A stretch of 32,000 bases of DNA. It comes from Candidatus Saccharimonadota bacterium. GTDB lineage: Bacteria; Patescibacteriota; Saccharimonadia; Saccharimonadales; Saccharimonadaceae. Shown here piece after piece: positions 1 to 32,000 of the stretch. The stretch is taken from assembly GCA_023898645.1 (NCBI GenBank), contig CP060232.1, positions 1,080,001-1,112,000 on the forward strand, written 5' to 3'. The notes under the pieces are model-generated. The model was given only the letters and a program-made list of their open reading frames with translations. It searched no databases and was not told the DNA's origin. How positions within the stretch are numbered: the first letter of the stretch is position 1; every line of letters starts with the position of its first letter. The translations under genes and the position numbers were made by a program.

Positions 1-756
1 GTAGGGGGTGTACCCGCATCGAGTACAGCAACAGCTACACTTAATTCACCTGTGCCCGCTACGTCAGGTCCTGTAGATTCGCCTTTTCCATCTATATTCC
101 CCGAATCATCAACTCAATCACAGCTATCACCTTCTGTTACGTTAAATCCACCTACTCCAGGTCCACTTCTCGACACAAACGAAACAACAGCATCCACGGC
201 TCCTACACTTCCTCCAGACACTTTCGGACCCGTCAACCCAACTGTTCCTGAGGCTCCCGCTACACCGGAGCAAACCCCTACACCTGCCGTGTCTACTGAA
301 GCATTTGAGCCTATTGTGCCCACTTTACCTCCTGAGCCTACTGCTTTAGACACCTCCGCTGAGCCGGTAATACCAGCCGTGCCGGAAACAACCGAATCGT
401 CAGATACTATAACACCTGTCGCCTCAACACAGTCCGAATCATCAGATGCTATCGCTCCAGTTGTTTCAACACCACCTGAATCTGAAAAACCAGCAGAAGA
501 CAATGGACCGCTCGCCTCCATAAAAAAGGATGTTTTGGTTGAGCTACGCCCGCTAGTCGACAAGTTGAGTGTATCACCAGAAGAAAAATTTGATACTTTA
601 CTTTTGCTCATCCGTAGCACAGACGACTCCACCTTGATAGAGCCAGCACACGAAGCAGCCAAAGCGATTACAGATGAGACGCGACGCGCGGAGGCGCTTC
701 TCGATATAGTCAAAGAAATCGACTATTTAACTCGTCAAAAATCTGACGAATCCTAA
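1..756 (+). CDS. Pro/Thr/Ser-rich low-complexity protein, 5'-truncated by the window edge
   Basis: The frame is open from nt 1, and the GTG at 52 is only the first in-window start. The N-terminal part is P/T/S/E-rich. The C-terminal ~80 aa are non-repetitive (KDVLVELRPLVDKLSVSPEEKFDTLLLLIRS...). A strong hairpin terminator follows. Confidence 0.5.
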   Translation, partial: VGGVPASSTATATLNSPVPATSGPVDSPFPSIFPESSTQSQLSPSVTLNPPTPGPLLDTNETTASTAPTLPPDTFGPVNPTVPEAPATPEQTPTPAVSTEAFEPIVPTLPPEPTALDTSAEPVIPAVPETTESSDTITPVASTQSESSDAIAPVVSTPPESEKPAEDNGPLASIKKDVLVELRPLVDKLSVSPEEKFDTLLLLIRSTDDSTLIEPAHEAAKAITDETRRAEALLDIVKEIDYLTRQKSDES

Positions 757-768
757 AGTTCTATGAAT

Positions 769-800
769 AATAAAATACCTCCGCTCGGAGGTATTTTATT
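769..800. terminator. Bidirectional rho-independent terminator between convergent genes
   Basis: A 14-bp perfect stem, AATAAAATACCTCC / GGAGGTATTTTATT, with loop GCTC. A/T runs lie on both sides. Confidence 0.75.
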
Positions 801-810
801 ATTGAATACA

Positions 811-2115
811 TTATTTATCTTTAAATTTTTCGCTATCGTCCTTCATGTCCGAGTCGACGTCTAGAAGTGACGGACCAGTAGAAGTATGCACTCGTGCATT
901 ATGTAAGGCGCTCTCTAAGTCGCGTCGACTTCTGAAATAGTAGACGACACCGAGTGTTATAGCGGCTACACCGACAAGACCAGCAACAACTTCAACAGGG
1001 CCGGTTGTTGGCAGCGCAGCACAAGTACCCGAGACGGTTACGACCGCACTATCCTGACGATTTCCGTTATCCGTTTCTACAGAGGCGGTATTTTTTAGTA
1101 TCGAACAAGGATCTGCATCAACACGTGCTTCGAATGATAAGTAAGCACTTCCACCAGGTGCATAGTTTCCAATATCAATCCCTCCGTTTGCAATACCATT
1201 ACCGACGATTGCTCCGTTAGGATTTGTATCGTCATAAAGTTTCGTCTTGCCCGGTAGATACGTCAACCCGACTGGTAATATATCTTTGAGTTTTACGTCT
1301 AGTTGATTAATCGTACCAGTATTCTCATAGCTCAAAAGATATTCAACAGTTGAGCTTTTTTTCACAGTCACACTATCATGCCACCCGGTAGTACCGGCCT
1401 GACGAACCTCCTTTTTAAACGTAAAGTTCGGTTGTACTGCCTTAAATGCAAACGTTATCCAACCAGAGTATTGATCGCAACCCGGTAAATCACCGTTCAA
1501 ACTATCAAAGCCAAGCGGTTTACCACTGCTACTAAATAGTGCTGTATCACCGAGAGACGTACCGTTCGTCATGCCCTTATTATGTATAACTGCGGTGCCC
1601 GGCACATAGCGCAGCGATATATCTGTTGCCGTTTGATTCTGCATAGTGAAATAGTCAAACACCATTTTTGGATTTGCATTACTAGCTCCAATAAAAGCCT
1701 CTGCTTCGGTACCGGTTGCGTGAGCTTTAACTACAGCAGGCAGCTCAACCCTAGCATAAGCTCCATGCGCAATACCAACGCCACTTTGATTCAAGCTACT
1801 CGATGCATTATTGTGGTAAAAAATCATCGCTTCATATTCTTTACCCGGAACTAAATTAGCGTCTTGTTCAAATGTTTTATTGTCAGTAAGGTTTCGTACT
1901 CTAAAGAAATTACGTTCGTCTCCGTATGTCGGATCGTCTGTAATCGAATCAAAGGTAACGTATGTAGCTGGTTGCGCCTGAGTAAATGTTGGGCGATCCG
2001 GACCATAGGCAAATACCGCCACTGGAATCACCACTATCGACACGAAAGACATCACAATAAAAGCAATAGAACGAACAGTATTTTTTTGACTGAAAAGGTT
2101 GGTTATCTGACGCAT
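811..2115 (-). CDS. LPXTG-anchored cell-surface protein with a DUF11-like repeat domain
   Basis: N-terminal signal/TM segment (SIAFIVMSFVSIVVIPVAVFA). C-terminal LPTTG motif, then a hydrophobic segment (PVEVVAGLVGVAAITLGVVYYF) and RSRRD. A DUF11-like stretch is present (TVEYLLSYENTGTINQLDVKLKDILPVGLTY). An AAGGAAG SD lies upstream of the ATG. Confidence 0.75.
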   Translation of the reverse strand: MRQITNLFSQKNTVRSIAFIVMSFVSIVVIPVAVFAYGPDRPTFTQAQPATYVTFDSITDDPTYGDERNFFRVRNLTDNKTFEQDANLVPGKEYEAMIFYHNNASSSLNQSGVGIAHGAYARVELPAVVKAHATGTEAEAFIGASNANPKMVFDYFTMQNQTATDISLRYVPGTAVIHNKGMTNGTSLGDTALFSSSGKPLGFDSLNGDLPGCDQYSGWITFAFKAVQPNFTFKKEVRQAGTTGWHDSVTVKKSSTVEYLLSYENTGTINQLDVKLKDILPVGLTYLPGKTKLYDDTNPNGAIVGNGIANGGIDIGNYAPGGSAYLSFEARVDADPCSILKNTASVETDNGNRQDSAVVTVSGTCAALPTTGPVEVVAGLVGVAAITLGVVYYFRSRRDLESALHNARVHTSTGPSLLDVDSDMKDDSEKFKDK

Positions 2116-2147
2116 AGTTCTTCCTTTTTTGTGTTTATTTTTATGTC

Positions 2148-4067
2148 TTATTTTGGCTTCTTTGCCGCACCATGGAGTACAGACGAACTAGGCGCCTCAC
2201 TGGGGCCGCTTGTATGTAGCTGGCTTGAAGTCGTACCCGCTACACGATTTGCATTTGGTGCGTTCAACGGACTCGTAATAGTCTCAGTTCTCGTTACGCC
2301 ATTCGGGCTGATTGCAGTCGACGTGCTTTTCACAGGAGCAGGCACCGTCTCAAGATTATCGACAGGTAATGGATGCACGGCAGGCGGACCCGCCTCAACC
2401 CCCTTACTAATTAACGGTGGCGGAGGTGGCGGAGGCGGTGGCGTCACTTCAGGTGGCGGAGGTGGCGGTGGCGTCACTTCAGGTGGCGGAGGTGGCGGTG
2501 GCGTCACTTCAGGTGGCGGAGGTGGCGGTGGCGTCACTTCAGGTGGCGGAGGTGGCGGTGGCGTCACTTCAGGCGGTGGCGCTTGAGGTGGTGGTGACGA
2601 AGGCGGTGCTACTTCCGGTGGAGGCGCAACTTGCGGAGAATAGTGCACAGGCGGAGCATTATAAACTGGTACATACGTACTTCGTGGAGCGACTGGTGCC
2701 GGCGCATAATGCGGATGCGGAACCTGAGTTGCAATTTGGTTACAACCGACTTCTACGATAATCGTCTTGCCACCAACGTGCCACTGCACAGCTTTGACAC
2801 CACTATAATTTACTTCGTTGTCGTAGAATACTTGCCCTTTATGCGTACCAAAGATAATGGCGTTGTTCATTTGGTTACTGCCCCACGAAGAATATCCAGG
2901 ATCCAACGTCACATGGTCGCCAAGCGAACCATTGTTCATGGCGTCAACTAATTCATGCGTAACTTTGAAGCGGACATCCGGATGAGACTGTAGGTAATCA
3001 GCGAATTCATTTACCTTAGTATTGTAATCGTTGAGCGTCATTATATTACGCAACGCCTCTGGGCTAGGTTTTACAGGAGCGCCGCCCATACCAAGCTCAG
3101 ACAAGTAAGCCGCAGTCATATGAGGATCGCTACGGAACATATCTTCAATATTTTTTAATGCCGCACCTTTATCACCATTCAAAAGTGCCAAATTTGCAGC
3201 ATCAAAATCATTAATATGGTTCTTGTTCGGTAGCATTGCAGTGCTCTGACTGTTGAAGTATTGATCAATGATTGATTTTTCTGGTGCCTTACCTGGCAAA
3301 GGGACTCCTGAGCCATTCCCTGGACGATTATTCACGTCAACGCCGGATCCACCAAACAAATGAGGAGCTACTTCTCGATACGCCACATACGCTCCAACAG
3401 CCGCAGCGCCCAGGCCAACCAATTTGGCTATAGATTTACGTCGTTCGTGCTTATCGTACTTCTCAAGTTTTTTTTCTATTTCTTCGTCGCTAAAACCCTT
3501 ATCTACAAGATCCTGTTCAAAGCGTGATCGTTTTTGCCAACGCTTTTCAGACTTCTTTTCACGCCATTCGGACAATTTACCCATGCCCATCATTACACGT
3601 GCGCTTGAATTCAACTTTACATGCTCGGACTTGCTTTCGGAATTTTCAGATGATTCCTCGCTTTTATTAAAAATATTTATCACTCGTTCACGAAGACTGT
3701 CGTCTTCATTTATGATAGAGCCCATATTTTTTTGCTTCATTACAGCTATAACATTCCAGATAGCCTCGGCATTATTACCACGACCACATATTCGATCCCA
3801 CATCTTTTCGGGTATTGCATCGACGGCATTGGCTCCAATGGCCTTGTCGAATATATGGCTTATAATCTCTTCGCGGTCTTCGTTTTCATACTCCTTTATT
3901 TCCTCAGGAGTTAAATACTTGGCAAACTCCATAACAGTCGTCTGCTCCGACTCTGGTGACGAGACATTTTGACTCTCAACTACATCAGGAGAATCCTGAT
4001 TATAATCCTCATGCCGCTTACCCTCTGGTACGCTGTCGTGTGATTGTGACGGCTCACCTTCGCTCAT
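2148..4067 (-). CDS. Bitopic membrane protein with an acidic N-terminal region, one TM segment, an extracellular domain and a C-terminal proline-rich decapeptide repeat
   Basis: 639 aa. The TM segment is LVGLGAAAVGAYVAY. Five PPPPPPPEVT-type repeats lie near the C-terminus. I recognise no family. Confidence 0.65.
   Translation of the reverse strand: MSEGEPSQSHDSVPEGKRHEDYNQDSPDVVESQNVSSPESEQTTVMEFAKYLTPEEIKEYENEDREEIISHIFDKAIGANAVDAIPEKMWDRICGRGNNAEAIWNVIAVMKQKNMGSIINEDDSLRERVINIFNKSEESSENSESKSEHVKLNSSARVMMGMGKLSEWREKKSEKRWQKRSRFEQDLVDKGFSDEEIEKKLEKYDKHERRKSIAKLVGLGAAAVGAYVAYREVAPHLFGGSGVDVNNRPGNGSGVPLPGKAPEKSIIDQYFNSQSTAMLPNKNHINDFDAANLALLNGDKGAALKNIEDMFRSDPHMTAAYLSELGMGGAPVKPSPEALRNIMTLNDYNTKVNEFADYLQSHPDVRFKVTHELVDAMNNGSLGDHVTLDPGYSSWGSNQMNNAIIFGTHKGQVFYDNEVNYSGVKAVQWHVGGKTIIVEVGCNQIATQVPHPHYAPAPVAPRSTYVPVYNAPPVHYSPQVAPPPEVAPPSSPPPQAPPPEVTPPPPPPPEVTPPPPPPPEVTPPPPPPPEVTPPPPPPPEVTPPPPPPPPPLISKGVEAGPPAVHPLPVDNLETVPAPVKSTSTAISPNGVTRTETITSPLNAPNANRVAGTTSSQLHTSGPSEAPSSSVLHGAAKKPK
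2416..2580. repeat. 30-bp tandem repeat: 4 perfect copies at 2451-2570 plus one variant copy, in frame within the CDS
   Basis: The unit AGGTGGCGGAGGTGGCGGTGGCGTCACTTC occurs at 2451, 2481, 2511 and 2541 with no mismatch. It encodes PPPPPPPEVT on the minus strand. Confidence 0.95.
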
Positions 4068-4182
4068 ATGGTTGTAGAAATCCTGCAGTTATTATATTTG
4101 TTTTAGAGCTTTTGTAGCTTGATACTAGCATAAACACTATAAAGCGTCAATCAGTGGTGTCAATCTGAAATTTTTGCCATAA

Positions 4183-4210
4183 AAATACTCCGCATAGAGG
4201 CGGAGTATTT
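4183..4210 (-). terminator. Rho-independent terminator downstream of the 117-aa gene
   Basis: An 11-bp stem, AAATACTCCGC / GCGGAGTATTT, followed on the minus strand by TTTTTAT. Confidence 0.7.
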
Positions 4211-4221
4211 TAGCTTGCACT

Positions 4222-4575
4222 TTATTGTGCCGGAGGAACTGGTCCAACTGGTGGCTTTGATTCTTCAACTGACGGCTCAGCTGTTGGAGTTACCGAGGTG
4301 TCGCCCTCACTAACTACAGGAGACGCCTCTACAGGAGATGACTCTACACTTGATGCTTGTTCTACTGACACACTTGGAGCACCAACTTCCGTGGAACCAT
4401 CACTAGGTACGTCCGCTTGAACATCATCTAGCTGCGGCTCTGGAGTTAATGATTCATGTGCTGGCGGCACGACGGGTCCTGCTGCCTCTTTTTTCTTGCC
4501 TCCTCCAAATAGTCGAGCAAAGAAGCCTTTTTTTGGCTCTTGGGGTGCAGGTGTGTTGTTTTCTACTGGTGGCAT
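4222..4575 (-). CDS. Small low-complexity (P/S/E/V-rich) hypothetical protein
   Basis: 117 aa, with an AAAGGAAAA SD about 5 nt upstream of the ATG and a terminator downstream. The composition is biased, so coding status is not certain. Confidence 0.5.
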   Translation of the reverse strand: MPPVENNTPAPQEPKKGFFARLFGGGKKKEAAGPVVPPAHESLTPEPQLDDVQADVPSDGSTEVGAPSVSVEQASSVESSPVEASPVVSEGDTSVTPTAEPSVEESKPPVGPVPPAQ

Positions 4576-4639
4576 AGTTTTCCTTTTTTTACTATTTCTT
4601 AAACATTAGCGGATTTATTGAAAACTGTCAAATCACAAC

Positions 4640-5773
4640 TTAGGATAACCATTCAATTAGATTGTCGGGGTAGATTAACTGTGCTTCTACGTCCGGGTAT
4701 GTATCACTAAAGAATTTCGGTGTAATAAGTTTTTTATTTGTATACGAAAAATCGTGCGCGGTATATTTATTATCCTTTGCTTCGATAAGATCGAGTTCAC
4801 TTCCCAGAGACCGCCAATAGTAGCGCTGTACACGTTCATCTCGCTCCTGCCAAAATTTTATACGCTCATTCATACAAAAGTTTTCCCATAACGCATCACG
4901 GTCGGCACGTAAGTCAAGCGGTTGCAATGACTGAATCAAGGCGTTTCTAATGCCAAGATCATAAAAATACACCTTTCGCTTCCGATTACTCAAATTACCC
5001 TGTATGCTCCCGGTAAGTGCCGGTAATCGATAGACGACAAACGCCATTTCGAGTAACGTTATGTAGCGTTCAATCGTTTCTACTTTTACACCAAACATTA
5101 CACCAAGCTCGTGGTACGAAACCTCCTGACCTATATGCAAAGCTAGTGCCTGTAGCAGCCGTGGCAAAAGTTGTCTTTGGCGTAACTCTACCAGCTCTAA
5201 GCTGTCTTTATATACATAGTTGTTTGCCAGTGCCACGATCTCCTCGTCAGCACGACTATCATCGGTCAATACAATACCAGGGTAACTTCCAAGCCGAAGC
5301 AACCGTGGCAGTAATGTCTGTAGCTGCAAATCGCTATAACCAAAATATTTTTTTATCTCAATAAGTGAAAGTGGTGCCAACATAAATTCATACGCACGGC
5401 CGGTTAACGGTTCCTTCACCTTGCCTGCTAGATCAAAGGAAGAACTTCCAGTCGCAATGATGTCGAGTTCAGGGTGCGTGTCTATAAGTAGCTTTAGTGT
5501 GAGACCAATATTCTCAACCCTCTGCGCTTCATCTATAACAATACGCTTTGCCTGACCTATCACCCGTTCAAGTGCAGCCAAACTTGTCGGCTTCATAGCA
5601 TCCGCCGTCACCATTTCGTCGCAATTTAGGTACAATCGCTCACTTTCTGGCACTTCTTCGAGTAATTGCCTTGCGACTGTCGTCTTTCCAACCCTTCGTG
5701 GGCCATACAAAACAATAACCCGCCCTCGTCCCAGATGGGATCGAATGAGCGGGACTATTGTTCTTTCTATCAT
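4640..5773 (-). CDS. AAA+ family ATPase (AAA_14 / DUF4143-type)
   Basis: Walker A motif YGPRRVGKTT near the N-terminus, Walker B-like RIVIDEAQ, and a C-terminal region typical of DUF4143 ATPases. Called from memory of the family. Confidence 0.75.
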   Translation of the reverse strand: MIERTIVPLIRSHLGRGRVIVLYGPRRVGKTTVARQLLEEVPESERLYLNCDEMVTADAMKPTSLAALERVIGQAKRIVIDEAQRVENIGLTLKLLIDTHPELDIIATGSSSFDLAGKVKEPLTGRAYEFMLAPLSLIEIKKYFGYSDLQLQTLLPRLLRLGSYPGIVLTDDSRADEEIVALANNYVYKDSLELVELRQRQLLPRLLQALALHIGQEVSYHELGVMFGVKVETIERYITLLEMAFVVYRLPALTGSIQGNLSNRKRKVYFYDLGIRNALIQSLQPLDLRADRDALWENFCMNERIKFWQERDERVQRYYWRSLGSELDLIEAKDNKYTAHDFSYTNKKLITPKFFSDTYPDVEAQLIYPDNLIEWLS

Positions 5774-5804
5774 ACTGGAAATAATAGCATAAGTTATTTC
5801 CAGT
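5774..5804 (-). terminator. Hairpin between groEL stop and the ATPase start (possible terminator or attenuator)
   Basis: An 11-bp stem, ACTGGAAATAA / TTATTTCCAGT, with a 9-nt loop. There is no clear U-tract on the minus strand, and it overlaps the putative -10 of the ATPase gene. Confidence 0.4.
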
Positions 5805-5831
5805 AGACTAGAGTTTTTGGCTAATTATTGA

Positions 5832-7478
5832 CTAGAAGCCCATACCGCCTGGCATACCACCAGCAGGTGCCGCCGGAGCTGGCGGTTCAGGAATTTCTAC
5901 TACCAATGCACCCATGGTAACGGCCGTTGCTGCAATTGAAACCGCACTGAGCACAGCCTCTTTTGTGACACGGACCGGGTCTATAACACCAGCTTTTTTA
6001 ACATCAATCAGCTTCGTACTCGGGTTGTTTACATCAACACCCATTCCAGGCTTTGCCGCCTCTACCTGCGCCAGAAGTGCTTCACTGTTCAGTCCTGCGT
6101 TTGCTGTAATTAACGTAAATGGTATGCGCAGCGCCTGCTTCAAAATCTGCCGGCCGGCATTGATACTATCCGTACCATCAGCCACTATACTTGCAGCCAA
6201 ATTTACCAACGTTACGCCTCCACCGGCGACTATTCCTTCACTCAACGCAGCCTTTGTTGCAGCCACGGCATCGTCTACACGAAATTTCTTTTCGTCAATC
6301 TCGGTCTCAGTTGCTCCGCCGACTTTAATGACCGCAACCTTTCCGCTTAATGCAGCGGCTCGTTTTTCAAGCTGTTCTTTATCGTATTCGCTATTTGCAT
6401 TTTCAGCTTGTGCAATCATCTGAGTGATTCGTGCCTTTACAGCACTAAGCTTACCGCTGCCCTCAACAATTGTCGTACTGTCTTTACCGACGATAACTTT
6501 TCGAGCACTACCCACAACATCTAACTCTACGTTTTCAAACGTCAGTCCTTGGTCTTCCGATATGACAGTCGCTCCTGTCAAAACAGCAATATCTTGTAAT
6601 TTGTCTTTGCGGCGATCACCGAAATCAGGTGCTTTTACGGCCACGGTATTCAATACACCCTTGAGCTTATTCAGAATCAATACGCTCAGTGCCTCGCCTT
6701 CGACCTCATCGGCAATCAAGACAACGTCTTTTTTGCCAGCCTGAGCAAGCTTCTCAATTAGCGGAAGGATTTCCTGAACGCTACTAATTTTTTTGTCAGT
6801 GATTACAACTGCCGGTTTTTCATACACAGCCTCTTGACGACTCGCATCCGTTACAAAGAATGGCGAAGACCAGCCTCGATCGAGGCTAAATCCTTCAACC
6901 ACTTCGGCTTCAAGCTCAAGCCCTTGACCCGCCTCGACAGTTACAACAGCGTCTTTACCAACTTTTTCTATAACGCCAGCAATCTTATTTCCAATTTCAC
7001 TATCACCAGCGCTAATAGTTGCAACGTCTGCCACGCGTGCTGTCTTGCCTTCAATACTCTCGGCAAGTTTATCAAGCTGTTTTACGACTTCGTCGCCAGC
7101 CGCCTCTATGCCTTTTCGGAGCTCCATAGGATTATGACCTGCTGCAATCATTCGATTAGCCTGCTCCAAAATATTATATGTAAGAACAGTCACGGTAGTC
7201 GTACCGTCTCCGGCGTCTTTATTTAGCTTGCTCGCAGCCTGCTTAATCAATTCCGCACCTGTCTTATATCCCAACGTTTCATCGTCTTCCGGCAAATCAA
7301 TCGCCTCGGCAACCGTTACACCGTCGTGCGTTACCGTCGGACCACCATAGCCCTTGGCAATGACAACATTACGTCCTTTTGGACCATACGTTACCTTCAC
7401 TGCATCATATAGTGCCTTCGCCCCACCAAGCACTCGCGCTCGAGCATCATCATCATAAAATACTTTTTTTGCCATCAT
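5832..7478 (-). CDS. groL: Chaperonin GroEL (Cpn60)
   Basis: MAKKVFYDDDARARVLGGAKALYDAVKVTYGPKGRNVV, GDGTTTVTVL, EGIVAGGG, and a C-terminal GGMPGGMGF tail. The second ATG (7475) is better spaced from the GGAGG SD. Confidence 0.97.
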   Translation of the reverse strand: MMAKKVFYDDDARARVLGGAKALYDAVKVTYGPKGRNVVIAKGYGGPTVTHDGVTVAEAIDLPEDDETLGYKTGAELIKQAASKLNKDAGDGTTTVTVLTYNILEQANRMIAAGHNPMELRKGIEAAGDEVVKQLDKLAESIEGKTARVADVATISAGDSEIGNKIAGVIEKVGKDAVVTVEAGQGLELEAEVVEGFSLDRGWSSPFFVTDASRQEAVYEKPAVVITDKKISSVQEILPLIEKLAQAGKKDVVLIADEVEGEALSVLILNKLKGVLNTVAVKAPDFGDRRKDKLQDIAVLTGATVISEDQGLTFENVELDVVGSARKVIVGKDSTTIVEGSGKLSAVKARITQMIAQAENANSEYDKEQLEKRAAALSGKVAVIKVGGATETEIDEKKFRVDDAVAATKAALSEGIVAGGGVTLVNLAASIVADGTDSINAGRQILKQALRIPFTLITANAGLNSEALLAQVEAAKPGMGVDVNNPSTKLIDVKKAGVIDPVRVTKEAVLSAVSIAATAVTMGALVVEIPEPPAPAAPAGGMPGGMGF

Positions 7479-7484
7479 TTCCTC

Positions 7485-7748
7485 CTAAACTGTCGCTAGT
7501 ATGTCTTCTTCCTTAACAATCAAATAAACGGTGCCGTCTATTTTCAGCTCGGTTGTCGTGTATTCTTTATAAACAATACGATCGCCTTTTTTTATTTCTT
7601 TAACATCTGGCCCAATTGCCTCTACAGTCGCAACTACCGGCTTTTCCTTCGCCGCATCTGGTAAATAAATGCCGCTTGCAGTCTTGGTTTTCGCTTCCTC
7701 GCGGACAGCAACCACACGATCAGCAAGGGGCTTGATAGGTGAACTCAT
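7485..7748 (-). CDS. groS: Co-chaperonin GroES (Cpn10)
   Basis: MSSPIKPLADRVV...GDRIVYKEY. A GGAGG SD lies 8 nt upstream of the ATG at 7748. The longer ORF reaching 7775 would remove that SD, so I rejected it. Confidence 0.93.
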   Translation of the reverse strand: MSSPIKPLADRVVAVREEAKTKTASGIYLPDAAKEKPVVATVEAIGPDVKEIKKGDRIVYKEYTTTELKIDGTVYLIVKEEDILATV

Positions 7749-7796
7749 AAGTGTGATCCTCCGTTTGTTTAACATTATTAATTGTAAACAAAAAAA

Positions 7797-7823
7797 TTAG
7801 CACTTGCAAGGTGCGAGTGCTAA
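7797..7823. promoter_or_regulatory. CIRCE operator (HrcA-binding inverted repeat) upstream of groES-groEL
   Basis: TTAGCACTT-N9-GAGTGCTAA versus the consensus TTAGCACTC-N9-GAGTGCTAA. A TATAAA box sits immediately upstream on the minus strand. Confidence 0.9.
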
Positions 7824-7839
7824 TTTTTATAAAAATTCT

Positions 7840-8301
7840 TTATCTTGTTCGGTTTCGTATCTTTATATGAGAATCACCGTTGTAGTCACCGAAATCATCT
7901 TCCTCAAAAGTATCGAGAGTCGCCGCTCTGGCCAGACTGGCTCGAATTTCTTTATCCGTACGTCCGCCAACTTCCGCAATTGTCGGATAGGTATCATTGT
8001 TCAAATGCTCCGAAGCACTTTCTGCTTCTGGCTGTTCTGCTTCACGTAATATACGATCGGCCTCTTGTTCAAGTTCACTTGGACTCATTTGAGCATAATA
8101 ATCATCTAGGCCGTCACGAATTACTTCTTTTAAATAAGCTTTATCTTTATTAATTAGGCCACGCTGCTCCCATTGATTTTCCCAGTATCCCTGATCGATA
8201 TGCCCTTTGCGCTGTCCTGCATCACCGTGATCTTGCGTACGATTGTGGCGGTATTTAGATTTTGATTTGTTTGATTTTGGTTTTTCCATCATATTGGTCA
8301 T
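7840..8301 (-). CDS. Hypothetical charged protein
   Basis: 153 aa with no recognised motifs. A consensus promoter lies directly upstream (see 8309-8336). Confidence 0.55.
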   Translation of the reverse strand: MTNMMEKPKSNKSKSKYRHNRTQDHGDAGQRKGHIDQGYWENQWEQRGLINKDKAYLKEVIRDGLDDYYAQMSPSELEQEADRILREAEQPEAESASEHLNNDTYPTIAEVGGRTDKEIRASLARAATLDTFEEDDFGDYNGDSHIKIRNRTR

Positions 8302-8308
8302 GTTTTAA

Positions 8309-8336
8309 ATTATACATTTTTTTGACTAATTGTCAA
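8309..8336 (-). promoter_or_regulatory. Sigma-70-type promoter placing the TSS at the start codon (leaderless)
   Basis: On the minus strand: TTGACA-16 nt-TATAAT-7 nt-ATG(8301). Confidence 0.65.
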
Positions 8337-8418
8337 TAATGCTTATGTAATTGACTTTTTATCTTTCGCGTGCTAAGCTTAAGCAAGAATTAGTTGCACA
8401 TACAAACAAAAAATACCT

Positions 8419-9282
8419 ATGAAAAAAGACGCATCTTCACCTCACGAAAATCACATTTCGACTGACGAATCGGAGATGACGGCCGATCAACGTGAATTTC
8501 TTGAGCGTATGTACTCTATGTACTCCGCAACCGCCACTACAGGAGAAAAATTACGTGACCTCTACTCACGCGAAGGTGCCCAGTCGCTAGACCAAGCAGT
8601 TGAAGACTTGGCATACGAGCTCATGGCAGACAACGAGGAGTACAAAGAGCTCCTGCATCAACGAGAATTAAATCGAAACGCCCCAATCGGTCCCCGAGTA
8701 CGCGAACTAGAGGCAATGTACAAAAATTTTATCTATAGCATTAATGATCTTCCGAATGAAACAAGATATAAGCAAATTGAGGCTGCACGAAATAATGTCA
8801 AACACATACTAGCCGAAAGTATCAAAGAACCAATAGATGACCCCGAAAAAGCCATCGAGGTGCTTGGAATTAAACGAAAAGACAACGAAGGACATATCTC
8901 GTACCACTTCCCCGTCGAACTTGTTCCGGAATCAGTAAATGAAAAATGGGAAGTATATCTTGCGGCAGCTTGCGCCAATATAATCGCCGAAGACAATCTC
9001 AGGTCATCTGGAAACACTGATGAAATAGATGCAACAGATTCGGCACGAGTTTACGCTCATAACGCTGTAACCGACGACATACATGCGATATTAAACATCG
9101 ACGGTATAAAAGGCTGGGACAGGGCTCGAACGCGCCAGCTACTTGCAACTATACGCGACAATACCTTCGCTACGTTTGGCTCAAAGAACGCATCGTCTCA
9201 AGAAACTGAACTAGCCAATAAATTGCTTGCAAAATACAACGACAAACAACTTGCAATCGTAAAAGCTCTTAGTAGTCGCTAA
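8419..9282 (+). CDS. Hypothetical protein
   Basis: 287 aa with normal composition. No motif recognised. Confidence 0.6.
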   Translation: MKKDASSPHENHISTDESEMTADQREFLERMYSMYSATATTGEKLRDLYSREGAQSLDQAVEDLAYELMADNEEYKELLHQRELNRNAPIGPRVRELEAMYKNFIYSINDLPNETRYKQIEAARNNVKHILAESIKEPIDDPEKAIEVLGIKRKDNEGHISYHFPVELVPESVNEKWEVYLAAACANIIAEDNLRSSGNTDEIDATDSARVYAHNAVTDDIHAILNIDGIKGWDRARTRQLLATIRDNTFATFGSKNASSQETELANKLLAKYNDKQLAIVKALSSR

Positions 9283-9329
9283 CATTCCTTGTTTCGTTGA
9301 CCAATAATTAATTTTGTTGTATCATATTT

Positions 9330-9620
9330 ATGTATTACCCTGAAGAAACGAGATGGGTTATGACGCAAAAATTGCGAGGCGTATTTCGAACCAACGAAAC
9401 GTCCGAGCAGGTGGCTCATCAGGTTGAACTTTCGCAAAAAAGCGCACAGCCCGTAAAAATAGCCACCGATACAGGTACCTCATTTGTCGCTACTTTTGTT
9501 AAAGAGCAAAACCAAGTGGCCGTCGGTACCACCGAATCGGGTGAAAGTATTGCGATATTCCTAGGAGAAAGAGCTCGTCGCTCCGTACTTCATGGAACAA
9601 TTGTCATTGAAAGCCCGTAG
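9330..9620 (+). CDS. Hypothetical small protein
   Basis: 96 aa. Upstream is TTGACC-17 nt-TATCAT, 4 nt before the ATG. A strong terminator follows immediately. Confidence 0.45.
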   Translation: MYYPEETRWVMTQKLRGVFRTNETSEQVAHQVELSQKSAQPVKIATDTGTSFVATFVKEQNQVAVGTTESGESIAIFLGERARRSVLHGTIVIESP

Positions 9621-9660
9621 CCAGTGTCGTTTGTGTAACACATTCGACACTGGCTTTTTC
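9619..9660 (+). terminator. Rho-independent terminator
   Basis: An 11-bp stem, AGCCAGTGTCG / CGACACTGGCT, followed by TTTTC. It overlaps the stop codon. Confidence 0.8.
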
Positions 9661-9667
9661 AATATAC

Positions 9668-10156
9668 TTACTCAGACTTAAGCAAAGTGCCTTTTTCGGC
9701 AGCAGGCAAAAAATTACCAGCATTAACAAGTTCGCCGATTTCATTCAAACCAGTTTGCATAGAGATAGCAGCACCGTGAGAATCAAATAATGAAATCACG
9801 GCCAAATTTTGAGCCGCACTGTAATCCAATAATGCAGCACCTGCTGATTTATTTTCGCTAAGAGACGTATACACGGCTTGCTGACCACCAACACCAGCAT
9901 CAATTACTGTTCTTCCCTGAAGTAAAAGCCCCTCTACAAACGCCGTTACTGCAGTTTTATCGGCAATTTGCGACGTCACGACAGCAACACTGCCGTCTTC
10001 TGGAAGCCATTCTGCAAACGCCTTGCCGACATTCCATACGTATTCGGTGGCCATAGAGTCTCCGAGATGAACGCGAATATCTGCATCAGAAAATATTGTT
10101 CCCATATGGAATAATTGTATACCACGCCCGTGTAACGTCCAAAACATTTGTGTCAA
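9668..10156 (-). CDS. Phosphoglucomutase/phosphomannomutase domain-I-like protein (stand-alone, catalytic loop not evident)
   Basis: The segment IFSDADIRVHLGD...VGKAFAEWLPEDGSVAVV...LLLQGRTVIDAGV aligns by eye with the N-terminal alpha/beta domain I of PGM/PMM enzymes. No T/S-x-S-H-N-P phosphoserine loop is present (DYSAAQN occupies that position). The true start may be the ATG at 10105 (MGTIFSD). Confidence 0.4.
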   Translation of the reverse strand: MTQMFWTLHGRGIQLFHMGTIFSDADIRVHLGDSMATEYVWNVGKAFAEWLPEDGSVAVVTSQIADKTAVTAFVEGLLLQGRTVIDAGVGGQQAVYTSLSENKSAGAALLDYSAAQNLAVISLFDSHGAAISMQTGLNEIGELVNAGNFLPAAEKGTLLKSE

Positions 10157-10184
10157 AAATTAGCGTAGGTAGTATACTGGCTAT

Positions 10185-11225
10185 ATGAATATACGCTTTG
10201 CTGCTAATGGCGAAATTGCCTCATGGGACTCCAAGGTTCTTTCTAATCCCGACGGCGGAAATGTATTCCAAAGTGAAGAATTCGCAGATCAAAAAAAGTT
10301 ATCTGGCTGGGAACCACGATTTATCTTCGCAGATGAAACCGCTATAACCGTACTCGAAAAGAGCGTGTTTGGCCTAGGAAAATTATGGTACATACCCAAG
10401 GGCCCGGGAGTTTCTAGCGTAGAACAACTTGGCGACATACTACCCATGCTGAACGAGTTTGCCAACGAAAACGGCGTTTTCGCCATCAAGATTGAGCCTG
10501 AACTTATAAAGACAAGTGAAACCATGGAAGCCCTCGAAAAACTTGGGCTGACGCCCACCTCACCAATACAACCCAACTTTTCGACAGTGCTTATTGATAT
10601 TTCACCAGATCCTAACGAAATCATCGCAAATCTCAACCAAACAAGTCGTCATGCCATGCGACGCGCTGAACGCGATGGTGTAAAAGTAAATGCTGTTGAA
10701 TCCGACAATGTGAATTGTAAGCTGTTTTATGACCTACTCTCTGATACAGCTGCGAACTCATTCAACATCCGATCCTATGACTATTACTACAAATTTTGGA
10801 AGCGTTTTGCTGATGCCGGCCTAGGACAGCTATTTTTCACCTACTACAACGATAAACTAGTGGCAGGTGCGTTCGCTATGGTTTTCGGCGAAAAAAGCAT
10901 TTATAAAGACGGCGCCAGTGTCCGGGAGAAAACTGCATATGGTGCAAGCCATTTATTACAGTTACACGTTATGCAGTGGGCAAAACTACAGGGTTCAAAG
11001 ATGCACGATCTTGGCGGCTCACCACCAAGCGATCAAATCGGCAATAAAGATCACCCCCACTACGGCATAGGTGTATTTAAAACGAGCTTCAATAAACAAG
11101 TTACCGACTATGTTGGAGCCTTTGACTTGGTTGTTAAACCCACAAAGTACCGATGGTGGAAACAGTTTGGCGAACGAACCGTGCAGCGCCTGTGGTGGCG
11201 AAAGCATCAAGAAAGCTGGTATTAA
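10185..11225 (+). CDS. FemAB-family peptidoglycan peptide-bridge aminoacyltransferase (FemX-like), copy 1
   Basis: 346 aa. The N-terminus resembles FemX (W-D-x-F... VFQSEEFADQKKLSGWEP), and the acyltransferase-fold length and layout are typical of PF02388. TATACT-6 nt-ATG lies upstream. Confidence 0.8.
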   Translation: MNIRFAANGEIASWDSKVLSNPDGGNVFQSEEFADQKKLSGWEPRFIFADETAITVLEKSVFGLGKLWYIPKGPGVSSVEQLGDILPMLNEFANENGVFAIKIEPELIKTSETMEALEKLGLTPTSPIQPNFSTVLIDISPDPNEIIANLNQTSRHAMRRAERDGVKVNAVESDNVNCKLFYDLLSDTAANSFNIRSYDYYYKFWKRFADAGLGQLFFTYYNDKLVAGAFAMVFGEKSIYKDGASVREKTAYGASHLLQLHVMQWAKLQGSKMHDLGGSPPSDQIGNKDHPHYGIGVFKTSFNKQVTDYVGAFDLVVKPTKYRWWKQFGERTVQRLWWRKHQESWY

Positions 11226-12511
11226 GACTCTCCTATTAGCTCTCGGACAACGTCAGCATCGTTCCAAGGCATACGTTTACCCTCTATAATTCGAAATTTT
11301 TCGTGCCCCATACCGGTTATTAACACCATGTCACCCTTTTTAGCCACGGCAAGCGCCTTTTTGATGGCATCACGACGATCAGCAATTTCTGTCGTTTTTG
11401 CGATCCCTTTTGCTTTTTCTATTCCAGCCATAATATCTTGTCGGATGGCATCAGGATTTTCGTTATAGCTCTCTTCGTCGGTCAAAATTATACGATCAGC
11501 CAACCTTGAAGCAATTTCACCCATAATCGGTCGTTTAGTTTTATCACGATCACCACATGCGCCAAAAACGAGTACGACACGATTTTTAGTTATCTCTTTG
11601 GAAGCAACCAAAAACTTTTCGAGAGCATCGGGTGTATGAGCATAGTCCACTATCACGTCGTACTCTTTGCCTGTCTCAACTCGCTCAAATCGGCCCGGTA
11701 CGCCATCAAGATTAGCGACGCCCTCAATGATGTCATTTAGCCCTACGCCAAGCAAATAAGCCGCTGCAGAGGCAGCAGTCATGTTGTATACGTTAAACTC
11801 ACCAGGTAGTGCTGTGGCTAGCTCCAGCTTTGTCTGATGGTCAATAACGATTGTTGCTTCACTGCCCTTGCGAAACAGTTTGGTACGCTCTATCTTCGCT
11901 TCGGCATCATCATGCTTTCCGTAGGTAATCTTTTGAGCTGCAGCTTGAGCTTTATTAAAATAATCAAACCACTCATCATCACGATTTAAAACAATAAACT
12001 CTGGTTCATTCATGAAAAGTTTCGCTTTAGCCGCAGCATAATTTTCCATCGTACCGTGATAATCCAGATGATCCTGTGTCAGATTCGTCATGATAGCCAT
12101 GTGAATTGGAACGCCATCTAGTTTATGCTGATCAAGAGCGTGGCTAGTAATTTCAAGTAGCGTGTAGTCTACCTTTGCGCGTTTAGCGTCGCGAAAGAAT
12201 CGTTGCATTTGAGCGGTCGAAGCCACAGTTGCATTAAGATCGTTTATTTTGCGATTATCAGCGATTTCAATTACCGCTGTTGTAAACATTGCTGTTTTAT
12301 AGCCAGCTTCTTTAAGAATTTCGTTGATGTAGTTCAACGTTGTTGTTTTGCCATTTGTCCCTGTAATACCGATGACTTTCAGTTTTTTAGACGGATTACG
12401 GTATCGCGTACGAACTAATCTGACTCGGCCCTTACGATACGTACTCTCAAGATGTTTTACGGCGCCTTTCGGTAATGCCTTTCGTGCCCCCTTTACGAGT
12501 AATTGCTTCAT
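11222..12511 (-). CDS. murE: Mur ligase, MurE-type (UDP-MurNAc-L-Ala-D-Glu:diamino acid ligase) with a very short N-terminal domain
   Basis: P-loop GITGTNGKTTT at about aa 49, and a DYAHTPDALEKFL motif characteristic of MurE. I cannot find a DNPR (meso-DAP-specifying) motif; the corresponding region reads TDEESYNENP. Confidence 0.8.
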   Translation of the reverse strand: MKQLLVKGARKALPKGAVKHLESTYRKGRVRLVRTRYRNPSKKLKVIGITGTNGKTTTLNYINEILKEAGYKTAMFTTAVIEIADNRKINDLNATVASTAQMQRFFRDAKRAKVDYTLLEITSHALDQHKLDGVPIHMAIMTNLTQDHLDYHGTMENYAAAKAKLFMNEPEFIVLNRDDEWFDYFNKAQAAAQKITYGKHDDAEAKIERTKLFRKGSEATIVIDHQTKLELATALPGEFNVYNMTAASAAAYLLGVGLNDIIEGVANLDGVPGRFERVETGKEYDVIVDYAHTPDALEKFLVASKEITKNRVVLVFGACGDRDKTKRPIMGEIASRLADRIILTDEESYNENPDAIRQDIMAGIEKAKGIAKTTEIADRRDAIKKALAVAKKGDMVLITGMGHEKFRIIEGKRMPWNDADVVRELIGES

Positions 12512-12554
12512 GCAACCAGTGTAGCATCTTTACAGGCATGGTACAGTAGTAAGA

Positions 12555-13715
12555 GTGAAAATATTAGGCATAGAAACCAGTTGTGACGAAACTGCGGCGG
12601 CGGTAGTAGAAAATGGTCACATTTTACTAAGTAACGTCATTCAGACGCAGATTGATATACACGTACAGTACGGCGGGGTCGTGCCTGAAGTGGCGGCACG
12701 TAGCCACATAGAGGTCGTCAATCCTGTCATAAATCGGGCACTATCAGATGCAAACTGCACATGGGACGACATTGATGCTATAGCAGTCACCTATGCACCG
12801 GGTCTTATCGGCTCCCTACTCGTCGGCACACTTGCTGCACGAACGCTCGCTATCATCCACGACAAACCGTTGTATGCAATACATCATGTTGAGGCTCATG
12901 TTTACGCAAACTTCCTTACAGAACAGGGGCGAACACCAAATCATTCACCTGACGAACTTGTCCCTCTGGCGCAGTCCGGTGCGACAGGAGCTACGGGCGG
13001 AACAATCACTCAGACCGAGCTAACTTTGCCATCAAAGCAGCCTGATTTCCCCATATTGGCACTGATTGTTAGTGGTGGTCATACACAGCTTGTAATGTTC
13101 CGTGACCATGGTGACTTTGAATTACTGGGTCAAACACAAGATGATGCGGTCGGAGAAGCATTCGACAAAGTCGCTAAAATTATCGGACTCCCCTATCCTG
13201 GCGGGCCCTCTATAGCTAAAGCAGCACTTAGCGGAGATCCCCATAAGTATTCGCTACCTAAGGCCAAGCTACAAAACACATACGACTTTAGCTTTTCAGG
13301 CCTTAAGACAGCCCTTCTAAGGTCCGTTCAGCATGAAACCGGTCATGATTACACGTTTCCTTCACATGCACTTCACATGCTCTTAGACGATGCCATGCGA
13401 GCAGATTTTGCTGCCAGCTTCCAGCAAATTGCCGTTGAGACGTTGGTTGATAAGACCGAACGGGCATTTAATGACCACTCCCCTGCCAGTGTTGTCATAG
13501 CAGGCGGTGTCGCCGCAAACCAGGAACTCCGCCGCCAACTGCAAGAACGATTACCGTTAAAAATTGAATACGCCCCCATGCAGGTTTGTACTGATAATGG
13601 CGCCATGATCGCAACACTCGCCTACTACTATTCACAGACTATGCCCGCGGCTGATCCCTTCGACTTAGAGGTAATACCAAGTCTTTCAATGTCTAAAACT
13701 GCCTGGGCAAATTAA
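12555..13715 (+). CDS. tsaD: tRNA N6-adenosine threonylcarbamoyltransferase TsaD
   Basis: MKILGIETSCDETAAAVV, HHVEAHV metal site, VSGGHTQL, GGVAANQELR. GTG start. About 40 aa are inserted relative to typical TsaD, between the His motif and SGGHT. Confidence 0.92.
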   Translation: MKILGIETSCDETAAAVVENGHILLSNVIQTQIDIHVQYGGVVPEVAARSHIEVVNPVINRALSDANCTWDDIDAIAVTYAPGLIGSLLVGTLAARTLAIIHDKPLYAIHHVEAHVYANFLTEQGRTPNHSPDELVPLAQSGATGATGGTITQTELTLPSKQPDFPILALIVSGGHTQLVMFRDHGDFELLGQTQDDAVGEAFDKVAKIIGLPYPGGPSIAKAALSGDPHKYSLPKAKLQNTYDFSFSGLKTALLRSVQHETGHDYTFPSHALHMLLDDAMRADFAASFQQIAVETLVDKTERAFNDHSPASVVIAGGVAANQELRRQLQERLPLKIEYAPMQVCTDNGAMIATLAYYYSQTMPAADPFDLEVIPSLSMSKTAWAN

Positions 13716-13765
13716 ATAGGCCGCCTCGTGTTTAGAGGCGACCTTAGTCAACGTAGTTAGAACCC

Positions 13766-14065
13766 TTAGCTCATATCCCACGCTTCGACGTATAGCATCT
13801 CGTCTTGGGTTATGTCATTAGTATTAACGAATTTACATTCCCCATGGATTTCTAGGGGTAAAATGGCACTCGCTAAAATCTCGTAAGAAACCGGATATCC
13901 ACTTTTACACAGTGCCGAACCGTGCCCATCTCTTACTGCACGATCAAATTGTTGCGTTCCTCTGATACAGTGTTTACCCCAGGAGTTGCTCCATCTGGCA
14001 ACGATTGTCGTCCTGTCTGCGCGGAAAACCGTGATTTCAAATCCCAACGCCATAATAGCTCTCAA
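13766..14065 (-). CDS. Hypothetical small protein (weak call)
   Basis: 99-aa ORF with a TTG start. An internal ATG at 14053 has a GAGAG SD-like box. No motif recognised. Confidence 0.3.
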   Translation of the reverse strand: MRAIMALGFEITVFRADRTTIVARWSNSWGKHCIRGTQQFDRAVRDGHGSALCKSGYPVSYEILASAILPLEIHGECKFVNTNDITQDEMLYVEAWDMS

Positions 14066-14141
14066 TTCTATTGTCGAAGTACTGGTAAACCTCTGTTTAC
14101 AGTAGAAATACTTTACTATGTATTTTTGGTTTTTGCAAATC

Positions 14142-15125
14142 TTATCGCTTTAGCGCACGGACTACTTTTTTACCATAAGGTAATAGTGTGTTCCACATTA
14201 CATACAGAGGTGAGAGCGGCTTATCATATGTCCCTACGAGCGTATCCTCGTGATCTGCAAAGCCACGTTTGAAATTGCTCACCCCGTCACTAACTAATCC
14301 GTTCATGTCATAACGCTCCACACCCCACTCTTTCATCTTGCATATCGCATGCCACTTGAGTGCATAGTTAGCGCGTAATTCCTGACCATCGTCATTCATG
14401 CCGCCATAAAGTTCAAAGGCCGTATGAGCACTGATAGCAAGCCACAAAAATGCGATAGGCCATCCGTTCCGATATGCCGCAAACACCGGCGAAGCGTCAC
14501 CAAGATTTTCAAATACATCGTAATAATATTGGTCGTCATGAAGCGCAAAACCCGCACGCTCAGCTGTCAGTCGGTAAATCTGCATACACTTTTCAAGCTC
14601 TTCTCTATCTTTAACTTGGCGTAACTCAACACCTTCCTCGCCACCCGACTTACGAATATATTGTCGTGTTTTTTTATTCATCGGAGCCAACAATTCGTCC
14701 TCGGACATACTGAGGTCAAGAATTAATGTTTGTGGTATCAATATCGTGTTGCTACTTTTACGCCACCCTTTTAATAATGCGGGAAGTTCAGACCAATCCG
14801 GTTCAATCGTCAGCACCACTGCCCCGTATTGAGAACGGGCGTGATTTGTAAGTGCCCCTAGTACATCCCCTACTCCACTACCAGAGACAACAGGGCCCCT
14901 GGGTATGTAGGCAACAGAGTTAAATGGCCAAGGAAGTCTCCTTCGTAATACTTGCGCCGCCCCTACAATATGTTCGTCCATATCATAGGCAAACAATCGC
15001 TCAACTTTCCAGCCATGCGCAGCCTTTGTTTCTCCCCAACCCCAGAGCTGCAGTGGATGACCGTCATTTTCTAATACGAATTCATCCCACTCTTCTCTGT
15101 TTTCACACACTTTCAAAGAAATCAT
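14142..15125 (-). CDS. FemAB-family peptidoglycan peptide-bridge aminoacyltransferase, copy 2
   Basis: MISLKVCENREEWDEFVLENDGHPLQLWGWGETKAAHGW matches the usual FemX N-terminus. I chose the start at 15125 because TATAAT lies 6 nt upstream; the ORF itself is open to 15209. Confidence 0.8.
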   Translation of the reverse strand: MISLKVCENREEWDEFVLENDGHPLQLWGWGETKAAHGWKVERLFAYDMDEHIVGAAQVLRRRLPWPFNSVAYIPRGPVVSGSGVGDVLGALTNHARSQYGAVVLTIEPDWSELPALLKGWRKSSNTILIPQTLILDLSMSEDELLAPMNKKTRQYIRKSGGEEGVELRQVKDREELEKCMQIYRLTAERAGFALHDDQYYYDVFENLGDASPVFAAYRNGWPIAFLWLAISAHTAFELYGGMNDDGQELRANYALKWHAICKMKEWGVERYDMNGLVSDGVSNFKRGFADHEDTLVGTYDKPLSPLYVMWNTLLPYGKKVVRALKR

Positions 15126-15295
15126 GCTTGTATTATACATGTTCTTTCGGTGTGGTATAATTGATGTTGAAAATAAGTTCGGGATGTGGCGCACTAACAT
15201 AAATTTCACGTGAAATGTTGAAAGACAGATTATCTTTGCACGTGAAAATTGTTACGCTTGAGCACCCCTTAAACAAACCGGAGTTAGTAACCTTC

Positions 15296-17845
15296 ATGAA
15301 ATTGGCAAAGGCCTACAACCCACAAGAATTCGAACCGACGATTTATCAGATGTGGGAAAACTCGGGCTCATTCAAACCCGGTAACGGGGGAGAGCCCTAC
15401 AGCATAGTCATGCCACCGGCAAATGCAAACGGTAATCTTCATATTGGTCATGCACTAACCATTGGTTTAGAGGATATTCTCGCCCGTTACTACCGCATGA
15501 AGGGCAGGGATGTCATATATGTGCCCGGGGAAGACCATGCAGGCCTGGAAACCTGGGTTGTTTATGAACGTGAACTCGAAAAAGAAGGCCGATCACGCCA
15601 CGAATTTAGTCGCGAGGAAAACTTCACGAAAGTAAGCGAATTTGTTAATGCCCACAGAGGTAATACAGAACAGCAAGTGCGAGCACTCGGAGCGAGCGTA
15701 TCATGGGACGATCTCACGTACACACTCGATGAAAAGGTAGTAAAACGCTCGTATAAAACCTTTAAAAAAATGTGGGACGAAGGCCTTATTTACAGGGGCG
15801 AACGCATCGTTAACTACAGCACGAAATACCAGACTGGTTATGCTGATATTGAGGTGAACCACAAAGTAGAGAAGGGGACGCTCTGGAAAATCGCATACCC
15901 TGTCATAGACCATGTTGCCGAAATTATCGTTGCAACCACAAGACCAGAAACCCTCCTGGGGGACACGGCGATTGCCGTACACCCAGACGACGAACGCTAT
16001 AAGCACCTTGTAGGCTCACACGTTTTAGTACCGTTAACGCAGCGAGAGATTCCTGTCATTGCCGATGAACATGTCGATCCAAGTTTTGGTACCGGCGCAG
16101 TCAAAGTAACCCCTGCACACGATCCAAACGACTTCGAAATAGGGGAGCGTCACAAGTTACCGCGCATCCAGGTTATTGGCTATGACGGGAAGATGATAAA
16201 TGTACCCGCACAATTCATGGGTCTCGACGTAGATAAAGCACGAAAAGAAGTACTTGAATCACTAAAAACCGAATCAATGCTAAGAGGTAAAGACGAAATT
16301 GAACACTCTGTTGGCTATGATTACAAGAGCGGCATACCGATTCAGCCACTCATAAAAGAGCAGTGGTTTATCAACATGAAACCTCTAGCCGAGCGAGCTC
16401 TTACTATTCTCCGTGCTGACGAAATCAAATTCTATCCCGCTAGCAAAAAAACAGCACTGATCAATTACCTAGAGAATATCCGCGACTGGAACCTTAGTCG
16501 GCAGATACCATGGGGCATTCCAATACCCGCATTTCAAAGCACTAAGAACAGTGAAGATTGGATATTCGACGAAAGAGTAGACCAAAAGACTATTGTTGTA
16601 GATGGTACAACATACAAAAGAGAAGAAGACACATTCGACACATGGTTTAGTAGCGGTCAATGGCCCTACGTCACAACAGATTTCCTGGAAGATGGTGAAC
16701 TCGCAAGATTCTATCCATTAAATGTCATGGAAACTGGCTATGACATCCTGTATCCGTGGGTTGGACGCATGATAATGCTCGGTCTATACGCAACTGACCA
16801 AGTACCCTTCAAGGAAGTCTATCTACACGGGCTTGTACTAGACGAAAAGGGTCAAAAAATGAGCAAAAGTAAAGGAAATGTGGTCAACCCAATAGATCTC
16901 GTTGAAGAATATGGCTCAGATGCACTTCGGCTTGGTCTTACGGCTAGTCGTAGCGCCGGGCAAAACCAAGCTTTTGGTACCGATCGTGTCGTAACTGGTC
17001 GCAATTTCTGCAATAAGTTATGGAACGTTGCCCGATATATTGAAGGTACGTTACCTGACGATTTCAAACTTGAGGACGCAACACCTCAAAGTCCGACAGA
17101 TCACTGGATCGTACGACAGCTAAACGAAGCAGCCTCAACAGTTTCAGAACAGATTGAAAATTATCGTTTTGCCGAGGCGCGCGAAACTATTTATCATGTT
17201 ATCTGGAATGACGTTGCTGACTGGTATATAGAGGCGAGCAAAAAGCAGCCGAACCTTCAGCTGTTGGCATGGGTACTCGATACCGTTTTGCGTCTCGCTC
17301 ATCCATTTGCGCCATTTGTAACTGAAACGATCTGGCAAACACTTGACTGGCACAATGAGTTGCTTATCGTAAGCACATGGCCAGAGCCTTTGGCCTACGA
17401 CGACATTGCAGCCGGAGAGTTTGAACAGTTAAGGGCACTAGTTATCGAAACACGTTACGTCGTTAGTGAGTTACCTGCTGGCAAAAAATATACGATGCTC
17501 TACTACCAAGATAGTCTTATAGAAGATAACGGGGAACTCATTACTTGGCTAGCACGTTTGGGCGAAGTAGCACACACTGAACAACCAAAAGGATTACGCC
17601 TAGCGATCCCAGGTCGTGAAGCATGGCTGAAGATAGATGAAAACACTCTCTATGAGCATCAGACCCGACTCGAAGTACGCCTAAAAGAAACGCGAGAGTT
17701 GAAGTATATGCTACAGAATCGACTTGATAATCCAAAATATGTACATCAGGCACCTAAGCACCTCGTAGAGGAAACGCGCGAACAGTTGGCTGAAAAACTG
17801 GCGCTCATAGAACGTCTTGAACACGAGCTTGAAGTTCTAAAGTAG
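15296..17845 (+). CDS. valS: Valyl-tRNA synthetase
   Basis: N-terminus MKLAKAYNPQEFEPTIYQMWENSGSFKP, HIGH-type GNLHIGHAL, KMSKS (GQKMSKSKGN), and a C-terminal coiled coil. The ORF is open from 15215, but those upstream 27 codons do not match the ValRS N-terminus. Confidence 0.95.
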   Translation: MKLAKAYNPQEFEPTIYQMWENSGSFKPGNGGEPYSIVMPPANANGNLHIGHALTIGLEDILARYYRMKGRDVIYVPGEDHAGLETWVVYERELEKEGRSRHEFSREENFTKVSEFVNAHRGNTEQQVRALGASVSWDDLTYTLDEKVVKRSYKTFKKMWDEGLIYRGERIVNYSTKYQTGYADIEVNHKVEKGTLWKIAYPVIDHVAEIIVATTRPETLLGDTAIAVHPDDERYKHLVGSHVLVPLTQREIPVIADEHVDPSFGTGAVKVTPAHDPNDFEIGERHKLPRIQVIGYDGKMINVPAQFMGLDVDKARKEVLESLKTESMLRGKDEIEHSVGYDYKSGIPIQPLIKEQWFINMKPLAERALTILRADEIKFYPASKKTALINYLENIRDWNLSRQIPWGIPIPAFQSTKNSEDWIFDERVDQKTIVVDGTTYKREEDTFDTWFSSGQWPYVTTDFLEDGELARFYPLNVMETGYDILYPWVGRMIMLGLYATDQVPFKEVYLHGLVLDEKGQKMSKSKGNVVNPIDLVEEYGSDALRLGLTASRSAGQNQAFGTDRVVTGRNFCNKLWNVARYIEGTLPDDFKLEDATPQSPTDHWIVRQLNEAASTVSEQIENYRFAEARETIYHVIWNDVADWYIEASKKQPNLQLLAWVLDTVLRLAHPFAPFVTETIWQTLDWHNELLIVSTWPEPLAYDDIAAGEFEQLRALVIETRYVVSELPAGKKYTMLYYQDSLIEDNGELITWLARLGEVAHTEQPKGLRLAIPGREAWLKIDENTLYEHQTRLEVRLKETRELKYMLQNRLDNPKYVHQAPKHLVEETREQLAEKLALIERLEHELEVLK

Positions 17846-17849
17846 GCTT

Positions 17850-18173
17850 TTATACACTCGGCCAAAGTATGCCGTTTGAACCAAAGAATGAGTTACGGCT
17901 GGAGTGCTTAGAAATTATATATCGGCGGTGATCGTCACGAGCTTGAATTCGCGGGTTTCCACTAAATGGCTGTGTAATAGACGCCCTCTCAACGTGTGTG
18001 TGCGCACTGTCTCCTGAATCAAGTGCATGAAGGCCAATTCCTATAGTGATAGTACCAACTGGAACCGCTAATGCGACAGCTTCATCAAATTTGGTATCAT
18101 GAACCAAAATTCCAAATGCAGTCACGATGGCGAGACTGATAATTATGCGTTGTAGTAGAGAAGTAATGAGCAT
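17850..18173 (-). CDS. Hypothetical small secreted or membrane protein (weak call)
   Basis: 107 aa with a hydrophobic N-terminus. No SD is present, but a consensus promoter lies upstream (18199-18227). Confidence 0.35.
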   Translation of the reverse strand: MLITSLLQRIIISLAIVTAFGILVHDTKFDEAVALAVPVGTITIGIGLHALDSGDSAHTHVERASITQPFSGNPRIQARDDHRRYIISKHSSRNSFFGSNGILWPSV

Positions 18174-18198
18174 GTTGGTGTTTAATGTTTACACCAGC

Positions 18199-18227
18199 AT
18201 ATTAGCATAAGTTGTATGACTTGTCAA
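18199..18227 (-). promoter_or_regulatory. Near-consensus sigma-70 promoter
   Basis: On the minus strand: TTGACA-17 nt-TAATAT. It sits between the rlmH stop and the 107-aa ORF. Confidence 0.55.
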
Positions 18228-18240
18228 TTATGTGTCGAGC

Positions 18241-18699
18241 CTAGACGTGGTGATAGGGATGTCCAGCTATTATCTGCTGTGCACGGTAAAGTTGCTCGAT
18301 AAGAATCAGACGAACCAGCTGATGTGGGAATACAAGAGGGGAGAGCGACCAGACATCATCTGCCCGTTGGTGCACTCGATCATCTACGCCATACGCGCCA
18401 CCAATCACAATCGTAATCTGTCTACTTGCTGTAAATTTACTCTCGAGCATACGTGCGAACCTCGGTGAATCAAACTCATCTCCTCGTTCGTCTAGCAACA
18501 TCACATATGCTTGGTCATCAAGACGTGAAAGTATACGCTCAGACTCGTCCTGACGCGCTGCAGAGTCGCTTAGTGCACTGTGTGGTAAAAGTACCCACTC
18601 TACGTCAAACGGCTTTTTCAGGCGATCCTGGTAGTGCTTAACGCCTCCTTCGATCCAAGACTCGTGTTTTTTACCGACAGCGATAATTTTAATTGCCAT
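18241..18699 (-). CDS. rlmH: 23S rRNA (pseudouridine1915-N3)-methyltransferase RlmH (SPOUT)
   Basis: 152 aa. MAIKIIAVGKK..., and a C-terminal PHQLVRLILIEQLYRAQQIIAGHPYH typical of RlmH. Confidence 0.9.
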   Translation of the reverse strand: MAIKIIAVGKKHESWIEGGVKHYQDRLKKPFDVEWVLLPHSALSDSAARQDESERILSRLDDQAYVMLLDERGDEFDSPRFARMLESKFTASRQITIVIGGAYGVDDRVHQRADDVWSLSPLVFPHQLVRLILIEQLYRAQQIIAGHPYHHV

Positions 18700-19092
18700 C
18701 TATATCGCAACTTTGGCTGCAATTGCCGCAAGTTCATCATGGTTCGGCTCGGCACTCATATCTGCCTGACCACGGTACTCGCTAACATTAGTAAATGGAA
18801 TTAGCTGCACATGTGCATGTGGCACGTCTACACCGATAACTTGCACGCCAACATAGGGAACGTTCATCGCTTCGCGCAACCTTGTAGCAACCTTTTTTAC
18901 AGTAGCCATCAATTGCTGATAGTCTCCGTCTTCGAGATCCCATAAAAACTCAACCTGTTTTTTCGGAACAACTAACGTATGACCCGCAACAAGAGGATGT
19001 ATATCTAAAAACGCATAGGAATTGTCGTCTTCATACACCTTATGACTTGGTAGTTCGCCTTTGATAATTTTCGTAAAGATTGAATCTTGCAT
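18700..19092 (-). CDS. HIT-family nucleotide hydrolase/transferase
   Basis: IFTKIIKGELPSHKVYEDDNSYAFLDIHPLVAGHTLVVPK, and a triad region VPHAHVQLIP (an H-x-H-x-Q variant). I chose the start at 19092 because TGGTATAAT-6 nt-ATG lies upstream. The stop abuts the rlmH start. Confidence 0.88.
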   Translation of the reverse strand: MQDSIFTKIIKGELPSHKVYEDDNSYAFLDIHPLVAGHTLVVPKKQVEFLWDLEDGDYQQLMATVKKVATRLREAMNVPYVGVQVIGVDVPHAHVQLIPFTNVSEYRGQADMSAEPNHDELAAIAAKVAI

Positions 19093-19098
19093 ATTCTC

Positions 19099-19107
19099 AT
19101 TATACCA
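19099..19107 (-). promoter_or_regulatory. Extended -10 promoter for the HIT-rlmH operon (leaderless)
   Basis: On the minus strand: TGGTATAAT, then 6 nt, then ATG(19092). Confidence 0.6.
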
Positions 19108-19164
19108 ACCTGGGTGTATGATGTGGTCAGCTTCGTTCACATATTCATAACCAGAACGGAAAAA

Positions 19165-19428
19165 ATGCCTGAGCAACATGTCGATTACAGAGATTTGGCT
19201 CGAGAAAAGAAACTCGAGGTCTTAGATAGCCTAGCTCACATGGCCATAAATATCGTTGCACGACACCCGGACATACTCGAGAACTCACTGCTTCAAGCGA
19301 TGGCACACAAGCACAACTATGGCTACGTTGCCTGCCTTGGACTGTTCCATGCAATCAAACAAGGTAAAATCATCCGGCGAGATGATGGCTATCATGCTCT
19401 GTTGAGAGTCGCACAGGAAGACATATAG
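19165..19428 (+). CDS. Hypothetical small protein
   Basis: 87 aa from the ATG at 19165; the ORF is open from 19087. No motif recognised. Confidence 0.4.
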   Translation: MPEQHVDYRDLAREKKLEVLDSLAHMAINIVARHPDILENSLLQAMAHKHNYGYVACLGLFHAIKQGKIIRRDDGYHALLRVAQEDI

Positions 19429-19485
19429 TAAGCCAATCGTCTAATCTGTTAAAATATTTGGAGCAACTTGTTGCAATCCATCTAA

Positions 19486-19573
19486 GGAGAGGTGCAGGAG
19501 TGGTTGAACTGGCCGCTCTCGAAAAGCGGTATGGGGCAACTCATCGAGGGTTCGAATCCCTCTCTCTCCGCCA
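19486..19573 (+). tRNA. tRNA-Ser (anticodon CGA), class II with a long variable arm, CCA encoded
   Basis: Acceptor GGAGAGG/TCTCTCC, anticodon stem CCGCT/AGCGG with loop CTCGAAA, T-arm GAGGG-TTCGAAT-CCCTC, then GCCA. A long hairpin terminator lies at 19575-19611. Confidence 0.9.
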
Positions 19574-19640
19574 TGAGAAAATGACTGGGCCTGGCGTCTA
19601 GTCTTTTTCTCATACTTGGGGTTTGAACCATCGGCGGTTC

Positions 19641-20054
19641 TCACAAATCTGTTAATCCATTGTCTGCTGCGAATTGTTCACCCTCAAGAATGCGCGTCTC
19701 TGCTTCTATTTCTTTAAAATAAGTATCTTTTACATCTTGGCTCAAATCTTCCATAATCATGCCTAATCCCGCTAGCCTATCATGCGCGTCGTTACAATCA
19801 GCCAAATACTCATTGTCATATGATTCTCGTTTATCATGATTCGCGATATGCTGTAATCGCGCCTCTGCAATTGCGACGTCCTTTATCGCGTGCATGTCCA
19901 TGGCCGTACGCACAAGACCAAGGTAGTCTTTGTCTTCATACAGTCCAAGGGCTACATAGACAAGACCGTCTGCTATAGAAATGTCACTTTCGCCATTAGA
20001 AAAGAGTTCTTTGAGTTCATGTACCGTTGGAGTTGGCACCTCATGTTTTGACAT
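19641..20054 (-). CDS. Hypothetical protein
   Basis: 137 aa. A consensus promoter lies directly upstream (20061-20088). Confidence 0.55.
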   Translation of the reverse strand: MSKHEVPTPTVHELKELFSNGESDISIADGLVYVALGLYEDKDYLGLVRTAMDMHAIKDVAIAEARLQHIANHDKRESYDNEYLADCNDAHDRLAGLGMIMEDLSQDVKDTYFKEIEAETRILEGEQFAADNGLTDL

Positions 20055-20060
20055 GGAAAT

Positions 20061-20088
20061 ATTTTATCATACAAATATAATTTGTCAA
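20061..20088 (-). promoter_or_regulatory. Sigma-70 promoter placing the TSS at the start codon (leaderless)
   Basis: On the minus strand: TTGACA-16 nt-TAAAAT-6 nt-ATG(20054). Confidence 0.65.
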
Positions 20089-20132
20089 GAGAGCTAACTT
20101 TAGCATTATTGCATCTTCAAAAGAAAAGACCC

Positions 20133-20169
20133 ATCGAAATGAGTCTCTTTTTTTGGTACACCCGATACG
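20133..20169 (-). repeat. Duplicated 3' end of tRNA-Arg (16 nt identical) plus a degenerate copy of its downstream hairpin
   Basis: TGGTACACCCGATACG at 20154-20169 is identical to 20333-20348. The preceding 25 nt match 19/25 with 20308-20332, including the hairpin. Confidence 0.8.
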
Positions 20170-20224
20170 GTATCGGCTAAAGCCTCCTCCGCTCGTTTGC
20201 TCAAGAAAATGCCACGCGCTTTCT

Positions 20225-20270
20225 TTCGCTTCACTCGCTACGCCGAACGTACTTTTGCTACGCAAAAGCT
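20225..20270 (-). pseudogene. Decayed tRNA-Arg-like fragment (anticodon arm to acceptor 3' strand)
   Basis: By-eye alignment to the intact tRNA-Arg. The 10-mer CGAACGTAC(G/T) is shared. GCTTCACTCGCTACG matches GTACACCCGATACG at 11/15. TTTTGCTACGCAAAAGC aligns with TTTGGCTCCGCAAGCCAA. No acceptor pairing remains. Confidence 0.4.
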
Positions 20271-20332
20271 ATGTTCAAATACGCAAGCAAATTAACCAAG
20301 TAAAAACGGCCATAGAAATGACCGTCTTTACT

Positions 20333-20409
20333 TGGTACACCCGATACGATTCGAACGTACGACCTTTGGCTCCGCAAGCCAACGCTCTATCCAGCTGAGC
20401 TACGGGTGC
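20333..20409 (-). tRNA. tRNA-Arg (anticodon GCG), CCA encoded
   Basis: GCACCCG-TA-GCTC-AGCTGGATA-GAGC-G-TTGGC-TTGCGGA-GCCAA-AGGTC-GTACG-TTCGAAT-CGTAT-CGGGTGT-ACCA. Confidence 0.9.
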
Positions 20410-20485
20410 ATACAGGCCTAAGGCCTATTGAACTTACCAAGTTTACCATAAATCTACAGAGGTGGCAAGGAGCAGTGTATTCCTT

Positions 20486-21190
20486 TTACAGTCGGAGCAT
20501 GCGTACTATGCGATCTATCATGTCCAAGTGCAGCTCTTTCATAGGTAGGCGAGAACCAAGCATGTCTACAATTGCCTCACCAGATTCCTCGGGGAAATAA
20601 ACTGTTATACCTGGTTGAAAACGTTGGGTTGGAATCAACATAACCGAAAATTCCTCGCCGTCACGTATAATTCCAAATGATTTGAAGTTGTCAAAATTAT
20701 GCAGTGTACTGTCTATAGTTAGACCATCGTCGTCAATGGTATACGTCAGTTCATGCGGTGGGCGTCGTGAATAAACGACAATGACAAATGCAATAACGAC
20801 AATCAGTACAGTAAACGACCATGCTTGGGTCCACACTGAAATCCCGCCCAAAATCACGATTACAGCGGCGAATAATGAAAACCATCCCGCACCTTTTTCA
20901 TGATGAATATACTCCTGCGCAGTCCATGTAACGGGTTCGCTTGATGGCTCTTCTTCGTCATAATACTCATCATCATCTTCTGGGTCGGAATCTGGATTCG
21001 GCTGAGATTCGACAGTTGGTAGTGAGGGTGGAGCGCTTTGATTAACAGATGGCTCGTCTAGAGCAGCCTGCAAGGCAGCCGGGTCCACAATGGATGACTG
21101 CACGTTACCATCAACTTGCGGTAAAGATGTCGGTTGCCCAGGTTGATCCTGATCGGGTTGATAAAACCCCTGTTGATCGTTCGGTTGCAT
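20486..21190 (-). CDS. Membrane protein with a Q/P/D-rich N-terminus, two TM helices and a C-terminal soluble domain
   Basis: 234 aa. TM segments WFSLFAAVIVILGGISVW and FTVLIVVIAFVIVVY. TGCTATACT-6 nt-ATG lies upstream. Confidence 0.6.
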   Translation of the reverse strand: MQPNDQQGFYQPDQDQPGQPTSLPQVDGNVQSSIVDPAALQAALDEPSVNQSAPPSLPTVESQPNPDSDPEDDDEYYDEEEPSSEPVTWTAQEYIHHEKGAGWFSLFAAVIVILGGISVWTQAWSFTVLIVVIAFVIVVYSRRPPHELTYTIDDDGLTIDSTLHNFDNFKSFGIIRDGEEFSVMLIPTQRFQPGITVYFPEESGEAIVDMLGSRLPMKELHLDMIDRIVRMLRL

Positions 21191-21268
21191 GGTTACAGTA
21201 TAGCATGAGCAAGATAAATTTCACTGTCTCTGTGGCTATTGAGGCCTTCCGTAACTTTTGCCAAATGA

Positions 21269-21317
21269 AAAAGAGATGCAGCCGCATCTCTTTTTCATTT
21301 GGCGGAGGAGGGAAGAT
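21269..21317 (-). repeat. Distal direct repeat (attR-like): 3'-terminal 18 nt of tRNA-Ser(GCT) plus its 31-nt downstream hairpin
   Basis: Positions 21269-21312 are 44/44 identical to 23871-23914. After one mismatch, 4 more nt match. The repeat contains TGGCGGAGGAGGG, the complement of the tRNA 3' end. Confidence 0.85.
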
Positions 21318-21501
21318 GTCGGCTCAAGCCCCCATGTTCACTTGTTCAAAAAAGTAACCCCGTTACTTCCTTCGCTTCGTTCACTACATCAAATTCCTAC
21401 TTCACCCCACTTGTGGTATGTTCTGTGAGCTCCAACAACTCCCAAAGCCATTAACTATCTCTATACCAAATATTACATTCAATATACAGTACAATAATTG
21501 C

Positions 21502-21840
21502 ATGGAAGCAATAAAAAGTCTCAATATAGCCATCAGATTTTTGCTAGAAATCTGCCTGTTGATTTCTGCTGGGTACATCGGCTACAAATTAACTAATATA
21601 CCTTACGTAAAATATGGCTTAGCAATCTCTATTCCCATATTAGTAGCCTGCATTTGGGGAATATTCATTGCACCAAAAGCGAGTTATCTACTTAACGTGC
21701 CGTACAGGATCTTCGTCGAAATCGTTTTGTTTGGACTAACGTGCGTTCTTCTAGCACTATATGGAAAGATTGGACCTGCAATAGCCCTGGGGTTGGCTTT
21801 CAGCGTAAATGAAATGTTATTACTATACTGGAAACAATAA
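21502..21840 (+). CDS. Small 4-TM membrane protein, YrdB/DUF2568-like
   Basis: 112 aa from the ATG at 21502 (MEAIKSLNIAIRFLLEICLLISAGYIGYKL...). The stop abuts the ATG of the next gene (TAAATG). Confidence 0.55.
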   Translation: MEAIKSLNIAIRFLLEICLLISAGYIGYKLTNIPYVKYGLAISIPILVACIWGIFIAPKASYLLNVPYRIFVEIVLFGLTCVLLALYGKIGPAIALGLAFSVNEMLLLYWKQ

Positions 21841-22290
21841 ATGGAATTGCCTGAAAACGCTCCTGTACGGCGCAGACAAAGCATCGAGGTGTATGCCTCG
21901 GTGCATCTTGTGTGGTCCCTAATGTCAGAAATTGAACAGTGGCCCAAGTGGAATACCGACATAAAATCGGCGCGTCTACTAGGTAATCTGCGACCTGGAA
22001 CAACGTTCAAATGGAAGGCAGGTCCTGGAACTATCACATCTACAATTGAAGCGGTAGAACCGGAAAAGATGATTGGTTGGTCTGGAAAACTTCCGGGTAT
22101 TTTAGCCGTGCATATTTGGCGAATTGAAGGTAACAACAAGAAAGTTGTTGTTACGACCGAGGAATCATGGAGCGGAATCGTCCCAAAGTTATTCAGAAAA
22201 TACAGCGAACAGACGCTTGAAAAAGCGATTAACGACGGGTTATTGCTACTGAAACACGCTGCAGAGAATCAATATCATAGTCATTCATAA
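21841..22290 (+). CDS. SRPBCC-superfamily (polyketide cyclase/dehydrase-like) ligand-binding protein
   Basis: 149 aa. SIEVYASVHLVWSLMSEIEQWPKWNTDIKSARLL...TFKWKAGPG...IEAVEPEKMIGWSG is typical of Polyketide_cyc2-type SRPBCC proteins. Confidence 0.75.
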   Translation: MELPENAPVRRRQSIEVYASVHLVWSLMSEIEQWPKWNTDIKSARLLGNLRPGTTFKWKAGPGTITSTIEAVEPEKMIGWSGKLPGILAVHIWRIEGNNKKVVVTTEESWSGIVPKLFRKYSEQTLEKAINDGLLLLKHAAENQYHSHS

Positions 22291-22345
22291 ATATTCGAAG
22301 CTAGAAGTGTGACCGCTCCTCATTACGTACACCCGTTGTCCTGTT

Positions 22346-22954
22346 TTATCGAATAAATCTCAGCGCAGGAATTATTAAAAGCCAGCTAAATTTTGCTATA
22401 TCAGCATTAAATAGAGCAATCACTATCGAGATCAAAAATATAGCACCCATCGCTAAAGAACTGAATAGGCCGTTACGTATAGTCTGCTCTGCAATATTCG
22501 CACTAAGAAACTTCTTTTTTACGGCATATTGCCAACTCACAAAAGAAATCAATTCAATAACAACGAACGTTGACGCATACAATATCGTGGCCACTTTAGT
22601 GTCTGATTCACTCAATAGAGCTGTTGGGAACGGAATAAATGCGACAAAAAGCAATAAGACAAGATTCGACATCATAAAAACTCGGTCATATTGCACAAGA
22701 GCACGGTATTTTCTTACGTGTACCGACCAGATTGCACCAATGACAAGAAAGCTCAATACATAGGAAAAGAAACTGGGGATTATCGCTATAAGACCGCTCA
22801 GCACTGATGATTCAGAACTAAGGTCAACGTTTTCGGGTAAATGAATTTCAAGCGCAAGCAAGGTGATTGCGATTGCAAATACGGCATCACTGAAGAATAC
22901 GAATCTATCCACCCCTATTCTTGTCTGTTCCTCTGCAGATAACGACATCGACAT
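22346..22954 (-). CDS. TMEM175/DUF1211-family putative potassium channel
   Basis: Signature RFVFFSDAVFAIAITLLALEI (R-x3-FSD-x3-A-x3-TLL) near the N-terminus, and six predicted TM helices. Confidence 0.78.
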   Translation of the reverse strand: MSMSLSAEEQTRIGVDRFVFFSDAVFAIAITLLALEIHLPENVDLSSESSVLSGLIAIIPSFFSYVLSFLVIGAIWSVHVRKYRALVQYDRVFMMSNLVLLLFVAFIPFPTALLSESDTKVATILYASTFVVIELISFVSWQYAVKKKFLSANIAEQTIRNGLFSSLAMGAIFLISIVIALFNADIAKFSWLLIIPALRFIR

Positions 22955-23772
22955 TAAGCAGCACTCCGGTACGTCAATTCTCGGTCTTTCATAACGGATT
23001 TATTAAATGCGCTCGTTCGTATAACGCTCAGAGCGACAACGACTTGAATCAAAACGAATAACCAAAATAGCGTTTTGTCACCGGACATAACGCCCGTATA
23101 TGCAATCGATACGTCTGTAACAGCGTGAAATATAGCAACTAATAGAACGCTGCCTCGAGAATTATTAAACACCCACGACGTAAGTATAGATGTCGCAATA
23201 GCGGAAATAAGAAAGCCCACAAATGGTAGATTTGCCTGAAACGAGTCCGCAATCATAAACAATGGTATGTGCCAAAGGCCCCAGAGCAGCCCTAAAATCA
23301 AACTTGCGTTTAATGGAGTAAACTTTTTTTGCAACCGTGGTAACGCAAAACCACGCCAAGCCGTTTCTTCTGTAATAAGAAACAACCACCATTCAATTAA
23401 GAAAACAAGAAGGAGGCTCGAAGTGGTAATATCTGTGGCAAAATGTTTATTTTCACCGCCAAACAGATAATATATGAGCAAAGCGACAATAGAAATTATC
23501 GGAACCACCACCAAAGAAATGACATACCAAACTGGTTTTACTCTGAATCGCACAAGTCGTTTCAATAAATCAATGACAGCCACCTTTCCTCCACTTAATG
23601 CCGCGACGCCATATGTCGCTATTGTTAAGCCGAACCAAAAGGCAAGTGACTGTGGAATGTGCCATGTCAATAACTTGTTTTGTTGCGCTACACTCGTGCC
23701 CCACACAAGCCATGGAAGCAAATAAGCCATCCCGAAAAAAATAATAAGTGGGTGTTTTTTTATTATGTTCAT
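22954..23772 (-). CDS. CPBP-family intramembrane glutamic endopeptidase (CAAX protease / Abi-like)
   Basis: Motifs EETAWRGF (EExxxR), LWGLWH and FHAVTD. The protein is polytopic. Its stop overlaps the start of the next gene (TAATG). Confidence 0.85.
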   Translation of the reverse strand: MNIIKKHPLIIFFGMAYLLPWLVWGTSVAQQNKLLTWHIPQSLAFWFGLTIATYGVAALSGGKVAVIDLLKRLVRFRVKPVWYVISLVVVPIISIVALLIYYLFGGENKHFATDITTSSLLLVFLIEWWLFLITEETAWRGFALPRLQKKFTPLNASLILGLLWGLWHIPLFMIADSFQANLPFVGFLISAIATSILTSWVFNNSRGSVLLVAIFHAVTDVSIAYTGVMSGDKTLFWLFVLIQVVVALSVIRTSAFNKSVMKDRELTYRSAA

Positions 23773-23870
23773 TCTTGATTTCCCTTATGTTACAACATTA
23801 GTATACACAAGTTTAAAATATGGGCTCAAGGCGGCTTGCTGGAGTTTAATCTGTCCGATTCGCCAAACAG

Positions 23871-23919
23871 AAAAGAGATGCAGCCGCATCTCTTTTTCAT
23901 TTGGCGGAGGAGGGGAGAT
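23871..23919 (-). repeat. Proximal direct repeat (attL-like) overlapping the 3' end of the intact tRNA-Ser(GCT)
   Basis: See 21269-21317. Confidence 0.85.
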
Positions 23920-23994
23920 TCGAACTCCCGCTACAGGTCTCCCCGTACTAACGATTTAGCAAACCGTCCCCTTCAGCCACTTGGGTACTCCTCC
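23902..23994 (-). tRNA. tRNA-Ser (anticodon GCT), class II, CCA encoded
   Basis: Acceptor GGAGGAG/CTCCTCC, anticodon stem ACGGT/ATCGT with loop TTGCTAA, long variable arm, T-arm GGGAG-TTCGAAT-CTCCC, then GCCA. Confidence 0.9.
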
Positions 23995-24092
23995 GTATTT
24001 GGCTTGAAATATTGCTCTCGCAATTCCTTGGGACTCGATAGATTATAGCATAGTGTAAGGGGTCGGACTAGCCCTTGTGTGTTCTACGTCTA

Positions 24093-24121
24093 TTGACTTT
24101 ATGCTTATTTATTGGTATAGT
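24093..24121 (+). promoter_or_regulatory. Sigma-70 promoter placing the TSS at the start codon of pilin paralog P1 (leaderless)
   Basis: TTGACT-17 nt-TATAGT-6 nt-ATG(24128). Confidence 0.65.
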
Positions 24122-24127
24122 ATTAAT

Positions 24128-24550
24128 ATGAAGACAAAGGTTTTCTTGGGAGTACCAATCATTGCTACTATTTTGGTGGCTAGCTTAGTATTTACCCAAG
24201 ATACTCATGCAGTTAGCCTCAGTATATCTGCCGGCGCCAGTGCTGCAAAGGGTACGGATCAAGCAGCTAATTTATTCGGTCAGACAGGTATGTTTCGTAC
24301 TATAACCAACGTACTGCTATATCTCATTGGTGCCATAAGCGTCATTATGCTTATCATAGGTGGACTACGATACGTTGTGTCTGGTGGAGACAGTACTGCC
24401 GTACAAAATGCGAAAAATACGATTCTTTACGCCATTGTCGGTATCGTCGTTGCAATTTTGGCATATGCTATCGTCAGTTTTGTTATTTCATCGTTCACAG
24501 GAGTAGGTGGCGGAGCTGGTGGTGGTGGAGTTGCGCCGACTAATACGTAA
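24128..24550 (+). CDS. TrbC/VirB2-like T4SS pilin-family protein, paralog P1
   Basis: Signal peptide MKTKVFLGVPIIATILVASLVFTQDTHA, then the two-helix core NVLLYLIGAISVIMLIIGGLRYVVSGGDSTAVQNAKNTILYAIVGIVVAILAYAIVSFV and a Gly-rich tail. It resembles the Pfam T4SS_pilin family as I remember it. Confidence 0.8.
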   Translation: MKTKVFLGVPIIATILVASLVFTQDTHAVSLSISAGASAAKGTDQAANLFGQTGMFRTITNVLLYLIGAISVIMLIIGGLRYVVSGGDSTAVQNAKNTILYAIVGIVVAILAYAIVSFVISSFTGVGGGAGGGGVAPTNT

Positions 24551-24700
24551 TTATTTAAGTAATGTATGTAAACTTTTCCAGCATTTCGCTACACTGCGCC
24601 GAAAACTCATAGTTGCATCGGCTAAAGCCGCTGCCCGCAAGCTCTAATCAAGCCCGAACAGACAAGAAAATAGACCAGGCATTTGCCTGGTCTATTTTCT

Positions 24701-24788
<88 letters not shown>

Positions 24789-24830
24789 TTGTTAAAATGT
24801 GCTTCAGCAATAATAGCAGATTTACCCCTG

Positions 24831-25499
24831 TTAGTCGAGAGTTTGACGACTAATTGAGGCAACCCAAACCTTACCAGCACCAGCATCAAGTAAAGTCTGG
24901 GCTGCGTATTTCACGGTCGCCCCAGTTGTAATGACATCATCTATAAGTAGATATGTTGCATTTGGATCTAACTTTTTACGGCAGACAAATGCAGACTTTG
25001 CTTGTGACACACGCTCCCGCACTCCCATGCCGCGCTGTGTTGTATTTGTAGCACGACTCAGCGACAAATCGACAGACAGCTTTCGTAAGCCACTAAACTT
25101 TCGCGCTACTAATAGCATGTGGTCGTAACCCCTTTGGCGAATATGAGAACCAACTGTAGGTACGGGAACAATAATTGTATTTTTCGGTAATTCAGGCAAA
25201 TGGGAATGAAGTAGGTCAGCGAGCGGGCCATGTGCTGCTCGCGTGTTACTAAACTTGAAGTCATTTATCAGACTTTCAAGATGATCACGACGGTCGGCGA
25301 CACACCAGGCGCGCTCATATGGCACACGACATACTCCACATAAACCACTTGCTGGCGCCAGTTGCTTGCCACAGCCCACACACGCAGAGAAAGGTTCGCT
25401 TATGATGTCATATTTACAATTATCACATAGCATGGTGCCAATTATTCCGCATCCGGAACAGTGGTGGGGAGCGATAATTGATAGTAGTTGGTCAATCAT
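24831..25499 (-). CDS. comF: ComF-family competence protein (phosphoribosyltransferase domain with N-terminal Cys-rich zinc-ribbon-like region)
   Basis: CSGC...CDNC and CVGC...CGVC pairs, plus the PRTase motif YLLIDDVITTGATV. Confidence 0.85.
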   Translation of the reverse strand: MIDQLLSIIAPHHCSGCGIIGTMLCDNCKYDIISEPFSACVGCGKQLAPASGLCGVCRVPYERAWCVADRRDHLESLINDFKFSNTRAAHGPLADLLHSHLPELPKNTIIVPVPTVGSHIRQRGYDHMLLVARKFSGLRKLSVDLSLSRATNTTQRGMGVRERVSQAKSAFVCRKKLDPNATYLLIDDVITTGATVKYAAQTLLDAGAGKVWVASISRQTLD

Positions 25500-25604
25500 T
25501 GTGATTTTTACGTTTTGACGGCTTGTCCGGTTGATTATATCACCGCTACTGGTTATACTGTAGGGGACAAGTTGTCAAGAGCCTAGAGAAAGTGGAGGAT
25601 ATTT

Positions 25605-26072
25605 ATGGCCCGCAAACAAAATACCAATGACGATCTATTGATCGAAGACGAATTGGCCGCCGCATTCCTGAATGACGACGATCTTTCAAGTAACGCCGAT
25701 GATGGCGGTGTCGTCATGCATGATGACGAACAGCTTGAAGACGATTTTCCAGGACAGTTGGCAGTCGATGTATACGAAACCGAGGATAAGCTGGTTGTTA
25801 AAGCCCGCACAGCCGGTGTAAACAAAGATGAGCTAGACGTCAGTATATCTGACGGCATCCTAACAGTCAGCGGTACGCTGAGCAGTGGTGATGACGCCGA
25901 TGTTAATAACTGGCACATTCAAGAATGCTACTGGGGCGAGTTTAGTCGTACACTAGCACTTCCTGTTGCCGTTAAGGAAGATGAAGTAGAGGCCGTCTTA
26001 AAGGATGGTGTTCTAACCATTACATTTAGCAAGGTTAAGCAAGAACACGCTAAGAAAATTCAGGTTCTGTAA
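25605..26072 (+). CDS. Hsp20/alpha-crystallin-family small heat-shock protein
   Basis: The alpha-crystallin domain runs from LAVDVYETEDKLVVKARTAGVNKDELDVSISDGILTVSG to FSRTLALPVAVKEDEVEAVLKDGVLTITFSK. A GGAGG SD lies 8 nt upstream. Confidence 0.9.
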   Translation: MARKQNTNDDLLIEDELAAAFLNDDDLSSNADDGGVVMHDDEQLEDDFPGQLAVDVYETEDKLVVKARTAGVNKDELDVSISDGILTVSGTLSSGDDADVNNWHIQECYWGEFSRTLALPVAVKEDEVEAVLKDGVLTITFSKVKQEHAKKIQVL

Positions 26073-26087
26073 AACTACAGTCCAATC

Positions 26088-26119
26088 AAAAAACTCCGCG
26101 ATAATCCGCGGAGTTTTTT
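26088..26119. terminator. Bidirectional rho-independent terminator between hsp20 and the pilin operon
   Basis: A 13-bp stem, AAAAAACTCCGCG / CGCGGAGTTTTTT, with a 6-nt loop. Confidence 0.8.
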
Positions 26120-26133
26120 GATTAGCAGCTTAA

Positions 26134-26553
26134 TTACTGGCCGCTAGTGAAACTTGAGACAACAAAGTTGACTACAGCGTAGGCGAGAATAGCAACGACC
26201 ACACCGACAATAGCATAAAGAATCGTATTTTTCGCATTCTGCACAGCCGTACTGTCGCCGCCAGATACAACGTAACGAATACCGCCGATAATAAGCATGA
26301 TCACACTAATTGCGCCAATGAGGAACAATAGCACGTTGGTAATGGTACGGAATATACCACCCTGGCCACCTGTACCAAAGAGAGTAGACGCGTCACCCTG
26401 CTGGTCCTTGCCCTGTGCAGCTCCTGCGCCGTCACTTAGTCCTTGGTTGAATGATGCGTGCACGGGAACAGGTTGCGCGAACAGACCAAAGCCCAATACC
26501 AATGCCGGTACGACAAGCGCCGCCGACAGAAGTTGTTTGATTTTACTTTTCAT
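26134..26553 (-). CDS. TrbC/VirB2-like pilin-family protein, paralog P2 (closest paralog of P1)
   Basis: Signal peptide MKSKIKQLLSAALVVPALVLGFGLFAQPVPVHA. The core NVLLFLIGAISVIMLIIGGIRYVVSGGDSTAVQNAKNTILYAIVGVVVAILAYAVVNFV is present. The ORF is open to 26568, but the second ATG has the better AAAGG SD. Confidence 0.8.
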   Translation of the reverse strand: MKSKIKQLLSAALVVPALVLGFGLFAQPVPVHASFNQGLSDGAGAAQGKDQQGDASTLFGTGGQGGIFRTITNVLLFLIGAISVIMLIIGGIRYVVSGGDSTAVQNAKNTILYAIVGVVVAILAYAVVNFVVSSFTSGQ

Positions 26554-26625
26554 GTATGAACCTTTCATTTTGATTACTTTACTACTTTTATACCAGATGA
26601 CGGGAGTTTTGTTAAGTGCTAACCA

Positions 26626-27006
26626 TTAACTTTTAAACGCACCGAGAACGAAGTTGACGATGGCGTACGCTAAGATAGCGACAACTAAACCAATAACCGC
26701 ATACAGCACAACGTCCTTTGCTGATTTCACTGCTTGCGCGTCACCGTTACTCGTCGCGTAACGAATACCACCGATGATAATCATTATGACCGCAACAGCA
26801 CCCAAGAGAAACAGGAGTACGTTCACGACTGTTTTAATTTTATCTTGAAGATCTTGCGTACCTGTCTGAGTACCGCCAACAGACGTAACTCCGCCTTGTA
26901 TGCTATCAATTGGGCTTTGGGCTAAAACAGTTGAAGGCAACAGTGGTGCTGTAGCCAATCCAACTGTTGTCATAATGCCGAGAAGTAGTGTACGTAGTTT
27001 ATTCAT
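26626..27006 (-). CDS. TrbC/VirB2-like pilin-family protein, paralog P3
   Basis: Signal peptide plus core NVLLFLLGAVAVIMIIIGGIRYATSNGDAQAVKSAKDVVLYAVIGLVVAILAYAIVNFV. A TAGGAG SD is present. Confidence 0.8.
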   Translation of the reverse strand: MNKLRTLLLGIMTTVGLATAPLLPSTVLAQSPIDSIQGGVTSVGGTQTGTQDLQDKIKTVVNVLLFLLGAVAVIMIIIGGIRYATSNGDAQAVKSAKDVVLYAVIGLVVAILAYAIVNFVLGAFKS

Positions 27007-27019
27007 ATGGTTTCTCCTA

Positions 27020-27436
27020 TTAGTTTCCTTTCAGTCGTGCCAGTACGAAGTTGACAATTGCATACGCCATGATTGCAACGACGAGGCCTATAACAGCATA
27101 CAACACGGTGTCTTTGGCAGATTTAATCTGTTGTGAATCACCATTACTTGTGGTGTATCTGATACCCCCTATGATAATCATGATCACAGCAACTATACCT
27201 AGCACGAATAAAATCATGTTGATAATGTTTGTCATAATAGAGGTGAAGCTGTCGCCAGTTGCGCCACAAATCTGACTCTGGCCAGCGCTAGAGGAGGCTC
27301 CGCCACCGGTAGTAGCACCACCAGCACCGCCACCAGGGCAATTCTGAAACACATTAATAGCCATAGCTGGCACTGGCATAAAACTAGTAAAAATAAGACT
27401 GAGACTAATGAGTAATGGTGATAGATATTTTTTCAT
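27020..27436 (-). CDS. TrbC/VirB2-like pilin-family protein, paralog P4 (Gly-rich loop bounded by 2 Cys)
   Basis: Signal peptide, NCPGGGAGGATTGGGASSSAGQSQIC, then core NMILFVLGIVAVIMIIIGGIRYTTSNGDSQQIKSAKDTVLYAVIGLVVAIMAYAIVNFV. The SD is AAGGAGGA. Confidence 0.82.
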   Translation of the reverse strand: MKKYLSPLLISLSLIFTSFMPVPAMAINVFQNCPGGGAGGATTGGGASSSAGQSQICGATGDSFTSIMTNIINMILFVLGIVAVIMIIIGGIRYTTSNGDSQQIKSAKDTVLYAVIGLVVAIMAYAIVNFVLARLKGN

Positions 27437-27446
27437 ACGTCCTCCT

Positions 27447-27743
27447 TTATTTTGCGACTTGCTGCAATATGAATTGTGTTATACCGGCCGCCATGATGAC
27501 CACAATTAAACCAACGACAGCATAGGTGATAGTGTTCTTTGCTGCCTGGATCTGACTACTGTCACCGTTGGCACCTACATAGCGAACACCTCCGATGATA
27601 ATAGCAAGTACCGCAACAATGCCTGCAATGAAATAAACGACGCCCAGTAAGTTACCAACCGTAGTACCTGTAATACTAGTAGGGGCACCCTGAAGGTTCA
27701 AATCTTCTTTTGAAATCTTAATTGTGTTGTTTGAAGTTGCCAT
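27447..27743 (-). CDS. TrbC/VirB2-like pilin-family protein, paralog P5 (no N-terminal signal peptide)
   Basis: 98 aa with a hydrophilic N-terminus (MATSNNTIKISKEDLNLQGAP). The core is GVVYFIAGIVAVLAIIIGGVRYVGANGDSSQIQAAKNTITYAVVGLIVVIMAAGITQF. Its start overlaps the P6 stop (TAATG). Confidence 0.75.
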   Translation of the reverse strand: MATSNNTIKISKEDLNLQGAPTSITGTTVGNLLGVVYFIAGIVAVLAIIIGGVRYVGANGDSSQIQAAKNTITYAVVGLIVVIMAAGITQFILQQVAK

Positions 27744-28210
27744 TATTTGATACTCCCAGCAATAAATTGAACAATGGCAATCGCCATAATTGAAATAACC
27801 AGACCAATGATAGCATTTTGGATGGTTTTGCGAGCAGCAACAGTGCCGCTACTGTTGTCACCCTGTGTCATATATTTAAACCCTCCCCATATAATGAATA
27901 TGAGTGATGCGTAACCAACGACGTAAAGTAACATATCTACAATGTTCATGGCGATAATCGTCAGCCATGTGCCAAACCTTTTACCAGTGTCGCCACTACC
28001 AACCTCATTGGGTGATTTTATACTTCCGTCACTTTTACATAGTCCATCGTACCAATGGGGGAAAATAGTGATACTTCCGCCACACGGATTAGAGCCGCCC
28101 GCAGAACTTGCGACGGTAGGCGCCGCATTAACGTATGACACCGGTAGTAGAGTAAATGCCGCAAGACTTATGAAAGTAATAGCAATTTTATATCTTATAT
28201 TTCGTAACAT
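27743..28210 (-). CDS. TrbC/VirB2-like pilin-family protein, divergent paralog P6 (2 Cys)
   Basis: Signal peptide, PCGGSITIFPHWYDGLC, then core DMLLYVVGYASLIFIIWGGFKYMTQGDNSSGTVAARKTIQNAIIGLVISIMAIAIVQF. Confidence 0.7.
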   Translation of the reverse strand: MLRNIRYKIAITFISLAAFTLLPVSYVNAAPTVASSAGGSNPCGGSITIFPHWYDGLCKSDGSIKSPNEVGSGDTGKRFGTWLTIIAMNIVDMLLYVVGYASLIFIIWGGFKYMTQGDNSSGTVAARKTIQNAIIGLVISIMAIAIVQFIAGSIK

Positions 28211-28217
28211 GTCGCAT

Positions 28218-28586
28218 CTATCCTATCACGCCACCAGGTACCAGCCAATTGATAATTGCAATGGTAAAACCATAAAGTAACAGACCAATGACAATATTTC
28301 GAATGATTGTTTTTGACTGATCTAGCTGGGATTGATTGTCGCGAGCAGACGCATAGAGAATTGCAGCATACGCCAAACCGCCAGTCGCCACCACTCCGAT
28401 GAGTATAGTTAGTACGTTTGTCGCTATTTTTATCAAAGCACCAATTGTACCTATACCAGTTTTATCGCTACAGGAAATCAATTGAGTTTTAGTAGTACCA
28501 CATGAACCTGCAGCGTATACAGGTGCAGCACTAACACCAAGCAGGACGGCAAAAAGCGCAATGGTGATTTTTATTTTTTTCATCAT
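28218..28586 (-). CDS. Pilin-like two-helix protein, subfamily B, paralog P7 (2 Cys)
   Basis: Signal peptide MMKKIKITIALFAVLLGVSAAPVYA, SCGTTKTQLISC, then NVLTILIGVVATGGLAYAAILYASARDNQSQLDQSKTIIRNIVIGLLLYGFTIAIINWLVPGGVIG. Confidence 0.7.
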   Translation of the reverse strand: MMKKIKITIALFAVLLGVSAAPVYAAGSCGTTKTQLISCSDKTGIGTIGALIKIATNVLTILIGVVATGGLAYAAILYASARDNQSQLDQSKTIIRNIVIGLLLYGFTIAIINWLVPGGVIG

Positions 28587-28595
28587 ATCTTGGCG

Positions 28596-29771
28596 CTATT
28601 TTATCACGCCTCCGGGTACTAGCCAATTGATGATAGCAATCATAAATCCATACACAAATAAACCTATCACGATATCGCGAATCCGCTTCCGTGCGTTTGA
28701 TACGGCTCCTTGGTCGTCTTGAGCCTGTGCGTACTGAATTGACTCCCACACTATACCGCCGACAGCCCCTATACCAACCAGTATCGAAAGTGCCTGCACG
28801 ACATACTGAAGCACCGTACTAAGTACCTCTCCGCCCCTAGCATTTGTGTCGCAGTTTATAAGATTAGTCTTTGCTTGGCCACATCCGCCTTTAACCGTAG
28901 AGGTTGTCGTACCTGGACCGCCAGCATCATTAACACTTGAACCGTCTGGGCAATTACCGTTTGCATCCGCCGTGCTGCCATCCTTACACTTAGGAGGCGT
29001 GGGTGGCGGCGGCAATGTACACTTATTATTTACCCATGTACCTCCGGCAGCAGAGCATTCATTTGGCGACTTCGCCTTCGTTGCCATACATTGCTGCAGT
29101 GTATCGTTGGTAATTTTTGTTCCCGTACCACCATTCTGGTCATAACACTCATTAATCGAGTTATCGATGTTTGTCTCGCACTGCTTTATCTGATTAACAT
29201 CACTAAGATTAGCGTTGTTACAGGCGCTCGCCACATAGCTATCTATGCGATCCTGTTTAGTCTTCGAGTTCGTATTGTAGTCTTGGCCCCCGACCGCTGC
29301 GTTACGCTGGTCAATGGCGTTGTCTATGCCACACCCAGACCCCAAGGTAACTAGCCACAAATCCGTTGGCCCTGAACCATCCGCACCAACATTACCGTTA
29401 TTACACGTTGTTGCAAACGCTAAAACATCTTTGTCATTACACGCGGTAGTGTCTATTTCATTGGTATAACAAGATACAAGTGCGTTCGAACAGTTACCCT
29501 CTTCAGTACCTGGTACATAAGAAATGGAGCTAAGGCCACCTATCTGTGCCGTGTTTGCACACTGCCTAACCGCAGCAAGACAGTCACTAGCCTTTATGTA
29601 TTGCGATACCGACTTGCAGTTACCGCTTACACATGTACCATCATCCTTTGAGCCAGAGCAAGACGCCTGCGCTGCGTCCTCATACACAAATGAAAAAGAA
29701 AATGATGCGGCGATTATACTGACAATTACGAGTAGTTTTTTCATGAACAATGTTATTCTCTTAATATTCAT
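28596..29771 (-). CDS. Cys-rich extracellular domain fused to a subfamily-B pilin-like C-terminal module (P8)
   Basis: 391 aa with a signal peptide. By my count ~20 Cys lie in the first ~310 aa. A PPPPTPP linker follows. The C-terminal ~95 aa (GCGQAKTNLINC...LSILVGIGAVGGIVWESIQYAQAQDDQGAVSNARKRIRDIVIGLFVYGFMIAIINWLVPGGVIK) are collinear with the whole mature part of P7. Confidence 0.75.
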   Translation of the reverse strand: MNIKRITLFMKKLLVIVSIIAASFSFSFVYEDAAQASCSGSKDDGTCVSGNCKSVSQYIKASDCLAAVRQCANTAQIGGLSSISYVPGTEEGNCSNALVSCYTNEIDTTACNDKDVLAFATTCNNGNVGADGSGPTDLWLVTLGSGCGIDNAIDQRNAAVGGQDYNTNSKTKQDRIDSYVASACNNANLSDVNQIKQCETNIDNSINECYDQNGGTGTKITNDTLQQCMATKAKSPNECSAAGGTWVNNKCTLPPPPTPPKCKDGSTADANGNCPDGSSVNDAGGPGTTTSTVKGGCGQAKTNLINCDTNARGGEVLSTVLQYVVQALSILVGIGAVGGIVWESIQYAQAQDDQGAVSNARKRIRDIVIGLFVYGFMIAIINWLVPGGVIK

Positions 29772-29865
29772 CCGTCACGCAGACTAAAATAGTTTATTCT
29801 TAAGATACATGTCTCTATAAAATTACACAAGCGAAATGAATTGAGATACCCTGATCATTTTGCAC

Positions 29866-30834
29866 CTATTCAGACGGTGCTTTAATAGAGAGTGTGTCGG
29901 GATAGGTGATTATCATTGTTGTAGTTGCGGGCACGCGGTCTTTATTGTCACTAATATTTTGAAGCTTCGTTATCTTACCAGATGTCTTATTAATCCAAAA
30001 CTTCACTTTCACAACACCAGATTGTTGATTGGCAGTCGCGTAGGATACGGTGCGACCAAGCAACTTATCTACCTGTAAACTGGCTGTCTTTAATCCGTTC
30101 TGATTCAGAATAATCGTATAAATATCTGTGTCGTTGCCTGAATTAACGCCATCAATTGTATAAACGTTATTTTCCTTCACGATGTCCAATAGGCTTTGAA
30201 CTCCGTCACCAAAATTGCCAGCAAATACATATCTTGGTATCGTGCTAGCAGTAAATCTTAGACCAAATGGGTCATATGCCGACACGTCCGCTTTTTTGCT
30301 CAGATCGCTTAGATGTTTCCATACACCCGTTTGGACTAAGCCGTTTGGAGCCATAGTGCCAGACACATTGTCAATCTGAGAAAACTTCGCGTAAAAATCT
30401 CCTGAATCTAAAGCGATTAATGACCCCGCAACTCTACCTTTATTAAGCCCATACGCATCGCTATCTTTAGATACGGAGACACTGTAATTAACGTCCACCC
30501 TAGGCGCACTCTTCATGGAGAAGTCTGATGTCGTCGTCATGTCTATCTTCAATGATTCACTACTGGCGGTTCCGTCTGCAACGATTTTGATATATTTTTC
30601 GTTCGCAAACTGTCTAATTGCTTGATAAAACTCTCTCTCCGGGACGCCTTGTACCCATACAAATACCGCCGCGCCAAGACCACCAACCAATAGAATTATG
30701 AGTGTGACTGTAAATATAAGCTTCAACTTTTTATTAGATTTCGACCGCTGGCCCGTTGCGGGATCAAGGTGTAAGTAATCAGGAACTTGATAGGGCATAC
30801 CGTTTTGATTTGAGTTTTGTTGATTTGGTTGCAT
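29866..30834 (-). CDS. Bitopic membrane protein (short Q/N-rich cytoplasmic tail, one TM, ~250-aa extracellular domain); first gene of the pilin operon; possible VirB8-like accessory
   Basis: The TM segment is LIFTVTLIILLVGGLGAAVFVWV. The VirB8 analogy rests only on topology and size. TGATATAAT lies 10 nt upstream of the ATG. Confidence 0.6.
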   Translation of the reverse strand: MQPNQQNSNQNGMPYQVPDYLHLDPATGQRSKSNKKLKLIFTVTLIILLVGGLGAAVFVWVQGVPEREFYQAIRQFANEKYIKIVADGTASSESLKIDMTTTSDFSMKSAPRVDVNYSVSVSKDSDAYGLNKGRVAGSLIALDSGDFYAKFSQIDNVSGTMAPNGLVQTGVWKHLSDLSKKADVSAYDPFGLRFTASTIPRYVFAGNFGDGVQSLLDIVKENNVYTIDGVNSGNDTDIYTIILNQNGLKTASLQVDKLLGRTVSYATANQQSGVVKVKFWINKTSGKITKLQNISDNKDRVPATTTMIITYPDTLSIKAPSE

Positions 30835-30915
30835 TGATAAACTAATTATATCACTTACGCTTATCTCTTGTTTTCATTGACACCATAACCAGTATGGCAG
30901 ATACTATAAGGGTAT

Positions 30916-32000
30916 ATGATGCAGCGCTTGTCGAACCAACTGTTTGGCGGATCGCGCACACTTCTTCGGCGTGGGGCGTTATTCATGTTTGCCGGTGTTA
31001 TGGCACTAGTCGTGACAGTATCGCCACTTGCAACACGTCCAGCATCAGCTCTTAGTTTTAGTCTGACCGGCAACAGTTGCGCCATCGAAACTGTAGGGTG
31101 GGTTGTTTGCCCCACGATGCGCTCTATTGCGCGCCTAGCTGACTATGGTTTTTCCTATATAAATCAAAGTTCTCTCGCTATAAACTATAAAATTTTCGAT
31201 AATTCGAGCAAAACCTTCAAGGCATGGGAAATCATGCGCAACATCGCCAACGGCATGTTTGTTGTAGTCTTTTTATACATTATATATGGCTACCTTATAG
31301 GTCGAACCGGCGGAAACTACACCATCAAGCGGCTACTACCACGCCTCGTAATCACAGCCATCGTCGTCAACACTTCGTATTTCCTAGGGGTTATTCTAGT
31401 TGATATATCAAATATTATCGGTGATTCCATATGGAGTATATTGAAAAATATTTACGGCAACGGCAGTCCTGTCATGCCAATTGGCGGAAGCGCCAATCCA
31501 CTTAGTGATGGCAATTTGACCAAAATGGCCGCGGCTGCCATGGGCAACACAGGAATGGTATGGGTACTAATGCCTCTAATTGCTGCCGTCACTATTACTG
31601 TCGCTATCATCAGCGCCGCCATGGTGATACTTGTCATCATGCGCGAAGCACTTGTTGCCGCACTTATTTTTGCGTCACCGTTATTAATAGTCCTTTATAT
31701 ATTGCCCAATGTTGAGCGTTTTTCCGGACAAGCAATACGACTATTCCTACAGCTCTTGTTGCTGTACCCAATTATTGCGCTACTGTTAGGAACTGGTCAA
31801 ATTGTCAGCCTGGCGGCCGGTAGCTGGAGTAATACATCTGCATTTTACGGCGGTGGAACTATGAGTATTGTGCCCGACCTTGTTGCTGCGGCAGCAGCCG
31901 TAGTACCCTTACTAGCCGTATGGTTCGTCTTTAAGAATATGTCGTCCATCATGAACGCTGCCGGTACACGATTAACTGCAAGCATTTCCGGTCGACGAGG
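30916..32000 (+). CDS. Polytopic membrane protein, VirB6/TrbL-like; 3'-truncated by the window edge
   Basis: This ORF is absent from the supplied track because it has no in-window stop. I translated it by hand, and the frame is open from ATG 30916 to 32000 (361 codons). It has a signal/TM segment (ALFMFAGVMALVVTVSPLATRPASA), the stretch FKAWEIMRNIANGMFVVVFLYIIYGYLIG, and at least 5 further hydrophobic helices. It is divergent from the pilin operon. Confidence 0.65.
   Translation, partial: MMQRLSNQLFGGSRTLLRRGALFMFAGVMALVVTVSPLATRPASALSFSLTGNSCAIETVGWVVCPTMRSIARLADYGFSYINQSSLAINYKIFDNSSKTFKAWEIMRNIANGMFVVVFLYIIYGYLIGRTGGNYTIKRLLPRLVITAIVVNTSYFLGVILVDISNIIGDSIWSILKNIYGNGSPVMPIGGSANPLSDGNLTKMAAAAMGNTGMVWVLMPLIAAVTITVAIISAAMVILVIMREALVAALIFASPLLIVLYILPNVERFSGQAIRLFLQLLLLYPIIALLLGTGQIVSLAAGSWSNTSAFYGGGTMSIVPDLVAAAAAVVPLLAVWFVFKNMSSIMNAAGTRLTASISGRR

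Follow-up and report, generated by a model that had tools for sequence, protein, structure and literature searches.

At least 18 of the 44 tRNA genes (~40%) in a Saccharibacteria genome are followed by a non-coding module of ~180 bp, named here the RtT-like tRNA-trailer module, which is best read, with a probability of about 0.45, as a non-autonomous DNA module that inserts at the T-loop/3' end of tRNA genes and rebuilds the end of the gene. The window, that is, the whole stretch of 32,000 nt that was analyzed, comes from Candidatus Saccharimonadota bacterium (GCA_023898645.1, CP060232.1, positions 1,080,001–1,112,000, forward strand), and holds modules behind tRNA-Arg(GCG), tRNA-Ser(GCT), and tRNA-Ser(TGA) (Table 1). 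We found no description of such modules in Saccharibacteria in the literature.

Read in the sense of the tRNA, the tRNA gene is followed by a bidirectional terminator, a degenerate antisense copy of the tRNA 3' third, a small hairpin, a sense copy of nt ~47–57, the core, a sense copy of nt 59–76, and an older terminator; the same size and internal order recur in more than 40 copies. The core is a conserved cassette of 75–90 nt that is built of hairpins, lacks terminal inverted repeats, joins at T-loop position 58, and is always preceded by the same T-loop tetranucleotide (TTCR). The last 17–20 nt of the tRNA stand as direct repeats on both sides of the module and the gene is regenerated, as at the borders of tRNA-integrating islands, and the inner and outer terminators of the modules differ. 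In all full copies, the inverted T-arm copy and the sense copy of nt 47–57 form a stem with each other, and the outer stem of the hairpin H2 follows the T-stem of the adjacent tRNA, whichever tRNA that is, in all copies. Clear pairing of the antisense arm with the 3' end copy is limited to a subset of the modules, among them those of Gln and Glu. In the Phe copy, the second junction is located in the anticodon arm, itself a natural palindrome.

Table 1. Features of the three module loci in the window (positions in the window; T, terminator).
Feature	Position	Strand	Basis or remark
Older terminator-like hairpin T0'	20120–20153		Now separated from tRNA-Arg(GCG) by the module; 80% identical to the tRNA-adjacent terminator
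Second copy of tRNA-Arg(GCG) nt 61–76	20154–20169	-	16/16 identical to gene end 20333–20348
Core cassette, Arg copy	20170–20243	+	R1 95.5 bits, E 3.6e-25
Direct copy of tRNA-Arg nt 49–57	20244–20252	-	Exact 9-nt match, positions 50–58 of the 77-nt gene
Apical hairpin and inverted T-arm copy	20252–20283		Read from sequence; fold has the stem on both strands
Bidirectional intrinsic terminator T1	20295–20336		Terminator scan: 19 pairs then T-run, - strand
Intact tRNA-Arg(GCG)	20333–20409	-	ARAGORN; Rfam tRNA model 65.6 bits
Second copy of tRNA-Ser(GCT) terminator and nt 59–76	21257–21317	-	61-nt direct repeat, 92% identical to 23859–23919
Core cassette, Ser(GCT) copy	21318–21391	+	R1 67.2 bits, E 1.1e-16
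2.4-kb cargo, Ser(GCT)	21392–23834		Open reading frames; Pfam matches
Right end of Ser(GCT) module	23835–23904		Read from sequence; comparable to complete Ser(GCT) modules of relatives
Intact tRNA-Ser(GCT)	23902–23994	-	ARAGORN; Rfam tRNA model
Partial rearranged module behind tRNA-Ser(TGA)	24573–24703		Read from sequence; compared with units of relatives
Intact tRNA-Ser(TGA)	24701–24788	-	ARAGORN; Rfam tRNA model

At tRNA-Arg(GCG), the second copy of the gene end spans the acceptor 3' strand, the T-stem 3' strand, and CCA, and its identity with the gene ends in the T-loop. The adjoining core holds a mini-hairpin P1, which contains a 12-mer (20173–20184), and a long irregular hairpin H1 with its apex at 20203–20225; these hairpins are supported by covariation across 48 copies. 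The direct copy that follows consists of the T-stem 5' strand and the 5' half of the T-loop and, together with a small conserved apical hairpin (20252–20268) and the inverted degenerate T-arm copy (20270–20283), forms H2. The stem of T1 takes in the ACCA end of the tRNA, and T1 has sequence in common with the terminator of the tRNA-Met module at genome position 157408. On the far side, T0' resembles, by eye, the terminator that abuts the tRNA directly in two relatives with an empty site (L047 and L051). Among the relatives, this site is empty in three, carries diverged variants in four, and has other content in several, and in some a different cassette lies in the same slot; such alternation of occupied and empty sites is a mark of tRNA-integrating elements.

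The Ser(GCT) copy carries its cargo between the core and the inverted T-arm copy. The core contains a one-letter variant of the 12-mer (21319–21330) and a replacement hairpin (21352–21368), and the right end contains an inverted degenerate copy of the tRNA 3' third (~23839–23866) and a terminator T1. The four cargo genes are DUF2568, SRPBCC, TMEM175/DUF1211-like, and CPBP/Rce1-like, with no recombinase among the open reading frames and Pfam matches of the 2.4 kb. Behind tRNA-Ser(TGA), the partial module gives no match to R1, the covariance model of the core. Its right core half (24573–24603, ~31 nt) is identical by eye to a Ser(GCT) module of another species, the 12-mer hairpin (24618–24629) occupies the usual place of the small apical hairpin of the T-arm stem, and an inverted degenerate T-arm copy (~24633–24660) and a terminator T1 are present as well.

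The first-pass annotation had proposed a recurring 12-mer at three tRNA-associated sites, and the 12-mer and its variant indeed begin at 20173, 21319, and 24618, all on the + strand, with three matches in the window against 0.22 expected (0 of 100 shuffles reached three) and seven in the whole 1.13-Mb genome. The motif had been placed where the identity of a duplicated tRNA end stops. It begins 3 nt past the 16-nt exact copy of the tRNA-Arg(GCG) 3' end and 1 nt past an 18-nt copy, with one mismatch, of the tRNA-Ser(GCT) 3' end (21300–21317), and in the 15 well-kept copies it abuts the end of identity 17–20 nt from the CCA end (mode 18). The reported likeness of the flanks was borne out, the Arg and Ser(GCT) modules of ~78 nt being 65% identical in the model alignment and their similarity being above background (local alignment z = 5.9; 1 of 1000 shuffles as high). 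A hairpin kept in the same relative position with a different sequence had also been described, and across the 48 copies it is 93% paired with 11 of 14 pairs changed on both sides. The third site belongs to the family as a partial, rearranged copy. The 12-mer itself is one variant of the variable mini-hairpin at the junction edge of the core.

All 18 cores found by R1 in the genome (strong match, E below 0.01) are located 3' of a tRNA gene and run antisense to it, so that the tRNA association, which a genome-wide scatter of the motif was to have overturned, held in 18 of 18 strong matches. The distance from the gene end is ~70–270 nt for 15 of them, and the other three are displaced by an identifiable later insertion; in the relatives, most cores lie 71–112 nt from the tRNA 3' end. 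Across the genus, copies occur in 20 of 22 genomes behind ~20 different tRNAs, with the number per genome ranging from 0 to 10. Cores at different tRNAs are 94–96% identical between species and a neighboring gene ~70%. In the Leu(GAG) module of one relative, the inner segment is of the Leu(CAG) type and the outer fragment is specific to Leu(GAG), and therefore the inner part moves with the module and the outer fragment derives from the target. A metagenome scan gave distant relatives only (at most 68% protein identity). R1 matches outside the order had no adjacent tRNA and are probably due to chance.

In the insertion that we favor, the module would enter the tRNA gene at T-loop position 58/59, bringing its own terminator and a replacement for nt 59–76, so that the tRNA gene would stay intact while the 18 nt of its original end, with the old terminator, would come to lie beyond the module. 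Such a Campbell-type insertion via the 3'-terminal identity block would involve a putative excised or circular intermediate and an enzyme acting in trans, for which the five tRNA-end-specific large serine recombinases, the Xer-like tyrosine recombinase, and the three HUH proteins of the genome are candidates; plain homologous recombination is a further candidate mover. Gene conversion or palindrome correction may keep the tRNA-matching hairpin matched to its neighbor. The strict tRNA linkage, the 3'-end repeats, the resemblance of T0' to the empty-site terminator, the turnover in copy number, the near-identical cores across species, the Leu(GAG) chimera, and the Ser(GCT) cargo all argue for insertion. 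The same is true of the canonical A-tract/stem/T-tract terminator that separates the tRNA from the module in every copy, and of the Arg copy, in which a promoter scan found no promoter-like site. Against insertion, none of the ~100 copies in 23 genomes has a linked recombinase gene, the cores are conserved about as well as the tRNA genes and have covarying hairpins, and the RtT unit of E. coli, which has the same layout, is annotated as a processed RNA. Recent spread would account for the conservation and covariation of the core, but selection acting on a folded single strand would do so equally well. The insertion reading also leaves unexplained how the 3' end and the T-arm hairpin come to match each new tRNA, since simple recombination onto a different tRNA would give a chimeric, dead tRNA.

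To our knowledge, the RtT repeats of E. coli tyrT, although long known, have no accepted origin or function and have passed for a peculiarity of one locus. We examined the 178-bp repeats of tyrT-tyrV (RF00391, rttR) on NC_000913. Their layout matches that of the Saccharibacteria modules. A unit of ~180 bp lies directly 3' of the tRNA gene, and at its border the last 19 nt of the E. coli tRNA are repeated, with identity ending in the T-loop. A hairpin-rich cassette, of 67 nt in E. coli, sits at that stop and is followed by the T-loop 5' half and T-stem 5' strand in direct copy, with the T-arm in inverted copy next to them; no recombinase gene is linked in either case. However, the E. coli repeats are in tandem and confined to one tRNA-Tyr locus, whereas the modules are single copies behind at least 18 different tRNA genes; no intrinsic terminator lies between tRNA and unit in E. 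coli but one does in every copy here, and the antisense acceptor part, degenerate in most copies here, is well preserved in E. coli. The annotation of E. coli lists one unit as RttR, a processed small RNA that ends at the CCA of the copy, and in the Rfam RtT model an outer helix joins the antisense piece to the copy of the 3' end. According to one preprint (10.1101/2024.07.17.603846), how rttR acts is still unknown.

These parallels suggest the main rival, a possible but less probable one, which takes the module for a functional RNA of the RtT kind. Transcription in the tRNA sense would start at an unrecognized promoter or continue through the terminator from the tRNA gene; in the transcript, the antisense arm would pair with the sense copies, and trimming would occur at the CCA of the copied tRNA end. 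Made one per tRNA, this RNA would mimic the acceptor/T-arm end and might serve as a decoy, a sensor, or a processing element. The strong hairpin covariation and the near-identity of the cores across species agree with such an RNA, as does the predicted sense-strand fold of the Gln copy, which is closed by pairing of its two ends, and the small structured RNA that the first-pass annotation had offered as an alternative gains from the RtT parallel. The terminator ahead of every module and the lack of a promoter-like site in the Arg copy speak against it. Folding gives weak z-scores (-1.5 to -2.1) that do not differ between the strands, G-U versus A-C counts show no strand preference, and the RtT-type outer helix is often poor because the antisense acceptor part is degenerate. 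Moreover, neither model crosses between the two systems: RF00391 has no match in 19000–26000 (E up to 1) or at four other module loci (E up to 0.1), with a gathering score of 45 bits and 133–137 bits for the E. coli units in the same library, and R1 has no match in E. coli. Rfam returned only tRNAs and sub-threshold noise for 19000–26000 of the window and those four loci, with no family for the module. Alignments of the core to tRNAs and to the E. coli cassette scored at background, and descent from either was rejected.

The first-pass annotation had suggested that the motif might be the conserved arm or end of one family of tRNA-targeting elements. One family at many different tRNAs was upheld, but no integrase-bearing element was found with it: among ~100 copies in 23 genomes, none has a linked recombinase gene, and none is an autonomous relative with the same ends or an internal integrase. 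In its strict form, in which the modules are decayed integrase-bearing islands and the motif an attachment-site arm, this reading is improbable. As in tRNA islands and cis-mobilizable elements, tRNA-3'-end repeats form the borders, the tRNA-side gene end differs from the displaced one, and presence varies between relatives; such direct repeats are the classical island footprint, the Ser(GCT) copy keeps 2.4 kb of accessory genes, and the genome has five active, tRNA-targeting islands with large serine recombinases. Unlike islands, the modules are ~180 bp, without genes or integrase, and constant in hairpin order, a uniformity that is unlike random decay. They contain the T-arm of their target in inverted form, and one core stands behind ~20 different tRNAs. 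The serine recombinase islands join at the CCA end rather than in the T-loop, with different ends and junctions, and where island and module share a tRNA the island is located between the tRNA and the pre-existing module. The one integrase adjoining a module, in the relative G015, belongs to a separate event that split the tRNA at the anticodon loop. Most genomes of the genus have a single tyrosine recombinase, which is Xer-like, and the single reverse transcriptase of the genome lies within a tRNA-Trp island without a link to the modules.

Movement of the core as an IS200/IS605- or REPIN-type single-strand DNA element by three HUH Y1 proteins is very improbable; its target would be the T-loop of hairpin-forming tRNA DNA, 3' of TTCR. 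The modules share with such elements short, non-coding, hairpin-built, long-kept repeats without terminal inverted repeats, and the covarying hairpins, the constant T-loop tetranucleotide, and three IS200/RAYT-like HUH Y1 (Y1_Tnp) genes in the genome are in keeping with them. However, the small hairpins that flank the Y1 genes differ from gene to gene, have only 3–4 genomic copies each, and are unlike those of the modules. The modules are strictly tRNA-linked with target-derived flanks, and they are divided 9:9 between tRNAs running with and against replication, without strand bias, though this mode of transposition depends on the lagging-strand template. Nor would the mechanism be expected to leave an 18-nt direct repeat, and no TnpB/Cas12f-like or IS110-type genes were found in the genome. 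Least credible is an in situ by-product without a mechanism of its own, in which the template would switch by snap-back, once at the terminator and once at another palindrome, and give a direct-inverted-direct triplication of the tRNA 3' third (a tandem inversion duplication), later homogenized by gene conversion; the sense/antisense/sense order, the palindromes at both junctions, and the Phe junction agree with it, but the shared conserved core and the same T-loop nucleotide at ~20 tRNAs in many species are left unexplained.

A bolder proposal, which we consider unlikely, is that every module supplies, as an encoded product or directly as single-stranded DNA, a mimic of its own tRNA's acceptor/T-arm end. 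A target-templated process would write the sequence of the adjacent tRNA into every new copy, and the genome would carry a set of RtT-like molecules matched to its tRNAs one by one. If this were true, the E. coli RtT would be the lone known relic of a widespread class. The RtT layout stands behind ~40% of the tRNA genes of a 1.1-Mb genome instead of at one locus, and the dozens of copies in the genus vary informatively in tRNA, empty sites, exchanged cassettes, and a copy with cargo, so that the question, a selfish element that repairs the gene it hits versus an RNA that mimics the tRNA end, can be approached by comparative genomics and by simple experiments with cultivable Saccharibacteria. 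In genome annotation, it would be wrong to take duplicated tRNA ends like these for the scars of lost islands.

The 12-mer TCGGCT(A/C)AAGCC, which the first-pass annotation had reported as recurring at tRNA-associated sites, is real: counted with its one-letter variant, it is found three times in the window against an expectation of 0.22, and no shuffle reached three. The 3′ end of tRNA-Arg(GCG) is duplicated exactly over 16 nt, and one motif lies 3 nt past this duplicate. Another lies 1 nt past an 18-nt duplicate of the tRNA-Ser(GCT) end, and the proposed likeness of the modules flanking these two was borne out by alignment (65% identity, z = 5.9). The complete genome, of which the window is a part (1,134,346 bp, 46.7% GC, 44 tRNA genes), holds seven matches. 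When the copies were aligned, the 12-mer turned out to be just one form of a mini-hairpin, P1, that varies between copies; others have small unrelated hairpins or short direct repeats in that place. The conserved part of the module is a core of 75–90 nt, made up of two hairpins, P1 and the long irregular H1.

We searched the genome with R1, a covariance model of the core, and counted 18 copies at E-values below 0.01. The linkage to tRNAs holds genome-wide, as each of the 18 cores is antisense to a tRNA gene and lies on its 3′ side, the tRNAs ahead of them being Met (two), Arg (three), Pro, Gln, Phe, Gly, Tyr, Leu, Ser, Glu (two), Asn (two), and Lys (two). A weaker match (E = 0.2) follows the second tRNA-Gln, and truncated module remnants are found behind four more tRNAs, namely Leu(GAG), Ser(CGA), Ser(TGA), and possibly His. 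Three cores are distant from their tRNA: those of Pro(TGG) and Glu(CTC) because a 6-kb large-serine-recombinase island lies between tRNA and module, and that of Ser(GCT) because the module contains 2.4 kb of cargo. Modules at tRNAs running with and against replication are split 9:9; therefore, their orientation follows the tRNA and not the replication fork.

The order of parts is identical in every full copy. Read in the tRNA sense, the intact tRNA is followed by a bidirectional A-tract/stem/T-tract terminator, the stem of which includes the tRNA's ACCA; a degenerate copy, in antisense, of nt 76 to about 46 of the tRNA; a small conserved hairpin; a sense copy of nt about 47–57; the core; a sense copy of nt 59–76; and a second terminator, unlike the first. 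The 3′ third of the tRNA is thus present in three copies (sense, antisense, and sense), and the core divides the last of these right in the T-loop. Among 15 well-kept copies, drawn from 10 genomes, the outer fragment loses tRNA identity at 17–20 nt counted from the CCA, most often at 18. The antisense T-arm piece pairs with the sense one into a stem that varies with the tRNA and has its best match in the neighbouring one.

The layout is identical to that of the E. coli tyrT units. On the antisense strand, the 178-bp E. coli unit opens with the 3′ end of tRNA-Tyr, copied over 19 nt up to a point in the T-loop, and continues with a 67-nt hairpin cassette, a direct copy of the T-loop and the 5′ strand of the T-stem, and an adjacent inverted T-arm copy; one of these units has been annotated as a small RNA, RttR, which terminates at the CCA of the copy. 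None of the Rfam families matched the module, and sequence similarity between the E. coli repeats and the modules was absent in both directions; hence, the modules are RtT-like in build and stand outside RF00391.

Coordinates of module-related sites and neighbouring genes (window positions unless stated otherwise)
Feature	Position	Observation
12-mer, tRNA-Arg(GCG) fragment	20173	
12-mer, tRNA-Ser(GCT) fragment	21319	
12-mer, third site	24618	
Module copy at third site	24573-24703	Truncated and rearranged; 12-mer hairpin apical in the T-arm-piece stem
Site behind tRNA-Ser(CGA)	19574-19640	Terminator, then short T-arm-like palindrome resembling the modules' inner hairpin, no core; probably a module remnant
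Three paralogous genes around tRNA-Ser(TGA)	24130-24550, 26134-26568, 26626-27006	Small secreted membrane-anchored proteins; common conserved C-terminal hydrophobic segment typical of TrbC/VirB2-like pilin proteins
Island by tRNA-Pro(TGG), 6 kb	L003:2676-8386 (genome 261175-266885)	AAA_15 ATPase, ThsB-like TIR protein (Thoeris-like defence), 607-aa large serine recombinase with reading frame crossing the terminator and reaching the 3′ end of the tRNA; of the antisense tRNA end, the far junction retains just the initial 7 nt
Four further large serine recombinase genes (L005-L009)	genome 380068, 601566, 786674, 1021774	Three adjoin and converge with tRNA-Gly(GCC), tRNA-Trp, and tRNA-Glu(CTC); Glu(CTC) element has internal inverted repeats (175 nt perfect, 105 nt 97% identical) that include its own junction sequences
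HUH Y1 paralogues (L100-L102)	genome 54853, 682137, 812490	About 200 aa; short GC-clamped palindromes of their own, two upstream and an inverted one downstream, no more than 3-4 copies per genome
Reverse transcriptase	genome 633789	
tRNA-Trp 3′-end copy, 15 nt	genome 636100-636330	36 kb downstream of tRNA-Trp, a different long hairpin ahead; a serine recombinase and the reverse transcriptase in the interval
Module behind truncated tRNA-Leu(TAG), relative G015, contig 2	L097:8800-10450	tRNA copy truncated in the anticodon loop; intact tRNA-Leu(TAG) 350 nt off in opposite orientation, tyrosine integrase gene nearby; apparently an integration or inversion within the anticodon loop

We tentatively read the module as a non-autonomous DNA piece that inserts through the 3′-terminal identity block of a tRNA gene, with a probability of roughly 0.45. 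This reading is favoured by the direct repeats, the difference between the inner and outer terminators, the empty sites, and the cargo-bearing copy, and also because a terminator insulates the module from tRNA transcription. Among the relatives, the orthologous tRNA-Arg(GCG) site is empty in three, where the terminator is similar to this genome's outer one; it carries diverged modules in four and a convergent gene in others. The weak point of the model is that the match of each copy to its own tRNA is left unexplained.

The main rival, possible but rather doubtful, is that the module is a functional RtT-like RNA, for which conservation, covariation, and the E. coli precedent speak. Cores of different species at different tRNAs, such as Asn and Ser(TGA), are 94–96% identical, compared with about 70% at the DNA level for an adjacent protein gene. 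When 48 cores, taken from 23 genomes, were aligned, 93% of the cells paired, against 46–60% in slid-partner controls, and changes on both sides occurred in 11 of 14 pairs, although its fit to the model biases this alignment in favour of the structure. Such an RNA is made less likely by the terminators, by the absence of a promoter-like site within the Arg copy, and by the missing strand signal: counts of G-U versus A-C singled out no strand, and the predicted folds were just mildly better than shuffles, to an equal degree on both strands.

Less likely, the modules would be decayed islands, would have been moved by HUH-driven single-strand transposition, or would be the product of in-situ template switching. 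Five large serine recombinases are encoded in the genome, four of which abut tRNA 3′ ends, along with a single Xer-like tyrosine recombinase; no module copy is linked to a recombinase, and the first-pass annotation's suggestion of a conserved arm or end of tRNA-targeting elements was not supported in so far as these would bear an integrase. The three IS200/RAYT-like HUH genes each possess flanking hairpins of their own. The genome encodes one reverse transcriptase, and no TnpB or IS110-type genes were found in it.

In the genus, R1 matched 20 of the 22 other genomes, at 0–10 copies per genome, and, elsewhere in the order, a few genomes belonging to other genera and families were matched as well; in a phylum-wide sample, only same-family matches showed the canonical tRNA linkage. 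The relatives' core matches lie mostly 71–112 nt from the 3′ ends of about 20 tRNA species, and the core subtypes at one and the same tRNA differ between species. At tRNA-Arg(GCG) in one relative (locus L062, G010 contig 4), an unrelated 78-nt hairpin cassette fills the core's slot, with the tRNA-end copy on one side and the T-loop copy on the other, so the slot takes more than one cassette family.

If the module is an inserting DNA piece, it would supply the tRNA gene with a new end and a new terminator. In one relative, the Leu(GAG) module combines an inner segment of Leu(CAG) type with a Leu(GAG)-specific outer fragment, a mixture which indicates that the inner part is carried along by the module and that the outer fragment derives from the target.

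Follow-up and report, generated by a model that had tools for sequence, protein, structure and literature searches.

A recombinase-less 2.6-kb gene segment in a Saccharibacteria tRNA-Ser(GCT) slot and its likeness to cargo-less mini-elements of the same tRNA cluster

Williams is said to have described, in 2002, a T-loop sublocation of islands in tRNA genes. Genomic islands of tRNA and tmRNA genes (tDNA islands) are taken here in the sense of the Islander definition (PMC4383910). Islands at the ssrA gene of Dehalococcoides are bounded by a direct repeat running from midway through the T-loop to the 3' end, with a conserved motif upstream of each repeat. They occur in tandem in a strain-variable region following a single RNA gene and measure 10-30 kb; several are devoid of an integration module, and in most a large serine recombinase resembling CcrB, on the reverse strand, adjoins attL (PMC3146451). 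CIMEs (cis-mobilisable elements) are decayed ICEs or IMEs which kept attL and attR and lost their integration and transfer genes (PMC5704250).

The locus presented here lies in a 32,000-nt window of a Candidatus Saccharimonadota bacterium (contig CP060232.1, positions 1,080,001 to 1,112,000; coordinates below are those of the window). A unit of 2,602 bp in its tRNA-Ser(GCT) gene is probably a non-autonomous, CIME-like integrative element mobilised in trans. As in tDNA islands, the tRNA is regenerated and intact on one side, its displaced 3' fragment lies on the other, the shared sequence begins within the T-loop, and relatives have an uninterrupted site. In contrast to tDNA islands, whose integrase is normally of the tyrosine family, this segment contains no integrase, its four genes being all otherwise assigned, is only 2.6 kb long, displays native codon usage, and has terminal repeats whose identity extends another 31 nt beyond the tRNA, into a host-homologous terminator. 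With the Dehalococcoides islands the segment and related mini-elements share the repeat from mid-T-loop to 3' end and the conserved upstream motif, but no CcrB-like serine recombinase was encountered in the window or in islands with conserved arms. Like CIMEs, the segment appears to be flanked by att sites, as judged from its sequence, and lacks integration and transfer genes; cassette-like accretion was also seen in locus L149, where three repeat copies bound two cassettes. Unlike described CIMEs, it has counterparts of 160-200 nt that lack cargo and whose structured arms are better conserved than the genes nearby, and no parental, tandem or neighbouring autonomous ICE or IME was seen at any of the about 50 loci examined. 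Small recombinase-free cargo, boundary sites with structure better conserved than sequence, tandem arrangement and presumed movement in trans recall integron cassettes. Unlike integrons, however, these loci display neither intI, attI nor an attC consensus, the boundary sites are tRNA 3' ends, and the cassettes have promoter-like sites of their own and comprise several genes, oriented both ways. In contrast to casposon- or MITE-like transposons, the element ends are not mutual inverted repeats and neither Cas1 nor a transposase was found.

The insertion target, an intact tRNA-Ser(GCT), is located at 23902-23994 (minus strand; ARAGORN, Rfam tRNA 53.9 bits) and is 98.9% identical to the corresponding tRNA of relative L112. 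A previous reading of the same DNA, made without database searches (hereafter the sequence-only reading), had reported 44-bp perfect direct repeats containing the 3' end of this tRNA, and these proved exact: 21269-21312 and 23871-23914 are the same 44-mer, they are its sole two matches in the window when up to three mismatches are allowed, and none arose in 100 shuffles. Given the position and strand of the tRNA, the 44-mer contains precisely its last 13 nt. Five further T-loop nucleotides are similar, differing once (tRNA ATCTC, copy ATCTT), and similarity breaks beyond, likewise as described earlier. Direct-repeat similarity as a whole reaches 61 nt at 92% (21257-21317 and 23859-23919) and comprises the tRNA 3' end from the T-loop on plus the entire terminator hairpin. 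The proximal, attL-like repeat (23859-23919, minus) includes the last 18 nt of the tRNA (23902-23919, minus). The distal, attR-like repeat (21257-21317, minus) is composed of a displaced tRNA 3' fragment or ghost (21300-21317, minus; ATCTTCCCTCCTCCGCCA; 17 of 18 nt identical to the tRNA end) and of the original host terminator, which forms a perfect 20-bp stem (21260-21279 and 21284-21303).

The perfection of the 44-bp repeat is specific to the window's assembly. Two independent assemblies of the same island (L106 and L107) display AACAGAAAAG as left arm of the proximal hairpin where the window has AATGAAAAAG; their hairpin is a perfect 21-bp stem with compensatory changes relative to the host hairpin, and their repeat copies are exactly identical only in blocks of 15 and 25 bp. 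By comparison, the proximal hairpin of the window (arms 23861-23881 and 23886-23906) is chimeric, its left arm being of host type and its right arm of element type. The chimera had a fold energy of -27.9 kcal/mol, while the element-type and host-type hairpins had -37.5 and -32.8 kcal/mol, respectively. Because the hairpin differs in L106/L107, the perfect repeat of the window is a recombinant or a consensus artefact; and since island and flanks are otherwise near-identical there, the element-type hairpin arrived with the element. The identity block had been read as the footprint of an integration event. The 31 nt of it that lie beyond the tRNA end are no such footprint: they stem from two related terminator hairpins, which recombination, gene conversion or consensus calling has rendered identical in the assembly of the window.

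The segment is a genuine, strain-variable insertion/deletion polymorphism. The protein encoded by the gene on its far side (234 aa; 20486-21224, minus, with a promoter-like site at 21197-21224, minus) has no Pfam match and marks the far end of the slot in all relatives. Five other samples encode an identical protein, and each of them has the tRNA joined without interruption to the distal flank (contigs L101-L105, of which L101 is the sole long one), so that the sequence left of the distal repeat is the one following the tRNA at the empty site, as had been predicted. Both flanks of L101 are 99.7% identical to the window, and the two matching blocks overlap by one repeat copy. In L103 and L104 the tRNA body runs straight into the distal flank; L102 and L105 begin within tRNA-type T-loop sequence. 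Short-read contigs break at the tRNA. Apart from the proximal hairpin, the island was 100% identical in four samples (SRR14234114, SRR12358675, SRR12358676 and SRR14234111), two of which carried the different hairpin variant. SRR12358676 contained the island plus an empty-site contig; island-bearing and island-free cells coexist in the population. In a search for closer relatives of the host, the nearest non-identical homologue of the 234-aa protein was 69% identical. Among relatives the slot is empty in L001, with just 113 bp from tRNA to flanking gene, and holds other cargo in L005, L007, L112/L156 and L159. An apparent ghost 1.67 kb downstream of tRNA-Ser(GCT) in L112 lies within the coding sequence of the conserved 234-aa gene and was not taken as an island boundary.

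The four cargo genes belong to the families named beforehand and form, as also stated, two tightly coupled pairs. The first encodes a CPBP/Rce1-like intramembrane protease (272 aa; 22954-23772, minus; PF02517, 2e-13) and shares 1 nt, at 22954, with the gene for a TMEM175-family channel-like protein (202 aa; 22346-22954, minus; PF06736, 1.5e-23). A promoter-like site upstream of the CPBP gene (TTGAGC-18-TATACT, 23800-23829, minus; 9/12 in a consensus scan) is a consensus match only. The identity of CPBP homologues amounts to 56-71% within Saccharibacteria and to 53-56% in Chloroflexi and Actinobacteria, and the pair, which recurs in L144-L155, is a conserved two-gene module. The second operon consists of a DUF2568 small membrane protein (112 aa; 21502-21840, plus; PF10823, 1e-22), with its start called identically in Logan contig L109, and an SRPBCC/Polyketide_cyc2 protein (149 aa; 21841-22290, plus; PF10604, 5e-13), stop and start abutting at 21840/21841. 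Three of the four genes encode membrane proteins, and the cargo would provide an accessory membrane function of unspecified kind. The suggested link of the CPBP family to bacteriocin immunity received no backing: a defence or immunity role was sought with PADLOC (0 matches) and NCBIfam (a sub-threshold CPBP match only). As to composition, the segment has the lowest GC content of all windows of its size (41.1%) and a modestly raised tetranucleotide distance (0.26 against a median of 0.20), but GC3 of the cargo genes (0.401) equalled the background (0.409, sd 0.033). Since GC3 is that of the background and most products are membrane proteins, low GC is not evidence for foreign origin, and the native codon usage gives no sign of a recent one. 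A putative relic of a tRNA-Arg end between the gene pairs (~22310-22335) was dropped, because a shuffle p of ~0.01 for a single chosen region is not robust. A ComF-type gene is found at 24831-25499.

The ends of the island resemble cargo-less mini-elements of 160-200 nt, which were found behind tRNA-Ser(GCT), tRNA-Ser(TGA) and tRNA-Arg(GCG) in relatives and behind tRNA-Arg in the window. Their core reads GTAGTGAACGAAGCGAAGGAAG - hairpin - TTTTTTGAACAAGTGAAC .. GGCTTGAGCC GAC, and a conserved motif (...GGCTTNAGCC-GAT) plus core stands directly upstream of the repeat. The right arm of the island (21318-21400, minus) is a degenerate copy of this core ending exactly at the ghost; an nhmmer profile built from three mini-elements matched it at 21335-21392, minus (E 5e-6, and 1.5e-5 in a second run). 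The left arm (23838-23864, plus) repeats the tRNA T-arm imperfectly and in inverted orientation ('rcT', GCTGGAGTTTAATCT...) and was recognised by sequence reading and by-eye comparison with L006, L112 and L002 as the counterpart of the mini-element rcT block; since the profile did not reach it, this call is the weaker of the two. Rfam searches of the core (E up to 1) returned no known RNA family, just tRNAs and noise.

The island of the window is one case of cargo slots or mini-elements situated behind each tRNA of a conserved four-tRNA cluster. Behind tRNA-Arg(GCG) (20333-20409) come a mini-element of 161 nt (20172-20332; nhmmer E 1e-38), a ghost (20154-20171) and a second terminator (20124-20153), all on the minus strand (20124-20409), with a repeat of 46 nt at 80%. 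This mini-element shares 79% identity with its L112 copy, compared with 69-70% in the coding DNA nearby; past the ghost, the two sequences are unalignable. tRNA-Ser(TGA) (24701-24788, minus; ARAGORN) precedes a terminator and a T-arm copy in inverted orientation (24635-24788, minus, in all; repeat comparison), which constitute a 47-nt palindrome at 79% (24635-24681 and 24684-24730) and are a remnant left arm without core or ghost. In eight tRNA/ghost pairs from the three tRNA types identity starts 17-21 nt before the tRNA 3' end, mostly at the T-loop position 18 nt before it, one pair (L007) being blurred by indels. Three separate elements, L006 at Ser(GCT), the window at Arg(GCG) and L131 at Ser(TGA), display C instead of T at ghost position 2, and this C looks element-borne when the sequences are compared. 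Cores at the same type of tRNA do not cluster together, but the blocks that match a tRNA correspond in every case to the local one, which a simple Campbell model fails to explain. The distribution is patchy among relatives, the compact cluster of L134 having no mini-element. Elsewhere the same cargo occurs behind another tRNA: in L149, CPBP-TMEM175 is bracketed by 21-bp repeats of a tRNA-Asn 3' end, with a third degenerate copy one gene further on. L149 belongs to another Saccharibacteria lineage.

As the sequence-only reading had noted, integrase, excisionase and replication genes are absent, both from the segment and from the 32-kb window, where neither a recombinase motif nor similarity to XerD or serine recombinases was found. 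The screen covered 1,585 ORFs of about 50 loci by regular expression and by phmmer with XerD or the serine recombinase of L002, and was crude for tyrosine recombinases, consisting of the regular expression and of phmmer with an E. coli XerD sequence. It yielded no recombinase in the about 50 related loci except copies of the L002 enzyme, in one MAG. This enzyme was rejected as the cognate one: it resembles actinobacterial proteins, sharing 84% identity with one of Mycobacterium riyadhense, the GC-rich insert around it is unrelated and has no ghost repeat, and it is not attributable to the element family since a homologue search found no match on the window's contig of 1,134,346 bp. Motif scanning of viral contigs, done twice, produced 93 and 7 matches, none confirmed by the nhmmer profile; scans of viral contigs for the CPBP protein and for predicted attP/ghost junctions found nothing, island blastn against phage and plasmid records returned nothing relevant, and no circular form or attP junction was seen. 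None of this demonstrates a tyrosine integrase, the enzyme proposed earlier, and the closest documented precedent that combines a mid-T-loop junction with a conserved motif beside each repeat and with tandem islands lacking an integrase uses a large serine recombinase (PMC3146451). The alternative wording of that reading, a degraded island or a cargo cassette mobilised in trans, fits, as the segment is without any recombinase; its view of a unit inserted at the tRNA gene stands as well, for the regenerated tRNA end and the displaced 3' fragment bound the segment.

In the preferred reading, a circular form would have carried an attP in which the right arm (...GGCTTGAGCCGAC) adjoined a sequence imitating the tRNA 3' end, with the terminator of the element itself (ATCTTCCCTCCTCCGCCA-AACAGAAAAGAGATGCGGCTGCATCTCTTTTCTGTT...). 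A site-specific recombinase encoded elsewhere may then have performed strand exchange between this and the tRNA gene, in the T-loop or immediately 3' of it; the L106/L109 strain would narrow this point to CCCTCCTCCGCCAAA. One repeat copy now completes the tRNA and is followed by the element-type terminator, while the original 3' end and host terminator are displaced by 2.6 kb, beside the conserved 234-aa gene. The 44-bp perfect repeat would be secondary, produced by crossover or gene conversion within the related hairpins or by consensus calling in a mixed sample. Island arms are degenerate relative to the mini-element consensus, so the island may no longer be a recombination substrate. Given the natural competence of Saccharibacteria (PMC10633639) and the identical flanks, current gain and loss may also use homologous recombination.

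Pushed further, this last point becomes a separate and rather unlikely explanation, in which an old, fixed-type insertion has no site-specific recombinase now and its presence or absence is due solely to homologous recombination: loss by RecA crossover between the 61-nt direct repeats, gain by natural transformation through the conserved tRNA/pilin flank and the flank of the 234-aa gene. Competence (PMC10633639) together with the ComF-type gene, the 99.7% and 100% identities of flanks and island between samples, the degenerate arms and the lack of any recombinase found all agree with it, and a host/element mosaic in the proximal hairpin is expected from a homologous crossover or conversion tract, although this mosaic could be a consensus artefact. 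It leaves unexplained, however, the origin of the ghost and of the element arms, the start of ghosts within a few nt of one T-loop position at three tRNAs, and the tRNA-Asn repeats that bracket the same cargo elsewhere; identity blocks of 15 and 25 bp, as in L106, are moreover short for RecA-dependent deletion.

Structure in the mini-elements could suggest that the flanking blocks are a functional structured nucleic acid of tRNA genes (a processing, termination or attenuation module), inside one of which the cargo landed; their segments would pair alternately with the tRNA T-arm, and selection or hairpin-templated correction would keep the repeats. In eight mini-elements 88% of cells pair, against 40-55% with slid partners, 20 of 35 pairs are changed on both sides, and the helix between rcT and block T5 is strand-specific through G-U pairs; these scores were obtained on the very alignment from which the structure was derived. 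T5, rcT and ghost follow the local T-stem sequence in every species, and the tRNA-Arg mini-element is better conserved between window and L112 (79%) than neighbouring coding DNA (69-70%) and unalignable past its ghost. Such a module is nevertheless improbable, given the lack of an Rfam match, the patchy distribution with L134 devoid of it, the strong terminator preceding it, and the empty site of this very species, which is entirely without module and shows no sign of harm.

Casposons insert at the 3' ends of tRNA genes and produce duplications of 14-15 bp. In a casposase-like scheme the repeats would be target site duplications, from a pair of cuts offset by about 18 nt, one at the T-loop and the other right behind CCA, followed by gap filling; each insertion would copy the local tRNA end, leaving the tRNA intact whatever the target. 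Related cores at different tRNAs, each with a perfectly local ghost, and mini-element identity stopping exactly at CCA would suit such duplications. Terminal inverted repeats and a Cas1 or transposase gene are missing, though, the ACC replacing ATC at ghost position 2 of three elements and the island's ATCTT in place of ATCTC seem to come from the element and not from independent mutations, and the internal T5 and rcT copies are left unexplained, which makes this scheme very improbable. That the segment was misjoined or misbinned at a repeated tRNA end is hardly credible: the tRNA is highly conserved among co-occurring Saccharibacteria, short-read contigs break there and the chimeric hairpin could be a consensus artefact, but independent assemblies of other samples repeat the junctions (proximal in L106/L107, distal in L109), the interior is reproduced at 100% identity and the source contig is 1.13 Mb long.

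Beyond the integrative element favoured for the window, a broader view is offered as a tentative and rather doubtful extension. Saccharibacteria might harbour miniature elements of a class not described before, which lack a recombinase, are linked to the T-loops of tRNAs, capture and exchange small cassettes, and have the order terminator, inverted T-arm copy, hairpin, direct T-stem copy, core hairpin and ghost. Such elements, more conserved than neighbouring genes and re-matching the local tRNA, might serve as landing pads in the four-tRNA cluster; by analogy, this might amount to tRNA-anchored, integron-like gene capture by an enzyme or by hairpin-templated copying.

Genomes of Saccharibacteria are small (about 1 Mb) and contain few recognisable mobile elements, so that little is understood of how they acquire accessory genes. 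In the present case a single conserved cluster of four tRNAs appears as a set of exchangeable cargo slots, filled or empty within one population, and one membrane-protein module recurs behind different tRNAs. If the mini-elements are not active sites, the locus is still a clean, population-resolved, integrase-less tRNA islet. If they are active sites of recombination in trans, they would provide a defined natural insertion site and a testable mechanism of gene flux in a phylum of the uncultivated majority, tractable through natural competence.

The 44-mers at 21269-21312 and 23871-23914 showed no differences, and with as many as three mismatches allowed the window contained no further match; a chance 44-mer match occurred in 0 of 100 dinucleotide-preserving shuffles. 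Ungapped extension gave repeats of 61 nt with 92% identity (21257-21317 against 23859-23919). ARAGORN and Rfam both placed tRNA-Ser(GCT) at 23902-23994 on the reverse strand, and the sequence-only reading, which had described identical 44-bp repeats carrying the 3' end of this tRNA, was thereby borne out. In tRNA sense the repeat started with the final two T-loop bases (ATCTC in the tRNA, ATCTT in the distant copy) and then spanned the 3' strands of T-stem and acceptor, CCA and the entire terminator hairpin. The four gene families named in that reading for the bracketed segment (DUF2568, SRPBCC, TMEM175 and Rce1-like/CPBP) were all recovered by family matches, as was their arrangement in two coupled pairs; its remark that an integrase was absent also held, a recombinase gene being found in neither the segment nor the whole 32-kb window.

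Empty sites, which had been predicted to exist in close relatives, were found by exact-sequence look-up of the 234-aa protein encoded beside the distal repeat, on five contigs from five samples (L101-L105). Contig L101 (2,247 bp) aligned to window positions 25294-23859 and 21321-20446 with 99.7% identity, and the two blocks shared 64 bp on L101, corresponding to a single repeat copy. On L103 and L104 the tRNA body led straight into the distal flank, while L102 and L105 started with tRNA-type T-loop sequence (TCGAATCTCC). The island was recovered from four samples by exact look-up of the cargo proteins and was 100% identical except for three bases that are taken up with the hairpins below; sample SRR12358676 contained both states (empty-site contig L105 and island contig L110). 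Empty-site and island contigs thus occurred in near-identical strains, and the island is therefore a present/absent polymorphism inside one near-clonal population. It is not a product of misassembly. The attL junction reads tRNA, then ...CTGTTTGGCGAATCGG; the attR junction ...GAGCCGAC, then ATCTTCCC; the attB junction of the empty site tRNA, then ...TCATTTGGCAAAAG; and the predicted attP junction ...GAGCCGACATCTTCCCTCCTCCGCCAAACAGAAAAGAG...CTGTTTGGCGAATCGG.

Two hairpins could be distinguished at these junctions. The host hairpin, CCAAATGAAAAAGAGATGC-GGCT-GCATCTCTTTTTCATTTGG, had a perfect 20-bp stem (-32.8 kcal/mol) and was present at every empty site and in the distal copy. The tRNA-adjacent hairpin of island contigs L106 and L107, CCAAACAGAAAAGAGATGC-GGCT-GCATCTCTTTTCTGTTTGG, had a perfect 21-bp stem (-37.5 kcal/mol). 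Because the six compensatory differences between them could not arise while island and flanks remained 99.7-100% identical, the element brought in its own terminator. The proximal hairpin of the window combined the host left arm with the element right arm and had an internal mismatch (-27.9 kcal/mol). The perfect 44-bp repeat of the window is secondary: the two related hairpins underwent a crossover or gene conversion, or else the consensus is in error because the sample contained both alleles. In the L106/L109-type strain, exact identity comprised CCCTCCTCCGCCAAA, 15 bp long, and 25 bp in the middle of the hairpin; the exchange, if site-specific, would be confined to the 15-bp block by the mismatch between ATCTT and ATCTC and the difference between AACAG and AATGA. 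The sequence-only reading was right in substance, in that a cassette lacking an integrase is inserted at a tRNA gene, but over-read the 44-bp identity, and the enzyme class it proposed is unproven.

A second tRNA-end repeat was located in the window at 20154-20171, 179 bp behind tRNA-Arg(GCG). The 161 nt between this tRNA and the displaced tRNA 3' fragment (ghost) were gene-free; tRNA, mini-element, ghost and second terminator together occupied 20124-20409. Cargo-less units of 160-200 nt were also encountered in relatives behind tRNA-Arg (L112/L156, L007), tRNA-Ser(TGA) (L001, L007, L131, L132, with a variant in L114/L159) and tRNA-Ser(GCT) (L006, L002). Their order was tRNA, own terminator, rcT (the T-arm of the local tRNA, inverted and imperfectly copied), a short hairpin and T5 (the 5' strand of the local T-stem in direct orientation, with TTCGG). 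Next came a core of ~85 nt that contained a long hairpin; beyond the core lay a small hairpin, GAT, the ghost and a second terminator. A profile of three mini-elements matched the right end of the island (21335-21392, E 5e-6) and an rcT-like block was called by eye at its left end (23838-23864), for which reasons the island appears to be a mini-element-type unit with cargo between its arms. In relative L112 the left arm preceded other cargo, encoding a prepilin-type protein, and there was no right arm. At 24635-24730 of the window, the 3' third of tRNA-Ser(TGA), its terminator and an inverted T-arm copy formed a palindrome (47 nt, 79%) with the terminator loop at its centre, which resembles a left arm left over from an element, without core or ghost.

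In eight tRNA/ghost pairs, involving Ser(GCT), Ser(TGA) and Arg(GCG), identity to the tRNA started 17-21 nt before its 3' end, in most cases at 18 nt, at the T-loop; L114 started three bases earlier, and the Arg pair of L007 was blurred by indels. So little spread in the starting point speaks for a site-specific process. Identity of mini-elements with the tRNA stopped at CCA, and a ninth pair, at tRNA-Asn of L149, had just the last 10 tRNA nt and 11 nt downstream in common. Ghosts of three separate elements carried ACC in place of ATC; this recurrence looks like element-borne sequence and favours a conservative, Campbell-type exchange over target-site duplication. The 3' end of tRNA-Ser(GCT) also recurred as a perfect copy of 17-18 nt (TCTCCCCTCCTCCGCCAA) at L112 2739-2758 (equivalent to L156 ~9059-9078), inside the coding sequence of the conserved 227-aa gene, 58 nt past its start (VSPPPPN versus TSLPQVD in the window protein). 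Between the cargo pairs, window positions 22310-22335 weakly resembled the tRNA-Arg 3' end and the first part of its mini-element terminator (CGGGTGTAC..GTAATGA..CGGTCA), a likeness with a shuffle p of ~0.01 for that single region and not robust.

Mini-element cores did not group by tRNA type: the L112 Arg core was 81% identical to both the window Arg and the L001 Ser(TGA) cores, and the Arg and Ser(TGA) cores of L007 shared 57% identity. T5, rcT and ghost always fitted the local T-stem (ATAGG, GTACG, GCGAG, GTGGG, GAGGG or GGGAG). The tRNA 3' third, terminator and rcT formed one long palindrome; rcT pairs with T5, and pairing of T5 with the ghost T-stem is possible. Over the predicted helices of eight sequences, 88% of cells were paired, versus 40-55% with partners slid, and 20 of the 35 predicted pairs had changes on both sides. 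The Arg mini-elements of the window and L112 were 79% identical, adjoining coding DNA 69-70%, and sequences past the ghost were unalignable. Taken together, these observations suggest either that a folded nucleic acid is under constraint or that the local tRNA is copied by a hairpin-templated process.

Compared with the flanks, as the sequence-only reading had proposed, the segment had the lowest GC content among same-size windows of the 32 kb (41.1%), but its codon usage was native (GC3 of 0.401 in the four cargo genes versus 0.409, sd 0.033, in 24 other genes); the low GC reflects membrane-protein composition. A promoter-like site was present inside the island left arm, upstream of CPBP, and no defence-system match was found for the cargo. 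CPBP-TMEM175 was a two-gene module kept in other Saccharibacteria, directly behind tRNA-Asn(GTT) in L149-L151. In L149 (3593-5941), tRNA-Asn(GTT) was followed by CPBP-TMEM175 and then a 213-aa gene, each bounded by copies of CCCGGAGCCATGCAATTATTT, two perfect over 21 bp (tRNA end plus 11 nt) and a third, degenerate one (76%) after the 213-aa gene; no recombinase was found within 6 kb of these tandem cassettes. L149 is an independent recurrence of the island cargo in a like bracket, in tandem form. A TMEM175 gene also lay inside the 5.3-kb fill of the tRNA-Ser(GCT) slot of L005.

Relatives of the 234-aa flanking gene (20486-21190) were found in Saccharibacteria genomes and metagenomes only, all with the gene order tRNA-Ser(TGA), tRNA-Ser(GCT), 234-aa gene, tRNA-Arg(GCG), tRNA-Ser(CGA). 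The cluster was flanked by T4SS-pilin genes, HSP20 and comF on one side and by HIT, SPOUT and valS on the other. It was compact in one distant relative, L134 (neighbouring tRNAs 28 bp and 0 bp apart); elsewhere the gap behind each tRNA ranged from tens of bases up to 7 kb. At least seven paralogous T4SS-pilin-like genes were arrayed at 24077-29771, together with a ComF-type phosphoribosyltransferase/zinc-ribbon gene (24831-25499), in keeping with reports that Saccharibacteria are naturally competent. tRNA-Arg and tRNA-Ser(CGA) were oppositely oriented in some relatives (L114, L124, L129), and in L002 (9584-9796) and L113 (1-160) the core was inverted relative to the rcT-hairpin-T5 block, which suggests inversions inside the cluster. 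In a 639-aa ORF (2148-4067), without Pfam match, BLAST matches 30 nt apart pointed to a period-30 short tandem repeat at 2424-2561.

Among ~50 loci, the only recombinases were the large serine recombinases of MAG L002. One, 84% identical to a Mycobacterium riyadhense protein, was encoded on the reverse strand immediately behind tRNA-Ser(TGA), within an insert of 55-63% GC without ghost repeat, and its reading frame crossed the tRNA in antisense; another copy, incomplete, was seen further along, past an AT-rich insert behind tRNA-Arg (L002 2144-8900 and 10726-17251). The GC-rich insert may represent an element of Actinobacteria type that entered a Saccharibacteria MAG. Serine-integrase elements thus do make use of this tRNA cluster, which does not tie them to the island family.

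Measured against the Islander definition (PMC4383910), the island shows a regenerated target, a displaced fragment and an empty site, but lacks the integrase. Like CIMEs (PMC5704250), it has att-like repeats at both ends and no integration or transfer genes; no parental element is known for it. Among documented systems the Dehalococcoides ssrA islands come closest: their 20-bp repeat begins in the mid T-loop, each repeat is preceded by a conserved motif, and islands occur in tandem, some without integration modules, the enzyme being a CcrB-like serine recombinase (PMC3146451). Since those islands use a serine recombinase, a tyrosine integrase is not to be assumed here. Taken alone, the island adds one modest example to a known type; what moves the case towards a variant in its own right is the tRNA cluster with its several slots, along with mini-elements that are conserved and structured yet carry no cargo.

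Follow-up and report, generated by a model that had tools for sequence, protein, structure and literature searches.

Eight VirB2/TrbC-type pilin paralogs form a probable pilin module of a chromosomal Saccharibacterial type IV secretion system

The stretch of Candidatus Saccharimonadota DNA that we analysed (32,000 nucleotides; hereafter the window) carries eight VirB2/TrbC-type pilin paralog ORFs, one standing alone on the plus strand (P1) and seven on the minus strand (P2-P8, 26134-29771). The region probably constitutes the pilin module of a chromosomal Saccharibacterial T4SS, derived from monoderm MPF-FATA conjugation machinery, with its pilins as specialised subunits of one heteromeric structure. 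A T4SS with a pilin array is a known system of ultra-small epibiotic Saccharibacteria, required for growth on the host, and is no new discovery. Saccharibacterial T4SS loci with several VirB2 genes in an array have been known since 2018 (McLean, bioRxiv 10.1101/258137), the pilin series of S. epibionticum was found essential by Tn-seq (Wang 2023, PMC10633639), a survey that detected arrays by PF04956 and PF18895 counted 441 of them, with 2-11 pilins each, in 383 assemblies (Quinonero-Coronel 2025, PMC12102498), and the Saccharibacterial arrays have also been reviewed (PMC12857230); the novelty implied by the original prediction therefore falls away. New here, and modest, are position-specific orthology in 41 loci, a signal-less P5 and its fusion, a 20-Cys ectodomain in P8 and a possible LolA-like leader. 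The features of the locus are as follows.

24128..24550, plus strand: P1 pilin, 140 aa (PF18895 42 bits, cut-off 26.6)
26082..26125, minus strand: terminator-like hairpin (stem 20 bp), immediately 3' of the P2 stop
26134..26568, minus strand: P2 pilin, 144 aa (PF18895 39.3 bits)
26626..27006, minus strand: P3 pilin, 126 aa (PF18895 44.1 bits, TrbC 24.3 bits)
27020..27436, minus strand: P4 pilin, 138 aa, 2 Cys (PF18895 49.3 bits, TrbC PF04956 30.2 bits)
27447..27743, minus strand: P5 pilin, 98 aa, without signal peptide (PF18895 43.4 bits)
27743..28210, minus strand: P6 pilin, 155 aa (PF18895 31.5 bits)
28218..28586, minus strand: P7 subfamily-B pilin, 122 aa (PF18895 16 bits, below the cut-off)
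28596..29771, minus strand: P8 subfamily-B pilin, 391 aa (PF18895 32 bits over residues 315-384)
29866..30834, minus strand: bitopic membrane protein, operon leader, 322 aa (no Pfam or NCBIfam match)
30835..30915, no strand: divergent promoter region, 81 bp, promoter-like motifs on both strands
30916..32000, running off the window end, plus strand: VirB6/TrbL-like polytopic membrane protein (by orthologs, AlphaFold2 model and a paralog)

All eight ORFs are present where they had been predicted, and the spacings, including the length of the divergent region, are those originally given. From P8 to P3 the gaps are, in gene order, 9, 7, -1, 10 and 13 bp, the negative value being a 1-nt overlap between the P5 start and the P6 stop. 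P3 and P2 are 57 bp apart, or 72 bp if P2 begins at its second ATG (26553, giving 139 aa), and 94 bp separate the bitopic gene from P8. Close packing, SD-like sites and the terminator after P2 give the array the traits of an operon, and its end is likely the hairpin at 26082..26125. Within the divergent region, the plus strand carries TTGACA-17-GATACT (30877-30905) and the minus strand TGaTATAAT, whose end lies 11 nt before the ATG of the bitopic gene. A further promoter-like site (24093-24121) lies ahead of P1.

Profile searches place the array among VirB2/TrbC pilins, as anticipated. Seven of its eight members (P1-P6 and P8) score above the Pfam gathering threshold of PF18895 (T4SS_pilin), with E-values of 1e-7 to 5e-13 that put the array far beyond chance, and P4 also passes TrbC (PF04956; 30.2 bits, cut-off 27.9). 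In NCBIfam, P1, P4 and P8 come closest to NF045849, a Mycoplasma ICE pilin-like protein, for which P4 reaches 39.9 bits at a cut-off of 40 (E 2.5e-10). Run over the 32-kb window, a family HMM picks exactly the eight ORFs and nothing else. Against solved pilin sequences in the PDB, the pilin profile gave no significant match (TrwL, E 0.39), and TM noise dominated that search.

A signal peptide, predicted for every pilin, is present in seven; P5 has two hydrophobic helices only and no N-terminal hydrophobic segment. Likewise, the proposed loop GG(I/V/L)RY...GD...AK holds for P1-P5, becomes GGFKY..GDN..AR in P6 and is degenerate in P7 and P8 (Y..(D/N)(N/D)Q..(K/R)). The division into two subfamilies is real by core comparison, with P7 and P8 ending in INWLVPGGVI(G/K) (INWLVPGGVIG in P7). 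Identity among paralogs is low except between P1 and P2, whose cores are 85% identical. P1 (GenBank H6797_05830, annotated 'hypothetical protein') bears a Gly-rich C-terminal tail, and its orthologs in the relative loci L059 and L061 are likewise inverted, beyond ComF/HSP20. The most conserved paralog is P2, with a core 89-92% identical to its L059/L061 orthologs and 73% in the distant L017; P3 also has positional orthologs in relatives. P5 and P6 are fused in L061/L062 (one lineage, two independent assemblies), and the P6 ectodomain contains a conserved FPxWYDGLC motif. P7 has a CGxxKTxLIxC loop, a core 45% identical to that of P8, and orthologs in L059 and L017. P8 carries an ectodomain of ~270 aa with 20 Cys, which matches nothing in the PDB or Pfam, and a Pro-rich linker; its orthologs in L059 and L061 are 364 and 439 aa long. 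Between the signal peptide and the first helix, the pilins are highly variable and of low complexity, and these segments differ among orthologs.

Rather than an extended pilus, the pilin-like proteins might make a short stalk that spans both membrane and cell wall, line the T4SS channel or form a membrane pool. This reading, which we consider possible but distinctly the less probable, differs from the one preferred here solely in polymer length. To our knowledge, a filament has been imaged for no Patescibacterial T4SS, and an epibiont that sits directly on its host has no need of a long one. Moreover, a pilus is generally absent from monoderm MPF-FATA systems (PMC12102498, PMC12857230), and kindred 2-TM proteins occur in the ICEs of wall-less Mycoplasma (NF045849). 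However, polymerising pilins typically show what is seen here, namely VirB2 family membership, signal peptides and exposed N-terminal segments that vary, and the 270-aa Cys-rich ectodomain of P8 suggests surface exposure.

When 29 pilin cores were clustered, they grouped by array position and not by genome. The order P7-type / P6-type / ~98-aa signal-less / P4-3 / P3-2 / P2-1 recurs in 41 Saccharibacterial loci: the first gene is of P7/P8 type and the second of P6 type in all 41 arrays, the third encodes 88-104 aa in 34 of them, and the inverted copy is present or absent. Sequence comparison thus indicates that the paralogs are ancient, position-specific orthologs in conserved gene order, from which we infer that they serve as subunits of a single heteromeric structure and cannot replace one another. 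Antigenic or host-range variation has been proposed as the role of the VirB2 arrays in Bartonella and Anaplasma, an idea that the 2025 survey raised for Patescibacteria (PMC12102498). Applied here, it would make the paralogs interchangeable variants, in keeping with their low identity apart from P1/P2 and with the variable, low-complexity ectodomain segments that are unlike between orthologs. We regard this as improbable: each paralog has one-to-one orthologs in other genomes that cluster by position, order and sizes are constant in the 41 loci, and P5, structurally distinct in lacking a signal peptide, has been joined to P6 in one lineage. Contigs from six sequencing runs, six in all, show 100% identity and hence no sign of strain-level switching; neither repeats nor recombination cassettes were noticed, and for S. 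epibionticum the pilin series is reported to be essential as a set (PMC10633639). On this comparison, a fixed heteromeric assembly is a better reading than antigenic variation, and it would take the form of a filament.

The gene at 30916 is VirB6/TrbL-like, as had been predicted. The window holds residues 1-361, the entire TM domain, and the complete ORF, read from the 100% identical contig L001 (7850-9919, minus strand), encodes 689 aa, ends at about window coordinate 32985 and has a Gly-rich, low-complexity C-terminal extension of 330 aa. The window's own fragment has no Pfam match; orthologs at 45-69% identity carry PF19590 (TrbL_3) and/or PF04610 (TrbL), and NCBI names one of them 'type IV secretion system protein'. 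A second TrbL_3 paralog (31-35% identical, E 1e-48 to 1e-53) follows 7 kb downstream, still within this contig. The top five PDB matches of the AlphaFold2 model (pLDDT 67) in Foldseek are all chains of R388 TrwI/VirB6 (PDB 7O3V, 8RT9, 8RTD), each of them weak (TM 0.33-0.45, E at least 3e-3, identity 15-17%), and TrwI is the sole match of the family profile among PDB sequences, at a non-significant E of 0.44. Unlike TrwI, the protein has the long C-terminal extension and comes as two paralogs.

All window ORFs of at least 346 aa were scanned and contain no VirB4 or VirD4, as originally noted, and a 639-aa ORF without a Pfam match has no Walker A motif. Beyond the window, L001 reaches the second TrbL_3 gene and ends within it; the ~7 kb between the two VirB6 paralogs encode a 1095-aa exoprotein, an esterase (assigned from precomputed Pfam) and others. 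In the syntenic relatives L009 and L010, the TrbL_3 paralog is followed by PrgI/VirB3 (PrgI 48.5 bits), a TrsD-like gene, VirB4, an M23 peptidase and a lysozyme. Their VirB4 is CD1110-type (NF045971 379 bits versus 325; PF19044 100 bits) and also matches NF045975 (Mycoplasma ICE VirB4). From these, the closest syntenic relatives, we expect VirB3(PrgI)-TrsD-VirB4-M23 peptidase-lysozyme ~13-15 kb beyond the end of the window, in line with the original suggestion that a T4SS ATPase may lie beyond 32000.

Descent from conjugation machinery, a CD1110-family VirB4 and pilins resembling an ICE protein family would also suit an integrated conjugative element whose pilins serve DNA transfer, but we think this very unlikely. 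The neighbours are housekeeping genes (GroEL, Mur ligase, FemAB, TsaD, ValRS, tRNAs), GC content is uniform at 0.43-0.46, and ComF-HSP20-pilin-VirB6 synteny is kept across distant Saccharibacteria. Every relative is a Saccharibacterium, in agreement with the epibiotic CPR organism first proposed. The window ORFs scanned (all of those of at least 346 aa; in 1-21,000 none below 240 aa) and the L001 genes scanned include no relaxase, integrase or coupling protein, and relaxases are rare across Patescibacteria, occurring in just 103 genomes (PMC12102498). That the eight ORFs are unrelated two-helix membrane proteins (holins, bacteriocin-immunity proteins) mimicking VirB2 topology could be argued from the long sub-threshold lists of spurious matches that short hydrophobic hairpins give and from the TM noise in the PDB search, but is effectively refuted by the curated PF18895 and TrbC thresholds passed and by physical and evolutionary linkage, seen in dozens of genomes, to the genes for VirB6, VirB3 and VirB4, with no lysis or bacteriocin genes adjacent.

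The bitopic leader is N-in, with one TM (~40-62) and then an alpha/beta ectodomain. It belongs to a family of 567 representatives and, in L059 and L061, always lies between the VirB6-like and P8-type genes. It matches no Pfam or NCBIfam profile itself; PF17131 (LolA_like) weakly matches 2 of 60 family members. Its AlphaFold2 model (pLDDT 53) retrieved LprF (E 7.8e-5) and also LolA/RseB in Foldseek, which tentatively suggests that the leader may have a LolA/LprF-like fold.

The T4SS of Southlakia epibionticum ML1 (SEML1_0006-0019; PMC10633639), with six VirB2-like pilins per PMC12857230, is likewise chromosomal, with tandem, sequence-divergent VirB2-like pilins adjoining VirB6-like genes, then PrgI/VirB3, TrsD, VirB4, a peptidase and a lysozyme (here from syntenic relatives). 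A relaxase or coupling protein is absent nearby in both (here among the genes scanned), neither being recognizable in the S. epibionticum cluster (PMC10633639). The six-gene core order of most Saccharibacteria is contained within our eight-pilin array, which, unlike that of S. epibionticum, has the 20-Cys P8, an extra P3/P4-type gene and the inverted P1, is headed by the bitopic, possibly LolA-like gene, and lies ~15 kb from the expected VirB4, with ~7 kb of extra genes between the VirB6 paralogs. The surveyed arrays (PMC12102498) share detection criteria, taxon (Saccharimonadia), tandem layout and low paralog identity with ours; their within-array identity reaches at most 54%, whereas the P1 and P2 cores stand at 85%, P1 being outside the tandem block. 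That survey suggests host-adaptive versatility, whereas positional orthology here argues for fixed, specialised subunits.

Diderm pilins (Agrobacterium VirB2, RP4 TrbC, R388 TrwL) share the signal peptide, two-helix hairpin and short polar loop, and the association of VirB2/TrbC/TraA with VirB6 and VirB4 and the passing of Pfam TrbC by P4 extend the likeness. Diderm T4SSs, however, mostly encode a single pilin together with a VirB5 tip protein and an outer-membrane core complex, whereas here there are eight paralogs, VirB5/7/9/10 are absent and the envelope is of monoderm type. Bartonella Trw and the Anaplasma phagocytophilum T4SS are non-conjugative host-interaction systems that also have multiple tandem VirB2 genes, but their arrays are regarded as having been amplified recently for surface variation (as cited in PMC12102498), whereas the paralogs here are old, ordered and structurally differentiated. 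NF045849 (Mbov_0395 family, Mycoplasma ICEs) likewise belongs to a monoderm MPF-FATA-type system; it is, however, single-copy in a mobile element, and P4 falls just under its equivalog cut-off.

In the preferred reading, seven pilins are made with Sec signal peptides and enter the membrane as two-helix hairpins, and P5, which lacks a signal peptide, is translationally coupled to P6. The two VirB6/TrbL paralogs would provide the platform at which VirB4 presumably pulls the pilins out of the membrane for polymerisation. Judged by gene order and gradients of conservation, the most conserved pilins, P1/P2, may supply the bulk of the structure, and P5-P8 may act as its minor, initiating or tip subunits; P8, with its large Cys-rich ectodomain, is a candidate distal adhesin in place of the absent VirB5. 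If the analogy with Southlakia epibionticum holds, epibiotic growth would depend on the machine, which probably passes proteins or other molecules to and from the host instead of conjugating DNA.

The eight small genes of one architecture on which the original prediction rested are all present in the ORF listing, and they are accompanied by two membrane-protein genes and a putative terminator:

24128-24550, plus strand: pilin gene P1 (ORF listing)
26125-26082, minus strand: terminator-like hairpin with a 20-bp stem, directly 3' of P2
26134-26568, minus strand: pilin gene P2 (ORF listing)
26626-27006, minus strand: pilin gene P3 (ORF listing)
27020-27436, minus strand: pilin gene P4 (ORF listing)
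27447-27743, minus strand: pilin gene P5 (ORF listing)
27743-28210, minus strand: pilin gene P6 (ORF listing)
28218-28586, minus strand: pilin gene P7 (ORF listing)
28596-29771, minus strand: pilin gene P8 (ORF listing)
29866-30834, minus strand: bitopic membrane-protein gene, 322 aa, upstream of P8
30916 to past the window end, plus strand: polytopic VirB6/TrbL-like ORF (ORF listing)

From P8 to P2, the genes are separated by 9, 7, -1, 10, 13 and 57 bp, in line with the predicted spacings; P8 and the bitopic gene are 94 bp apart, and the bitopic and polytopic genes diverge from an 81-bp intergenic region. An extended -10 box (TGaTATAAT) stands 11 nt upstream of the bitopic ATG, and we noticed promoter-like sites upstream of P1 and of the polytopic gene. 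Given this tight spacing, the terminator after P2 and the promoter-like sites, the stretch from the bitopic gene to P2 reads as one operon, with P1 as a monocistronic gene and the VirB6-like gene in a divergent unit. Three genes have a -10-like box that ends 7-11 nt before the ATG and lack a Shine-Dalgarno sequence, namely P1 (24093-24127), the bitopic gene (30835-30860, minus strand) and the VirB6-like gene (30877-30915); their transcripts may be leaderless. SD-like sites are found at the internal pilin genes. Two tRNA-Ser genes (23902-23994 and 24701-24788; GCT and TGA anticodons) lie on either side of P1, and a third tRNA-Ser (CGA) and a tRNA-Arg are found at 19486 and 20333. An Rfam search of the window returned four tRNAs and nothing else.

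The HMM check proposed for P1-P8 assigns seven of the eight to the T4SS_pilin family PF18895 (gathering score 26.6 bits; P1 42.0, P2 39.3, P3 44.1, P4 49.3, P5 43.4, P6 31.5, P8 32.0). P7 scores 16.1 bits, under the cut-off; its core is 45% identical to that of P8, and the two have a CGxxKTxLIxC loop and an INWLVPGGVI ending in common. For TrbC/VirB2 (PF04956, cut-off 27.9 bits), P4 scores above the cut-off at 30.2 bits, P3, P5 and P7 remain below it (24.3, 18.5 and 12.7 bits), and P1, P2, P6 and P8 give no match. An HMM built from the family itself matches exactly P1-P8 in the window. In GenBank (H6797_05830-05885, the pilins being H6797_05830-05880; USN96550-USN96559), the pilins are all annotated 'hypothetical protein', and a P8 of '382 aa' in L001, the same-sequence contig that runs past the window end, reflects only a differing start-codon call.

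By hydropathy heuristics, the only measure used for signal peptides and two-helix topology, all eight pilins display two C-terminal hydrophobic helices, and a hydrophobic segment with AxA-like sites stands out clearly at the N-terminus of six. In P3 the corresponding segment is below threshold but looks plausible on inspection, and in P5 it is missing, so that the signal peptide predicted for every pilin does not hold for P5. The predicted loop motif GG(I/V/L)RY...GD...AK is found in P1-P5, but its literal form is absent from P6-P8. A profile of 22 pilin cores gave no significant match to any solved pilin sequence in the PDB; the best pilin was TrwL (8S6H; E 0.39), and the remainder was transmembrane noise.

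The nearest NCBIfam family is NF045849, the Mbov_0395 pilin-like conjugal transfer protein of Mycoplasma ICEs, which P4 resembles near threshold (39.9 bits against an equivalog cut-off of 40) and against which P1 scores 25.3 and P8 20.5 bits. By these scores P1, P4 and P8 are relatives of this family, not members. The monoderm MPF-FATA class is said to be without VirB2-like proteins (PMC12102498). Contrary to this view, the resemblance of P4 to NF045849 suggests that a monoderm MPF-FATA system may already possess VirB2-like proteins.

Comparison of the array with its relatives reveals how its members are related. Two loci, L059 and L061, share the layout of the window: a VirB6-like gene, a divergent bitopic gene, a large P8-type gene, small pilins, HSP20, ComF and an inverted P1-type gene. 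When 29 pilin cores from four genomes were clustered, they grouped by array position and not by genome. The core identity of orthologs declines along a gradient, from 89-92% for P2 and 85% for P1 through 68% for P3 and 60-62% for P4 to 47-69% for P5-P8, where the 47% compares P7 with a P8-type gene in L061, whose P7-type ORF lay outside the set. The same order recurs in 41 Saccharibacterial loci with at least five pilin genes: P7/P8-type, P6-type (~150 aa), a ~98-aa signal-less pilin, P4/P3-types and P2/P1-types, commonly with an inverted extra copy. The six pilins of Candidatus Southlakia epibionticum (PMC12857230), whose T4SS has been published, agree with this order.

P1, at 85% core identity to P2, was considered as a recent duplicate of it. 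We rejected this idea because L059 and L061 hold P1 orthologs in the same inverted position, which also keep P1-specific residues and tails. In the window, P6 and the signal-less P5 overlap by 1 nt (27447-28210), and in a related genome, represented by two independent assemblies, a single 270-aa ORF combines the P6-type and P5-type pilins as a fusion (L061 12867-13679 and L062 9788-10600), a Rosetta-stone hint that the two may act as a pair. Six contigs from six SRA runs (L001-L006; Logan) are 100.000% identical to window positions 24749-32000. No strain variation is thus visible among them, they carry no information on array variability, and several public data sets therefore contain one and the same clone.

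P8 consists of a P7-type pilin with a ~270-aa ectodomain containing 20 cysteines, followed by a Pro-rich linker. The ectodomain matches neither Pfam nor PDB sequences and is a candidate distal adhesin. Among the loci compared, the bitopic gene is found only directly upstream of P8-type genes. A word-index search that returned three homologs had made the bitopic protein appear nearly lineage-unique, an idea refuted by an exhaustive profile search that recovered 567 representatives at 50% clustering. Its AlphaFold2 model, from a four-sequence alignment, is of low confidence (pLDDT 53); Foldseek placed LprF (4QA8; E 7.8e-5, TM 0.48) first among its matches, followed by LolA and RseB entries. The LolA_like family PF17131 weakly matches two of 60 bitopic family members (best E 0.0019), and the family profile returned only TM-helix noise from PDB sequences. 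We treat a LolA/LppX/LprF-like identity as a lead only.

The polytopic gene had been predicted to be VirB6/TrbL-like. Because direct Pfam searches came back empty, both for the 361-aa window fragment and for the full 689-aa protein (taken from L001, a contig that matches the window at 100.000% identity across 7,252 bp), we built the assignment on orthologs, a paralog and structure. Orthologs of 45-69% identity carry precomputed PF19590 (TrbL_3) assignments (P0001, P0004, P0007 and P0009), P0009 additionally PF04610, and the orthologs in L059 and L061 have precomputed Pfam assignments too; one ortholog bearing PF04610 is named 'type IV secretion system protein' by NCBI. Across eight aligned sequences (the query fragment and seven orthologs), PF04610 matches six weakly (best E 1.9e-4). 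A TrbL_3-family paralog 7 kb downstream is 31-35% identical to the polytopic protein (E 1e-48 to 1e-53). The AlphaFold2 model (pLDDT 67, pTM 0.60) was compared by Foldseek with 350,542 PDB chains, and the best five are R388 TrwI/VirB6 chains; these matches are of modest strength (E 3.4e-3 to 0.12, probability 0.72-1.0, TM 0.26-0.45), the best having E 3.4e-3 and probability 1.0, and chain 7o3v_F was confirmed as 'TrwI protein'. TrwI is also the sole PDB entry touched by a sequence profile of the family's TM domain (E 0.44). These five lines, each modest, agree and point to a VirB6/TrbL protein.

The original prediction had placed a possible T4SS ATPase beyond 32000. Past the window end, L001 first completes the VirB6-like gene and then carries, in order, a gene for a 1095-aa protein, a 222-aa gene, an esterase gene, a 278-aa gene and a second VirB6/TrbL_3 gene, inside which its sequence ends. 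L009 and L010, the nearest relatives that share the synteny (amino-acid identity about 60-70%), continue after the second TrbL_3 gene with PrgI/VirB3 (PF12666, 48.5 bits), a TrsD-like gene, VirB4 (PF19044, 100 bits; NF045971, CD1110 family, 379 bits where the cut-off is 325), a gene for a 400-aa protein and then genes for an M23 peptidase and a phage-tail-type lysozyme. The same gene set has been described for S. epibionticum, whose T4SS is essential (PMC10633639, PMC12102498). PrgI, TrsD and VirB4 are thus observed in the relatives, and from their positions there the VirB4 of the window genome should lie ~13-15 kb past the window end. A scan of metagenome contigs with a relative's VirB4 returned 80 loci, all of them from other species (nucleotide identity to L001 no higher than 73%). 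The identification of a T4SS pilin locus was correct, and none of the refutation tests named with it counts against it, the ATPase being placed through relatives only.

Two of the genes past the window end deserve separate mention. The 1095-aa protein (L001 4563-7850, minus strand, ~window 32985-36272) overlaps the VirB6-like gene stop to start and has no match in Pfam, NCBIfam or PDB sequences; proteins of weak similarity are encoded after VirB4 in L009 (13910-15112) and after a TrbL gene in L013 (12146-14848), which suggests that 'VirB6 plus large exoprotein' is a duplicated module. The secreted-looking esterase (L001 1665-3713, minus strand, ~7-9 kb past the window end; PF20434 BD-FAE, PF07859 Abhydrolase_3) has Thr/Pro-rich and Gly/Ser-rich regions, lies between the two VirB6 paralogs and is conserved in the lineage (also in L009, L010, L059 and L061). 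It may act as an effector or as an enzyme that harvests lipids.

Otherwise, the window and its flanks carry housekeeping and tRNA genes at uniform GC, and a scan of ORFs in the window and L001 (all those of at least 346 aa in the window, with 240 aa as the lower limit in 1-21,000; the esterase by its precomputed Pfam assignment) detected no relaxase, integrase or coupling protein. By this gene content and GC the locus is chromosomal and not an evident mobile element. Relatives of the downstream TrbL_3 protein occur in 52 species-representative genomes, all 52 from Saccharibacteria/Saccharimonadia. GenBank labels the 1.13-Mb MAG contig 'Candidatus Nomurabacteria bacterium'; since the relatives of the locus proteins are all Saccharibacteria/Saccharimonadia, this label looks wrong. 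Elsewhere in the window, 811-4067 (minus strand) encodes a 434-aa DUF11-domain protein and then a 639-aa ORF with an acidic N-terminus, in which neither a Pfam match nor a Walker A motif was found; both may be surface proteins. At 10185-15209, genes for a Mur ligase and for TsaD are flanked by two FemAB-family genes, which may encode peptidoglycan cross-bridge enzymes.

To our knowledge, the Saccharibacterial T4SS is the first proven essential for its own carrier, and its array holds the sole known VirB2-like pilins in a monoderm-type system, a uniqueness that makes array usage a live question. The window is not the first to raise it, because such arrays have been published since 2018-2025. 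An array of 4-6 signal-peptide VirB2 relatives adjoining VirB4, VirB6 and PrgI was described in Saccharibacteria in 2018 (bioRxiv 10.1101/258137), the pilin series was found essential in 2023 (PMC10633639), a 2025 survey put the number of VirB2 arrays at 441, each with 2-11 genes and notably in Saccharimonadia (PMC12102498), and a review appeared in December 2025 (PMC12857230). The multi-pilin phenomenon is thus already known, and the novelty implied by the original prediction does not stand. The increments are modest: positional orthology with conserved order, P6-P5 coupling and fusion, the P8 ectodomain, the possibly LolA-like leader gene, and a similarity, just short of the cut-off, to a pilin-like family of Mycoplasma ICEs.

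The prediction of a 'heteropolymeric or variable filament' left two uses of the array side by side. Variation, antigenic or in host range, has been suggested for such arrays (PMC12102498). We argue against it: pilins are orthologous by position, their order is conserved in 41 loci, the P6-P5 pair occurs split or fused, and one P7-type pilin bears a large adhesin-like domain. These comparisons indicate that P1-P8 are old, differentiated and probably interacting subunits, and of the two uses the heteromeric machine is favored. The papers on these systems cited here report no T4SS pilus in Patescibacteria, and PMC12857230 treats one as a possibility. A more specific picture, which we consider a long shot, is a heteromeric filament of fixed composition unlike any characterized pilus, in which P1/P2 would form the shaft, coupled or fused P6+P5 would serve as adaptor, and P7/P8 would form the initiating tip complex in place of VirB5, with the disulfide-rich P8 ectodomain as host adhesin. 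In this picture, lipid handling would fall to the LolA-like protein, co-transcribed and anchored in the membrane, and to the secreted esterase conserved in the super-locus. The two might load the pilins with lipid or harvest host lipid through the machine, the latter serving an organism unable to make fatty acids. The window offers a clean, complete eight-gene example for which the comparative data name particular subunits for testing, and the comparative result favors a heteromeric machine over a variation system.

What the first reader, a model, noticed from the sequence alone, without database searches (positions are those of the whole stretch)
28596..29771. Chimeric pilin: a ~290-aa cysteine-rich ectodomain fused to a complete subfamily-B pilin module
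The last ~95 aa of P8 align residue for residue with the mature part of neighbouring P7. This includes the Cys-x10-Cys loop (GCGQAKTNLINC versus SCGTTKTQLISC) and the terminal INWLVPGGVI motif. In P8 a PPPPTPP linker and a domain with about 20 cysteines (an even count by my tally) precede this module. A large disulfide-rich domain on a polymerising pilin scaffold is what a tip or side-displayed adhesin would look like. I know of no described VirB2-family pilin with such a fusion.
Basis: seen in the sequence. Interest (0 to 1): 0.7.

Follow-up and report, generated by a model that had tools for sequence, protein, structure and literature searches.

The report
Secretion-system pilin carrying a swappable ectodomain
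A tiny parasitic bacterium (Saccharibacteria) encodes, as the first gene of its type IV secretion pilin operon, a normal pilin fused to a 260-residue disulfide-rich outer domain. Relatives keep the fusion but exchange the outer domain, which makes it the best candidate so far for the part of this essential apparatus that recognises the host cell.

Summary
P8 (window 28596-29771, minus strand, 391 aa) consists of four parts:
- a signal peptide;
- a 20-cysteine region with a confidently predicted all-alpha domain;
- a Pro/Gly-rich neck;
- a complete VirB2-like pilin hairpin. This scores 32 bits against Pfam PF18895 (threshold 26.6) and is 47% identical to neighbour P7 (E 1e-26).

It is not an assembly artefact. 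An independent assembly is 100% identical, and 19 of 29 related Saccharibacteria species genomes have a long, Cys-rich pilin as gene 1 of a conserved seven-gene pilin array.

The array belongs to a type IV secretion locus. A VirB6-like gene lies next to it, and in relatives VirB4 and PrgI are adjacent or nearby.

The ectodomain evolves about twice as fast as the pilin module and comes in at least two unrelated classes. Two proteins share an identical pilin end but carry different ectodomains. P8's class is also found fused to a VirB6-like protein. Neither class matches any solved or viral fold.

The best reading is a minor pilin that displays a host-recognition module on the T4SS pilus or "lance". 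This function is inferred, not shown. Pilin arrays in these bacteria are known, but I found no description of an ectodomain-pilin fusion. I rate it a new variant of a known kind.

The parts
28596..29771 (-). P8: long pilin, 391 aa, first gene of the pilin array
   Evidence: ORF. Has 20 Cys. PF18895 at 32 bits, above the 26.6 threshold. Identical to NCBI H6797_05880 apart from the annotated start.
29664..29771 (-). Residues 1-36: predicted Sec signal peptide (basic N-region, hydrophobic core 6-31, AQA then S)
   Evidence: Hydropathy. N-terminal helix 3-27 in the model. Homologues share the MxxKQ start. Cleavage is inferred, not tested.
29019..29663 (-). Residues 37-251: class-0 ectodomain, all-alpha, 16 Cys
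   Evidence: AF2 block-mean pLDDT is mostly 74-92 over residues 41-260, with a poorly predicted stretch at about 121-150. Nine Cys are invariant in 19 homologues. Cys are lost in pairs. An exhaustive search found only 25 family representatives. No fold match.
28884..29018 (-). Residues 252-296: PPPPTPP linker, a CKDGSTADANGNCPDG mini-hairpin 'neck' and a Gly/Thr-rich spacer
   Evidence: Sequence. The neck motif occurs in 21 of 89 long pilins of both ectodomain classes. Residues 282-315 have pLDDT below 50.
28596..28883 (-). Residues 297-391 and stop: VirB2-like pilin module (Cys-x9-Cys loop, two hydrophobic helices, RKRIR cytoplasmic loop, INWLVPGGVI end)
   Evidence: Supported (helices 314-349 and 354-384).
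28218..28586 (-). P7: short pilin of the same subgroup (122 aa, 2 Cys), gene 2 of the array
   Evidence: 47% identical to the P8 module. Orthologues occur at position 2 in relatives.
26134..28210 (-). Five further tandem PF18895 pilin genes (27743-28210, 27447-27743, 27020-27436, 26626-27006, 26134-26568)
   Evidence: Pfam scores 31.5-49.3 bits; gene 27020-27436 also hits TrbC PF04956 at 30.2 bits, above the 27.9 threshold. Order and Cys pattern are conserved in relatives.
26082..26125 (-). Terminator-like hairpin with a 20-bp stem after the last pilin gene
29866..30834 (-). 322-aa protein with one predicted membrane helix, conserved directly upstream of the long pilin; probably the first gene of the operon
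   Evidence: No family hit.
30916..32000 (+). Start of a divergently transcribed 689-aa VirB6/TrbL-like polytopic membrane protein, cut by the window end
   Evidence: 37% identical to P0069 over 264 aa, E 2e-41. tblastn hit at window 31066-31776. Precomputed Pfam TrbL_3 on orthologues was not reproduced by my own scan.
24077..24550 (+). Eighth, solitary PF18895 pilin gene on the opposite strand
   Evidence: 41.6 bits. The same arrangement occurs in relatives.

Best explanation
P8 is a genuine two-module protein of the Saccharibacterial type IV secretion (T4SS) pilin operon. Shown here:
- It has a signal-peptide-like N-terminus, then a roughly 215-residue all-alpha domain rich in paired cysteines, a flexible Pro/Gly/Thr neck, and a complete VirB2-like helical hairpin of the same subgroup as the neighbouring short pilin P7.
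- This architecture is the conserved first gene of a seven-gene pilin array in many Saccharimonadales, and the array sits in a T4SS locus.
- The ectodomain is exchangeable between unrelated classes.

Inferred mechanism:
1. The protein is exported by Sec.
2. The ectodomain folds and forms disulfides outside the membrane.
3. The hairpin sits in the membrane with both ends out and the RKRIR loop inside, as in VirB2/TraA pilins.
4. The T4SS then extracts it together with the short paralogues into a pilus or tube. Conjugative pilins expose their N-termini on the filament's outer face and pili grow from the base, so a few P8 copies incorporated early or sparsely would display the ectodomain at the tip or along the side.
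5. There it would bind the host bacterium's envelope.
6. Exchanging ectodomain cassettes would retarget the apparatus to other hosts.

In logic this resembles two-domain tip adhesins such as FimH (binding domain plus pilin domain). It could fill the place of the missing VirB5 or PrgB adhesins.
For: Architecture:
- Described.
- The subgroup is homologous to the canonical array pilins (hhalign probability 97.2%).

Conservation:
- 18 full-length homologues at 30-45% identity keep the fusion, with 9 invariant and 4 nearly invariant Cys.
- 19 of 29 species-representative Saccharibacteria loci have a long (293-502 aa, 10-23 Cys) first gene, followed by the same six short pilins.

Disulfide signature:
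- Cys 52/64, 123/147 and 262/274 are mostly lost together.

T4SS context:
- A VirB6-like gene is adjacent.
- In short-pilin lineages VirB4, a TraC-like protein, PrgI and a VirB6-like protein lie directly upstream of the array. In L002 a second VirB6-like gene lies beyond the esterase.
- L035 shows the core cluster.

Modular exchange:
- P8's pilin module is closest (77%, 73%, 71%) to proteins with an unrelated, beta-rich ectodomain.
- P0015 and P0016 share an essentially identical C-terminal stretch of about 110 aa but carry different ectodomain classes.
- The ectodomain has 29% mean pairwise identity against 58% for the pilin module.

Literature:
- The pilin array is essential in Southlakia (PMC10633639).
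- No PrgB-type adhesin was detected in Patescibacteria, and VirB5 was reported only in a rare Gram-negative-type system (PMC12102498).
- The wastewater Saccharimonadia member Ca. Mycosynbacter amalyticus makes a lance about 9 nm wide with a 'barb density' at the tip, of unassigned composition (PMC11880426).
Against: - No experiment shows that any PF18895 protein forms a pilus.
- Neither ectodomain class resembles a known adhesin, lectin or any solved fold, so binding is inferred only from evolutionary behaviour.
- The same ectodomain is fused to a VirB6-like polytopic protein in one organism. That protein should stay in the membrane, which argues for a site of action near the channel rather than at a distal tip.
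- Within class 0 the domain is conserved enough (30-45% identity, invariant Cys framework) to suit a structural role.
- VirB4 is not within 10 kb of P8 in this genome.
- My own Pfam scan did not reproduce the TrbL_3 assignment of the neighbour.
Confidence: 0.5

Rival explanations
1. P8 is a membrane-anchored T4SS accessory that does not polymerise. The pilin-like hairpin only anchors it or docks it to the VirB6-like platform. The ectodomain then forms or decorates the extracellular mouth, or a cell-wall-spanning collar, of the channel. This would be a stalk- or cap-like role rather than display on a filament.
For: - The same ectodomain is fused to the N-terminus of a VirB6/TrbL-like protein inside a T4SS core cluster (hhalign probability 99.1%, E 4.5e-19; context).
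- A VirB6-like paralogue is the immediate divergent neighbour of the operon in all long-pilin loci.
- A 26-kDa domain on every subunit would crowd a conjugative-type pilus surface (own estimate from published F-pilus geometry).
- The class-0 framework is well conserved.
Against: - The pilin module is complete and 46-72% identical among P8 and its full-length homologues. This includes the C-terminal INWLVPGGVI end shared with the short P7-type pilins. That suggests it is under the same assembly constraints rather than serving as a mere anchor.
- Ectodomain classes are swapped on identical scaffolds. This is more typical of surface-exposed recognition modules than of internal structural parts.
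Confidence: 0.3
2. The ectodomain is a delivered effector, or a module that acts on the host envelope (for example lipid-binding, membrane-perturbing or lytic). It would be carried to the host on the pilin and would act on the envelope rather than merely binding it.
For: - It is a small disulfide-stabilised helical domain with no known relatives.
- Saccharibacteria kill or parasitise Actinobacteria through a tube that penetrates the host envelope (PMC11880426).
- An esterase/lipase-fold gene is a conserved member of the wider locus.
Against: - No catalytic motif or family hit was found.
- No fold similarity to saposin-like or pore-forming proteins was found.
- The alternative class-1 cassette is a completely different beta-rich fold. 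That is easier to reconcile with interchangeable binding modules than with one shared activity.
Confidence: 0.12
3. P8 is the major, stoichiometric subunit of a thick, fully decorated filament or sheath.
For: It is the first gene of the operon and carries a complete pilin module.
Against: - Six or seven short paralogues are co-encoded and better conserved.
- Lineages such as the Nanosyncoccaceae have arrays without any long pilin.
- Steric crowding (inference).
- The observed lance or tube is only about 9 nm wide (PMC11880426).
Confidence: 0.05
4. The fusion is an artefact: a frameshift or misassembly has joined a secreted Cys-rich protein gene to a pilin gene.
For: None was found.
Against: - The window is 100% identical over 7,252 nt to an independent Logan assembly.
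- The same protein is present in an NCBI MAG with a 1.13-Mb contig.
- The fusion is kept in more than 50 homologues from many samples and in 19 of 29 species-representative genomes.
- The ectodomain is essentially never found without a pilin or VirB6-like partner.
Confidence: 0.01

Closest known systems
VirB2-like pilin arrays of Patescibacteria/Saccharibacteria T4SS (Pfam PF18895; Wang et al. 2023, PMC10633639; Quinonero-Coronel et al. 2025, PMC12102498)
   Same: - Tandem array of divergent PF18895 pilins in a T4SS locus of a Saccharibacterium.
- P8's C-terminal module is a member of this family.
- The seven-gene array falls within the reported range of 2-11 genes.
   Different: The published descriptions treat the pilins as small, structurally similar proteins. 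They state that no adhesins were detected and do not mention a member with a 260-residue Cys-rich N-terminal ectodomain or the exchange of such domains.
VirB2/TraA/TrbC conjugative pilins of Gram-negative T4SS (Pfam PF04956)
   Same: - Signal or leader peptide followed by a two-helix hydrophobic hairpin with a short basic loop.
- A paralogue in the same array passes the TrbC threshold.
   Different: - P8 itself does not hit PF04956.
- No sequence match to solved pilins and only insignificant Foldseek matches to the T-pilus.
- Known members are 70-120 aa when mature and carry no extra domain.
- The host here is a monoderm.
Two-domain tip adhesins of other pilus systems (FimH/PapG of chaperone-usher pili; minor pilins CofB/TcpB of type IVb pili)
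   Same: - Same design logic: a receptor-binding or tip domain joined to a pilin module that plugs into the filament.
- Encoded alongside major subunits.
- The binding domain evolves faster than the pilin domain.
   Different: - There is no homology.
- The pilin folds and assembly machines differ.
- In CofB/TcpB the extra domain is C-terminal.
- Function is untested here.
VirB5 (pilus-tip protein) and amplified VirB2/VirB5 paralogues of Bartonella Trw and Anaplasma T4SS
   Same: - Candidate for the host-contact element of a T4SS pilus.
- Paralogue amplification is thought to broaden or vary host-surface recognition.
   Different: - No sequence or fold similarity to VirB5.
- Here the recognition module is covalently fused to a pilin rather than being a separate tip protein.
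Extended VirB6 proteins with large hydrophilic domains (for example in Rickettsiales)
   Same: P0069, which carries the P8-type ectodomain on a VirB6/TrbL-like protein, parallels this elaboration of a T4SS membrane subunit with an extracytoplasmic domain.
   Different: - This concerns the relative P0069, not P8.
- The domains are unrelated.
- The position is N-terminal rather than central or C-terminal.

Membership tests
Pfam PF18895 T4SS_pilin (Patescibacterial VirB2-like pilins) | Profile match above the curated gathering score | tested here: met
   P8 residues 315-384 score 32.0 bits against a cut-off of 26.6, E 1.4e-07. A precomputed PF18895 hit exists for the identical NCBI protein.
Pfam PF18895 T4SS_pilin (Patescibacterial VirB2-like pilins) | Homology of the P7/P8 subgroup to the canonical array pilins | tested here: met
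   hhalign of position 1+2 modules against position 4-7 modules from 14 genomes gives probability 97.2%, E 4.7e-11 over 74 columns. P7 alone is below the Pfam threshold (16.1 bits).
VirB2/TraA/TrbC pilin superfamily | N-terminal signal or leader peptide, then two hydrophobic helices joined by a short positively charged loop | tested here: met
   Hydrophobic stretches at 6-31, 316-345 and 363-390, with the loop QAQDDQGAVSNARKRIRD. The model has helices 314-349 and 354-384. Cleavage itself was not tested.
VirB2/TraA/TrbC pilin superfamily | Match to Pfam PF04956 TrbC/VirB2 or to a solved conjugative pilin | tested here: not met
   P8 has no PF04956 hit. Only the paralogue 27020-27436 passes (30.2 against 27.9 bits). 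There are no PDB sequence hits. Foldseek matches to T-pilus VirB2 were found only with the relative P0010's model and are insignificant (E 6-8).
VirB2/TraA/TrbC pilin superfamily | Encoded with T4SS core genes (VirB4, VirB6, VirB3/PrgI) | tested here: inconclusive
   - A VirB6-like paralogue is adjacent in the window.
- VirB4, a TraC-like protein and PrgI lie directly upstream of the array in L030-L034. A second VirB6-like gene lies beyond the esterase in L002.
- The core cluster is seen in L035.
- No VirB4 was seen within the window or within 10 kb upstream in this genome. More distant sequence could not be fetched.
VirB2/TraA/TrbC pilin superfamily | Polymerises into an extracellular, lipid-containing helical filament | not testable with these tools
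   This needs filament purification and cryo-EM. Published reviews call a pilus in these monoderms a possibility only (PMC12857230).
Patescibacterial VirB2 arrays (Quinonero-Coronel 2025) | 2-11 pilin genes in tandem, low identity between paralogues | tested here: met
   Seven tandem genes plus one solitary gene. Paralogue module identity is 20-63%.
Pilus tip or two-domain adhesins (functional class, not a homology family) | Demonstrated binding to a host-surface receptor | not testable with these tools
   Only indirect signals are available: faster divergence and cassette exchange.
Pilus tip or two-domain adhesins (functional class, not a homology family) | Ectodomain fold related to known adhesin, lectin or carbohydrate-binding modules | tested here: not met
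   - Foldseek against PDB and BFVD gave a best E of 0.73-2.4 for P8 and 1.3 for class 1.
- No Pfam or NCBIfam hit in the ectodomain.
- One sub-threshold CBM_14 hit in the class-1 protein P0024.
VirB5 family | Sequence or fold similarity to VirB5/TraC tip proteins | tested here: not met
   No such hit in Pfam, in the PDB sequence search or in Foldseek.

The most novel reading that the evidence does not exclude
Long pilins of the P8 type would be the first two-domain 'adhesin-pilins' of the VirB2 family. A few copies would cap the T4SS-derived tube of Saccharimonadia, and their ectodomains would form the 'barb' seen by cryo-ET at the tip of the roughly 9-nm lance or conduit of Ca. Mycosynbacter amalyticus. 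Recombinational exchange of ectodomain cassettes on a constant pilin scaffold would set and shift the host range of these obligate epibionts.
Probability: 0.3. Interest if true: 0.85.

Novelty: new variant of a known kind. Interest (0 to 1): 0.7.

Why it matters
The T4SS and its pilin array are essential for the epibiotic life of the one genetically tractable Saccharibacterium. What the apparatus builds, and how it recognises a host, is unknown. Published surveys found no adhesin and no VirB5 equivalent for it.

A conserved first gene of the array joins a pilin to an exchangeable, disulfide-rich outer domain. This gives a concrete molecule that can be tested for host contact and host range. 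It is also a candidate identity for the barbed tip of the lance or conduit seen by cryo-ET.

More generally, it would show that VirB2-type pilins, so far known only as minimal helical hairpins, can carry large displayed domains. That is relevant to T4SS evolution and to engineering display on conjugative-type pili. The two ectodomain classes also appear to be new folds.

Tried and rejected
- Fold searches of the P8 model against PDB and viral BFVD gave nothing below E 0.7.
- The class-1 cassette model (P0010, pLDDT 62) also had no PDB match.
- Sequence searches against PDB with P8's family profile and with a canonical paralogue gave no meaningful hit.
- NCBIfam gave only a sub-threshold hit to the Mbov_0395 pilin-like conjugal transfer family (20.5 bits against a cut-off of 40).
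- Pfam and NCBIfam gave nothing for the 322-aa, 689-aa and 1095-aa neighbours. The precomputed TrbL_3 label could not be reproduced.
- The 322-aa protein is unrelated to the 369-aa gene that precedes the T4SS core in L035.
- I looked for a named Ca. Mycosynbacter amalyticus homologue, to link P8 to the published lance. None of the hits carried that name, and the survey's supplement lists no such genome. This is not evidence of absence.
- The newly described Pam pili of the same organism are a different, Ig-fold donor-strand system and do not concern this locus.
- Single-linkage clustering of ectodomains at loose coverage merged everything through shared short modules. Stricter coverage was needed.
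- The promoter scan gave no more sites than shuffled sequence.
Full report
**1. The observation**

- The minus-strand ORF 28596-29771 encodes 391 aa.
- It has exactly 20 cysteines. It has a basic and hydrophobic N-terminus (residues 6-31) ending in AQA then S. PPPPTPP lies at 254-260. Two C-terminal hydrophobic stretches (316-345 and 363-390) are separated by a loop containing RKRIR.
- BLASTP aligns P8 295-390 with residues 27-121 of the adjacent 122-aa ORF P7 (28218-28586). Identity is 47% with one gap, E 1e-26. The alignment covers the Cys loop and the INWLVPGGVI end.
- Pfam PF18895 (T4SS_pilin) matches P8 315-384 at 32 bits, above the 26.6 threshold. The five following ORFs match it at 31.5-49.3 bits, and one of them also passes TrbC/VirB2 PF04956.
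- P8 and P7 form their own subgroup. Their modules are 44% identical to each other and 20-33% identical to the others.
- A profile-profile comparison shows the subgroup is homologous to the canonical paralogues (probability 97.2%, E 4.7e-11).
The loop is Cys-x9-Cys. The mature region ahead of the pilin module is about 260 residues.

**2. Not an artefact**

- The identical protein is in an NCBI MAG on a 1.13-Mb contig (H6797_05880, annotated from an ATG nine codons downstream) and in a Logan assembly of a separate run.
- That Logan contig is 100% identical to the window over 7,252 nt.
- Eighteen full-length homologues at 30-45% identity keep the same order of parts. Nine cysteines are invariant and four are nearly invariant.
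- An exhaustive HMMER scan of 1.84 billion representative proteins with the ectodomain alone found only 25 relatives. Twenty-two are 360-495-aa pilin fusions. The other three are a 224-aa fragment, a repetitive 591-aa protein that looks like a spurious match, and P0069.

**3. Genomic setting**

- The window is chromosomal. It carries GroEL, a Mur ligase, TsaD, ValRS and FemAB genes.
- P8 is gene 1 of seven tightly spaced pilin genes with gaps of 0-57 nt. The array ends in a 20-bp-stem terminator.
- A conserved 322-aa single-pass membrane protein of unknown family lies immediately upstream.
- A 689-aa polytopic protein is transcribed divergently and is cut by the window end. It is 37% identical (E 2e-41) to P0069, which carries a precomputed TrbL_3 (VirB6-like) Pfam label. 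My own scan did not reproduce that label on the orthologue.
- P0069 lies in a T4SS core cluster in the order VirB6-like, PrgI, TraC-like, VirB4, a 1081-aa protein, then a lysozyme-domain gene.
- tblastn of those core proteins against all fetched loci gave two patterns:
  - Every long-pilin locus for which enough upstream sequence was fetched has the same upstream block: esterase, a 219-aa gene, a 922-1095-aa gene, and a VirB6-like paralogue. In L002 a second VirB6-like gene lies beyond the esterase.
  - In lineages whose first pilin is short (L030-L034, including Nanosyncoccaceae), VirB4, TraC-like, PrgI and VirB6-like genes sit directly upstream of the array.
- The array is therefore part of a T4SS locus. 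In this genome, however, no virB4 lies within the window or within 10 kb upstream.

**4. Distribution**

- A scan of one genome per GTDB species returned 29 loci. All but one are labelled Saccharibacteria, Saccharimonadales or Patescibacteria; L023 is labelled Chloroflexi.
- The NCBI label of this MAG, 'Candidatus Nomurabacteria', is therefore doubtful.
- An ORF and HMM scan of the 29 loci gave:
  - 19 loci with a long first gene (293-502 aa, 10-23 Cys), followed by a P7-like gene and five more pilins with a conserved Cys pattern;
  - 3 loci (L009, L020, L023) with the extension on the second gene or on both the first and second genes;
  - 2 loci truncated by contig ends;
  - 5 loci with only short pilins.
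- A solitary eighth pilin on the opposite strand is also conserved (window 24077-24550).

**5. The ectodomain**

- AlphaFold2 with the 19-sequence alignment gives mean pLDDT 73. Block-mean pLDDT is mostly 74-92 over residues 41-260, with a poorly predicted stretch at about 121-150. The model is a bundle of helices with small hairpins, a disordered neck (282-315 below 50) and a C-terminal helical hairpin.
- Foldseek finds nothing in PDB (best E 2.4) or in viral BFVD (best E 0.73). Profile searches of PDB sequences find nothing.
- Cysteines 52/64, 123/147 and 262/274 are mostly lost together across homologues, and most homologues have even Cys totals. This is the signature of structural disulfides in an extracytoplasmic domain.
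- Mean pairwise identity is 29% in the ectodomain, 21% in the linker and 58% in the pilin module.

**6. Modularity**

- Clustering the N-terminal regions of 89 long pilins gives two large unrelated classes and about eight singletons:
  - class 0, P8's type: 51 sequences, helical, with a CSNA..SC motif;
  - class 1: 30 sequences, beta-rich, with Y.C...YH.D..CW repeats.
- P8's pilin module is most similar to class-1 proteins: 77% to P0010, 73% to P0016 and 71% to P0017.
- P0015 (class 0) and P0016 (class 1) share an essentially identical C-terminal stretch of about 110 aa and diverge upstream of it. This indicates recent cassette exchange at the neck.
- A short C.DGS...G.C.DG hairpin motif in the neck occurs in both classes.
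- The class-1 model (pLDDT 62) also has no PDB match.
- The class-0 domain is also found at the N-terminus of the VirB6-like protein P0069 (hhalign probability 99.1%, E 4.5e-19 over 213 columns).

**7. Mechanism**

Shown:
- The protein has an export-type N-terminus, a disulfide-type ectodomain, a flexible neck and a complete pilin hairpin.
- It is the first gene of a T4SS pilin operon.
- The ectodomain is exchangeable.

Inferred from established knowledge of VirB2/TraA pilins:
- In those pilins both termini are extracytoplasmic in the membrane and lie on the outer face of the filament, and growth is from the base.
- P8 would therefore be incorporated as a minor subunit, with its ectodomain displayed at the tip or sparsely on the side. 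There it would contact the host envelope.
- By my estimate a 26-kDa domain on every subunit would be too crowded.

The design parallels FimH-type two-domain adhesins and type IVb minor pilins. It would fill the gap left by the absence of PrgB-type adhesins and of VirB5 in native Patescibacterial T4SS (PMC12102498).

Cryo-ET of the wastewater Saccharimonadia member Ca. Mycosynbacter amalyticus shows a conduit about 8.6 nm wide. It also shows a lance about 9 nm wide and 70 nm long that extends from the inner membrane and has a barb at its tip. The composition of both is unassigned (PMC11880426). A tube of T4SS pilins capped by long-pilin ectodomains is an attractive reading of these structures, but it is untested. 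I could not establish whether that organism encodes a long pilin.

The main rival is a non-polymerising role at the channel mouth. The VirB6-like fusion favours that reading.

**8. Comparison with known systems and novelty**

- Pilin arrays in Saccharibacterial T4SS loci are known and are essential in Southlakia (PMC10633639, PMC12102498, PMC12857230).
- None of these papers, nor my other searches, describe a pilin with a large ectodomain or cassette exchange.
- P8 passes the PF18895 membership test. It does not itself match TrbC/VirB2 or any solved pilin.
- It is not a member of the VirB5 family or of any adhesin family.
- I classify it as a new variant of a known kind.

Noticed in passing
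window 24077-24550 (+): An eighth, solitary PF18895 pilin gene (157 aa, 41.6 bits) lies on the opposite strand about 1.6 kb beyond the array. Relatives keep a similar lone opposite-strand pilin 1.5-5 kb beyond the end of the array.
   Followed up: partly
window 29866-30834 (-): A 322-aa protein with a cytoplasmic tail, one membrane helix and an outer domain of about 250 aa is conserved directly upstream of the long pilin (322-355 aa in relatives). It has no Pfam or NCBIfam match. It could be an assembly factor or a VirB8-like component.
   Followed up: partly
window 30916-32000 (+) and L001:3473-8829: The VirB6-like 689-aa gene and the following 1095-aa gene look like a duplicate of the T4SS-core pair (VirB6-like plus a 1081-aa protein) seen in L035. 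The 922-1095-aa proteins show weak similarity to the 1081-aa protein in several loci.
   Followed up: partly
P0015 vs P0016 (relatives, not in the window): Two metagenomic proteins share an essentially identical C-terminal pilin module and neck (about 110 aa) but carry unrelated ectodomain classes. This implies recent recombination at the neck.
   Followed up: yes
P0069 / L035:8001-10529: The P8-type ectodomain is fused to the N-terminus of a VirB6/TrbL-like protein that sits next to PrgI, a TraC-like protein and VirB4 (hhalign probability 99.1%).
   Followed up: yes
window 29745-29771 (-): NCBI annotates this protein (H6797_05880, 382 aa) from an ATG nine codons downstream. Homologues start MNVKQIK or MKIKQT, matching the upstream ATG at 29771 (MNIKRIT).
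   Followed up: partly
whole window: The source MAG is labelled 'Candidatus Nomurabacteria' at NCBI. Of the 29 related loci from species-representative genomes, 28 are labelled Saccharibacteria, Saccharimonadales, Nanosyncoccaceae or Patescibacteria, so the label is probably wrong.
   Followed up: no
L009, L020, L023: These arrays vary from the usual layout. The ectodomain-bearing gene is second (L009: 188 aa then 382 aa), or both the first and second genes are extended (L020: 246 + 197 aa; L023: 259 + 347 aa, the second with a singleton ectodomain).
   Followed up: no
window 25605-26072 (+) and 24831-25499 (-): An HSP20 gene and a ComF-like gene (weak, sub-threshold hits to a phosphoribosyltransferase domain and a double zinc ribbon) follow the array. 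The HSP20 and the 222-aa gene are syntenic in the three relatives examined (L001, L002, L004).
   Followed up: no
window 811-4067 (-): A 434-aa protein with a DUF11 repeat domain lies next to a 639-aa ORF with no Pfam hit. These may be further surface proteins.
   Followed up: no
L004:6787-8814 and P0069: The precomputed Pfam tables list PF19590 TrbL_3 for these proteins. My own hmmscan against the current Pfam gave no hit at E up to 0.05, so the VirB6-like call rests on the precomputed label, on homology to P0069 and on synteny.
   Followed up: partly
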